A stretch of DNA of 64,000 nucleotides, from positions 2,666,001 through 2,730,000 of the forward strand of contig NC_086108.1 in NCBI RefSeq assembly GCF_963921235.1, in the 5' to 3' direction. Below the pieces are notes generated by a model, which saw only the letters and a program-made list of their open reading frames with translations, did no database searches and was not told the DNA's origin. Of this stretch, positions 1 through 64,000 are shown piece by piece. The first letter of the stretch is position 1; each line of letters starts with the position of its first letter. This DNA is from Mobula hypostoma. Lineage: Eukaryota. A program made the translations under genes and the position numbers.

Positions 1-1505
1 GAGCCATCAAATGCTCCGCATCCATTAATCCCTTCATTTCTGTAATAATTCTCATGAACCTCTACTGAGCTCTCCAATGCCAGTACATCTCTTCTTAGAA
101 AAGTTGCCTAAAACTGCTCACAATACTCTAAGGGTGGTCTGACCAATGTCTTATAAAGCCTCAACATTACATCTTTGCTTTTATATTCTAGTCCACTTGA
201 AATGCATGCTAACCTCACAATTACCTTCCCCACCACTGACTCAACCTGCAAGTTAACCTTTAGGGAATCCTGCACAAAGTTCCTTTGCACCTCTGATGTT
301 TGAATTTTCTCCCCATTTAGAAAACTGTCCACTCCTTTATTCCTTCTAGTAAATTGCATGACCATATGCTTCCCTACACTGTATTCTTTCCCATTCTCCC
401 AATCTGTCCAGGTCCTTCTGCAGACTCTCTGCTTCTTTAACACTACCTGCCCCTTCACCTATCTTCATATTAACTACAAACTTGGCCACAAAGTCATCAG
501 TTCCTTCATTTAAATCATTGACCTATAACGTAGAAAGAAGTGGTCCCAACATGGCAGAACATCACTAGTCGGGGCAGCCAGCTGGAAAAGGCCCCTTCAT
601 TCCCCCTCTTAGTTTCCTGCTAATCAGCTAATCTTCTATCCGTCTTAGTATATTTCCTGTAATACCATGGGCTCTTAACTTGTTAAGCAGCCTCATGTGC
701 AGCATTTTGTCGAATGCCTTCTGAAAACCCACATAAACAACACACTGACTCGCCTTTCTCTATCCTGCCTGTTATTTCCTCAAATAATCCAGTAGATTTG
801 TCAGGCAAGATTTCCCCTTAAGGAAACCATGCTGACTTTGGCCTATTTTATCATGTGCTCCAAGTACCCTGAAACCTCAGCCATGATTGCCTGATCCTGC
901 CTTTAGAATACTTATTCACCTTTGGGATATTTCTGTCCTACGCCCTCCAAATTGACCCCTGAAGCTCCAGCCATTGCTATTCTACCGCCATCCCTGCTAG
1001 TATCCACTTTCAGTCAATTTTGGCCAGCTCCTCCCTCATACCTCTGTAATGCCCTTTCTCCACCATAATACTGATACATCTGACTTTAGCTTCTCCTCAA
1101 ATTGCAGTCGAATTCTATCATATTATGATCACTGCCTCCTAATGGTTCTTTTACCTTGAGCTTCCTAATTAATTATGCAATGCTCAATCCAGAATTGCCT
1201 TTCCCCAAGTGGGCTGGACCACAAGCTGCTCTAAAAAGCTACATCATAGGCATTCTACAACTTCCCTCTCTTGGGATCCAGCATCAATCTGATTTTCCCA
1301 GTTTACTTGCATATTGAAATTTCTGTCCATGATTATTGTAACATTGCCCTTTTGACAAGTCTTTTCTATCTCCCATTGTAATTTGTAGCCCTCATCCTTT
1401 CTACTGTTCAGAGGCCTGTATATAACTCCCATCAAGGTCTTTTTATCCTTGCAGTTTCTTTACTCTACTCAAAAGAATTCTACATCTTTCAATCCTACAT
1501 CTTTC
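1..1505 (-). mobile_element. Decayed, internally deleted CR1-clade LINE (endonuclease, RT and C-terminal remnants)
   Basis: Minus-strand translations GVIYRP..NFNM (APE endonuclease-like) and LYKTLVRPPLEYCEQF (CR1 ORF2 C-terminus). Confidence 0.85.
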
Positions 1506-1619
1506 AAAGTGGTCAAGCCCGTTTGGGGAAAGCCAGTTCTAGATTCCTCCAGCATTTGTGTTTGGGATATCCTGACAGTTGTAAAGATGAATTTAGTCTG
1601 GAAGTTTAGTATTGATAAT

Positions 1620-3215
1620 AAGGAGCTGGAAGGGTTAACGTATGAGGAGTGTTTGGTGGCTCTGGTCCTGTACTCACTGTTTTAGAGGAATGTGGGGGAG
1701 CTCATTGAGAACTATCGAATGCTGAAAACCCTCAATAGAGTGGATGTGGAGAGGATGTTTCCTATAGTGGGGGAGTCTAGGACCAGAGGACACAGATAGA
1801 GTGGATGTGGAGAGGATGTTTCCTGTAGTGCGGGAGTCTAGGACCAGAGGACACAGATAGAGTGGATGTGGAGAGGATGTTTCCTATAGTGGGGGAGTCT
1901 AGGACCAGAGGACACAGACAGAGTGGATGTGGAGAGGATGTTTCCTGTAGTGCGGGAGTCTAGGACCAGAGGACACAGATGGAGTGGATGTGGAGAGGAT
2001 GTTTCCTATAGTGGGGGAGTCTAGGACCAGAGGGCACAGATAGAGTGGATGTGGAGAGGATGTTTCCTGTAGCCGGGGAGTCTAGGACCAGAGGACACAG
2101 ATAGAGTGGATGTGGAGAGGATGTTTCCTATAGTGGGGGAGTCTAGGACCAGAGGGCACAGATAGAGTGGATGTGGAGAGGATGTTTCTTATAGTGGGGG
2201 AGTCTAGGACCAGAGGGCACAGATAAAGTGGATGTGGAGAGGATGTTTCCTATATTGGGGGAGTCTAGGACCAGAGGACACAGATAGAGTGGATGTGGAG
2301 AGGATGTTTCCTGTACTGGGGGAGTCTAGGACCAGAGGACACAGATAGAGTGGATGTGGAGAGGATGTTTCCTATAGTGGGGGAGTCTAGGACCAGAGGA
2401 CACAGATAGAGTGGATGTGGAGAGGATGGTTCCTGTAGCCGGGGAGTCTAGGACCAGAGGACACAGATAGAGTGGATGTGGAGAGGATGTTTCCTATGGT
2501 GGGGGAGTCTAGGACCAGAGGACACAGATAGAGTGGATGTGGAGAGGATGTTTCCTGTACTGGGGGAGTCTAGGAGCAGAGGACACAGATAGAGTGGATG
2601 TGGAGAGGATGTTTCCTGTAGCGGGGGAGTCTAGGACCAGGGGGCACAGATAGAGTGGATGTGGAGAGGATGTTTCCTGTAGCGGGGGAGTCTAGGACCA
2701 GAGGACACAGATAGAGTGGATGTGGAGAGGATGTTTCCTGTAGTGGGAGAGTCTAGGACCAGAGGACACAGATAGAGTGGATGTGGAGAGGATGTTTCCT
2801 GTAGTGGGAGAGTCTAGGACCAGAGGACACAGATAGAGTGGATGAGGAGAGGATGTTTCCTATAGTGGGAGAGTCTAGGACCAGAGGACACAGATAGAGT
2901 GGATGAGGAGAGGATGTTTCCTATGGTGGGGGAGCCTAGGACCAGAGGACACAGCTTCAGAACAGAGAGACTTCAATTCAGAACAGGAATTTCTTTAGCC
3001 AGAGAGTAGTTAATCTGTGGAATTCATTGCACAGACAGCTGCAGTAACCAAGTTATTGGATATATTTGAAGCAGAGGTTGATAGTTTCTTGGTGAGTCAG
3101 GGTGTTAGGAGGCAGGGGAATGGAGTTGAGCAGGAACTTCGATCAGCCATGATGGAATGGTGAATTAGTTGATGATCCGAATGGCCTAATTCTGCTCCCA
3201 TATCTTATGGTCTAA
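1620..3215 (+). mobile_element. CR1 LINE 3' fragment hosting a tandem array
   Basis: LEGLTYEECL..LYSL, ttctttagccagagagtagttaatctgtggaattc and the 3' end ggcctaattctgctcc..tcttatggtct. Confidence 0.88.
1735..2954 (+). repeat. Minisatellite, 20 x 61 bp, derived from CR1 ORF2 3' sequence
   Basis: Unit atagagtggatgtggagaggatgtttcctatagtgggggagtctaggaccagaggacacag; 1220 bp = 20 units. Confidence 0.97.
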
Positions 3216-3323
3216 GTGTGATTAACTTGTGTTTGAACATTCTTGCTGAAGTGTTCACTGCGTTGGTAACGAGGAAGGGGGGCTTATTCACTTAAGTCTA
3301 ACTTCTGGTTTGTTCTCTTGCAG

Positions 3324-3364
3324 TTTGCAAGACCAGGGTTGCACAGGGATCGAGTTCCCACAAT
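3324..3364 (+). CDS. ITPK1: ITPK1-like internal coding exon (41 nt): xCKTRVAQGSSSHN; upstream exons lie outside the window
   Basis: Acceptor ttctcttgcag and donor gtgagt. Matches the ITPK1 motif ICKTRVAHGTNSHE (ATP-binding Lys). The 41-nt size equals the human exon as recalled. Confidence 0.92.
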
Positions 3365-3584
3365 GTGAGTAGTGGACCAAGACTGTGAACTCTGTACACT
3401 CAAAGCTGGATGCTTCAGGAAACCTTTCCCAGTCCTCCAGTTTCAAATGAGCCAAGTGCCTTCAGCCGACTTTAAGCCTTAAAACCCCCAAACAAAGAAT
3501 TTCAAGATGGTGTCACAGATTCTCACAGACCAGGAGTCCATTCACTGGATCTTCACTCTTAGTTCCTCTTGACGCCTCCTATAT

Positions 3585-3840
3585 TTGACTTGCTGCTCTC
3601 ACCGACCCTTCAAGCAATCTGTTCCAAATAGCAACCTTTACCTCCTTCACCTATCACCTCCTAGCTAATAACTTTATTCCTCCCGCCACTCACCTGGTCT
3701 CGCTCATCACCTGCCAGCCTGCACTACCCCTCCCCTCACATTCGGCCTTCTTCCCCCTTCATTTCCAGCCCATTGAAGGGTTTCAGCCTGAAACACTGAC
3801 TGTTTACTTCCTCCTCCAGCATTGTGTGTGTGTGTGTTGC
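3585..3840 (+). mobile_element. Penelope-like element 3'/pLTR fragment (old)
   Basis: Resembles other copies: ..gaagggtttcagcctgaaacactgactg..cctccagcattgtgtgtg. Confidence 0.65.
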
Positions 3841-3999
3841 TGTGGTAACCTATGTTCTTTGTTTGAAAAATTCCTTTCTCATCAACCTTGTCACAAGGAG
3901 GAGTTTCTTTAAAATTTAATCAAGATCCCTTGAGCTGATTATTGATTTTCTTTATTAATTTCCTTCTTTATTTAATCAATCCTCTCCTTGACTTGCTAA

Positions 4000-4780
4000 G
4001 CCTGCAAGGCCACCTGACACAATAAGCGCTGAAAGCCAGAGCAGTGTACACAGAATCCAGCAGCGTTACACCCATGTTACCAATTAGCCTATTGAGCAAG
4101 ACCGATCACAAAGCACTCCAGCGGGTGATCAGGACAGCTCAGCACTTCACTGGAACTCAACTACCCGACCTGAAGCAACCTACAACCCTCAGTGCCTATG
4201 GCATGCTCATCACACCATCAAAGACCCATCCCATCCCATCCCAGACGCTGACTGTTCAACCTCCTGCCATCTGGTAGGAGAAACGTCTTAGCCAAGACAG
4301 TAAGGCTGAAATACAGCTTCTTGGGAAGAGCTGGTGAACGCAGCAGGCCAGGCAGCATCTATTGGAAGAGGTACGGTCGACGTTTCGGGCCGAGACGCTT
4401 CGTTAGGACTAACTGAAGGAGCTAGCTCTTCTTTCAGTTAGTCCTGACGAAGGGTCTCGACTGTACCTCTTCCTAGAGATGCTGCCTGGCCTGCTGCGTT
4501 CACCAGCAACTTTTATGTGTGTTGCTTGAAATTCCAGCATCTGCAGAATTCCTCGTGTTTGCGTCTTCCAAAGAGCTGTTGTGTGTTGAATAATGCTACA
4601 CTCCGGCTTGCCAATTGCCTTGGAGTGTTATGGACTATCAAAGTCACTTGTTGCATGTAGATATGGGAAGTTTTAGAGAATTAAATCATGCCACATTCAT
4701 TGTCAATATCTGTTTTACACAGACTGGAGTAGCACCACAATCTCGTTGTCTTGAACAATGACAATAAAGTTCTGTTCTAT
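4000..4780 (+). mobile_element. Rex/Babar-type LINE 3' fragment, split by a Penelope palindrome
   Basis: HKALQRVIRTAQ, LFNLLPSGRR..RLKYSF before 4320; continues after 4565 to an aataaag tail. Confidence 0.65.
4330..4560. repeat. Fold-back palindrome formed by two head-to-head Penelope termini
   Basis: 4330-4423 is the near reverse complement of 4424-4507, centred on gagctagctc (4419-4428). Confidence 0.9.
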
Positions 4781-4789
4781 TCTACCTGG

Positions 4790-4976
4790 TACATCTTTGG
4801 ACTGTGGGAGGAAACTGGAACACTTGGAGGAAACCCACATGATCACGGGGGAAGATACAAGCTCTTTATGATCACGAGGGAAGATACAAGCTCTTTACAG
4901 ACAGCAACAGGAATTGAACCCAGTTCACTGGCACTGCAATGGTGTCACGCTAACAGCTACATTACCATGCTGCCCC
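4790..4976 (-). mobile_element. tRNA-derived V-SINE/HE1-like SINE
   Basis: Minus strand has a tRNA-like head (ggggcagcatggt..gggttcaattcc) and the core gtgggtttcctcc..ccagtttcctcccacagtccaaaga. Confidence 0.75.
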
Positions 4977-4984
4977 AAAACCAT

Positions 4985-5056
4985 CTCCCCATTGGGGAAC
5001 TGAACCCCAGACTCCCTCGTGACAGGCAGGGATACTGACCACTGTATCAATGAGGA
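4985..5056 (-). tRNA. tRNA-Asp(GTC), degenerate and probably a pseudogene
   Basis: Minus strand TCCTCATTGATACAGTGGTCAGTATCCCTGCCTGTCACGAGGGAGTCTGGGGTTCAGTTCCCCAATGGGGAG (72 nt) aligns without gaps to vertebrate tRNA-Asp. Anticodon GTC, T-loop TTCAGTT, one anticodon-stem mismatch, TTTT 4 nt downstream. Confidence 0.85.
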
Positions 5057-5124
5057 AGCGATTCCTGAAATGTGATAATGTGTCAGGAACATAGCAGAGA
5101 TTCCTGAAATGTAATAATGTATTA

Positions 5125-5790
5125 GGAACATAGAAGAGTACAGAACAGGAACAAGCCATTCAGCCCACGATGTTGTGCTGAACCAGTTAGAAAGCAGATC
5201 AAAAAGCCCGCAAACACTAATCCCTCTTACCTACACTGTGTCCATATCCCCCCCCCATCTTCCTCACATCCATGTGCCTATCCAAACGTCTCTTAAAAGC
5301 CTCCAATGTATTTGCCTCTACCACCAGACCAGGCAGCGCATTCCAGGCATCCACCACTCTCTGAGTAAAAAAACTTACCCCTCACATACCCCTTGAACCT
5401 ACCCCCCTCACCCTCTGGTATAAATTGAGGGTGTATATCAGAAGAGGTACACCCTCAATGTACGTCCTCTGGTATTAGACATTTCTACCCTGGGAAACAG
5501 ATACTGTCTGTCCACTCTATATCTGCCTCTCATAATCTCGTAAAACTCTTATCAGATCTCCCCTCAGCCTCCTGTGCTCCAGAGAAAACAACAAGTTTAT
5601 CCAGCCCCTCATGATAACACATGCCCTCTAAACCAGGCAGCATCCTGGTAAACCTCTTCTGTACCCTCTCCAAAGCCTCACCATCATTCCTATAGTGGGT
5701 GATCAGAACTGTACACAATACTCCAGATGCGGCCTGATCAGAGTTTTATAAAGTCGCAGCATTAGCTCTTGATTTTTGAACTCAATGCTT
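5125..5790 (-). mobile_element. CR1 LINE 3' fragment
   Basis: ALERVQKRFTRMLPGL translation; tail reads aacatagaag on the + strand. Confidence 0.88.
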
Positions 5791-6094
5791 ATAGACTACA
5801 GCTTTTAAAGTTCTCATTTCCTGGGAAAATGACTCCATTCACCTTGTCTATAACCCTTTCATTCAATGCATGCCCTCTGGGTTAAGCACCCAAGGTTGAA
5901 AGAGTTGGCATGTAGAAGTGAGAAGGAGACAAGGTCCTGGAGCTCGGGAAAGCAGGGGCGGAAATGGACAGTTGACATTTTGGGTTGACCTCTCCAGCTG
6001 GCGTGAAGGAGATTCCTCCAGCATCTCGAGTGTTGCTCTGGATTACAGCATCTCGTGTCTCCATTATAGAAACAAGAGTTCCTTTTCTTCGCAG

Positions 6095-6260
6095 ATGGCT
6101 CTCATCTTCAGTGAAGACGGTCTACAGGACATCAGTCTGCCCTGCGTGCTACAGAGTTTCATCAATCATAACGCTGTCCTCTATAAAATCTTTGTGGTTG
6201 GTCAGTCGCATTTTGTTGTGAAAAGACCATCCCTGAAGAATTTTGCCCTTGGTAAATCAG
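6095..6260 (+). CDS. ITPK1: ITPK1-like coding exon (166 nt): MALIFSEDGLQDISLPCVLQSFINHNAVLYKIFVVGQSHFVVKRPSLKNFALGKS
   Basis: Acceptor ccttttcttcgcag and donor gttagt. ATP-grasp ITPK1 signature QxFINHNAVLYKxFVVG...RPSLKNF. In frame with flanking exons. Confidence 0.96.
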
Positions 6261-6914
6261 GTTAGTTTAACCAACAGGTCTGTGTGTGGGCCAAATCGGA
6301 GTCAGCATTTTTGTGCAGTACTGTATTTGTCAAAGTGGAGCAGAGAGTGAGTTTGTAAATCTGGCGGGGGCAAATAATGTTGGGAATGGCGAGCACTGTG
6401 GAAAGGGTGTGGGACAGGTGGCAGAGGGGGAGTGACTGGGTGGGGGGGGGGAGTAGCACGAGTACAGACACAGCCAGCCCTGAGACACCAGGCAGGGTCA
6501 TTTGACTCCAAACAATTGGTTTATTGATCATTACAGAATGTCTCTCTGGTGCTTCCCTCTGCATTCCCCTTTTCCCAAACATGGTTCCCCTCTCCCTGCT
6601 CTCTCCCCACTCTCAGTTACAATAGAGACCCATATCAGCGTCAGGTTTACCATCACTCACACATGCCATGCTTTGTTTTACAGTGTAACACACAGAATTC
6701 CTACAGTACTATGCAAAGGCCTGAGGCTCCCTGGTGATATACACAGCGTGTGCTGAAGACTTGCACAGTACTCTGTGTCGTTAAATTTGCTTTTGGTGGC
6801 AGCAATGCAGTGCTATGTATAAAATACTCTGGAAATTGCAATAAAAAATATATTTTGAACATTTACATTAAATAAGTGCAAAAAGAGAACAAAAATAGTG
6901 AAGTAGTGTCCAAA

Positions 6915-7880
6915 GAACATAAGAAATAGGAGCAGGAGTCGGCCATCTGGCCCGTCGAGCCTGTTCCGTCATTCAATAAGATCATGGCTGATCTGAACAT
7001 GGTCTCATCTCCACCTACCTGCCTTTTCTCCATAACCCCTAATTCCCCTACTATGCAAAAATCTATCCAATCTTGTCTTAAATATATTTACTGAGGTAGC
7101 CTCCACTGCCTCAGTGGGCAGAGAATTCCATAGATTCACCACTCTCTGGGAAACGCAGTTCCTCCTCATCTCCGTCCTAAATCTACTCCCCCGAATCTTG
7201 AGACTATGTCCCCTAGTTCTAGTCTCATCTACCAGTGGAAACAACTTTCCTGTCTCTATCTTATCTATCCCTTTCATAATTTTATATGTTTCTGTATGAT
7301 CTCCTCTCACTCTTCTGAATTCCAGCGAGTACAGTCCCTGGCGACTCAATCTCTCCTCATCGTCTAACCCCTTCATCCCTGGAATCAACCTGGTGAACCT
7401 CCTCTGCACTGTCTCCAAAGCCAGTATATCCTTCCTCAAGTATGGAGACCAGAACTGCACACAGTACTCCAGGTGCGGCCTCACCATTACCCTGTATAGT
7501 TGCAGCATGACCTCCCTGCTCTTGAATTCAATCCCTCTAGCAATGAAGGCCAACATCCCGTTTGCCTTCTTAATAATCTGTTGTACCTGCAAACCATCCT
7601 TTTGTGACTCATGCACAAGCACTCCCAAGTCCCTCTGCACAGCAGTATGCTGCAATCTTTCACCATTTAAACAATAATCTGATCTTCCATTTTCCCTTCC
7701 AAAGTGGATGACCTCACATTTACCAACATTGTACTCCATCTGTCAGACCCTTGCCCACTCACTTAACCTCTCTGCAGACTCTCTGTATCCTCTGCACAAT
7801 TTGCTTCTCCACTCAATTTGGTATCATCACCAAACTTGGGTGCACTGCACTCTTCCAGATCATTAAAGAATACCGTGACA
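6915..7880 (-). mobile_element. CR1 LINE 3' ~1 kb with open ORF2 C-terminus (7005-7739)
   Basis: FNVGKC-like start, RDLGVLV, VRPHLEYCVQFWSP, RTRGHSLK. Confidence 0.95.
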
Positions 7881-7929
7881 GTTGCGGGCCATGGGTTGAT
7901 TCATTGCCCGTTCAGGATCTGATGACAGG

Positions 7930-9500
7930 GGAAGAAGCTGTTGCTGAATCATTATGTGTGGGTCTTCAGGCTCGTGTACCCCTCCCCAATGGTAGCAATG
8001 AGAAGAGGGCACGTTCAAGAGGTGATTGCGGTTCCTTAATGAAGGATGCTGCCATTTTGAGACATTGCCTTTGGAAGATGCTGGGGAGTCTAGTGGACAT
8101 AATGGAGCTGACTGAGTTTACAACTCTCTGTAGCTTTTTCCGATCCTGTGCAGTAGCCCACTCTCCCTCCCCGCTCCTCCTTACAGTAGTGATACAACCA
8201 GTTAGACTGCTCTCCACAATACATCTGTAGAAATATGCAAGAGTCTTTGGTGACATGAAGTAAGCTACAGCAAAATTTTATCAAAGTACATATGTTACTA
8301 TATCCCACCTTGAGATTTATTGTTTCCAGACATTTACAGAAAAAATTTGAAGAAATACAATAGAATTTACAATAAAATTATCCATAAACAATGACTAACA
8401 AACAATGTGCAAGGGAAGGCAATTTGTACAAATTTAAAAATGCCAAGAACCTGAGTTTCGGAGTCTTTGAAAGTGAGTCTGTAGATTGTGGAGTCAATTC
8501 AGAGTTATAGTGAGTGAAGTTATCCACACTGGTTCAGGAGCTTGATGGTTGTGGGGTGATAACTGTTCCTGAACCTGGTAGTGTGGGACCTGAGGCTCAT
8601 TGTGGTGAGTGAAGTTATCCACACTGGTTCAGGAGCCTGATGGTTGTGGGGTAATAACTGTTCCTGAACCTGGTGGTGTGGGACCTGAGGCTCATTGTGG
8701 TGAGTGAAGTTATCCACACTGGTTCAGGAGCTTGATGGTTGAGGGGTAATAACTGTTCCTGAACCTGGTGGTGTGGGACCTGAGGCTCATTGAGGTGAGT
8801 GAAGTTATCCACACTGGTTCAGGAGCCTGATGGTTGTAGGGTAATAACTGTTCCTGAACCTGGTGGTGTGGGACCTGAGGCTCATTGTGGTGAGTGAAGT
8901 TATCCACACTGGTTCAGGAGCTTGATGGTTGTGGGGTAATAACTGTTCTTGAACCTGGTGGTGTGGGACCTGAGCCTCATTGTGGTGAGTGAAGTTATCC
9001 ACACTGGTTCAGGAGCCTGATGGTTGAGGGGTAATAACTGTTCCTGAACCTGGTGGTGTGGGACCTGAGGCTCATTGTGGTGAGTGAAGTTATCCACACT
9101 GGTTCAGGAGCCCGATGGTTGTGGGGTAATAACTGTTCCTGAACCTGGTGGTGTGGAACCCAAAGTTCCTGTACCTCCTGCACGATGGCAGTAGTGAGAA
9201 GAGAGCATGGCCTGGAAGATGGGGACCTTGACAATGGATGCTGCTTTCTTGTGGCAGCACTCCTTGTAAATGGTGGGGAGGGCTTTGCCTGTGATAGCCT
9301 GGGCCATATCCGCCATTTTTTTTTGTAGCCTTATCCATTCCTGGTCATTGGAGCTTCTATACTGGGCCATGATGCAATCATTTAGGTTACACTCCACTGC
9401 ACTTTATAGAAGTTTGTCAAAGTTTTTGGTGACATGCCAAATCTACACAAACTTCTTAAAAAAAAATGGTAGAGGTGATGTTGTGCTGCCTTTGTGATGG
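7930..9500 (-). mobile_element. Two tandem Rex/Babar-type LINE 3' fragments (7930-8255 and 8270-9500)
   Basis: FYRCIVESSLTGCIT..KKLQRVVN; HALFSLLPSCRRYR..TTRFRNSYYPTTI. Confidence 0.8.
8510..9157 (-). repeat. Minisatellite, ~6.8 x 95 bp, derived from the Rex/Babar ORF end
   Basis: ORF track repeats with exact 95-bp period (8520, 8615, 8710 ... 9090). The unit encodes HTTRFRNSYYPTTIRLLNQCG*. Confidence 0.96.
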
Positions 9501-9574
9501 CATTTCTGTGCTCTGGATTTCCAATGCCTGCAGAATCTCCTATGTGTGCATACAATCAGTGACCACTTCACTAG

Positions 9575-9855
9575 GGACAGCATGGTAGGGCGGTTGTTAG
9601 CACAATACTATTTTAGCTTGGAGCGTCAAAGTTCGGAGTTCAGTTCCGAGTTATATGTTAGAAGTTTGTATGAGCATGTGGTTTCCCCCGCGTGCTCCAG
9701 TTTCCTCCCACATTCCGAAGGTGTACTGGTTGGTAGGTTAATTGGTCATTGTAAATTATCCAGTGAAAAGCTGTGTTAAGTAGGTGGGTTGCTGGGAGTT
9801 GTGGTTCATTAGGCCGTAAGGGCCTGTTTTGTGTTGTATCTTTGAATAAATAAAT
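9575..9855 (+). mobile_element. V-SINE/HE1-like SINE
   Basis: tRNA-like head, gtgctccagtttcctcccacattcc core, LINE-like tail gggcctgttttgtgttgtatct..aataaa. Confidence 0.7.
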
Positions 9856-9859
9856 ATCT

Positions 9860-10905
9860 AGTCAGTAACTCAATGCGTAAAAGTGTGCCAACTTGGTCAA
9901 GAGGTTCAGCTGTTGTTCAGAAATATCAGAAGGGGGAAAGAGAAGTGATCTAAGTGACTTTGAAAGTGGAATGTTTGTTGGTGGGCTGGTTTGAGTACCT
10001 CAGAAACTGCTGAATCTTGACACACATTAGTGATAGACTCGTAGAAAAGTACAGCATAGAAACTGAACATTCACCCATCTAGTCCGTGCCGAACCATTTA
10101 AACTGTCTACTCAAATTGACTGGCACTGGAACCATAACACTCCGTACCCCTACCATTCATGTACCTATCCTAACTTCTCTTAAACGTTGAAGTCGAGCTC
10201 GCACGCTCCACTTGTGCTGGCAGCCCATTCCACACTCTCACCACCCTCCGAGTGAAGAAGTTCCCCTCATGTTCTCATTAAAGATTTCCCTTTCACTTTT
10301 AACACATCCCTCTGGTTGTAGTCCCACCCCAACCTCTTATCCATACCCCTCTTCATTTTGTATACCTCTATAAAATCTCCTCTCAGTCTTCTATGTTCCA
10401 AGGAATAAAGTCCTAACCTATTCAATCTTTCCTTGTAACTCAGGTCCTCCAGACCCAGCAACATCATCGTAGATTTTCTCTGTACTCTTTCAACCTTATT
10501 CACATCTTTCCTGTGGGTAGGTGACCAGAGCTACACACAATCCTTTACATCAGGGCCTCAGCAACATCCTGTACAACTTCAACATAACATCCCGTCTCCT
10601 GTACTCTTTCTCGAGACTTTCCACAGAATGGTGTGAACAACAAAATTACATCCGTTGAGCGCCAGTTCTGTGGGTGAAAACAGCTTGTTAATTAGAAGGG
10701 TCAGAGACTGGGCAAATTGATTCCAGCTGACAGTAACTCAAATAACCACGTGTTACAACAGTGGTGTGCAGAAGAGCATCTCTGAACGCTCCACACATCA
10801 AATCTTGAAGTGGACGGACTACAGCAGCAGAAAACCGCACCAAACCTCACTCCTGTGGCCACTTTGTTGGAAATACTCCTGTGCCGAATTGAATGGACAT
10901 TGAGT
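9860..10905 (+). mobile_element. Tc1-like DNA transposon remnant interrupted by a CR1 fragment (10040-10605, minus)
   Basis: Degenerate transposase N-terminus GKRSDLSDFESGMFVG..SETA. Resumes after the CR1 with YNSGVQKSISE..LKWTDYSSRKP. Confidence 0.7.
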
Positions 10906-10984
10906 GTTGGTGTCAGAGTGAGGAAGGAGGGATAGGTGGTGACTGAAGGGTGTACATGGTTCTCACTCTGCCTTTCATTCTCAG

Positions 10985-11052
10985 ATAGGAAAACGATATT
11001 CTTTAATAGTCACGAAGTTTCGAAACCGGAATCTCGCTCTCACCTAACACAG
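10985..11052 (+). CDS. ITPK1: ITPK1-like coding exon (68 nt): DRKTIFFNSHEVSKPESRSHLTQ
   Basis: Acceptor ctttcattctcag and donor gtaagt. Motif IFFNSHxVSKPES. Phase-1 start and phase-0 end fit the neighbours. Confidence 0.95.
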
Positions 11053-11179
11053 GTAAGTGCACGAGGTGCAGGAGGGCAGGGTGTCAGATAAAAATGAATA
11101 AAACAGTGTCCTGATGCTCCACCCTCTGCTCACCAGCTTTCCCCTGGTTAATGTGAACCAAGCAGTGAGACCCTAACTG

Positions 11180-14100
11180 ACACACAAAATGCTGGAGGAA
11201 CTCAGCAGGCTAGGCACTGGGGCAGCATCTGTGGACGAGAACAAAAGACACCGAGACCCTCCACCAGGAATAGAACCAGAGATGAGAAGTCAGTGAGAAG
11301 GTGGGGGAGGGGAGGAGGAAGTACAAGGTGAGACTGGGAGAGGAGGAGGGGTGGTCAGAGTGAGAAGGTGGGGGAGGGGAGGAGGAAGTAGAAGGTGAGA
11401 CTGGGAGAGGGGGAGGGGTGAGGTCAGAGTGAGAAGGTGGGGGAGGGGAGGAGGAAGTACAAGGTGAGACTGGGAGAGGGGGAGGGGTGAAGTCAGAGTG
11501 AGAAGGTGGGGGAGGGGAGGAGTAAGTACAAGGTGAGACTGGGAGAGGAGGAGGGGTGGTCAGAGTGAGAAGGTGGGGGAGGGGAGGAGGAAGTACAAGG
11601 TGAGACTGGGAGAGGGGGAGGGGTGAGGTCAGAGTGAGAAGGTGGGGGAGGGGAGGAGGAAGTACAAGGTGAGACTGGGAGAGGGGGAGGGGTGAGGTCA
11701 GAGTGAGAAGGTGGGGGAGGGGAGGAGGAAGTAGAAGGTGAGACTGGGAGAGGGGGAGGGGTGAGGTCAGAGTGAGAAGGTGGGGGAGGGGAGGAGGAAG
11801 TAGAAGGTGAGACTGGGAGAGGGGGAGGGGTGAGGTCAGAGTGAGAAGGTGGGGGAGGGTAGGAGGAAGTACAAGGTGAGACTGGGAGAGGGGGAGGGGT
11901 GAGGTCAGAGTGAGAAGAGGAGAAGGAGGAAGTACAAGGTGAGACTGGGAGAGGGGGAGGGGAGGAGGAAGTACAAGGTGAGACTGGGAGAGGGGGAGGG
12001 GTGAGGTCAGAGTGAGAAGGTGGGGGAGGGGAGGAGGAAGTACAAGGTGAGACTGGGAGAGGGGGAGGGGTGAGGTCAGAGTGAGAAGGTGGGGGAGGGG
12101 AGGAGGAAGTACAAGGTGAGACTGGGAGAGGGGGAGGGGTGAGGTCAGAGTGAGAAGGTGGGGGAGGGGAGGAGGAAGTACAAGGTGAGACTGGGAGAGG
12201 GGGAGGGGTGAGGTCAGAGTGAGAAGGTGGGGGAGGGGAGGAGGAAGTACAAGGTGAGACTGGGAGAGGGGGAGGGGTGAGGTCAGAGTGAGAAGGTGGG
12301 GGAGGGGAGGAGGAAGTACAAGGTGAGACTGGGAGAGGGGGAGGGGTGAGGTCAGAGTGAGAAGGTGGGGGAGGGGAGGAGGAAGTACAAGGTGAGACTG
12401 GGAGAGGGGGAGGGGTGAGGTCAGAGTGAGAAGGTGGGGGAGGGGAGGAGGAAGTACAAGGTGAGACTGGGAGAGGGGGAGGGGTGAGGTCAGAGTGAGA
12501 AGGTGGGGGAGGGGAGGAGGAAGTACAAGGTGAGACTGGGAGAGGGGGAGGGGTGAGGTCAGAGTGAGAAGGTGGGGGAGGGGAGGAGGAAGTACAAGGT
12601 GAGACTGGGAGAGGGGAGGAGGGGTGAGGTCAGAGTGAGAAGGTGGGGGAGGGGAGGAGGAAGTACAAGGTGAGACTGGGAGAGGGGGAGGGGTGAGGTC
12701 AGAGTGAGAAGGTGGGGGAGGGGAGGAGTAAGTACAAGGTGAGACTGGGAGAGGAGGAGGGGTGGTCAGAGTGAGAAGGTGGGGGAGGGGAGGAGGAAGT
12801 ACAAGGTGAGACTGGGAGAGGGGGAGGGGTGAGGTCAGAGTGAGAAGGTGGGGGAGGGGAGGAGGAAGTACAAGGTGAGACTGGGAGAGGGGGAGGGGTG
12901 AGGTCAGAGTGAGAAGGTGGGGGAGGGGAGGAGGAAGTAGAAGGTGAGACTGGGAGAGGGGGAGGGGTGAGGTCAGAGTGAGAAGGTGGGGGAGGGTAGG
13001 AGGAAGTACAAGGTGAGACTGGGAGAGGGGGAGGGGTGAGGTCAGAGTGAGAAGGTGGGGGAGGGAAGGAGGAAGTACAAGGTGAGACTGGGAGAGGGGG
13101 AGGGGAGGAGGAAGTACAAGGTGAGACTGGGAGAGGGGGAGGGGTGAGGTCAGAGTGAGAAGGTGGGGGAGGGGAGGAGGAAGTAGAAGGTGAGACTGGG
13201 AGAGGGGGAGGGGTGAGGTCAGAGTGAGAAGGTGGGGGAGGGGAGGAGGAAGTACAAGGTGAGACTGGGAGAGGAGGAGGGGTGAGGTCAGAGTGAGAAG
13301 GTGGGGGAGGGGAGGAGGAAGTAGAAGGTGAGACTGGGAGAGGGGGAGGGGTGAGGTCGGAGTGAGAAGGTGGGGGAGGGGAGGAGGAAGTAGAAGGTGA
13401 GACTGGGAGAGGGGGAGGGGTGAGGTCGGAGTCAGTAGGTGGGGGAGGGGAGGAGGGAGTACAAGGTGAGACTGGGAGAGGGGGAGGGGTGAGGTCGGAG
13501 TGAGAAGGTGGGGGAGGGGAGGAGGGAGTACAAGGTGAGACCGGGAGAGGGGGAGGGGTGAGGTCAGAGTGAGAAGGTGGGGGAGGGGAGGAGGAAGTAG
13601 AAGGTGAGGCTGGGAGAGGGGGAGGGGTGAGGTCAGAGTGAGAAGGTGGGGGAGGGGAGGAGGAAGTAGAAGGTGAGACTGGGAGAGGGGGAGGGGTGAG
13701 GTCAGAGTGAGAAGGTGGGGGAGGGGAGGAGGAAGTAGAAGGTGAGACTGGGAGAGGGGGGTGAGGTCAGAGTGAGAAGGTGGGGAGGGGAGGAGGAAGT
13801 AGAAGGTGAGACTGGGAGAGGGGGAGGGGTGAGGTCAGAGTGAGAAGGTGGGGGAGGGGAGGAGGAAGTAGAAGGTGAGACTGGGAGAGGGGGAGGGGTG
13901 AGGTCAGAGTGAGAAGGTGGTGGAGGGGAGGAGGAAGTACAAGGTGAGACTGGGAGAGGGGGAGGGGTGAGGTCAGAGTGAGAAGGTGGAGGAGGGGAGG
14001 AGGAAGTACAAGGTGAGACTGGGAGAGGGGGAGGGGTGAGGTCAGAGTGAGAAGGTGGGGGAGGGAAGGAGGAAGTACAAGGTGAGACTGGGAGAGGGGG

Positions 14101-17100
14101 AGGGGTGAGGTCGGAGTGAGAAGGTGGGGGAGGGGAGGAGGAAGTAGAAGGTAAGACTGGGAGAGGAGGAGGGGTGAGGTCAGAGTGAGAAGGTGGGGGA
14201 GGGGAGGAGGAAGTAGAAGGTGAGACTGGGAGAGGGGGAGGGGTGAGGTCAGACTGAGAAGGTGGGGAGGGGAGGAGGAAGTAGAAGGTAAGACTGGGAG
14301 AGGGGGAGGGGTGAGGTCAGAGTGAGAAGGTGGGGGAGGGGAGGAGGAAGTAGAAGGTGAGACTGGGAGAGGGGGAGGGGTGAGGTCAAACTGAGAAGGT
14401 GGGGGAGGGGAGGAGGAAGTAGAAGGTGAGACTGGGAGAGGGGGAGGGGTGAGGTCAGAGTGAGAAGGTGGGGGAGGGGAGGAGGAAGTAGAAGGTGAGA
14501 CTGGGAGAGGGGGAGGGGTGAGGTCAGAGTGAGAAGGTGGTGGAGGGGAGGAGGAAGTACAAGGAGACTGGGTAAGGGGGAGGGGTGGTCAGAGTGAGAA
14601 GGTGGGGGAGGGGAGGAGGAAGTACAAGGTGAGACTGGGAGAGGGGGAGGGGTGAGGTCAGAGTGAGAAGGTGGGGGAGGGAAGGAGGAAGTACAAGGTG
14701 AGACTGGGAGAGGGGGAGGGGTGAGGTCGGAGTGAGAAGGTGGGGGAGGGAGGGAGGAAGTACAAGGTGAGACTGGGAGAGGGGGAGGGGTGAGGTCGGA
14801 GTGAGAAGGTGGGGGAGGGGAGGAGGAAGTACAAGGTGAGACTGGGAGAGGGGGAGGGGTGAGGTCAGAGTGAGAAGGTGGGGGAGGGGAGGAGGAAGTA
14901 CAAGGTGAGACTGGGAGAGGGGGAGGGGTGGTCAGAGTGACAAGGTGGGGGAGGGGAGGAGGAAGTACAAGGTGAGACTGGGGGAGGGGTGAGGTCAGAG
15001 TGAGAAGGTGGGGGAGGGGAGGAGGAAGTACAAGGTGAGACTGGGAGAGGGGGAGGGGTGAGGTCAGAGTGAGAAGGTGGGGGAGGGAAGGAGGAAGTAC
15101 AAGGTGAGACTGGGAGAGGGGGAGGGGTGAGGTCGGAGTGAGAAGGTGGGGGAGGGGAGGAGGAAGTACAAGGTGAGACTGGGAGAGGGGGAGGGGTGAG
15201 GTCAGAGTGAGAAGGTGGGGGAGGGGAGGAGGAAGTACAAGGTGAGACTGGGAGAGGGGGAGGGGTGAGGTCAGAGTGAGAAGGTGGGGGAGGGGAGGAG
15301 GAAGTAGAAGGTGAGACTGGGAGAGGGGGAGGGGTGAGGTCAGAGTGAGAAGGTGGTGGAGGGGAGGAGGAAGTACAAGGTGAGACTGGGTGAGGGGGAG
15401 GGGTGAGGTCAGAGTGAGAAGGTGGGGAGGGGAGGAGGAAGTACAAGGTGAGACTGGGAGAGGGGGAGGGGTGAGGTCAGAGTGAGAAGGTGGGGGAGGG
15501 GATGAGGAAGTACAAGGTGAGACTGGGAGAGGGGGAGGGGTGAGGTCAGAGTGAGAAGGTGGGGGAGGGGAGGAGGAAGTACAAGGTGAGACTGGGAGAG
15601 GGGGAGGGGTGAGGTCAGAGTGAGAAGGTGGGGGAGGGGAGGAGGAAGTACAAGGTGAGACTGGGAGAGGGGGAGGGGTGAGGTCAGAGTGAGAAGGTGG
15701 GGGAGGGGAGGAGGAAGTACAAGGTGAGACTGGGAGAGGGGGAGGGGTGAGGTCAGAGTGAGAAGGTGGGGGAGGGGAGGAGGAAGTACAAGGTGAGACT
15801 GGGAGAGGGGGAGGGGTGAGATCAGAGTGAGAAGGTGGGGGAGGGGAGGAGGAAGTACAAGGTGAGACTGGCAGAGGGGGAGGGGTGAGGTCAGAGTGAG
15901 AAGGTGGGGGAGGGAAGGAGGAAGTACAAGGTGAGACTGGGAGAGGGGGAGGGGTGAGGTCAGAGTGAGAAGGTGGGGGAGGGGAGGAGGAAGTACAAGG
16001 TGAGACTGGGAGAGGGGGAGGGGTGAGGTCAGAGTGAGAAGGTGGGGGAGGGGAGGAGGAAGTACAAGGTGAGACTGGGAGGGGGGAGGGGTGAGGTCAG
16101 AGTGAGAAGGTGGGGGAGGGAAGGAGGAAGTACAAGGTGAGACTGGGAGAGGGGGAGGGGTGAGGTCGGAGTGAGAAGGTGGGGGAGGGAAGGAGGAAGT
16201 ACAAGGTGAGACTGGGAGAGGGGGAGGGGTGAGGTCAGAGTGAGAAGGTGGGGGAGGGGAGGAGGAAGTACAAGGTGAGACTGGGAGAGGGGGAGGGGTG
16301 AGGTCAGAGTGAGAAGGTGGGGGAGGGGAGGAGGAAGTAGAAGGTGAGACTGGGAGAGGGGGAGGGGTGAGGTCAGAGTGAGAAGGTGGGGGAGGGGAGG
16401 AGGAAGTAGAAGGTGAGACTGGGAGAGGGGGAGGGGTGAGGTCAGAGTGAGAAGGTGGGGGAGGGGAGGAGGGGAAGGTGAGACTGGGAGAGGGGGGTGA
16501 GGTCAGAGTGAGAAGGTGGGGAGGGGAGGAGGAAGTAGAAGGTGAGACTGGGAGAGGGGGAGGGGTGAGGTCAGAGTGAGAAGGTGGGGGAGGGGAGGAG
16601 GAAGTACAAGGTGAGACTGGGAGAGGGGGAGGGGTGAGGTCAGAGTGAGAAGGTGGGGGAGGGGAGGAGGAAGTAGAAGGTGAGACTGGGAGAGGGGGAG
16701 GGGTGAGGTCAGAGTGAGAAGGTGGGGGAGGGGAGGAGGAAGTAGAAGGTGAGACTGGGAGAGGGGGAGGGGTGAGGTCAGAGTGAGAAGGTGGGGGAGG
16801 GGAGGAGGAAGTAGAAGGTGAGACTGGGAGAGGGGGGTGAGGTCAGAGTGAGAAGGTGGGGAGGGGAGGAGGAAGTAGAAGGTGAGACTGGGAGAGGGGG
16901 AGGGGTGAGGTCAGAGTGAGAAGGTGGGGGAGGGGAGGAGGAAGTAGAAGGTGAGACTGGGAGAGGGGGAGGGGTGAGGTCAGAGTGAGAAGGTGGGGAG
17001 GGGAGGAGGAAGTAGAAGGTGAGACTGGGAGAGGGGGAGGGGTGAGGTCAGAGTGAGAAGGTGGGGGAGGGGAGGAGGATGTAGAAGGTGAGACTGGGAG

Positions 17101-20100
17101 AGGGGGAGGGGTGAGGTCAGAGTGAGAAGGTGGTGGAGGGGAGGAGGAAGTACAAGGTGAGACTGGGTGAGGGGGAGGGGTGGTCAGAGTGAGAAGGTGG
17201 GGGAGGGGAGGAGGAAGTACAAGGTGAGACTGGGAGAGGGGGAGGGGTGAGGTCAGAGTGAGAAGGTGGGGGAGGGGATGAGGAAGTACAAGGTGAGACT
17301 GGGAGAGGGGGAGGGGTGAGGTCGGAGTGAGAAGGTGGGGGAGGGGAGGAGGAAGTACAAGGTGAGACTGGGAGAGGGGGAGGGGTGAGGTCAGAGTGAG
17401 AAGGTGGGGGAGGGGAGGAGGAAGTACAAGGTGAGACTGGGAGAGGGGGAGGGGTGAGGTCAGAGTGAGAAGGTGGGGGAGGGGAGGAGGAAGTACAAGG
17501 TGAGACTGGGAGAGGGGGAGGGGTGAGGTCGGAGTGAGAAGGTGGGGGAGGGGAGGAGGAAGTACAAGGTGAGACTGGGAGAGGGGGAGGGGTGAGGTCA
17601 GAGTGAGAAGGTGGGGGAGGGGAGGAGGAAGTACAAGGTGAGACTGGGAGAGGGGGAGGGGTGAGGTCAGAGTGAGAAGGTGGGGGAGGGGAGGAGGAAG
17701 TACAAGGTGAGACTGGGAGAGGGGAGGAGGGGTGAAGTCAGAGTGAGAAGGTGGGGGAGGGAAGGAGGAAGTACAAGGTGAGACTGGGAGAGGGGGAGGG
17801 GTGAGGTCAGAGTGAGAAGGTGGGGGAGGGGAGGAGGAAGTACAAGGTGAGACTGGGAGAGGGGGAGGGGTGAGGTCAGAGTGAGAAGGTGGGGGAGGGG
17901 AGGAGGAAGTACAAGGTGAGACTGGGAGAGGGGGAGGGGTGAGGTCAGAGTGAGAAGGTGGGGGAGGGGAGGAGGAAGTACAAGGTGAGACTGGGAGAGG
18001 GGGAGGGGTGAGGTCAGAGTGAGAAGGTGGGGGAGGGGAGGAGGAAGTAGAAGGTGAGACTGGGAGAGGGGGAGGGGTGAGGTCAGAGTGAGAAGGTGGG
18101 GGAGGGGAGGAGGAAGTACAAGGTGAGACTGGGTGAGGGGAGGGGTGGTCAGAGTGAGAAGGTGGGGGAGGGGTGAGGTCAGAGTGAGAAGGTGGGGAGG
18201 GGAGGAGGAAGTACAAGGTGAGACTGGGTGAGGGGAGGAGGGGTGAGGTCTGAGTGAGAAGGTGGGGGAGGGGAGGAGGAAGTACAAGGTGAGACTGGGA
18301 GAGGGGGAGTGGTGAGGTAAGAGTGAGAAGGGGGGGAGGGGAGGAGGAAGTACAAGGTGAGTCTGGGAGAGGGGGAGGGGTGAGGTCAGAGTGAGACTGG
18401 GAGAGGGGAGGGGTGAGGTCAGGGAGAAGGTGGGGAGGGGAGGAGGAAGTACAAGGTGAGACTGGGAGAGGGGGAGGGGTGAGGTCAGAGTGAGAAGGTG
18501 GGGGAGGGGAGAAGGAAGTACAAGGTGAGACTGGGAGAGGGGGAGGGGTGAGGTCAGAGTGAGAAGGTGGGGGAGGGGATGAGGAAGTACAAGGTGAGAC
18601 TGGGAGAGGGGGAGGGGTGAGGTCAGAGTGAGAAGGTGGTGGAGGGGAGGAGGAAGTACAAGGTGAGACTGGGAGAGGGGGAGGGGTGAGGTCAGAGTGA
18701 GAAGGTGGGGAGGGAGAGGAGAAGGTGAGACTGGGAGAGGGGGAGGGGTGAGGTCAGAGTGAGAAGGTGGTGAGAGGGGAGGGGTGGTCAGAGTGAGAAG
18801 GTGGGGAGGGGAGGGAAGAGGGGGAGGGGTGAGGTCAGAGTGAGAAGGTGGGGGAGGGGAGGAGGAAGTACAAGGTGAGACTGGGAGAGGGGGAGGGGTG
18901 AGGTCAGAGTGAGAAGGTGGGGGAGGGGAGGAGGAAGTAGAAGGTGAGACTGGGAGAGGGGGAGGGGTGAGGTCAGAGTGAGAAGGTGGGGGAGGGGAGG
19001 AGGAAGTAGAAGGTGAGACTGGGAGAGGGGGAGGGGTGAGGTCAGAGTGAGAAGGTGGGGGAGGGGAGGAGGAAGTAGAAGGTGAGACTGGGAGAGGGGG
19101 AGGGGTGAGGTCAGAGTGAGAAGGTGGGGGAGGGGAGGAGGAAGTAGAAGGTGAGACTGGGAGAGGGGGAGGGGTGAGGTCAGAGTGAGAAGGTGGGGGA
19201 GGGGAGGAGGAAGTAGAAGGTGAGACTGGGAGAGGGGGAGGGGTGAGGTCAGAGTGAGAAGGTGGGGGAGGGGAGGAGGAAGTAGAAGGTGAGACTGGGA
19301 GAGGGGGAGGGGTGAGGTCAGAGTGAGAAGGTGGGGGAGGGGAGGAGGAAGTAGAAGGTGAGACTGGGAGAGGGGGAGGGGTGAGGTCAGAGTGAGAAGG
19401 TGGGGGAGGGGAGGAGGAAGTAGAAGGTGAGACTGGGAGAGGGGGGGTGAGGTCAGAGTGAGAAGGTGGGGAGGGGAGGAGGAAGTAGAAGGTGAGACTG
19501 GGAGAGGGGGAGGGGTGAGGTCAGAGTGAGAAGGTGGGGGAGGGGAGGAGGAAGTAGAAGGTGAGACTGGGAGAGGGGGAGGGGTGAGGTCAGAGTGAGA
19601 AGGTGGGGGAGGGGAGGAGGAAGTAGAAGGTGAGACTGGGAGAGGGGGAGGGGTGAGGTCAGAGTGAGAAGGTGGGGGAGGGGAGGAGGAAGTAGAAGGT
19701 GAGACTGGGAGAGGGGGAGGGGTGAGGTCAGAGTGAGAAGGTGGGGGAGGGGAGGAGGAAGTACAAGGTGAGACTGGGAGAGGGGGTGGGGTGAGGTCAG
19801 AGTGAGAAGGTGGGGGAGGGGAGGAGGAAGTACAAGGTGAGACTGGGAGAGGGGGAGGGGTGAGGTCAGAGTGAGAAGGTGGGGGAGGGGAGGAGGAAGT
19901 ACAAGGTGAGACTGGGAGAGGGGGAGGGGTGAGGTCAGAGTGAGAAGGTGGGGGAGGGGAGGAGGAAGTACAAGGTGAGACTGGGAGAGGGGGAGGGGTG
20001 AGGTCAGAGTGAGAAGGTGGGGGAGGGGAGGAGGAAGTACAAGGTGAGACTGGGAGAGGGGGAGGGGTGAGGTCAGAGTGAGAAGGTGGGGGAGGGGAGG

Positions 20101-23100
20101 AGGAAGTACAAGGTGAGACTGGGAGAGGGGGAGGGGTGAGGTCAGAGTGAGAAGGTGGGGGAGGGGAGGAGGAAGTAAAGGTGAGACTGGGAGAGGGGGA
20201 GGGGTGAGGTCAGAGTGAGAAGGTGGGGAGGGGAGGAGGAAGAAGTAGAAGGTGAGACTGGGAGAGGGGGAGGGGTGAGGTCAGAGTGAGAAGGTGGGGG
20301 AGGGGAGGAGGATGTAGAAGGTGAGACTGGGAGAGGGGGAGGTGTGAGGTCAGAGTGAGAAGGTGGTGGAGGGGAGGAGGAAGTACAAGGTGAGACTGGG
20401 TGAGGGGGAGGGGTGGTCAGAGTGAGAAGGTGGGGGAGGGGTGAGGTCAGAGTGAGAAGGTGGGGAGGGGAGGAGGAAGTACAAGGTGAGACTGGGTGAG
20501 GGGAGGAGGGGTGAGGTCAGAGTGAGAAGGTGGGGGAGGGGAGGAGGAAGTAGAAGGTGAGACTGGGAGAGGGGGAGGGGTGAGGTCAGAGTGAGAAGGT
20601 GGGGGAGGGGAGGAGGAAGTACAAGGTGAGACTGGGAGAGGGGGAGGGGTGAGGTCAGAGTGAGAAGGTGGGGGAGGGGAGGAGGAAGTAGAAGGTGAGA
20701 CTGGGAGAGGGGGAGGGGTGAGGTCAGAGTGAGAAGGTGGGGGAGGGGAGGAGGAAGTAGAAGGTGAGACTGGGAGACGGGGAGGGGTGAGGTCAGAGTG
20801 AGAAGGTGGGGGAGGGGAGGAGGAAGTAGAAGGTGAGACTGGGAGAGGGGGTGAGGTCAGAGTGAGAAGGTGGGGAGGGGAGGAGGAAGTAGAAGGTGAG
20901 ACTGGGAGAGGGGGAGGGGTGAGGTCAGAGTGAGAAGGTGGGGGAGGGGAGGAGAAAGTAGAAGGTGAGACTGGGAGAGGGGGAGGGGTGAGGTCAGAGT
21001 GAGAAGGTGGGGGAGGGGAGGAGGAAGTAGAAGGTGAGACTGGGAGAGGGGGAGGGGTGAGGTCAGAGTGAGAAGGTGGGGGAGGGGAGGAGGAAGTAGA
21101 AGGTGAGACTGGGAGAGGGGGAGGGGTGAGGTCAGAGTGAGAAGGTGGGGGAGGGGAGGAGGAAGTAGAAGGTGAGACTGGGAGAGGGGGGTGAGGTCAG
21201 AGTGAGAAGGTGGGGGAGGGGAGGAGGAAGTAGAAGGTGAGACTGGGAGAGGGGGAGGGGTGAGGTCAGAGTGAGAAGGTGGGGGATGGGAGGAGGAAGT
21301 AGAAGGTGAGACTGGGAGAGGGGGAGGGGTGAGGTCAGAGTGAGAAGGTGGGGGAGGGGAGGAGGAAGTAGAAGGTGAGAGTGGGAGAGGGGGAGGGGTG
21401 AGGTCAGAGTGAGAAGGTGGGGGAGGGGAGGAGGATGTAGAAGGTGAGACTGGGAGAGGGGGAGGGGTGAGGTCAGAGTGAGAAGGTGGTGGAGGGGAGG
21501 AGGAAGTACAAGGTGAGACTGGGTGAGGGGGAGGGGTGGTCAGAGTGAGAAGGTGGGGGAGGGGAGGAGGAAGTACAAGGTGAGACTGGGAGAGGGGGAG
21601 GGGTGAGGTCAGAGTGAGAAGGTGGGGGAGGGGATGAGGAAGTACAAGGTGAGACTGGGAGAGGGGGAGGGGTGAGGTCAGAGTGAGAAGGTGGGGGAGG
21701 GGAGGAGGAAGTACAAGGTGAGACTGGGAGAGGGGGAGGGGTGAGGTCAGAGTGAGAAGGTGGGGGAGGGGAGGAGGAAGTACAAGGTGAGACTGGGAGA
21801 GGGGGAGGGGTGAGGTCAGAGTGAGAAGGTGGGGGAGGGGAGGAGGAAGTACAAGGTGAGACTGGGAGAGGGGGAGGGGTGAGGTCGGAGTGAGAAGGTG
21901 GGGGAGGGGAGGAGGAAGTACAAGGTGAGACTGGGAGAGGGGGAGGGGTGAGGTCAGAGTGAGAAGGTGGGGGAGGGGAGGAGGAAGTACAAGGTGAGAC
22001 TGGGAGAGGGGGAGGGGTGAGGTCAGAGTGAGAAGGTGGGGGAGGGGAGGAGGAAGTACAAGGTGAGACTGGGAGAGGGGGAGGGGTGAGGTCAGAGTAA
22101 GAAGGTGGGGGAGGGGAGGAAGAAGTACAAGGTGAGACTGGGAGAGGGGAGGAGGGGTGAAGTCAGAGTGAGAAGGTGGGGGAGGGGAAGGAGGAAGTAC
22201 AAGGTGAGACTGGGAGAGGGGGAGGGGTGAGGTCAGAGTGAGAAGGTGGGGGAGGGGAGGAGGAAGTACAAGGTGAGACTGGGAGAGGGGGAGGGGTGAG
22301 GTCAGAGTGAGAAGGTGGGGGAGGGGAGGAGGAAGTAGAAGGTGAGACTGGGAGAGGGGGAGGGGTGAGGTCAGAGTGAGAAGGTGGGGGAGGGGAGGAG
22401 GAAGTACAAGGTGAGACTGGGTGAGGGGGAGGGGTGGTCAGAGTGAGAAGGTGGGGGAGGGGTGAGGTCAGAGTGAGAAGGTGGGGGAGGGGAGGAGGAA
22501 GTACAAGGTGAGACTGGGTGAGGGGAGGAGGGGTGAGGTCTGAGTGAGAAGGTGGGGGAGCGGAGGAGGAAGTACAAGGTGAGACTGGGAGAGGGAGAGG
22601 GGTGAGGTCAGAGTGAGAAGGTGGGGGAGGGGATGAGGAAGTACAAGGTGAGACTGGGAGAGGGGGCGGGGTGAGGTCAGAGTGAGAAGGTGGGGGAGGG
22701 GAGGAGGAAGTACAAGGTGAGACTGGGAGAGGGGGAGGGGTGAGGTCAGAGTGAGAAGGTGGGGGAGGGGAGGAGGAAGTAGAAGGTGAGACTGGGAGAG
22801 GGGGAGGGGTGAGGTCAGAGTGAGAAGGTGGGGGAGGGGAGGAGGAAGTACAAGGTGAGACTGGGAGAGGGGGAGGGGTGAGGTCGGAGTGAGAAGGTGG
22901 GGGAGGGGAGGAGGAAGTACAAGGTGAGACTGGGAGAGGGGGAGGGGTGAGGTCAGAGTGAGAAGGTGGGGGAGGGGAGGAGGAAGTACAAGGTGAGACT
23001 GGGTGAGGGGAGGAGGGGTGAGGTCAGAGTGAGAAGGTGGGGGAGGGGAGGAGGAAGTACAAGGTGAGACTGGGAGAGGGGGAGGGGTGAGGTCAGAGTG

Positions 23101-24150
23101 AGAAGGTGGGGGAGGGGAGCAGGAAGTACAAGGTGAGACTGGGAGAGGGGGAGGGGTGAGGTCAGAGTGAGAAGGTGGGGGAGGGGAGCAGGAAGTACAA
23201 GGTGAGACTGGGAGAGGGGGAGGGGTGAGGTCGGAGTGAGAAGGTGGGGGAGGGGAGGAGGAAGTACAAGGTGAGACTGGGAGAGGGGGAGGGGTGAGGT
23301 CAGAGTGAGAAGGTGGGGGAGGGGAGGAGGAAGTACAAGGTGAGACTGGGTGAGGGGAGGAGGGGTGAGGTCAGAGTGAGAAGGTGGGGGAGTGGAGGAG
23401 GAAGTACAAGGTGAGACTGGAAGAGGGGGAGGGGTGAGGTCAGAGTGAGAAGGTGGGGGAGGGGAGGAGGAAGTACAAGGTGAGACTGGGTGAGGGGAGG
23501 AGGGGTGAGGTCAGAGTGAGAAGGTGGGGGAGGGGAGGAGGAAGTACAAGGTGAGACTGGGAGAGGGGGAGGGGTGAGGTCAGAGTGAGAAGGTGGGGGA
23601 GGGAAGGAGGAAGTACAAGGTGAGACTGGAGAGGGGGAGGGGTGAGGTCAGAGTGAGAAGGTGGGGGAGTGGAGGAGGAAGTACAAGGTGAGACTGGAAG
23701 AGGGGGAGGGGTGAGGTCAGAGTGAGAAGGTGGGGGAGGGGAGCAGGAAGTACAAGGTGAGACTGGGAGACTGGGAGAGGGAGGGGTGAAATAAAGAGCT
23801 GGGAAGTTGACTGGTGAAAGAGATAACGGGCTGGAGACGGGGGAATCTGATAGGAGAGGTCAGAAGGTCATGGAAGAAAAGGAAGGAGAGGAGCACCAGG
23901 GGAAGGCGATGGGCAGGTAAGGAGATAAGGTGAGAGAGGGAAACAGGAATGATGAAGGAGAGGAGATGGGGGGCAATTAATAGAAGTTCATGGCATCAGG
24001 TTGGAGGCTACACAGACGTACAAGGTGTTGCTCCTCCCACCCGAGTGTGGCCTCGTCACGGCAGTAGAGGAGGCCGTGGACTGACGTATGGGAATGGGAA
24101 GTGGAATTGAAATGGGTAGCCCCTGGGAAATCCTGCTTTTTGTGGTGGAC
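11180..24150 (-). mobile_element. Penelope-like fragment split by a 12.5-kb internal expansion (unique parts 11180-11290 and 23770-24150)
   Basis: Left flank cacacaaaatgctggaggaactcagcagg; right flank agagctgggaagttgactggtgaaag..catcaggttggaggcta. Collinear with the unexpanded copy at 39440-39970. Confidence 0.88.
11290..23785 (+). repeat. G/purine-rich satellite, ~180 x 69 bp, in an ITPK1 intron
   Basis: Unit gtcagagtgagaaggtgggggaggggaggaggaagta(c/g)aaggtgagactgggagagggggaggggtgag; period checked at 12006 and 12075. Copy number is length/69. Confidence 0.98.
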
Positions 24151-24554
24151 AGAGCCTACCTAGGAGAACTTAGCAACACTCTGATCACTTAAGTGTTTTG
24201 TTTTAACTGTGTTCTTGTAAAACTTGTATCTAATTTGTGAACGCTGCTTATCTGATGATCTGTGCTTGTTATACTGCAAGTAAGATTCTCACTGCACACC
24301 AGTGCGAGTGGGAATGTACATTTGCACAAATCATTGAGAGAGGGTGTGGTGGCAGGCAGAGAGGGGACGCTGGTGGAGAGAGAGGGGAGGGTCCTGGAAG
24401 GGGAAGATAGAGGAATGGTCCTGACTGCGGGAGGGGGTGGTGTTGCCTGGCAGGGGGAGAGAGCGGGGAGTGACCTGGAAGGGGGGAGAGAGAGAGGCAA
24501 GAGGAGTTGGTCCTGGCAGGGGGCGAGGGAGAGAAGGAGAGAGAAAAAGAATAG

Positions 24555-25410
24555 ACAAAAATCCAAGGTGGGGACTGCAGCAAATGTTACACCTGGCAAA
24601 CTGGGAGAAAACTATCCGCAAGGATCCATGAACATCAACTGCAAAGCGAAACAACCAACTCTCCCTCGTCTCTACCCAGTGATCATGTAGATAGTCAGAG
24701 GCTTTTTCCAAGGGCTGAAATGGCTAGAACGAGAGGACACAGGTTTAAGGTGCTGGGGAGTAGATACAGAGGAGATGTCAGGGGTAAGTTTTTTACGCAG
24801 AGAGTGGTGAGTGCGTTGAATGGGCTGCTGGTGACGGTGGTGGAGGCGGATACGACAGGGTCTTTTAAGAGACTCCTGGACAGGTACATGGAGCTTAGAA
24901 AAATAGAGGGCTATGGGTAACCCTAGGTAATTTCTATGGTAGGGACATGTTCGGCACAGCATTGTGGGCCGAAGGGCCTGTATTGTGCTGTAGGCTTTCT
25001 GCGTTCTACCCATGAAGATTGAGAGGGGCACAAATTCAACCTGCCGTCAGTGAAAGTCATGGCACACGCAAACACAGGACATGCAAGAGAACTCCTATAC
25101 GTGTGATTTTCCGCAAACACGTAGACCTCGATCCTGGGCAAAATCCAGACCAGAACGCATGGAGCTTGCCACGTAAACAATTAGCAACAAGATTTCCTCC
25201 CCACAGCACAACTGAGTTTTTCTACTGAATCAGCTGATCGAAAAGTATATCAAGGCCAAGCATTCAGAGGACACACCACAATCAACAGTGCACGGATGAC
25301 GTCTCCTCATATGGGACGAAACATTTACAAGTAAATCGCCAGGATCGGAGAACAACTCAACCCAAGCATCAACCACCTGAGCTACACACGTTCACACCTT
25401 CCAAATTATT
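24555..25410 (+). mobile_element. Second Penelope-like lineage: GIY-YIG endonuclease remnant plus terminus, interrupted by CR1
   Basis: KIQGGDCSKCYTWQTGRKLSARIHEHQL ... STHED*EGHKFN..KVMAHANTGHARELL..KHVDLDP. The terminus is shared with 53460-53555. Confidence 0.75.
24679..25004 (+). mobile_element. 5'-truncated CR1 insertion with 8-bp TSD
   Basis: RTRGHRFKV..FFTQRVV; tctaccca at 24671-24678 and 25005-25012. Confidence 0.88.
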
Positions 25411-25454
25411 TCCATCTTATTGTCTGGCTGGGCACCAACAACCTATAGAGGAGA

Positions 25455-26418
25455 TGTAGATGCAGCACTGGGGCTCCACAGGGGACTGTCTTGTCTCCCT
25501 TTCTCTTCACCATTTACACCTCGGACTTCAACTACTGCACAGAGTCTTGTCATCTTCAGAAGTTTTCTGATGACTTTACCATAGTTGGATGCATCAGCAA
25601 GGGAGATGAGGCTGAGTACAGGGCTACGGTAGGAAACTTTGTCACATGGTGTGAGCAGAATTATCTGCAGCTTAATGTGAAAAAGACTAAGGAGCTGGTG
25701 GTAGACCTGAGGAGAGCTAAGGTACCGGTGACCCCTGTTTCCATCCAGGGGGTCAGTGTGGATATGGTGGAGGGTTACAAATACCTGGGGATACAAATTG
25801 ACAATAAACTGGACTGGTCTGTCTACACTGAGGCTGTCTACAAGAAGGGTCAGAGCCGTCTCTATTTCCTGAGGAGACTGAGGTCCTTTAACATCTGCCG
25901 GACGATGCTGAGGATGTTCTACGGGTCTGTGGTGGCCAGTGCTATCATGTTTGCTGTTGTGTGCTGGGGCAGCAGGCTGAGGGTAGCAGACACCGACAGA
26001 ATCAACAAACTCATTCATAAGGCCAGTGATGTTGTGGGGATGGAACTGGACTCTGTCACGGTGGTGTCTGGAAAGAGGATGCTGTCCAAGTTGCATGCCA
26101 TCTTGGACAATGTCTCCCATCCACTACATAATGTACTGGTTGGGCACAGGAGTACATTCAGCCAGAGACTCATTCCACCGAGATGCAACACAGAGCATCA
26201 TAGGAAGTCATTCCTGCCTGTGGCCATCAAACTTCACAACTCCTCCCTTGGAGGGTCAGACACCCTGAGCCAATAGGCTGGTCCTGGACTTATTTCCTGG
26301 CATAATTTACATATTACTATTTAACTATTTATGGTTTTATTACTATTTAATTATTTATGGTGCAACTGTAACGAAAACCAATTTCCCCCGGGATCAATAA
26401 AGTATGACTATGACTATA
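25455..26418 (+). mobile_element. Rex/Babar-type LINE, 5'-truncated, RT C-terminal ORF open (25491-26276)
   Basis: GAPQGTVLSPFLFTIYTSD, KFSDD, LNVKKTKELVVD, KGQSRLYFLRRL, SFLPVAI; tail aataaaagtatgactatgactat. Confidence 0.93.
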
Positions 26419-26696
26419 ATTGTGTGGTCATTACCAGGGAGAAGGTAAAGTCATTACTTCCTGTTTTAGTCAGTAACCAGATGTGGTTAAGGAGGATTTA
26501 GTTTGGTTACCACTAAACCCTTTTCTACAGCTGTTATGAATGTTTAATTTGATGGGCAGGCAATTTCCCGTTGAGCTCATTTAACAGCAGTGTTATGTTG
26601 TGAGCAGATTTAATAGGCTGGAGCAGGAAAGGCCATTCAGCCCCTCAAGTTTGTTCCTTCCATTAATGTGATCGAGGCTGCTTTGTGACTCCAGAT

Positions 26697-26768
26697 CAGG
26701 AGTTCCCAACCTGGGGTTCATGGACCCTTTGCGTAATAGTACAGCATAAACAAGGTTGGGAATCCCCA
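26697..26768. mobile_element. 72-bp hAT (Charlie-like) MITE
   Basis: TIRs caggagttcccaacct / aggttgggaatcccca; 8-bp TSD ctccagat at 26689-26696 and 26769-26776. Confidence 0.8.
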
Positions 26769-27149
26769 CTCCAGATGCACGGCTTTCCAACATAAATCTT
26801 CAGCGATGTGGTTAGCACCGCACTTTACATCACCAGTTCTGCCGTTCCATTGTGGCAGGTTTATTTTCCTTTTCAGCTGCCTTCATGTAACCTTTGACAC
26901 CCTGACTGATCCAGAACTAATCAACCCCCACTTTAAATACACCCAGTGGCTATACCTGCAATGAATTCCACAAACTCGCCACCATCTGACTAAAGCGGTT
27001 CTTCCTCATCCTAGCTGTAAAGGGACGTCCCTCTACAGTGCAAGACTTAAAAATCATTACAAGTTACAAAAATGAATAGTGTGAAAGGAGAACAAGGAAG
27101 TAGTGTTCCTGGGCAATTTGTTTGTGACTGCTGAGATGTTCTTTGCTTG

Positions 27150-27535
27150 GCAGGGTGGAGATATGTCTCTACCAAGGGAGGTGTGAGGTGCTCCGTCCCT
27201 CCACTAGCCTGCAGGACATCCTTGGGCAAGGTGTAGCACCTGCTTAGCCCCCCACCCCCACTACCCCCTCAATCAGGGTCAGCGAAGCCACAGGATCAGG
27301 TGGTGGATGATCACATGAGCAGCCGGTGCAGATCACAAGTCCTGGTTATGTGACCACTGACATCAGGCAGACAATCCCCGAAGAGTATTGATAATGGCTG
27401 GGGTCACCGGTCTTGTAAAGACACTGCCCAGAGGAAGTCAATGGCAAACCACTTCTGTGGGAAAATTTGCCAAGAACCATCAGGGTCGTGGAAAGACCAT
27501 GAGTGCCGATGTCACACAACAAACCTCATAATGAA
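27150..27535 (+). mobile_element. Non-autonomous SINE-like repeat with RTE-type tail; other copies at 29950-30305, 35285-35640, 37975-38330(-), 38570-38680(-), 49990-50295
   Basis: Shared ~380-bp sequence tctctaccaaaggaggtg..gagcagccggtgcagatcacaagtcctggttatg..ggcaaaccacttctgtagaaaaatttgccaag, with a (tga)n tail in some copies. Confidence 0.75.
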
Positions 27536-27959
27536 TTAAGATTCTCTTACTCTTCACTATTTTGATACTGGCAGATACAACATCATAAAGTGCACCTTTG
27601 TTCTGTCCTTTCTCCTGGTTACCGTGGCTCAGTAGCAAAGAGTCATTGCCTCGTCTCAATTCTAAAGGGACACCCTTCTATTCTGAGGCTGTGTCCTCTG
27701 GTCCTAGATTCTCCCACTATAAGTAATGTCCTCCTTACATCCATTCTATCTAGTAGAGATCTCCCCCACCCCCAATTCTTCTAAACTCCAGCGAGTACAA
27801 GCCCAGAGTTAATCAAACACTTCTCATTGTTGACCCTTTGATTCCCCGGATCATTCTGGTAAACCTGTACAGCAGGTTATATGGTGGTACAATATAGAAA
27901 TTGGTCACCTACCCACATATTCTTGTTGTCCATCTACACCACTCCTATACTTTTCTGCA

Positions 27960-28375
27960 CCCTGGTGACTTGAGTCTCTGCCAGTTAGGGCAGCAGTGAA
28001 GATCCCCCATCTCTGGTGGTGTTCAGGGCTTCCTTCATCGTGTCAGTAGCTTCCTCTCAGTTTTCACTACTGTCAGTCATCCAAGTCCCGGGTGGAGACT
28101 CAGGAATACCATCACACTCAGATGCAGAAGAATTCTTCACTGCTGTTTCTGTAACAGTTTGTTTTACCATTCTGGGTTGTTAGCCCTGAGCTTGAATCCC
28201 CAAACCTGGTGGATTGGTGGACCACTCTTAGTCTGGCCTCTAACCTTTGACCTATTTGGCATAGGCGACCCTAACAAGAGCCAAAGCATAAAGCCCAGAC
28301 TCCAGCCGCCATAGCTCTCTGAGTAACTGAGGCACGCGAGCCTCCGAACCCTACGACAAAGTTGTGGTCTTCTCG
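27960..28375 (-). mobile_element. Probable RTE-derived non-autonomous element
   Basis: cctttgacctatttggcataggcgaccctaacaagagc..catagctctc resembles RTE 5' regions in reverse; recognition only. Confidence 0.4.
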
Positions 28376-28534
28376 AGTGCTTGTTTTAAATGTGCATCGC
28401 TGCCTCTGTCACACTTGGGTTTTGTGTTGCAGATACAGCCTGTTGTGTATTTAATAGCTGAGTAATCTTATATATTGTTTGAGTAAGCATTCTTCATTTA
28501 AATAATTCATCATGGGCTGTATGTATAAATCCAT

Positions 28535-29000
28535 GAATTGCAGCAGGGCGAGAGCAGCTGACGCGACGAAGATCGATGAGCTCGTCGGGAAGGCTGTTTC
28601 TGTTCTGGGGGTGGAACTGGATCCCCTGGTGGTTGTGTCGGAGAGGAGGATCCTGCAGAAACTATGGAGCTTTATGGACAATCCCTCTCACCCCCTCCAT
28701 GACAGACCGGACAAACAGAGGAGCACCTTTAGTAACGGGCTAATTCCTCCGAGGTTCACCACTGAACGTCACGGGAGATCCTTCCTCCCTGTGGCTATGA
28801 GCCTCTACAACTCCTCCTCCTCAAGTATACAATGATATGGTTTCATTGCACATCTGTATTTTGTACTATTACTTTTTAATGCCACATTTTGTATTCTTTT
28901 TCATACCTTGATGCTTATATTTCGTATTTTAAAGTATATATTTCTGACTGAGCAGCCTTGCAACGATAATTTCCTTCGGGATAAATAAAGTTTTATCTTA
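28535..29000 (+). mobile_element. Rex/Babar-type LINE 3' fragment
   Basis: MDNPSHPLH..TERHGRSFLPVAMSLYN; tail gggataaataaagttttatctta. Confidence 0.85.
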
Positions 29001-29039
29001 TAACATTACCGTGTGACCTGTGTGTACCTCGCTTAAAGT

Positions 29040-29550
29040 AAGAGGAACAACACCTTGTATTCCGTCTGGGTAGCCTCCAACCTGATGGCATGAACATTGG
29101 CTTCTCTAACTTCTGCTATTGCCCCACCTCCCCCTCGTACCCCATCCGTTATTTATTTATATACACACACTCTTTCTCTCTCTCTCTCCTTTTTCTTCCT
29201 CTGTCCCTCTGACTATACCCCTTGCCCATCCTCTGGGTTCCTCCCCCACCTTTCTTCCTGAGCCTCCTGTCCCATGATCCTCTCATATCCCCTTTTGCCA
29301 ATCACCTGTCCAGCTCTTGGCTCCATCCCTCCCCCTCCTGTCTTCTCCTATCATTTCAGATCTCCCCCTCCCCCTCCCACTTTCAAATCTCTTACTATCT
29401 CTTCTTTCAGTTAGTCCTGACGAAGGGTCTCGGCCTGAAACATCAACTGTACCTCTTCCTAGAGATGCTGCCTGGCCTGCTGCGTTCACCAGCAACTTTG
29501 ATGTGTGTTGCTTGAATTTTCAGCATCTGCAGAATTCCTTGTGTTTACGA
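29040..29550 (+). mobile_element. Penelope-like 3'/pLTR fragment (young subfamily)
   Basis: EEQHLVFRLGSLQPDGMNI ORF end. 29195-29545 is a close inverted copy of 47090-47447. Confidence 0.88.
29413..29449 (+). ncRNA. Minimal type I hammerhead-ribozyme-like motif (variant)
   Basis: agtc-CTGACGA-a-gggtctcggcct-GAAA-cATC-aact: core and stem II present, stem III has a mismatch. Confidence 0.55.
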
Positions 29551-29693
29551 AGTTAGACTCACATTTCAGACACCAGTGTCTCTCTTCGAATTGGTTAAAT
29601 GTTTTGAAATTACCCGCCTTCTGATTCCTCTTTAAACCTCCTGGCTCTTTCCCTAAACCAATGTGTGTCTTTGTCTTTGCCCTGTTCCTACAG

Positions 29694-29856
29694 AGGGACG
29701 AACAGGAGAACCACCCAAGTGGACCATCGGATGGGATTATTCAATCCATCAGCCGATGCCTGCAGATGTCCCTGGGATTGTCACTGTTTGGGGTGGATGT
29801 CATTGTCGACAGCAGATCTGGCAAGCTGGCAGTGATCGATATCAATGCATTTCCAG
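29694..29856 (+). CDS. ITPK1: ITPK1-like coding exon (163 nt): RDEQENHPSGPSDGIIQSISRCLQMSLGLSLFGVDVIVDSRSGKLAVIDINAFP
   Basis: Acceptor ctgttcctacag and donor gttagt. Catalytic Mg-binding motifs LFGxD and IDINAFPG. Confidence 0.96.
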
Positions 29857-30387
29857 GTTAGTACAGATCAGTTACCGGGCAGTGTGCGTCGTGTCTCTAC
29901 CCTGGTACATCTGTAAGTGACCACTGTTGCATTTTGCATTACCTTGGTGGCAGTGTGTGTATACATCTCTGCCAAAGGAGGTGTGAGGTGCCCCTCCCTC
30001 CGGTAGCCTGCAGGTCACCCTTGGGCAAGGTGCAGCACCTGCAATCAGGGTCACGTGAAGTCGTGGGAGCAGGTGGTGGACGGTCGTATGAGCAGCCGGT
30101 GCAGATCACAACTCCTGGTTGTGCGACCACTGACCCCAGGCAGACAATCTCTGGCGAGTGTTGATAATGACTGGGGTCACCTGTCTTGTAAAGGCACTGC
30201 CCAGGAGAAGACAACGGCAAACCACTTCTGTAGAAAAATTAGCCAAGAACAATCATGGTCCCCATGATTGCCCTCATCACACAACATGGCACATGATGAT
30301 GATGTCACAGAATGACTGAAGGAATGCACCACTGGGATGCTTGGAAAGGTGCAAGTGGTGTAAACTCTTTACCAAACCAATGCAAGA

Positions 30388-30580
30388 GATTCTGCAGGCA
30401 CTGGAAATCGAGAGCCACATGCACAAAATGCTGGAGGAACTCAGCAGGTCAGGCAGCATCTATCGAGAAGAATAACTAGTCGACATTTTGGGCCAAGACC
30501 CTGATGAGGGTCAACTGTTTATTTCTCTCCATAGGTGCTGCTTGACTTGCTGAGTTCCTCCAGCATTTTGTGTGTGTTGT
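30388..30580. repeat. Fold-back palindrome of Penelope termini
   Basis: cacaaaatgctggaggaactcagca.. at 30422 mirrors ..tgctgagttcctccagcattttgtg ending near 30572; centre accctgatgagggt (30498-30511). Confidence 0.85.
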
Positions 30581-30929
30581 CAAACTAATTGTATTCTGAT
30601 TTCCACTTCCTTTTTTTCAAAACAAGGCCTTTGAAAATCTTTGAAACCATTCACTACTGACATTTTACAGCCAATTAGAACATAGAACGTTGCTGAGCAC
30701 AGTAGTAGTGCTGTTACAGCCCTGGTGACCGGGGCTGATCGCCCTTCGCTGGCAGGAGTCTGTACGCTCTCTCCGTGACCTTGGGGTGCTCCAGTTTCCT
30801 TCCACATTCCATAGACATATGGGTTAGTGTGTTAATGAGTGCTTACTGTGCTGGATCTCTAAATAACTAAAAATAGAACATGTAATAGTTCCCCTTCCAG
30901 GGCTCTCTGCTCTCATTAGGATTTTTAAA

Positions 30930-31205
30930 TTCTATTTTATTCGTTTATTGAGATACAGCATGGAGCAGGCCCTTCTGGACCTTCAGTCTGCAATCCTACC
31001 CAGCCTAATCATGGAACCATTTACAATGACCAATTAACCTACCGATCCCTGGACTGTGGGAGGAAAGCAGAGCACCCAGAGAAAGCCCACGCGGTCACGG
31101 GGAGAGCGTACAAGCTCCTTACAGGCAGTGGCGGGAATTGAACCCCAGTTGCCGGTGCTATGAAGCGTCACGTTAAGTGCTGCACTGCCATACCAACCCG
31201 TGTGC
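30930..31205 (-). mobile_element. V-SINE/HE1-like SINE (similar copies at 30700-30830 +, 38340-38530 -, 51000-51090 +)
   Basis: ggactgtgggaggaaa..cacccagagaaa..gcgggaattgaacccc. Confidence 0.7.
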
Positions 31206-31454
31206 TGCTGATTATCTTCAGCCAACCATCACCAGTTCATGCAAAATTCTTGGCTGTTGCTGCAAGGTTTGGAGCATCTGTATTCAACAGGTCATCCCAT
31301 TCATTGTAGAACAAACTGGCTTTGAATACAACTATCTCTGCATCTAATCTTGGTTACAGAACTTCCTGGTCTGTTTGTTGAAACAAAAACTTTTTTCTTC
31401 CATTTTTGATTGTTAGTAATCCATCTGTGTATAATTGATTCACTAACAAGGGAG

Positions 31455-32997
31455 AATCCTCAGACCTTGAGAGAGACTAGTGTAGAGATTGCGGGGGCCC
31501 TGGCAGAAATATTTAAAATGTCCTTAGCTACCGGTGCGGTGCCAGAGGATTGGAGGGTAGCACATGTTGTTCCGTTGTTTAAAAAAGGCTCCAAAAGTAA
31601 ACCAGGTAATTACAGACTGGTGAGCCTGACAACAGCAGTAGGTAAATTATTGGAAGGTGTTCTGAGAGATCGGATATACAAGTATTTGGACAGCCAAGGG
31701 CTGATTAAGGATAGTCAGCATGGCTTTGTGCGTGGTAGATTGTGCTTAACGAATCTTGTAGAGTTTTTCGAGGAAGTTACCAAGAAAGTAGATGAAGGAA
31801 AGACTGTGGATGTTGTCTACGTGGATTTTAGTAAGGCCTTTGACAAGGCCCCACGAGAGGTCAGTTCAGAAGGTTCAGGCACTAGGTATTCATGGAGGGG
31901 TTGTAAACTGGATTTGAAATTGGCTGTGTGGGAGAAGACAGAGAGTGGTAGTAGATGATTGCTTCTCAGACTGGAGACCTGTGACTAGTGGTGTGCCTCA
32001 GGGATCTGTGCTGGGACCACTGTTGTTTGTTGTCTATATCAATGATCTAGATGATAATGTGGTAAATTGGATCAGCAAGTTTGCTGATGACACTAAGATT
32101 GGAGGCGTTGTGCACAGTGAGGAAGGCTTTCAAAGCTTGCAGAGAGATCTGGACTAACTGGAAAAATGGGCCAGAAAATGGCAGATGAAATTTAATGCAG
32201 ACAAGTGTAAGGTGTTGCAGTTTGGAAGGGCAAATCAAGGTAGGACATACACAGTAAATGGTAGGGCACTGAGGAGTGTGGAGGAACAAAGGGGTCTGGG
32301 AGTTCAGATACATAATTCCCTGAAAGTGGCGTCACAGGTAGACAGAGTTGTAAAGAAGGCTTTTGGCATCCTGGAATTCATAAATCAAAGTATTGAGTAT
32401 AGGAGCTGGGATGTTATAGTGAGGTTGTATAAGACTTTGGTGAGGCCAAATTTGGAGTATTGTGTGCAGTTCTGGTCACCTAACTATAAGAAGGATATCA
32501 GTAAGATTGAAAGAGTGCAGAGAAGATTTACTAGGATGTTGCCGGGTCTTCAGGAGTTGAGTTACAGGGAAAGATTGAACAGGTTAGGACTTTATTCCTG
32601 GAGCATAGAAGAATGAGGGGAGATTTGATAGAGGTTTACAAAATTATGAGGGGTGTAGACAGAGTAAATGTAAATAGGCTCTTTCCACTTAGATTAGGAG
32701 AGATAAATACGAGAGGACATGGCTTTAGGGTGAAAGGGGGAAGGTTTAGGGGGAACATTAGGGGGAACTTCTTCACTCAGAGAGTGGTGGGAGTGTGGAA
32801 TGGGCTGCCATCTGATGTGGTAAATGAGGGCTCACTCTTAAGTCTTAAGAATAAATTGGATAGGTATATGGATGGGAGAGGTCTGGAGGGTTATGGACTG
32901 GGTTCAGGTCAAAGGTACTAGCGGAATAAAGTTTCAGCACAGACTAGAAGGGCAGATTGGCCTGTTTTCTGTGCTGTAGTGTTCTATGGTTCTATGT
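31455..32997 (+). mobile_element. CR1 LINE, 5'-truncated, RT pseudogene with frameshifts
   Basis: PEDWRVAHV, PGNYRLVSLT, QHGF, DFSKAFD, GVPQGSVLGP, FADDTK, VRPNLEYCVQFWSP; tail gttctatggttctatg. Confidence 0.96.
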
Positions 32998-34967
32998 TGG
33001 AAATCCGAGCAACACACACAAAATGCTGGAAGAACTCAGCAGGCCAGGCAGCATCTATAGAAAAAAGTACAGTCGACGTTTCGGGCTGAGACCCCTCGGC
33101 AGGACTGGAGAAAAAAAGATGATTAGATTTGAAAGGTGGGGAGGGGGAGAGAGAAACACCAGGTGATCGGTGAAACCAGGAGGGGGAGGGATGAAATAAA
33201 GAGCTGGGAAGTTGATTGTTGAAAGAGACAGAAGGCCGTGGAAGAAAGAAAAAGGGGGGGATAAGCACCAGAGGGAGGTGATGGGCGGGCAAGGGGATAA
33301 TGTGTGAGAGAGGGAAAGGGGGATGGGAAATAGTGAAGGGGGGGCATTACCCGAAGTTTGAGAAATCGATGTTCATACCATCAGAATGGAATATAATGTG
33401 TTGTTCCTCCAACCTAATTGTGCCCTCATCACGACACTGGGAGATGTCACTTGTTCTGGCGGATGGAGCGTAAATGCTCGGCAAAGCAGTTTTCCAGTCT
33501 GTTGGGTCTCAGCAATACACGCCAGTAGCACCAATCACAGTATATGACCCCAGCAGACTCACAGGTGAAGTGTCACCTCACCTGGAAGGACTGTCCCAGC
33601 TATGCCTGCCTGCTTGTTGTCTACGTGGAACAGTCTATGTTTCAAGCCTACACTGGTGGGCGTCCCGCACTTTTCCTACGCTGCATTGATGACTGCATTG
33701 GTGCTGCTTCCTGCACCCGTGCTGAAGTCGTCGACTTCATCCACTTTGCCTCCAACTTCCACCCTGCTCTCAAATTCACCATGTCATTTCCAACACCTCC
33801 CTCCTTTTTCTCGATCTCACTGTCTCCATCTCTGGAGACAGTTTATCCACTGATGTCTATTACAAACCTACGAACAACATCTCCTTCTCTCAATTCCTCC
33901 ATCTCAGCTGCATCTGCTCTCTGGATGAGGCTTTTCATTTCTAGAATGAAGGAGATGTCCTCCTTTTTCAAGGAAAGAGGCTTCCCATCCTCCACCATCA
34001 ACGCTACCCTCAATCACATCTCTTCCATTTCACACACATCTGCTCTCACCCCATCCTCCCACCACCCTAGCAGGAATAGGGTTCCTCTTGTCCTCACCTA
34101 TCACCCCACTATCCCACTAGCCCCATAATTCCAGCACATTATGTCCAGCACATAATTCTCCAAAACTTCCGCCACCTCCAATGGGATCCCACTGCTAAAC
34201 ACATTTATCCCCCCCCCACCACTTTCTGCTTTCCGCAGGGATCACTCCCTACGTGACTCCCTTGTCCATTCCATTCGTCCCTCCCCACTAATCTCCCTCC
34301 TGGCACTTATCCTGGCAAACGGAACAAGTGCTACATCTACCTCTACACCTCATCCCTCACTACCATCCAGGGTCCTAAACAGTCCTTCCAGGTGAGGTGA
34401 CACTTCCAGGTGGGAGACCGCTTCACCGAGCATCTACACTCTGTTTGCCAGAGAAAGCAGTATCTCCCGGTGGCCACCATTTTAATTCCACTTCCCATTC
34501 CCATTCCAATATGCCTATCCACAGCCTCCTCTACTGTCGTGATGAAACCACGAGGAACAACACCTTGCATTCCGTTTGGGTAGCCTCCAGCCTGGTGGCA
34601 TGAACGCATGAACATTGATTCCTCAAACTTCCAGTAATGCCCCCACCACCCCTCCCACTTCACCACTTCCCATCTCCTTGCCTGCCCATTGCCTCCCTCT
34701 GGAGCTCCTCCCCCCTTTTTCGTTCCTCCCTGGCCTTCTGTCTCTTTCACAATCAACTTACCCAGCTCTTTACGTCATCCCTCCCCCTCCGGTTTTCACC
34801 GATCACCTGGTGTTTCTCTTCCCCCTTCCCCCCAACCTTTCAAATCTACTCCTCCACTTTTTTTCTCCAGTCCTGCCAAAGGATTTTGGCCCGAAACGTC
34901 GACTGTACCCTTTTCTACAGATGCTGCCTGGCCTGTTGAGTTCCTCCAGATACTTTGTGTGTGTTGC
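32998..34967 (+). mobile_element. Penelope-like element with inverted 5' arm (32998-33598 minus; 33595-34967 plus, with RT and GIY-YIG remnants)
   Basis: PSYACLLVVYVEQ..FLRCIDDCIG (PLE RT), HPALKFT, GDRFTEHL; termini are inverted copies of each other. Confidence 0.9.
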
Positions 34968-35845
34968 GTATTATCGATACCCAAGAGATGGGGTGTTATC
35001 TGGCACTCAATACACTGAGGTAAAAGTTCTCAACACATTGCGTCTACTCTTCAATGTACAAGGTCAAAGCTCAACCGTACCAGTCAGTACCGGAACTGCT
35101 AACATCATAACATTGACCACAGTGCTGGAGGTTTGCAATTATGTGTTTTAGATCTCGCCTGACTGGTTGAGTTCTCCAATTAGTCACGCTTCCTTCCCCT
35201 TTCTCCACCACACTGAAATTTTATTTTAACTTGAAGCAGTTATACAATATTTTTTGGAGATTTATCTGTTCAAGCAGGGTATAGTGGTGGTGGGTGAAGA
35301 TACATCTCTACCAAAGGAGGTGCAAGGCACTTCTTCCCTCCGCTAGCCTGCAGGTCGCCCTTGGGTAAGGTGTAGCCCCCCCGCCCCACGGTCAGGGTCA
35401 TGTGAAGCCATGGGAGCAGGTGGTGGATGGTCGTATGAGCAGCTGGTGCAGATCACAAGTCCTGGTTATGTGACCACTGACACCAGACAGACAATCTCTG
35501 AAGAGTATTGATCATGGCTGGGGTCACCAGTCTTGTAAAGACACAGCCCAGAAGACGGGAATGGCAAACCAGTTCTATAGAAAAGTTTGCCAAGAACAAT
35601 CCTGGTCATGGGAAGACGGTGATCACCCACGGCAATGACGGATAGTGGAGGGCAGGATGGTGGGTGACTTGGAGGGAAGCTGCATGTGGAGGTGTCCCAT
35701 CCTGATGAGGTCGAGGGTTCAAGATTCAAGTTCATTTCTCACACGTACAAAGAAACATACACAGAGAAATGCGGTGTTTGTGTTAACAACCAGCACAGCC
35801 GAGAATGTGCTGGGGGCAACCCACAAGTGTCACCACACATTCCAG

Positions 35846-36376
35846 TAGGGTTGCCAACTGTCCGGAATTAGCCGGGCCATCCCGTATATTGGGCTAAATT
35901 GGTTTGTACCATACGGGATTGCCCTTGTCCTCTATTTCCCCCGCTAAGGTAGAGCGTTCCTCTGAAACCTTTCGTGCCGAAATGGCATAAAGCGAAGAAA
36001 CAATTACCATTAATTTATATGGGAAAAATTTTTCAGCATTCCCAGACCCAAAAACTAACCTACCAAATCACACCAAATAACACATAAAACCTAAAATAAC
36101 ACTAACATGTAGTAAAAGCAGGAATGATATGATAAAATACACATCCTATATAAAGTAGAAATAATGCATGTACAGTGCAGTCGGGAAAATTGAGCCAAAA
36201 CCAATTTGTGGAAAAAAAAATCGGCACATACAGGCGTGTGCACGTCACACATGTGCACACAAGTGCTCGCGCAAGGTTTCATGGTCATGGTAGTCTTCTT
36301 CGGGGTAAACACAAGTGTCCCGTATTTGACTGCTACTCTTGTCCCTTATTTGGGAGTGAGAAAGTTGGCCACCCTA
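35846..36376. mobile_element. hAT (Blackjack-like) non-autonomous DNA transposon
   Basis: TIRs tagggttgccaact / agttggccacccta; perfect 8-bp TSD cattccag at 35838-35845 and 36377-36384. Confidence 0.9.
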
Positions 36377-36837
36377 CATTCCAGTGCCAACGTAGCAATC
36401 CCACAATGCTCGACAGAACAACAGAGAACACACCAAGCAATGAAACAACCGTTCTTTCCTCCCATCCACATACATACGCAGTCCTTTAACCCCGAGGCAG
36501 GCCTCAGGCCTCTAGTGGACACAGATTCTGGCCTGAAGACACCAAGCTTTAACCTCCCCAGTGTTCCTGCAGAGACTGGCAGTCTTGGCTCTGGCCAACA
36601 GGCCTCGACTTCCTGGCATTGACCCGTGCTCCTTGATCCTCAGCATTGATCCCAGGACACACTGATCACTGAACTCTAGGCCTCAAACTCTGGTCTCACT
36701 GATTGATGCAACCAGGGAGTTGTTGGAACTCATCCTCTCTGCTTGCAGGGAACTCCGACTCCAGAACAGACCAGTAACTTGTTCATCTGTGGGGCCCTTT
36801 TGCCTCTCCCTGCTGCCGGTCTGACACTCAAGCAAGG

Positions 36838-37287
36838 ATAGAAACATAGAAAATAGGTGCAGGAGTAGGCCATTCGGCCCTTCGAGCCTGCACCACCATT
36901 TATTATGATCATGGCTGATCATCCAACTCAGAACCCCGCCCCAGCCTTCCCTCCATACCCCCTGACCCCTGTAGCCGCAAGGGCCATATCTAACTCCCTC
37001 TTAAATATAGCCAATGAACTGGCCTCAACAGTTTCCTGTGGCAAAGAATTCCACAGATTCACCACTCTCTGTGTGAAGAAGTTTTTCCTAATCTCGGTCC
37101 TAAAAGGCTTCCCCTCTATCCTCAAACTGTGACCCCTCGTTCTGGACTTCCCCAACATCGGGAACAATCTTCCTGCATCTAGCCTGTCCAATCCCTTTAG
37201 GATCTTATACGTTTCAATCAGATCCCCCCTCAATCTTCTAAATTCCAACGAGTACAAGCCCAGTTCATCCAGTCTTTCTTCATATGA
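36838..37287 (-). mobile_element. Young 5'-truncated CR1 copy
   Basis: Nearly identical to 45178-45619; atagaaacatagaa tail; possible TSD aaggat. Confidence 0.93.
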
Positions 37288-38889
37288 CTTCATAAGGATG
37301 TCTCACGTCTGCGTCATTGGTCTTCAAATACGGAGCAGAGACTTGTACTCCGGTCTGACCTCTAATTCCCTCACATCCTGGTCTCCAAGCCCTAACCTGA
37401 CCCCCAACACCCTCTCTGTTTCCCCTCCCTCCACAAAAAAATTAAACAATTAAAAGTCAAATAAATCTGAGCTGTGACTTAGCAGAGGTCAAAGGTCAGT
37501 GCCATCTTGGAATTTTTGGTCTGAGAGCTGTTGTGAGACCAGCCTGGTCCAGATTAGGATTTTTGCCATGGACAGATAGGGGTTGATGCTGGTTTAACAT
37601 CTGAAGACTGGGATTTATGTTCAAAACTTCCTGATTGAAAAGGCAAACTGAAGCAGTTAAATGGCCTGGAATTTTTTTTTAAAGTTTAATTTGTAATGGT
37701 GAATGTGAAACTACCCAATTATCACCAGACCCTGCTACAGAGGGAAATATCCCATCTTACCCAGTGACTTCAACCCTACTCCCCCGCCCCCCCCGAGATA
37801 ACTACAACTTAACTGCCTTCTGAATAACTGCCAGTTTACTCAGTGAGTTGCCCCCACCCCTCACCCACGGGCTTTCTGGAGTCCTGATCCTGGAGATCAG
37901 TTCAAACTCTACATAGTTGGCTTGCTCCCTATCTATTTCTAACACCACAATTGAATTATTTTCTAGTGACTCATCATCATCATCATCATTATGTGCCATG
38001 TCCTCTGATGTGGCCAGTCATGGTCTTTCCATCACCATGATAGTCCTTGGCAAATTTTTCTGCAGAAGTGATTTGCCATTGCCTTCCTGCCAAAGGGTCT
38101 TGATTCAAAACGGTAACTGTACTCTTTTCCATAGATGCTGCCTGGCTGCTGAGTTCCTCCAATATTTTGTGTGTGTTGCTCAGATTTCCAGCATCTGCAG
38201 GTTGTCTTCTGTTTACCATTGCCACCTTCTGGACAGTGTCTTTACTAGAAAGGTGATCCCAGCCATTATCAATACTCTTCAGAGAGCATCTGTCTGGTGT
38301 CAGTGGTCAGATAACCAGGACTTGTGATAGTTATTGATTGATAGATAGACATACCGCACAGAACCGGCCCTTCTGGCCCTTTGAGCCAGCAATTCCCCAG
38401 TTTAACCCTAGCCTGGTCACGGGACAATTTACAATGACCAATTAACCTACCATCCAGTACGCCTGTGGACTGTGGGAGGACACTGGAACACCCAGAGGAA
38501 ACCCACGCCGTCAGGGGAGAACGTGCAAACTCACTGCTTATACAACCTGCACCACCAGATCCTATGACTTTGATCGGGGGGAGGGTCTAAGCAGGTGCTA
38601 CACCTTGCCCAAGAGTGACCTGCAGGCTGGTTGAAGAAAGGAGTGCCTTTGGTAGAGACGTGTCTCCACCCTGCCACCTGGTCTGGTTCCTCCCAGAGCA
38701 AAACCACAGGCCTTGTGTTGAGCAACAGACTTCCTTGAGTGATGCTGGCTTTTGGCCCGAGGCTGTGTGCCTCACTGGGCTTGCCACATTGATCTGTGTG
38801 GCTTATTTCCTCAGCGATGACCTTCGCTAGCTCCACCTTCCCCCGGCATGAGTCAGTGTTCGGAGAGAGTAGTTAAAGAACACAGGCTC

Positions 38890-40620
38890 TCACGCACAAA
38901 ATGCTGGAGGAACTCAGCAGGTCAGGCAACATCCATGGAAATGAATAAACAGTTGACGTTTCGGCCTGAGACCCTTCTTTAGGAGTGGAGAGGAAGAGGG
39001 AAGATGCCAGAATAAAAAGGATGGGAAAAGGGGAAGGTGGTAGCTAGAAGGTGACGGGTGAAGCCAGGTGGGTGGGAAAGGTCAAGGATTGGAGAGGAAG
39101 GAATCTGATGGGAGAGGAGAGTGGACCATGGGAGAAAGGGAAGGGGGAGGTGATAGGCAGGTGAGAAGAGGTAAGAGGCCAGTGAGGAATAGAAGAGGAG
39201 GTGAGGGGGAAGAGGGGATTTTACCGGAAGGAGAAATTGATATTCATGCCATCAGGTTGGGGACTACCCAGGTGGAATATAAGGTGTCGCTCCTCCACCT
39301 TGACGGTGGCCTGATTTTAGTACAAGAGAAAGCCATGGACCAACAGCCTTCCTCTTTCCACAGCTAATTTCTTCACAAACCATTTTATTTTTGCTCTTCT
39401 GAACCACGAGGAGATCTGCAGATGCTGGAATTTCAGAGCAATACACACAAACGCTAGGGGAGCTCAGCAGGTCAGGAAGCATCTGAGGAAAAGAGTAAGC
39501 AGTCGATGTTTTGGGCTGAGACCCTTCATCAGGACTGGAAAGGAAGGGGAGGTCAGGGTAAGAAGGTGGAGGGAGGGGAGGAAGAAGTACAAGGTGGCAG
39601 GTGATAGGTGAAGCTGGGAGAGTGTGAGGGGGTGAAGAGCTGGGAAGTGGATTGGTGAAAGAGTTGAAGGGCTGGAGATGGGAATCTGACAGGAGAGGAC
39701 AGAAGACCATGGAAGAAAGGGAAGGGAGAGGAGCACCAGAGGGAGGTGATGGGTACGTAAGGAGATGAGGTGGGAGAGGGAAACAGAAATGGGGGATGGT
39801 GAAGGAGAGGGAGTGGGGCATTTACCATAAGTTCGAGAAATTGATGTTCATGCCATTAGGCTGGAGGCTACCCAGATGGAATATAAAGTGTTGCTCCTTC
39901 AAACTGAGTGTGGCCTCATCGGAACGGGAGAGGAGGCCATGGACTAACATGTCAGAATGGGAGTGGAAAGTGGAGGCCTCGGCCCTCAAATTTACTTAGT
40001 CCATTTCCGACACTGCCCTCTCCTTTCTCAATCTCTCTGTCCCCAAGACAGTCTATCTTTTATAAACGCACTGATCTCACAGCTACCTTGACTATACCTC
40101 TTCCCACCATGTCACTTTTCTCAGTTACTCTGTGTCTGCTGCATCTGCTCTCAGGGTGAGGCTTTTCATTCTAGACTGAAGGAGATGTCCTCCTTCTTCA
40201 AAGAAAGGGGCTTCCCTTCCACCGCCATCAGTGCTGCCCTCACCCGCATCTCTTCCATTTCGCGCACGTCTACCCTCACCCCATCTTCCCGCTGCCCCAC
40301 TGGGGATAGGTTTCCTTGTCCTCAGCTACCAACTCACTAGGCTACGTATCCAGCACATAATACTGCGCACTTCCGCAATCTCCAACAGGATCCCAGCACC
40401 AAGTACATTTTTCCCTCCCCCCCCACCCCACCCCACTTTCTGCTTTCCACAGGGATTGCTCCCCACACGACATCTCACAGCCCTCCCTGCTGATCTCCCT
40501 CCTGGTGCTCATCCTTGCAAGTGGAGCAAGTGCCACACCTGCCCCCACCCCACCTCCCTCATTCAGGGCCCTTCCGGGTGAGGCTGTCTGCGGGAAGACC
40601 GATCTCGGGGTTGTATTTCA
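38890..40620. mobile_element. Cluster of Penelope-like fragments: 38890-39345(-), 39405-39972(-), inverted partner 39975-40620(+)
   Basis: pLTR termini plus an RT remnant (ALKFT*SISDTALSFL..KEMSSFFKERGFP). Confidence 0.85.
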
Positions 40621-40839
40621 CTCCACTCTTTGGTGGAGCAGGTTTGAACAGCTATGTGGCCTAATTCTGGCCTCTGTACTGCACAGCACAGCACAGGACA
40701 GGTCCTTTGCTCTATACTGCTCCCCCTAGCAGTTCCTTGGGTGTATGGGTTCTTAATGAAAATGAGACATTTCATTGTATTTTTCAGTGTAAATGTGATG
40801 AATAAATCTGAAATCTGATCCCTACCACATACTGAAAGG

Positions 40840-41502
40840 CACGAATAGAATGGATATGGAGAGGATGTTCTCATCATGGGGGAGTCTAGGATCTGAGGGC
40901 ACAGACTCAGAATAAAGGGATGTCCCTTTAGAACTTGGGAACTGACCAAGAACAGTCCCAAGATTATCTAGAAGCCCTGCACATACATTGGTGAGGCCTC
41001 ACTTGGAGTACTGTTGACAGTTTTTGAGCCCTTGTTTAAGAAAGGATGTGCTGACATTGGAGAGGGTTCAAAGGAGGTTCACAAAAATGATTCTGGGATT
41101 GAAAGTCTTGTCATATGAGGAGTGTTTGATGGTTCTGGGCCTTTGCTCATTGGAATTTAGAAGAATGAGGGCGGATCTCATTGAAATCTATTGAAAGTTG
41201 AAATGCCTAGACAGAGGGGATGTGGGGAGGATTTTTTCCTACAAGAAGGGAGTCTAAGACCAGAGGGCACAATCTCAGAAATGAGGGGTGTTCTTTTAGA
41301 ATGGGGATGAGTCATGAATCTGTGAAATTAAGTTGCCACAAGTGACTGTAGAGGTAAAGTCAATGGGTGCATTTAAGGCAGAGGTTGATAGGTTTATGAC
41401 TGGTTATAGGGAGAATGGAATAGGGAAAAATGAGCCACGATTGACAGGTGGAGTAGACTTGATGGGCTAAATGGCCTATTTCTGCTCCTTAATCTTATGG
41501 TC
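40840..41502 (+). mobile_element. Decayed CR1 3' fragments
   Basis: gtgaggcctcacttggagtac, gaggttcacaaaaatgattc, ggcctatttctgctcct..tcttatggtc. Confidence 0.85.
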
Positions 41503-41589
41503 GTACACCTTCTCAGGGGCTTGGCTAGGCAGTGTTGGATTGGAATAAGGGTAATGATTTTTTTCCCATTTTAAATTTACAAGGATCCG

Positions 41590-42314
41590 GCAGGCGGCAC
41601 AGTATGGCCAGCAGTGGCCTTTTGGATCTGTGCTAATTTAATTTTAAGGCACAATTAGGGTTTAGGGCAATGGATAACAGAGCGACTATCTACCATCGCC
41701 AGATACTGCTACAATACACAGATCGCCCAAAAACAAACCTTCATGAAGATCTGCTGGTTAAATTGCGCGACCTCGGCTCGCTGAGGGTATCGGGCCCACA
41801 GTCCTCGGAGTCGCCTGATGCCGGTGGCCGGAGGTGGGGAGGTCGTAAGCGGAGTGCGAGGAAGCGGAAGCGAAACGAGCGGGCAGGAGTCCGTGTCAGG
41901 AAAAAAGCAAGCCCTAGCCTGCCAGCTCTCCCGTCCATTCTGCTCTCCAATGGACATTAAATTGGACTGCATCCGATTCCGGCGAAATACTCGGCGGGAA
42001 TACAGAAACGGACGTGATCCCGGACACCGCCATTCAGCTGTTTATTTCTGTAACAGTTTTTCCCCCCAAGCCATCGGACTACCAACCTACTGCCCTCCGC
42101 TGTGCCTGTTGTCTTGTTTATCATTTATCGTAATGCCTGCACTGTTCGATGTGCTTCATGCAGTCCCAGATAGGTCTGTAGTTCAGTGTAGTTTTTGTAT
42201 TGTTTCATGTAGCACCATGGTCCTGAAAAACGTTCTCTCGTTTTTACTGTGTACGTTACCAGCAGTTATGGTCGAACGACAAAAAAAAGTGACTTGACCT
42301 GACTTGAGACTTGA
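41590..42314 (+). mobile_element. Internally deleted Rex/Babar-type LINE (5' ORF start fused to 3' end)
   Basis: YHRQILL..RKRKRNERAGVRVR..LPSILLSN..IKLDCIR, then FCNSFSPQAI and a (gactt)n tail. Confidence 0.65.
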
Positions 42315-43050
42315 GTTATCGGGAAAGGTTGAAGAGGTTTGGACTTTAGATTAGATTAGATTAGATTCAACTTTATTGTCATTGTGCCGAGTACAGATAC
42401 AAAGCATTTAGCATCTGACCAGAAATGCAAAGAATAGTGTTATTTACAAAATAACTGCGAATAAAAAAAGTGCTACAGCACACAAATATAAAAGTACTGA
42501 GACAGTACATTATGGGTGCAATACTGCTTAGCGCTGTGATGAGAGGTTCAGCAGGGTTTACAGCCTCAGGGAAGAAGCTCTTCCTGTGCCTGCTGGTGCG
42601 TATTCCCTGGACCATAGGTGAAAGAGAGGAGATTTGATGGAGGTGTGCAAAATTATGAGGGTATAAATACAGTAAATGCAAGCGTGCTTTTTCCACTGAG
42701 GTTGGGTGAGACTACAACCAGAGGTCATAGGTTAAGGGTGAAAGGTGAAAAATTTAAGGGGAGCATGAGGGGGAGCTTCTTTGCTGAGAGGGTGGTTAGA
42801 GTGTGGGACACACTACCAGCGCAAGTGATGGACGTAGGTTCAATTTCAACCCTTAAGATAAGTTTGGATAGGTACATGAATGAAAGAGGTATGGATGGCT
42901 GTGGTCCTGTTGTGGGCCGATGTGACTAGGAAGAAATTTGGATAGGTACATGGGTGGGAGGGGTACGGGGGGCTATGATTCAGGTGTGGGTCAGGGCTAA
43001 ATCATGGTTTAGATGGGCTGAAGGTCCTGCATTTGTGCTGTAGTGGTACG
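42315..43050 (+). mobile_element. CR1 3' fragment interrupted by a minus-strand Rex/Babar tail (42349-42600)
   Basis: CR1 ggacttta|...|tattccctgg is split by a (gatta)n-tailed insert encoding RTSRHRKSFFPEAV. Confidence 0.8.
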
Positions 43051-43128
43051 TGACACGAGGATTAACCATTCACCTGGCCAACTATTTTCAAATGTGCTAA
43101 TAATACCTCATTCCACCTCTCCCCACAG

Positions 43129-43412
43129 GGTACGAAGGTGTTCCTGAATTCTTCAACGCCCTGTTGGACCACGTTGAAACACTGCTACGTGAACAGGAAA
43201 GGAATCTCGATGGAGCCATCGCCGACATCAGTCAACCAGTCCTTCCCAACTGGTTGCAAAGCCCCCAGGAGAAGGACTCAGCCCCCAGTAACCTCAGGAA
43301 AGAGCCGTGGATGGCAGAGGAAGCTCTTGTAGGGAAGTGGCCCATGGACTCTGCCTGTTTCCAGGAATTGGTCACTCAGTCACCCATCCATTGCCAGTCC
43401 AGCTGTGAGTAG
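43129..43412 (+). CDS. ITPK1: ITPK1-like terminal coding exon: GYEGVPEFFNALLDHVETLL...SPIHCQSSCE*
   Basis: Acceptor cctctccccacag. Completes FPG|YEGV. Stop TAG at 43410-43412. Confidence 0.94.
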
Positions 43413-43559
43413 TTCAACCCTCCCAAAGGGTCCGTCATGGAACTGATTGAGAACTTGAGATATTATTAGAAGTTTTATTATATTTGCCTTGAGATTAATG
43501 TTATGGAGAGTTTAATTGCTTTGTATGTTCAACATATTATTGTAGATTAACTTCTTATT

Positions 43560-43565
43560 AATAAA
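43560..43565 (+). terminator. Candidate polyadenylation signal AATAAA of the ITPK1-like gene
   Basis: First AATAAA about 150 nt after the stop codon, in AT-rich sequence. Other AATAAA hexamers follow. Confidence 0.4.
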
Positions 43566-44855
43566 ATATATTTCAGATATCTCTTGAGTTGTGATATTAA
43601 ACATAGAATAATCTGTCAATTTATTCTGTTTGTTCAGAATCACCTGTATTATCACTGAAATATGTTGTGAAATTTGTTTTGGGGCAGCAGTACAGTGCAA
43701 CTCATTAAAAATGCCACAAGTTACAATAAAAAAAGTAAAAAATAAGAAGTATTGCAATAAGAGCATAATCTGAGAGCAAAAACTATTCAAGGAGACTCTA
43801 TAAATTGTGATATGGTGTTTTAATAAAATTCTGTACCCCCCCCCCACCATTCTTCTAAACTGCAGCACAGAGCCAGAGCCATCGAACAACATATTAAATT
43901 GAATTCCAAAAGGTTTACAATCCCTCTCCTCCCGTGGATGCTGCTGAGTTCTTCCAGACCCTTTCCAACCCTCTGAGATGGAAAATATTTCTCCTCTACT
44001 TTCATTTTGTTATTTCCAGAAGTACAATCAAATATGCAAATGTGTTTTGATTTGGAAATGAGTACTGATTATTGCACTGACTTTAGTGAGTTCTACAGTG
44101 CATCTGGGACTAAGCAGACTTGCACATATTGATATTGTTTTGTAATGATGGCTTGAATTTCTGCGGCTCCGCTGTTCCAATGGTTTTACATGGGCCTCTG
44201 TATTGCAGAGGGGTCCCGGAACAGCAGTTTATATGTGAGCGTTATGTAATGTATGGATGCTCTATGTAGTTGTACAGACTCGGCAAATTGGCAATGAGTA
44301 CAAACCTAAATGTCAGCGAATATCACCAACTGCACCAACAGTTACAAGATGACAGACTTCAGAGGAAGGAAGAGAGGACAGTGTGAACTGAACCGATATG
44401 GAGAAGGTGGTCACAGACACGAAAGGACATGTGAGTAACAGTGAGAGCAAAGCTAAAGAGAAAATAACATGATAATGGCCTCACTCAGGTAAGTTAATGA
44501 ATTTGATAATGCTGTTGAGGACTGGGAATCGTATATTGAGAGGGTTGAACTGTATTGTAATGCTAATAAGCATGGATGAGGTAAAGAAAGTCTGCACACC
44601 TCTTACCTGAATGGGTACTCGAAAGCACAGTCTCTTAACTTAGTAACTCCTGAAAAGCCAGCAAGCAAGACATTCAATGAAATTGTTGCAATTTTGCAAA
44701 ACTCACCTGAGCCCAAAACAGCTTGTAATAGCTGAGAGGTTTAGATTTCACCAAAGGAATCAGTCAAAGGATGAAAGCATTTCCGAATATATTGCAGAAC
44801 TGCACAAACTTTCCCAATACTGTGACTTCAACGATGACTTTCTGATGCATTAAGG

Positions 44856-45075
44856 CAGTGGTCCCCAACCTCTGGACAACGGACAGATACTGGGCCACAA
44901 AGCATGCAGCGGTGCAGCGGAAGCCGGGACACACCCAGCACATCTTTAAGAAAAAAGCCAAAATAAACAAGCTGATTAATTAGGTGCCGCCCGGCACATA
45001 AATGTCAGCCCAGATCAGAGGCGATTGCTGATTTCACTTGCTCTAATCACCTCTGATCTGGGCCGACATTTACCA
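44856..45075. mobile_element. Truncated hAT-like MITE with internal hairpin, inside the Gypsy element
   Basis: Left TIR cagtggtccccaacc; inverted repeat aaatgtcagcccagatcagaggcgatt / aatcacctctgatctgggccgacattt. Right end missing. Confidence 0.6.
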
Positions 45076-45177
45076 GTGCCTTATACCCTATATCCTAAAG
45101 TGGATGCTGAAGTTCAGAACTTGGAGGCATCTGGCATTCTCTTCAAGGTTGAATGGAGCGATTGGGCCACACCCATT

Positions 45178-47062
45178 ATAGAAAATAGGTGCAGGAGTAG
45201 GCCATTCGGCCCTTCGAGCCTGCACCGCCATTTATTATGATCGTGGCTGATCATCCAACTCAGAACCCCACCCCAGCCTTCCCTCCATACCCCCTGATCC
45301 CCGTAGCCACAAGGGCCATATCTAACTCCCTCTTAAATATAGCCAATGAACTGGCCTCAACTGTTTCCTGTGGCAGAGAATTCCACAGATTCGCCACTCT
45401 CTGTGTGAAGAAGTCTTTCCTAATCTCAGTCCTAAAAGGCTTCCCCTCTATCCTCAAACTGTGGCCCCTCGTTCTGGACTTCTCCAACATCGGGAACAAT
45501 CTTCCTGCATCTAGCCTGTTCAATCCCTTTAGGATCTTATACGTTTCAATCAGATCCCCCCTCAATCTTCTAAATTCCAACGAGTACAAGCCCAGTTCAT
45601 CCAGTCTTTCTTCATATGAAAGTCCTGCCATCCCAGGAATCAATCTGGTGAACCTTCTTTGTACTCCCTCTATGGCAAGGATGTCTTTCCTCAGATTAGG
45701 GGACCAAAACTGCACACAATACTCCAGGTGTGGTCTCACCAAGGCCTTGTACAACTGCAGTAGTACCTCCCTGCTCCTGTACTCGAATCCTCTTGCTATA
45801 AATGCCAGCATACCATTCGCCTTTTTCACCGCTGGCTGTACCTGCATGCCCACTTTCAATGACTGGTGTATAACGACACCCAGGTCTCGTTGCACCTCCC
45901 CTTTTCCTAATCGGCCACCATTCAGATAATAATCTGTTTTCCTATTTTTGCCACCAAAGTGGATAACTTCACATTTATCCACATTAAATTGCATCTGCCA
46001 TGAATTTGCCCACTCACCCAACCTATCCAAGTCACCCTGCATCCTCTTAGCATCCTCCTCACAGCTAACACTGCCACCCAGCTTCGTATCATCCGCAAAC
46101 TTGGAGATGCTGCATTTAATTCCTTCATCCAAGTCATTAATATATATTGTAAACAACTGGGTCCCAGCACTGAGCCTTGCGGTACCCCACTAGTCACCGC
46201 CTGCCATTCTGAAAAGGTCCCGTTTATTCCCACTCTTTGCTTCCTGTCTGCTAACCAATTCTCCACCCACACCAATACCTTACCCCCAATACCGTGTGCT
46301 TTAAGTTTGCACACTAATCTCCTGTATGGGACCTTGTCAAAAGCCTTTTGAAAATCCAAATATACCACATCCACTGGTTCTCCCCTATCCACTCTACTAG
46401 TTACATCCTCAAAAATTCTATGAGATTCGTCAGACATGATTTTCCTTTCACAAATCCATGCTGACTTTGTCCGATCATTTCACCGCTTTCCAAATGTGCT
46501 GTTATCACATCCTTGATAACTGACTCCAGCAGTTTCCCCACCACCGACGTTAGGCTAACCGGTCTATAATTCCACGGTTTCTCTCTCCCTCCTTTTTTAA
46601 AAAGTGGAGTTACATTAGCCACCCTCCAATCCTCAGGAACTAGTCCAGAATCTAACGAGTTTTGAAAAATTATCACTAATGCATCCACTATTTCTTGGGC
46701 CACTTCCTTAAGCACTCTAGGATGCAGACCATCTGGCCCTGAGGATTTATCTGCCTTCAATCCCTTCAACTTACCTAACACCACTTCCCTACTAACGTGT
46801 ATTTCGCTCAGTTCCTCCATCTCATTGGACCCTCTGTCCCCGACTATTTCTGGAAGATTATTTATGTCCTCCTTAGTGAAGACAGAACTAAAGTAATTAT
46901 TCAATTGGTCTGCCATGTCCTTGCTCCCCATAATCAATTCACCCGTTTCTGTCTGCAGGGGACCTACATTTGTCTTTACCAGTCTTTTCCTTTTTACATA
47001 TCTATAAAAGCTTTTACAGTCCGTTTTTATGTTTCCTGCCAGTTTTCTCTCATAACCTTTTT
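45178..47062 (-). mobile_element. Young CR1 LINE (1.9 kb, 5'-truncated); RT ORF broken by two frameshifts
   Basis: Overlapping ORFs 46401-47129, 45922-46437 and 45260-46156 reconstruct GPDGLHP, NYRPVSLTS, QHGF, DFQKAFD, GVPQGSVLGP, FADDTK and the C-terminus. Confidence 0.97.
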
Positions 47063-47090
47063 TCCCAGTCATCAAGAAAGGGAAGGCCAG

Positions 47091-47447
47091 CACAAGGAAA
47101 TCTGCAGATGCTGGAATTTCAAGCAACACACATCAAAGTTGCTGGTGAACGCAGCAGGCCAGGCAGCATCTCTAGGAAGAGGTACAGTTGACATTTCGGG
47201 CCAAGACCCTTCGTCAGGACTAACCGAAAGAAGAGCTAGTAAGAGATTTGAAAGTGGGAGGGGGAGGGGAAGATCTGAAATGATAGGAGAAGACAGGAGG
47301 GGGAGGGATGGAGCCAAGAGCTGGACAGGTGATTGGCAAGGGGGATATGAGAGGATCATGGGACAGGAGGCCCAGGGAGAAGGAAAAGTGGGAGGAGGGA
47401 AGCCCAGAGGATGGGCAAGGGGTATAGTCAGAGAGACAGAGGGAGAG
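47091..47447 (-). mobile_element. Penelope-like pLTR fragment inserted in Gypsy RT
   Basis: Inverted near-copy of 29195-29545. Confidence 0.88.
47185..47221 (-). ncRNA. Minimal type I hammerhead-ribozyme motif, best-preserved copy
   Basis: Minus strand agtc-CTGACGA-a-ggg tcttgg ccc-GAAA-tGTC-aactg. Confidence 0.6.
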
Positions 47448-50304
47448 ATGTTTGCATGTGCAGGACTTCAAAGTCAACCCTGTGCTGTGTACTGTGCAGT
47501 ATTTCCTGCTGTAACTTTGGCAGGCGGGGATTGACTTGTCACAAATGGAGATTGAGGAGTCAAGCAGGAAGTTCTTCACAATCAACACACACAAGGGACC
47601 GTTCCAGTATAATTATCTTGTCTTTGGCATTACATCAGCAAGTGCTATAAGATATCCCAGGAACACAATGTTACTTTGATAATATCATTGTGACTGGCAA
47701 AAATGATGAGGAGCACCTCCAGAATCTTGGTAAGGTGCTTACCAGGCTGTGAGTATGGTCTGTGTGCAAAGAGAGAGAAATGTGAGTTTTTCAAGAATGA
47801 AATCTAATATTGTGGACATGTCATTGAGAAGAATGGCTTACATAAACCACAAGAGAAGATTGAAGCAATGCTACAGGCAGCCAGACTGAAAAATGTGTCA
47901 CAACTCAGGGCATATTTAGGCCTTGTAAACTACTACCACCGGTTTTTTCCAAACATTACTACAGTGCTGCACTGTTACAGACAGGAGCAAAGTGGGAATA
48001 GTCAGAAAGATGTGAAAGAGCATTCAAGGAAACAGAGACTAATTACACCAGATGAACTGCTCAGCCATTGACTCATCCCTGCCCATCAGACTGGCGTGTG
48101 TTACGTCCCCTTATGACATTGGAGCTGTTTTGTCACACACTATGAAAGATGGATCTGAACGTCCAATTGCGCTTGTTTCAAGATCACTGACGAGCACAGA
48201 ATGCAGCTATGCACAGATTGACCAAGAGGCCCTGGGTCTAGCCTGGGAAATAAAGAAGCCCCACCACTTCCTCTACGGACGAAAGTTTATCCTACTGACA
48301 GACCGCTGGCCCCTTTCCATTTTCAGTCCCGGGAAGGGAATTCCAGTGACGACTGCCGCCTGCTTGCAACACTGGGCTCTTTCCCCAGCAGCCCACTCTT
48401 ATGACATGGAGTTCCAGAGTACCAAACACCACAGTAATACTGACGGCTTCTCAAGTCTTGCACTGTTGACAACTAAAGAAGCAAAGTCTTCATACTGTGA
48501 CCCAGCAGAGATGTTCCACACGGTGCTGGTAGACCAACTGCCAGTAACAAATTCTGAAATAAAAAAAGGAACAAGGAATTGTTGAAAGTCTATGACATCA
48601 CCATGCCAGGATGGCCAGTTCAGGATAATCCTGTGTCTCGAGTCCTCAGCGAGACGAGACCAACTGTCTGTATGTCAAAGAACCCCGATGTGCAGAGCTC
48701 ATGTTGTGATCCCCTCTGAACTGTGTTAGAGAATGTGTATGAAGGTCACCTGGGTACACAGTCACAACAAAGAGTCTTGCCCAGAGCTACGTGTGGTGGC
48801 CAGGAATAGATAAACAGATTGAAGACTTGGCTAAAAGGAGTTTGGGATGCCAAAAAATTCAAAATGCACCCCCCCGCCAACAGGCACGTCCGTGGGAGTG
48901 ACCATCTTCCCCATGACAAGAATACATATTGACTTCACTGGGCCATTCATGGACTCCATGTTCCTCATTTCTGTGGATGCTCATTTGAAGTGGCCGGAGG
49001 TTGTACCAATGAAGTTAGCCACCTTGGCAAAGACTGTTTCCACTCTGAGGTCTATCCTCACCGGAAACGGCTTACCTGAAGAAATTGTGAGTGACAACAG
49101 ACCGCAATACACCCAGAAGAATTCCGACAGCTCACAAAGAAAAATGGTATCAGACATTTCAAGTCAGCTCCTCACCACCCAGCAACCAATAGGTTAACTG
49201 AAAGATTTATCCAAACCCTCAAGAAGTCCATTAAAAGCGGTGGACAAGGAGGACGTTTCTCTACAGCACAAGGTGGAACAACTTCCTTTTTGTGTATCAG
49301 AACTCTCTTCATGTGATGACAATCCAAACACCTGCAAAGCTGCACATGAACTGGAATCTGAGATCTCGCGTAGGCCTCCTGAAACCAGACCGACGAAGGG
49401 AAGTGTAGAATAAACGGTTTATCTAGTTATCAAGTAAATCGAGATTGGACTGGAAGTCCTAACAAGTGATTACCGAGAAGACAAGTGGACAGCCGGTGGG
49501 ATAGCTACAAGAACTGGACCACTGATGTTCCCAGTGGATGTTGGAGATCAGACATGAAGACGTCATGTGGATGAGACATTGGATACTCAGCCAAAGAACA
49601 CACCTGAGATGACTGCATCAATTAGATGGACGCATTACAGCCACCAAACGTGCCTCTCGGTGACGATCATGTCACTAACAACAATGTGACACCTGCAACA
49701 GAGAAAGTTGTCCTGGACAAGACACCTGCCAAACCTGATGCCACTCCACAAATCCAAAGGCATTATCCCGAAAGAAACAGAACACCATCCAAAAGACTGG
49801 ACCTTCAGTATAGAGAAGCTAGTTTATTGTGAAAGCATGTTTATTTGAATATAGTCTGTTAAAGGGAAATTGAATGTTTTGCTACATTTATGGTTTTATG
49901 TTACATTAATCTAATGTGATTATGGAAGGGAGGCTGATGATACCTCAGGAAGGCAGCACCCATTATTAAGGAGCCTCACCATCCAGAAGGCAGGGTGGAG
50001 AAACGTTTCTACCAAAGGAGATGAAAGGAGCTGCTTCCCTCCGCTAGCCTGCAGGTCAGGTCACCCTTGGGCAAGGAGTAGCACCTGCTTAGTGGCCCCC
50101 CCTCCCCCTGATCATGGCCACATGAGGCCATGGGAGCAGGTGCTGGATGGTCGTATGAGCAGCCGGTGCAGATCACTAGTCCTGGTTATGTGACCACTGA
50201 CACCAGGCAGACAGTCTCTGAAGAGTATTGATAATGGCCGGGGTCACCCATCTTATAGATACACCGCCACAAGAAGGCAGTGACAAACTGCTTCCTCTAT
50301 TACC

Positions 50305-50960
50305 AGCTCTACTGTGTCCGGTGCTCCTGGTACAGCCTCTTCTGCATTGGTGAGACCCATCAGAAACTGGGGGACCGCTTTGTTGCGCATCTGCAGTCCA
50401 TCCGCCAAAAGCAGAACTTCCTGGTGGCCAAACATTTTAATTCCGATTCCCTTTCTCATTCCGACATCTCAAGCCACAGCCTTCTCTTGTACCAAGATGA
50501 GGCCACCCTCAGGGCGGAGGAGCAACACCTTCTATTCCGTCCAGGTAGCTTCCAACCTGATGGCATGAATATCGATTTCTCCTTCCAGTAAAAAATATTT
50601 CCCTCCCCCTCCCCTCTTCTATTCCCCACTCTGGCCTATTACCCCTTCTCACCTGCCTATGGGTCACCTCCTCCTTCCTTTTCTCCTATGGTCCACTCTC
50701 CTCTCCCTCAAATTCCTTCCTCTCCAGCCCTAGACCTTTCCCACCCACCTGGCTTCACCTATCACCTTCCAGCTATCCTCCTCCCCCTCTCCCCTTCCAC
50801 CTTCTATTCTGAGGTTTCCCCTTCCTTTCCAGTCCTGAAGAAGGGTCTCAGCCCAAAACCGACTATTTATTCATTGCCATAGATGCGACTTGACCTGCCG
50901 AGTTCCTTCAGCATTTTGTATCTGTTTTCCTCAACACTTCAAGCATCTGCAGAATCCTCA
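50305..50960 (+). mobile_element. Penelope-like 3' fragment with GIY-YIG remnant
   Basis: LYCVRCSWYSLFCIGETHQKLGDRFVAHL..VAKHFN..EEQHLLFR..QPDGMNIDFS; pLTR terminus. Confidence 0.88.
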
Positions 50961-51214
50961 GTATTTAATAATAAGCCTGATTCTGATTCGGAATAGTAAG
51001 CAGCAGGTAGTGCTGCTGCCTCAGAACTCCAGATTCAATTCTGATATCTGGTGCTGTCTGTGTGGAGTTTGCATGTGCACCCCACACCTGTGAGAGTTAT
51101 ACCTGCTAGTGTATGTAAAGGGGGGAGTATTATGGGGGAGGGGAGTTAAAGGGGATGTGTAAGAACGAGGAAGAAACAGGAACGATTGGATTGCTCCCTT
51201 GAGGGCCAGCATTA

Positions 51215-51652
51215 AACATGAAACCATAAGGTATAGGAGCAGAATTAGGCCATTTGGCCCATCAGGTCTGCTCTGCCATTTCATCATGGCCAATCCATTT
51301 TCTCTCTCAGCTGCAGTCTCCTGCCTCCTCCTCCTATTCCTTCATGCCCCGACTAGTCAAGAAACTATCAACCTCTGCCTTGAAAATACCCAATGACTTG
51401 GCCTCCACAGCCGCCTGTGGCAACCAACTCCACTCTCCTCAACTCTGTTTTAAATGGTTGTCCCTCTATTCTGAGGCTGTGTCCTCTGGTCTTGGACTCC
51501 CCCATCATAGGAAACATCCTCTCCACATCCACTCTATCTAGGCCTTTCAATATTTAATAGGTTTCAATGAGATCACCCCCATTCTTCTGCATTCCAGGCC
51601 CAGACGCAGACCCATCAAACGCTCCTCATATGACAAGACGTTCAATCCTGGA
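51215..51652 (-). mobile_element. CR1 3' fragment
   Basis: GLDRVDVERMFP..TRGHSLRI. Confidence 0.85.
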
Positions 51653-52249
51653 AGCATGACGGACCAAGCAGCCGACTCTCGTGTCGCAAGATCAACCTTG
51701 AGTGAAATTTAGAGGCGAGACTTGAAAAAATTACTTGAAGACGTGGGTAGTGGTTCTGAAACAAGATTTTATTTTCTCACAGGTATTGGTAAACACAGAT
51801 GGGTGGTGGGCCAAACTGTGCCAATGACTGCAAATATTTGCCTCAGGCACCTTTGGGAATACTTCCGTTCCTATGGTAACCAATGCAAAATGTTCAAAAA
51901 AGACAGTTTATAATTACTAGACAGGTGTAATTTCCAGAGCATCTTAATATAACAGTCCAAGAATGGCAATGTCACTCGCACAATGAAGATGGGATGCCAC
52001 TTGAGGTAGTGGGGGTGGGGGGAGGAGAGTGATAATTACTTGGCCTCGTTTGCAGCCTGTGTTGGGTCTGTTTAACCTTAGTTCAACGCAGGTGGCACCC
52101 TGCTGTCTCTTGGAAATGTCTGGCCCATGACTACTCAGAATGGAAGGGGTGATTGAAGACCTCAGGGCTTGAGCTGGTACGGAGCAGATGTAAGGGGCAG
52201 AAGGAGCTGCCCACCACCAGCCCTAGTTGGGGGGGAGTGGGGGAGAGTG

Positions 52250-53435
52250 ATAGCCTAGTATGGAAACGACAATGTCCTGGAACAGAAAAGGCTACAGGGA
52301 GTGGTAGACAGCCCAGTTCATCACTGGTAAGGCCCTCCCTAACTGCGACGAGACAGCAGCATCCATGGTCAATGACCCCTACTGTCTAACCCATGCTCTC
52401 TTCTCACTACTATGATGGGGCAGGAGGTACAGGAGCCCCAGGTTTAGGAACAGTTATTACCTTACAGCAGCCGGCTCCTGAACTAGAGGAGCTCACTGCA
52501 ACTCTGAACTACGTCCACACTCTAAAGACTCACTTTCAAGGAATGTACAACTCATGGCCCAGTAATATTTATTTATTTACATAAGTGGTCTTTTGTTGCA
52601 CGTTGGCTGTTTGTCAGACCTTCTGTATACAGATTTTCACAAATTCTATTTTTTTTTGTTTTCCTGCAAATCCCTGCAAGAAAATGAATCTCAGGTACTG
52701 TATGGTAACATATACATACAGTACTTTGATAATAAGTTCCGCTTTGACTTGGATTCCTACATTAGCCTCATCAGATACTTCAACTCCCACAACACCAAAG
52801 GCATCCTCCATCCCAAGGCCTTGGTGAAGCCTTCAAGTCAGGTTTCCACAGCAACATGCAGATTGTAGATGAGTGTTAAATGGCAGATACCATTCCATTT
52901 TCAACCTGCCAGTATTTAAAATACATTTGACGGGGGTTGAATATCCTCCAGTGAAGGAGCAATTACTGTTTTGGAGACAATTGTCTACCTCTACCCCACA
53001 CAGCTTCCAGCTCAGCCAGAACTGGCATATTCATGGGATTCTCCATTCTGTACCAAGTCGTGGGCACAGCTCAGTCCACCACTGGAACCAGCCTTCCCCT
53101 CTATAAACTCTGTCCACACTTCTCGTTGCCTCAGTTAAGCAGCCAGCATCGTCAAAGATCCCGCCCACCCCAGACACTCTCTCTTCTCCCCTCTCCCATC
53201 GGGCAGAAGACACATGTCACCAGGCTCAGAGGCAGCTTCCACCCTGGTCTTGTAAGATTGTTGTATTGTAAAGTTGGACAGCAAGAGCAACAAGAATAAG
53301 ATGGACTCTTGACCTCACTATCCACCTTCTCATGATACTTGCACCGTATTTTCTGTCTGCACTGCACTTTCTCTGTAATGGTAATACTTTATTCTGCATT
53401 CTGTTTTATCTTGTTCTACCTCAATGTACTTTGTT
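52250..53435 (+). mobile_element. Two decayed Rex/Babar 3' fragments (52250-52750, 53050-53435)
   Basis: gcagcatcc..gaccc..catgctctcttctc..caggtttaggaacagttattac pattern, as in other copies. Confidence 0.65.
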
Positions 53436-53794
53436 GGGTTGAAGTGTTCTCCAATCTTGGTACACTGATGCTGTACGGTGACGAAACGTTTGCAAATGGA
53501 TTGCCAAGATCGGAAAGTAACTCAACCCAACCATCAACCACCCAAGCTACACATTTTACAAGGTATTTTCATCAATGTACTTGCATTTGGAATGATCTCC
53601 GTGGCTCACATGTAAAAAATGTATCCTGCTGCACATGACAATATAACAAATTAATAATTACTCCTGTGAAATCATTGGCCAGCACACATCGGTAACCACA
53701 TCCCAGTGAGAAACCCTGCCTTCCAGCTTATGGGCACTCATGATCACTGGGCAGTGCCAGTCAGATGGCCTTGGGAAATGCCAAAGCAACTTCA

Positions 53795-53928
53795 TGATTG
53801 ACAGCGTTTGGGAGCCAATAGGATGGTGCCTTCCTTCCCACCATCACAACATGCTCTCACAATTGGCTCCTCTTTCTCCCCTTGAGCCAATCGGAAGCTG
53901 CAAAGATGCAAAGTTTGTCTATGATTGG
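53795..53928. promoter_or_regulatory. Candidate cis-regulatory cluster: TGATTGACAG plus four CCAAT/ATTGG boxes
   Basis: TGATTGACAG 53795-53804; CCAAT 53815 and 53887; ATTGG 53862 and 53924, in non-repetitive-looking DNA. Confidence 0.35.
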
Positions 53929-54069
53929 AGCATTGCCAAAAATAGGGCAATATGGAACTTGTGTTTAAAGGAAGGTTGCAAAAGGTTCCATAAGTTCCTG
54001 GTGATGTTGTGGAGAATCTAGGGAGCTTCATGCCACAAGAACATCCAACAAATATTGGATTTAGTTCTA

Positions 54070-55350
54070 TTTAGAACATAGAGCATAGAACAATATTGGC
54101 CCTTCAGCCCACAATGTGCTGATGTTAAAACCTAATCCAGGATCAATCTACTTCTTTCCTCCCTTACAGCACTCTATTTTTCTATCATCCATGTACCTAT
54201 CTAAGAGTCTCTTAAATGTCCCTACTGTATCTGCCTCTACCACCAGCCCTGGCAGGGCATTCCATGCACCCATGCACCCTCAGTGTAAAAAAAAACTACC
54301 TCCTCACTATACTTCCCTTAAACACTTTAATAAAACTCTGTCATAGGAAAGCAGCATCCATCATCAGAGATCCTCACCACCCAGGCCGTGCTCTCTTCTC
54401 ACTGCTGCTATCAGGTAGAAGGTACAGAGCCTCAGGATTCGCACCACCAGGTTCAAGAACAGTTACTACCCCTCAACCATCAGGCTCTGGTGAGCAAAAG
54501 CGGATAACTGCACTCACTTGCCCATTGAGATGTTCCCACAGCCAATGATCTCAATTTAATGACTCTTTATCTCATTGTTTCATGTTCTCATTATTTATTG
54601 CTATTTATTTATATTTACATTTGCACAGTTTGTTGTCTTCTGCACTCTGGTTGATCTTTCATTGATCCTGTTACAGTTACTATTCTATAGATTTGCTGAG
54701 TATGTCTGCAGGAAAATGAATCTCAGGGTTGTATATGGTGACATATGTAAGACAAAGGAGCAGAAGTCAGCCATTCGGCCCATCGAGTCTGCTCTGCCAT
54801 TTTATCATGAGCTGATCCATTCTCCCATTTAGTCCCACTCCCCCACCTTCTCACCATAACCTTTGATGCCCTGGCTACTCAGATACCTATCAATCTCTGC
54901 CTTAAATACACCCAATGACTTGGCCTCCACTGCGGTCCGTGGCAACAAACTCCATAGATTCACCACCCTCTGGCTAAAAAAATTTCTTTGCATCTCTGTT
55001 CTGAATGGGCACCCTTCAATCCATTAAGTCATGTACTCTCATAATAAAAATTACTTTGAACTTTTAAACTTTCACCCTCCTGTATTAACCATTTCGCCTT
55101 GGGATAAAGTTCCCAGTTGTCCACTCTATCTATGTCCCTTATATATCTCTGTCAAGTCAATTCTCATCCTCCTTCACTCCAAAGAGAAAAGCCCTGGTTC
55201 ACTCAATCTATCCTCGTAAGACATGCTATCCAATCCTGGTCAATCTCCTCTGCACCCTCTCTAAACCATTCACGTCCTTCCTATAACAAGCGACCAGAAC
55301 TGAACACAATACTCCAAATGTGATCTAACCAGAGTTCGGTAGAGCTGCAG
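54070..55350. mobile_element. Triple nest: CR1(-) > Rex/Babar(+, 54335-55072) > CR1(-, 54750-55030)
   Basis: Each host resumes after its insert; atgta is duplicated at 54745-54749 and 55031-55035. Confidence 0.75.
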
Positions 55351-56219
55351 TGGGTACAACGAAACTGCAAAATGGGTATAAGTGTTCATGAAAAACACAA
55401 CCATCAGCCATTTACATCCCTCATGCCACCAGAGCAATTAAAAGCAGATTTCTAATTGAATTAAGTGATAACTGAGGTAGTTTTACAATTATCCCAGTGT
55501 AATAATGGCAGCACTGCAGCTGAAGTGACATTAGTCAGCAGAGACACAACAAAGCACAAATGCCGAGACTGGGGGAGCAAAAACCAAAAAGTGGTTAAGA
55601 AAAAGGGGGACCACCTCATTAAGCAGCTTGGCTTCATCTGCCAAAAGCGGTACATCCCAGTGGTCAAACATTTCAATTCCTATTCCCACGCCAACATGTC
55701 AGTCCTCTTGTGTCAAGAACAGCTTCATCCCCCAGACCATAAGACTACGGACCTCCTCGCCACCCCCCTGTGCCTTATCACATATGAAGCACCAGTATCG
55801 TTATATACTGTTAGCTTTTTAACTTGTGTCATACATGATTTGTTAATTTATTTGTGGTAATATTACATTATGTGTGGTGTGTGTGAGTTACATGTTCGGT
55901 GTTGTCCATTCGGCCCATCGAGTCTGCTCCACCATTTGATGATGGCTGACCTATTTTCCTCTCAACCCCATTCTCCTGCCTTCTCTCCGTAAACTTCCAT
56001 GCCTGACTAATCATTTTGTTTTGACCGAACATGTATACTGTTGAACAGACGCCATAACATTGAATTTGTGGAGTGGTTTTAAGATTGGCTGATAAGCATT
56101 ACTTTGTCTCTTTTCCTACTTTATTAATTACTTTTCATTCATAATTTCAAATTAAGTAACTTGTTATAATCTTTAACACATGCACAGTGTTTGGGGCTAC
56201 ATCCGGCTGCTGAATCAGA

Positions 56220-56600
56220 AAAGATCTATGGTTTATAAGGACTTGAGAGGCATGGATTGAGTAGACAGAGAATATCTGGTTCCCAGGGTTGAAATGTCTA
56301 ATTCCAGAGGGCATGCATTGACGGTGAGGGAGGTGGGGGTAGGTTCAGGGGGGATGTGAGGGGTAAGTGAGGGATAAGTTTTTTACTCAGAGAGTGGTGG
56401 ATGTCTGGAATGTACTGCCTGGTCTGGTGGTAGAGGCAGATACATTAGAGACTTTTAAGAGATGTTTGGATAGGCACATGGATGTGAGGAAGGTGGAGGG
56501 AAATTGATATTATGTAGCTAGGAGGGTTTAGTTTTTATTTCTTTTAATTTACTGTTTAGCTGGTTCGGCACAACATTGTGGGCCAAAGGTGCTGTTTTAT
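56220..56600 (+). mobile_element. CR1 3' fragment
   Basis: ttttttactcagagagtggtgg..tttaagagatgtttggataggcacatgg..ggcacaacattgtgggcc. Confidence 0.8.
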
Positions 56601-57542
56601 GAACGAGGAGCAAATTTTTAAAATATTTTTGTTACACTTAGCTGGTCAGGCAGCATCTGTGGAGGGAAATCAGCGGGTTGACCATTGCTACGGAGAGAAG
56701 TTTGAAAAATTGGTTCTGGTTAGTGGCATTTGGGAGTTTGATGGGTTATATCCTGCCTGAAAGCTTTAGCCTTCCCGTATAAAGATGAGCCTGGTGTATT
56801 GGGAATGAGAAAACATCAGTAATGGTGTATTGGGAATGAAATGGGTGCACGGGGTGGAACTACAGCCCCTCCTGATGTTCCTTCCCACAAGGCAGAGTAT
56901 ATGATAATGCAGATGTGTTACTAATCGGGCCAGCTGTTCTGAGCCCTATTCAGCTGCAGCTGGATAGTGTAAATTCAGGCAGCTGCAGGTTCAATTTCAG
57001 CATGAAGAGAAGCTTGGATGGGGGTGGAGGGGTAAGGCCTGCTATGATCCAGGTGTGTGTTGATGGGACTAAGAAATCTACAGGAAAACTAGGATTGGTG
57101 GGTTGAGATTTGCGGTTTAATGTCCTTGTTGCAATTTTCTGGGTGGGTGACATGTTAGTTTTTCGTGTGAGGGAGGGGTTTGGGCATCGGGGGTCTGATG
57201 CTCTTGTTAGTGTTTTTCTGTGTACGAGAGAGGGTGTTGGGCATTTGATGTTATGGTCGCTGTTTTTTACTCCCATGTGGGCAATATATTAGTTTTTGTG
57301 CAAGGAAGGGGTTGGGGGCGGGGTTTGGGGTTTGCAAGTTCTTGTTTTATTTCTTTTTGTATTAGGGGGCATGTCTTTCAACGACTGTCAAGGTTTCTTT
57401 TAGTTTTGTGGCATCTGGAGAAGACGACTCTCAAGGTTGTATTCTGCATACATTGATAATAAAGTTAACCTTTGGACTTCGAACTTCTGTCAGGCCTGTT
57501 TCTGTGCTATAGTGTTCTAAGCCCCAGGACTCTAACTAAATA

Positions 57543-57996
57543 CGAGGGGTGATTGATAAGTTTGTGGCCTAAGGAAGTAGGAGATGAGTTATTAACTTCA
57601 AACTTTCTGCATTATCACTCAGAGTTGAACTGCATGGGCATGTAACGAGAGCTGTATAACTCATCTCCTTCTACCTTAGGCCACGAACTTATCAATCACC
57701 CCTGCTGTGGACCACCTGGAGATCCAAGACGCTCTTGTTACATGCATGTACAGTTCGACTCTGAGTGAAGATGCAGAAAGTTTGAAGTTAATAACTCATC
57801 TCCTTCTACCTCAGGCCACGAACTTATCAATCACCCCTGCTGTGGACCACTTCTCGAAGGAAGGGATCCGTATGCTCCACGACCGCTGGACTAAGTGCGT
57901 ACATGTAGGGGGGGACTATGTTGAAAAATAAATGTGCTAGGTTTTCTAAAATTGACTCCTTCTGCCTTAGGCCACAAACTTATCAATCACCCCTCA
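57543..57996 (+). mobile_element. Mariner-derived non-autonomous element (MITE) with TA TSD and transposase C-terminal remnant
   Basis: TA-cgaggggtgattgataagtttgtggcctaagg ... ccttaggccacaaacttatcaatcacccctca-TA; HFSKEGIRMLHDRWTKCVHVGGDYVEK* is a typical mariner C-terminus. Confidence 0.92.
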
Positions 57997-58139
57997 TACA
58001 TTTATTAAAATCACAGTAATCACAAAGCTATCAAACCATCCTAAAAGTCTTCATGGTTTACTCCTGCCCTTCATGGAAGGAAAAGCTGTTCTTCTTACCT
58101 GGTCTAACCCACCTCACGTCCCTCCTCCGTATTGGTGGC

Positions 58140-58445
58140 ATCTAAAGGAGGTGCTGCCTCACAAAGGCGACGTCCATTAGCAAAGATCCCCACCGTGCGG
58201 GCCAGGAGTGTTCTCACCGCTACCACCAGCAGCAGGTACAGAAGCCTAAAGTCTCACACCACCAGGTTCAGAAACAGCTACTTCCCTCCAACCACCCTGC
58301 TCAACCTCAGAATTGTAACACTATGGCCACTTGACACTGCAATGGGTTTTATTGTTCCTGTTCCATATTTATGTTTTTCTTCTGATAGCTGATACACTCT
58401 GTGTATACACATATTTATGACTGTGACAATAAACTTGACTTTGAT
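58140..58445 (+). mobile_element. Rex/Babar 3' fragment
   Basis: RYRSLKSHTTRFRNSYFP; tail aataaacttgactttga. Confidence 0.8.
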
Positions 58446-58629
58446 CAATATGGTAACTTGCTGAATTTAATTGCTCCACCATTGGCAGCTGGGCCTTTGG
58501 CTAGGTGAACTCTTCTGCCTCTCTCCCTCATTTATTTTCTCTCTCTCTCTCTATCTATCTCTCATTCCCCATCTCCTTCTCCCCTCCCTCTTTCTCCCCA
58601 TTTCTCTCTCTCATGCTCCCTCTTTCTCC

Positions 58630-61600
58630 CCACTCTCAATCTCCCTCCCTCCTCTCTCAATCTCTCCTACCCCCCAAATCTATCCCTCCCCCTCAATCTC
58701 TCCCTCCCCCCCACTCTCACAATCTCCCTCCCCCTCAATCTCTCCTTCATCCCACTCTCTCAATCCCCCTCCCCCCACTCTCTCAATCTCTCCCTCCCCC
58801 CCACTCTCTCAATCTGCCACCCCCCCCCACCCTCTCAATCTCTCCCTCCCCCCACACTCTCAATCTCAGTTCCTCCTCTCTCAATCTCCCCCCCACTCTC
58901 TCAATCTCCCTCCCCCCCACTATCTCAATCTCCCACCCCCCCACTCTCTCAATCTCCCCCCAACTCCCTCAATCTGTCCCTCCACCCCACTCTCTCAATC
59001 TCTCCCTCCCCCCACACTCTCAATCTCAGTTCCTCCTCTCTCAATCTCCCCCCCACTCTCTCAGTCTCTCCCCCCACTCTCTCAATCTCCCTCTCCCCAA
59101 TCTCTCGCTCCCCCCCTCAATCTCCCTTCCCCCACCCTCTCAATCTCTCCCACCCCCACTCTCTCAATCTCCCTCCCCCCAATCTCTCAAACTCTCCCCC
59201 CACTCTCTCAATCACCCTCCCCCGCACTCACTCAATCACCCTCCCCCGCACTCACTCAATCTCTCCCTCCCCCCCACTCTCTCAATCTTCCTCCCCCCCA
59301 CTCTCTCAATATCCTACCGCCGCCCACTCTCTCAATCTCCCTCCCCCCCACTATCTCAATCTCCCACCCCCCCCACTCTCTCAATCTCCCCCCAACTCCC
59401 TCAATCTGTCCCTCCACCCCACTCTCTCAATCTCTCCCTCCCCCCACTCTCTCAATCTCTCCCTCCCCCCCACTCTCTCAATCTCCCTCCCCCCCACTCT
59501 CTCAATCTCTCTCCCCCCCACTCTCTCAATCTCTCCCTCCCCCCCACTCTCTCAATCTCCCTCCCCCCCACTCTCTCAATCTCTCTCCCCCCCACTCTCT
59601 CAATCTCTCCCTCCCCCCACTCTCTCAATCTCTCCCTCCCCCCCACTCTCTCAATCTCTCCATCCTCCCACTCTCACAATCTCCCTCCCCCCCACTCTCT
59701 CAATCTCCCTCCCCCCCACTCTCTCAATCTCCCTCGCCCCACTCTCTCAGTCTCTCCCCCCACTCTCTCAATCTCCCTCCCCCACAAACTCTCGCTCCCC
59801 CCCTCAATCTCCCTCCCCCCACCCTCTCAATCTCTCCCTCCCCCCACTCTCTCAATCACCCACCACCCCCACTCTCTCAATCTCCCCCCCACTCTCTCAA
59901 TCTCTCCCTCCCCCCAGTCTCTCAATCTCTCCCTCCCCCCACTCTCTCAATCACCCACCACCCCCACTCTCTCAATCTCCCCCCCACTCTCTCAATCTCT
60001 CCCTCCCCCCAGTCTCTCAATCTCTCCCTCCCCCCCACTCTCTCAATCTCCCTCCCCCCACTCTCTCAATCTCTCTCCCCCCCACTCTCTCAATCTCTCC
60101 CTCCCCCTGACTCTCTCAATCTCTCCCTCCCCCCACTGTCTCAATCTCCCTCCCCCTCAATCTCTCCCTCCCCCCACTCTCCCAATCTCCCTCCCCCCAC
60201 TCTCCCAATCTCCCTCCCCCCACTCTCTCAATCTGCCTCCCCCCCACTCTCTCAATCTCTCCCCCCCACTCTCTCAATCTCTCCCTCCCACTCTCTCAAT
60301 CTCCCACCCCCCCACTCTCTCAATCTCTGCCTCCCCCCACTCTCTCAATCTCTCCCTCCCCCCCACTCTCTCAATCTCTCCCTCCCCCGACTCTCTCAAT
60401 CTCCCTCACCCCCACTCCCTCAATCTCTCCCCCCCCACTCCCTCAATCTCTCCCCCACTCTCTCAATCTCTCCCCCCCACTCTCTCAATCTCTACCCCCC
60501 TCTCAAACTCTCCCTCCCCCCACTCTCTCACTCTCTCCCTCCCCCCACTCTCACTCTCTCCCTCCCCCCACTCTCTCAATCTCTCCCTCCCCCGACTCTC
60601 TCAATCTCCCTCCCCCCTCAATCTCACCCTCACCCCCACTCTCTCAATCTCCCTCCCCCCAGTCTCTCAATCTCCCTCCCCCTCAATCTCTCCCTCACCC
60701 TCACTCTCTCAAACTCCCTCCCCCCACTCTCTCAATCTCTCCCTCCCCCCCACTCTCTCAATCTCTCCCTCCCCCCACTCTCTCAATCTCCCTCCCCACT
60801 CAATCTCTCCCTCACCCTCACTCTCTCAAACTCCCTCCCCCCACTCTCTCAATCTCTCCCTCCCCCCACTCTCTCAATCTCCCGCCCCCCACTCTCTCAA
60901 TCTCTCCCTCCCCCCCCACTCTCTCAATCTCTACCCCCCTCTCAAACTCTCCCTCCCCCCACTCTCTCAATATCTCCATCCCCCCACTCTCTCAATCTCC
61001 CTCCCCCCCACTCTCTCAATCTCCCTCCCCCCACTCTCTCAATCTCTCCATCCCCCCACTCTCTCAATCTCTCCCCCCACTCTCTCAGTCTCTCCCCCCA
61101 CTCTCTCAATCTCTCCCTCCCCCCACTCCCTCAATCTCTCCAGCCCCCCCACTCTCTCAATCTCTCCCCCCCCCACTCTCTCAATCTCTCTCTCCCCCCC
61201 ACTCTTTCAATCTCTCCCTCCCCCCCACGCTCTCAATCTCTCCCTCCCCCCACTCTCTCAAACGCCCTCCCCCCACTCTCTCAATCTCTCCCTCCCCCCC
61301 ACTCTCTCAATCTCTCCCTCCCCCCCACTCTCTCAATCTCTCCCTCCCCCCACTCTCTCAATCTCCCTCCCCCCACAATCTCTCCCTCCCCCCAATCTCT
61401 CAATCACCCTCCCCCAATCTCTCAATCACCCTCCCCCGCACTCACTCAATCACCCCCCCCCGCACTCACTCAATCTCTCCCTCCCCCCCACTCTCTCAAT
61501 CTCTCCTGCCCCCCCACTCTCTCAATCTCTCCCTCCCCCCCACCCTATCAATCTCTCCCTCCCCCCCACTCTCTCAATCTCTCCCTCAGCCCACTCTCTC

Positions 61601-64000
61601 AATCTCCCTCCCCCCAACTCTCTCAATCTCTCTCCCCCCTCTCTCTCCATCTCCCTCCCCCCCACTCTCTCAATCTCTCCCCACCACTCCCTCAATCTCT
61701 CCCGCCCCCCCACTCTCTCAATCTCTCTCTCCCCACCACTCTCTCAATCTCCCTCCCCCCAACTCTCTCAATCTCCCTCGCCCTCCCCCTCAATCTCTCC
61801 CTCCCCCCCACTCTCTCAATCTCTCCCTCCCCCCACTCTCTCAATCTCTCTCTCCCCCGCGACTCTCTCAATCTCCATCCCCCCACCCTCTCAATCTCTC
61901 CCTCCCCCCCACTCTCTCAATCTCAGTCCCTCCTCTCTGAATCTCCCCCGCACTCTCTCAAGCTCTCCCCCCCACTCTCTCATCTCCCTCCCCCCACTCT
62001 CTCAGTCTCTCCCCCCACTCTCTCAATCTCCCTCCCCCCAATCTCTCGCTCCCCCCTCTCAATCTCCCTCTCCCCACCCTCTCAATCTCTCCCTCCCCCC
62101 ACTCTCTCCATCTCCCTCCCCTCTCAATCTCTCCCTCCCCCCACTCTCTCCATCTCCCTCCCCCCACTCTCTCAAACTCCCTCCCCCCCCTCTTAAACTC
62201 TCCCCCTACTCTCTCAATCACCCTCCCCCTACTCTCTCAATCACCCTCCCCCGCACTCACTCAATCACCTCCCCCGCATTCACTCAATCTCTCCCTCCCC
62301 CCCACTCTCTCAATCTCCCTCCCCCCACTCTCTCAATCTCTCCCTCCCCCCACTCTCTCAATCTCTCCCTCACCCCCCACTCTCTCAATATCTCCCCCCC
62401 ACTCTCTCAATCTCTCCCTCCCCCACTCTCTCAATCTCTCCCTCCCCCGACTCTCTCAATCTCTCCCTCCCCCCACTCTCTCAATCTCCCTCTCCCCCCA
62501 CTCTCTCAATCTCCCTCCCCCCCACTCCCTCAATCTCTCCCCCCCACTCTCTCAATCTCCCTCTCCCCCCACTCTCTCAATCTCCCTCCCCCCCACTCCC
62601 TCAATCTCTCCCCCCCACTCTCTCAATCTCTACCCCCCCCACTCTCTCAATCTCTCCCCCCCATTCTCTCAATCTCTCCCCCCACTCTCTCAATCTCCCT
62701 CCCCCCCCACTCCCTCAATCTCTCCCACCCACTCTCTCAATCTCCCTCTCCCACCACTCTCTCAATCTCCCTCCCCCCCACTCCCTCAATCACTCCCCCC
62801 CACTCTCTCAATCTCTACCCCCCCACTCTCTCAATCTCTCCCCCCCATTCTCTCAATCTCTCCCCCCCACTCTCTCAATCTTCATCCCCCCACTCTCTCA
62901 ATCTCCGTCCCCCCACTCTCTCAATCTCTCCCTCCCCCACTCTCTCAATCTCCCTCCCCCCACTCTCTCAATCTCCCTCCCCCACTATCTCAATCTCTCC
63001 CTCCCCCCAAATCTCTTCCTCCCCCTCAATCTCTCCCTCCCCCGACTCTCTCAATCTCCCTCCCCTCAATCGCTTCCTCACCCCCACTCTCTCAATCTCT
63101 CCCCCCACTCTCTCAATCTCCCTCCCCCCCACTCTCTCAATCTCCCTCCCCCCACTCTCTCAATCTCTCCCTCCGCCCACTCTCTCAATCTCTCCCTCCC
63201 CCCACTCTCTCAATCTCCCTCCCCCCACTCTCTCAATCTGTCCCTCCCCCCACTCTCTCAATCTGTCCCTCCCCCCACTCTCTCAATCTGTCCCTCCCCC
63301 CAACTCTCTCAATCTCTCCCTCCCCCCACTCTCTCAGTCTCTCCCCCCACTCTCTCAATCTCCCTCCCCCACAAACTCTCGCTCCTCCCCCTCAATCTCA
63401 CTCCCCCCACCCTCTCAATCTCTCCCTCCCCCCACTCTCTCAATCTCCCACCCCCCCACTCTCTCAATCTCCCCCCAACTCTCTCAATCTGTCCTTCCCC
63501 CCCACTCTCTCAATCTCTCCCTCCCCCCACTCTCTCAATCTCTCCCGCCCCCCCACTCTCTCAATCTCTCCCTCCCCCCAGTCTCTCAATCTCCCTCCCC
63601 CCACTCTCTCAATCTCTCTCCCCCCACTCTCTCAATCTCTCCCTCCCCCCGACTCTCTCAATCTCTCCCTCCCCCCACTGTCTCAATCTCCCCCCCACTC
63701 TCTCAATCACTCCCTCCCCCCACTCTCTCAATCTCTCCCTCCCACTCTCTCAATCTCTCCCTCCCCCCACTCTCTCAATGTCTCCCCCCCACTCTCTCAA
63801 TCTCTCCCTCCCCCCGACTCTCTCAATCTCTCCCTCCCACCACTCTCTCAATCTCCCTCTCCCCCCACTCTCTCAATCTCCCTCCCCCCACTCTCTCAAT
63901 CTCTCCCTACCCCCGACTCTCTCAATCTCTCCATCCCACCACTCTCTCAATCTCCCTCCCCCCACTCTCTCAAACTCTCCCTCCCCCCACTCTCTCAATC
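58630..64000 (+). repeat. Pyrimidine-rich degenerate minisatellite (~22-27 bp unit), running off the window end
   Basis: Core ccccactctctcaatctc(tc)cctcc repeated for more than 5.3 kb, almost no G on the + strand. Confidence 0.97.

Follow-up and report, generated by a model that had tools for sequence, protein, structure and literature searches.

The window analysed here, 64,000 nucleotides of the Mobula hypostoma assembly (contig NC_086108.1, positions 2,666,001 to 2,730,000), carries five exons of an ITPK1-like gene (3324-3364, 6095-6260, 10985-11052, 29694-29856 and one starting at 43129), which give a stop-free translation across GT-AG introns. A Pfam ITPK1 domain match falls in one of the exons, and the best database matches of a host-gene exon are ray ITPK1-like proteins, at 98% for Hemitrygon akajei, matches that point to a stingray-like batoid. 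Since the spliced translation aligns gap-free to the Hemitrygon akajei ITPK1-like protein (215 of 223 residues identical), the intron of interest is delimited as 11053-29693, and the host gene is intact. This intron holds a large tandem array embedded in the remnant of a Penelope-like element. The features discussed below are as follows.

1735-2954: array of a 61-bp unit in 20 copies, collinear inside a dispersed repeat that has unexpanded copies in the window
8510-9160: array of a 95-bp unit in 7 copies, likewise collinear inside a dispersed repeat with unexpanded in-window copies
10985..11052, + strand: ITPK1-like exon 5' of the array-bearing intron (translation, protein alignment, cover by contigs of run X5)
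11053..29693, + strand: GT-AG intron of the ITPK1-like gene, 18,641 bp (exon structure, protein alignment)
11177..11291, - strand: 3' terminus of the host Penelope-like copy (blastn to other termini, nine-copy alignment)
11292..23784, + strand (transcribed, non-template, G-rich): 69-bp minisatellite array of ~182 units (TRF and monomer decomposition)
23785..23982, - strand: remainder of the host copy's 3' UTR, collinear with the 39.4-kb copy (blastn)
23983..24154, - strand: C-terminal end of a decayed GIY-YIG endonuclease ORF, with the 5' truncation point (tblastn)
29694..29856, + strand: next ITPK1-like exon (exon structure, protein alignment)
39440..39968, - strand: unexpanded paralogous Penelope-like 3' fragment, adjoining an inverted copy at 39982-40572 on the + strand (blastn, alignment, tree)

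TRF places the array at 11292-23784 with a period of 69, 181.9 copies and 91% matches, its length being that of the assembly, and cutting at a 12-base anchor yields 180 intervals, 137 of which measure exactly 69 bp. These values agree with the roughly 180 units of 69 bp reported in the initial annotation, and the share of the intron taken up by the array, 67.0%, agrees with the two-thirds given there. Sorted by sequence, the 180 units form 74 types; a single base separates the two most frequent ones (47 and 34 copies), and the mean pairwise difference among the 137 array units of 69 bp is 2.1%. The + strand of the array is 58% G and 86% purine, with a GC skew of about +0.87 and a mean G4Hunter score of 1.53, against -0.03 for 24200-58400.

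Both edges of the array lie in one repeat family, of which the window contains at least eight other copies. The left flank (11177-11330) and the right flank (23755-24154) match other in-window element copies in the same order and orientation (blastn, alignment); the collinearity with Penelope copies on which the original proposal depended is thus present on both sides, and the element does resume after the array at 23781, as quoted there. In the right-hand UTR block 149 of 186 aligned columns are identical to the 39.4-kb copy, and a tblastn search with residues 384-443 of a related protein, P0007, places them inside the host copy, at 24153-23983 of the - strand (67% identity, E 1e-16). Because P0007 maps to the right flank on that strand, the host is an antisense, 5'-truncated copy running from 24154 to 11177, with the array within its 3' UTR. 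This copy is decayed. It keeps only the last 60 codons of the ORF and the UTR, and its terminus carries an 8-bp insertion and an 11-bp deletion that destroys the hammerhead core; the core, allowing at most one mismatch, occurs in seven of the eight paralogous termini tested and is absent from the host terminus. Comparison of 11140-11190 with 24140-24200 revealed no target-site duplication reaching 5 bp.

A reverse transcriptase (RT) piece at 33583-33789 gave 14 matches among 25 candidates, with ray proteins at 58-78%, and the RT fragment of one copy matches uncharacterised Hypanus and Mobula proteins. When three relatives were scanned with Pfam, P0005 showed RVT_1 at E 1e-4 and P0007 showed GIY-YIG at E 8e-4, both below the Pfam cut-off, and P0009 gave no match. 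At the family level an RT is followed by a C-terminal GIY-YIG endonuclease, as expected of EN+ Penelope-like elements. The 5' truncation and adjoining inverted copies expected of this group are likewise seen: the host is truncated at 24154, and inverted pairs are formed by 33.0-33.6 kb (-) with 33.6-35.0 kb (+) and by 39.4-40.0 kb (-) with 40.0-40.6 kb (+). A CX2-5CxxC linker is present in P0007 and P0009, both relatives checked, and is readable at ~40.5 kb; the 5' truncation of the host copy lies downstream of this linker, which is known from the relatives. According to the available portion of PMC8557442, Neptune and Nematis have such a linker and Penelope/Poseidon does not; absence of the linker before the endonuclease defines the latter clade, from which the present family accordingly differs. 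Placed by this one motif, a Zn-finger linker, the host family would be an EN+ Penelope-like element of the Neptune/Nematis type. With such elements, as described in that portion of PMC8557442, it shares, across the window family and its Hypanus and Mobula relatives, an RT followed by a C-terminal GIY-YIG domain with two cysteines inside the motif, the linker, 5' truncation, neighbouring truncated copies in inverted orientation and, close to the end, a candidate hammerhead-like core; unlike full elements of this type, the host copy is reduced to the short coding remnant and UTR described above. At gathering score Rfam gave 0 matches of any kind across the window and, at E up to 10 over 24000-58000, eight sub-threshold matches, none of them a hammerhead. 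The element could not be named by running Pfam on its decayed pieces from the window, the endonuclease piece P0001 had no match among 17 candidates in a word-based search, a PDB sequence search with the RT piece had no matches, and a representative search gave 352 unnamed matches at E up to 0.001, P0009 among them.

The homology of the unit to a segment of the 39.5-kb copy, noted at the outset, holds: against 39400-39975 the 69-bp unit scores 92, whereas 2000 mononucleotide-shuffled versions of it never exceeded 59.5. Its local score is 93 to this copy against 37-55.5 to the six other paralogues aligned, and among the matches listed the best one beyond the array is the 39.5-kb paralogue, followed by composition-level matches to a 25-bp array. 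The interval 39552-39640 is therefore the closest stand-in that the window offers for the amplified segment, but it is a cousin and not the progenitor that the initial annotation took it for. The collapsed host is 72% identical to the 39.5-kb copy (356 of 495 columns; 76% over 435 columns by blastn), no closer than it is to the 33.0-kb copy (285 of 397, 72%), and 70% identical to the 34.9-kb copy. In a nine-row unrooted tree the host does not pair with the 39.5-kb copy as its sister; ~0.38 substitutions per site separate the two, and the branch between them has a support of 83/91, unstarred. On these grounds of identity, distance and position the 39.5-kb copy was rejected as the progenitor. 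The internal piece said to be missing from the unit, ~12 bp, also needs correction, as relative to this copy 14 bp net are missing (a 15-nt gap and a 1-nt gap). A 7-nt spacer is missing from the unit, and its loss is derived because all eight paralogues aligned retain it; the other seven bases vary among subfamilies. None of the eight in-window paralogues carries the unit duplication. Each unit owes a donor-like AAG/GTGAGA to the deletion, which makes 180 such sites, with no sign of use.

The junctions between units preserve a record of how the array was closed and reworked. The array is entered as ...GAGAA-GTCAG and left as ...GGGGTGAA-ATAAAG. By exact match, 163 internal junctions read TGAGGTCRG, 11 carry a 2-bp deletion and three read TGAAGTCAG; the three junctions that read GGGGTGAA-GTCAG are an exact fusion of the right exit with the left entry. 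The 163 junctions carry G where the rare fusion form has A, and the rare form, GGGGTGAA-GTCAG, is probably ancestral. Variants are distributed along the array in a strongly non-random manner. For the C/G variant at unit position 68, like neighbours number 141 among 175 units, against 95.8 +/- 5.9 in 20000 permutations, and rare variants shared in order at least five units apart number 23 pairs, against a null mean of 2.1 and a maximum of 9 in 300 permutations. The longest exact match between distant parts of the array is 400 bp. Blocked and ordered variant patterns of this kind are left by slippage, unequal exchange and conversion.

Public sequencing runs allow the locus to be placed in time. 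Twenty-three runs match 9560-11330, and four of the 23 were aligned to 10400-11360 at 80% likeness, all as contigs; runs of organisms D, E and F, with small shares, were left out of the comparison. Run X1, from organism A and possibly from the assembly sample, has a contig identical to the window over 10803-11204, and among the matches listed a joint leads from 11353 back to 11292 through AGGTCAG. In run X8 (organism B) the same joint passes, among the matches listed, through AAGTCAG, the proposed ancestral form; the unique flank 10928-11158 is not covered in X8, whose tandem junction may stem from another locus. The form of the junction thus differs between organisms A and B among the matches listed, the locus in B being a candidate orthologue. 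In run X11 (organism C) a contig spans 10914-11209 with 31 differences and one gap, extending past the exon to include the element's first 33 bases; no tandem joint appears among the matches listed for X11 or X5. Since the contig of organism C carries the end of the insertion at the same site, the element probably inserted before a split of ~10% intronic divergence. Taken together, these comparisons argue for an old insertion and for an array that would be older than one species and still undergoing homogenisation. The initial annotation had spoken of a transition from transposable element to satellite caught in the act. The in-situ origin in that description stands, whereas "caught in the act" is overstated, given a decayed host, a terminus at the same site in organism C and the same junction in organism B.

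The reading that best accommodates these data, to which we assign a probability of roughly 0.78, is that of a neutral, candidate single-locus minisatellite derived from a transposable element and grown in place. Its units run head to tail, correspond to a sub-segment of the element, and are bordered on both sides by the collinear remainder of that element, the arrangement that defines TE-derived minisatellites. An origin in situ from one Penelope-like segment is supported because the flanks are collinear, a GIY-YIG remnant lies at 24153-23983 and the match of the unit to the family exceeds chance. No function is indicated for the array. A Penelope-like element inserted antisense into the intron of the ITPK1-like gene, 5'-truncated to its endonuclease tail and 3' UTR, and decayed. 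A piece of 7-14 bp between short AGGTG repeats would have been lost, and the 69-bp purine-rich UTR segment would have been copied head to tail, a shared GAA being the probable site. Microhomology was rejected as proof of mechanism, the shared 3-nt GAA being at chance level (P ~0.145); for the 5-nt AGGTG the corresponding expectation is P ~0.028. Growth and turnover of the array evidently proceeded by local steps and by duplication of multi-unit blocks, as would be expected of slippage, unequal exchange or conversion, and an A-to-G change at the junction may have swept through most units in the source species. More speculatively, the G-rich non-template strand might favour instability by forming an R-loop or quadruplex during transcription; a canonical four-tract quadruplex motif is absent from the 69-bp unit.

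Several other histories could be imagined. The tandem nucleus, that is the deletion together with a duplication of two or three units, may have arisen in a source element and spread by retrotransposition, so that the array would be an expanded member of a multi-locus family and no one-off event at this site. The same breakpoint in organism B, at a locus of undemonstrated orthology, would fit such a history, as would contig depth over 11324-11356 compared with the unique flank (2655 against 5.9 in X1 and 8266 against 8.6 in X11, depth not being copy number). As this depth is hundreds-fold above the flank, close relatives of the 11324-11356 segment exist elsewhere; at 80% likeness, however, it takes in ordinary dispersed copies. 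Together with the decay of the host copy, its missing hammerhead core and the lack of the duplication in all eight in-window paralogues, this leaves the carried nucleus an unlikely, though the strongest, competitor. Far less probable is an RNA-templated tandem, whether a non-LTR retrozyme or the product of a rolling circle or of repeated template jumps at insertion. Tandem arrays of Penelope-like pseudo-LTRs have been described, as far as the available part of that preprint goes (bioRxiv 10.64898/2026.07.22.740005), and the unit comes from that general region. The hammerhead core is nevertheless absent from both strands of the array, exactly or with one mismatch, and Rfam finds none; with no type I hammerhead per unit, identification of the array as a non-LTR retrozyme is largely refuted. 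The element-sense 69-bp unit has no predicted structure (0 kcal/mol), and folding of the hammerhead regions and the unit, five sequences in all, gave no significant z-score. The units are, moreover, 2% apart, whereas the host differs by ~10% from the flank of organism C, and their variants are nested in blocks; low divergence and nesting together point to turnover at the DNA level long after insertion.

The array might also be much shorter in the animal and have been inflated by assembly of a G-rich repeat. In X1 the tandem-junction contig reaches a depth of 162 against 5.9 on the flank, a ratio below that expected of 180 units, an argument limited by the splitting of contigs by variant and by the fact that depth is not copy number. 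The 74 unit types among 180 speak against inflation, as do rare variants that recur in ordered blocks with further divergence, and the 400-bp ceiling on distant exact matches, which shows that no long stretch was pasted in twice. Contigs of X1, which may be the assembly sample, also contain both the tandem junction and the left flank as far as 11204. Inflation is on balance very improbable. Equally hard to credit as the retrozyme is the notion that an effect on the host gene has maintained or moulded the array, which adds G-runs and 180 donor-like sites to the pre-mRNA. There are indeed 180 matches to AG/GT[AG]AG in the array, 175 of which read AAG/GTGAGA and agree with the consensus at 8 of 9 positions, whereas no site in the 39.5-kb segment agrees at more than 7. 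The true donor, ~275 nt upstream, nonetheless fits the consensus at all 9 positions, pyrimidines amount to 14% of the array, which so offers no acceptor tract, and the protein is conserved gap-free, with no sign of selection. Contigs of X5, whose status as RNA is a guess, cover the exon at 10985-11052 and have no cover of 11060-11158 beside it, which says nothing on the use of cryptic donors.

A minisatellite grown in place from a transposable element has well-described counterparts. In the human genome 7,276 TE-derived minisatellites, 23% of all minisatellites, are attributed to local duplication, most clusters being single-locus, according to the available part of Ahmed and Liang 2012 (PMC3389668). 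In both settings a sub-segment of one TE copy was duplicated and expanded locally; the human Alu-derived cases average 2.3-2.4 units (PMC3389668, same portion), compared with ~182 here, and the present source is a Penelope-like element, a class that the accessible text of bioRxiv 10.64898/2026.07.22.740005 gives as absent from mammals. Closer in scale are the SINE-derived satellites (sSats) of squamates, whose arrays can comprise hundreds of units (Vassetzky, Kosushkin and Ryskov 2023, PMC10702118, as far as available). They resemble the array in having units of ~70-290 nt taken from part of a retroelement, in numbers from few to hundreds per locus, in end monomers that carry the ends of the element and in alternating subvariants; they differ in their SINE source and many loci, against a Penelope-like 3' UTR source known here from one locus. 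Penelope-like pseudo-LTR retrozymes likewise draw their unit from a non-coding end region, but each of their units carries a type I hammerhead (bioRxiv 10.64898/2026.07.22.740005, accessible text), unlike the present unit, which has none and whose host core is deleted. In the part of PMC9659126 available, a review of many cases, the word Penelope does not occur, and among the literature listed no report turned up of a shark or ray minisatellite derived from a Penelope UTR; preprint supplements (repeat libraries, chondrichthyan retrozyme tables) may bear on the point. TE-derived minisatellites being common and well documented, the array is a clean new instance of an already known process.

The array has company within the window. 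The 61-bp and 95-bp arrays both sit inside LINE-like repeats, the former in a C-terminal coding stretch of a LINE that is presumably CR1; a tblastn comparison of the 95-bp array with the LINE ORF at 25449-26276 gave no matches. In sharks and rays, tandem repeats are enriched on short chromosomes and toward chromosome ends (PMC10620051; 10.1101/2025.06.08.657570, both as far as available). A broader reading, which we offer tentatively and regard as possible but doubtful, is that this chromosome region acts as a nursery in which several classes of retroelement expand in place, strand-skewed G-rich segments growing largest, and that the locus records the life history of one such expansion. If true, it would comprise an old shared insertion, one duplication, an ancestral junction in a related species and a later sweep of the derived junction, with 180 new donor-like sites inside a working intron, and concerted evolution at a single locus and its trigger would become directly measurable across ray genomes.

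A single case of this kind matters little in itself. Its value is that of a clean, datable specimen: the parent element is preserved at both ends, what appears to be the ancestral junction is still legible, and insertion and junction alike seem to be present in related species. Since four tandem arrays make up 31% of the window, expansion of elements in situ may add to the growth of introns in rays.

Tandem expansion from transposable-element sequence recurs in the window, and the 61-bp array expanded within the C-terminal coding stretch of a LINE copy. Arrays and Penelope-like copies noted besides the main array are listed here.

1735-2954: 61-bp array of 20 units, in a LINE copy's C-terminal coding stretch
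8510-9160: 95-bp array of 7 units, inside a LINE-like repeat other than that of the 61-bp array
29035-29512 and 47118-47445: two Penelope-like copies of a younger subfamily
33008-34965: Penelope-like insertion, inverted pair; short - strand 3' fragment adjoining an inverted + strand copy
39440-40572: Penelope-like insertion, inverted pair of the same arrangement
58734-64000: 25-bp C-rich array, continuing past the window end

The flanks of the 61-bp array, whose units diverge by 5.4%, are collinear with two unexpanded copies in the same window (51.2-51.6 and 41.1-41.3 kb), and the 95-bp array is likewise collinear with unexpanded copies at 54.3-54.5, 52.2-52.5 and 58.1-58.3 kb. For the 25-bp C-rich array (G4Hunter score -1.54), no source sequence was found within the 64-kb window. 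In the main array (11292-23784), the deletion in the unit gave rise to 180 donor-like sites, which lie on the intron's transcribed strand.

Beyond the arrays, a long, near-perfect hairpin at 44992-45080, scoring below threshold against miRNA models, is probably an inverted-repeat element. Decayed coding-like sequence at ~44400-49800 has, by eye, the look of a putative LTR retrotransposon; both a LINE and a copy of a Penelope-like element interrupt it.

The two younger-subfamily Penelope-like copies share 92% identity, and both carry an exact hammerhead core pattern. At the host element's 3' terminus (11180-11216), summed contig depth, which is not equivalent to copy number, reaches millions in three DNA or unlabelled sequencing runs and ~470,000 in X5, a public run guessed to be RNA, compared with 6-9 over unique flanks where these are covered. 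This depth points to a very abundant Penelope-like family.
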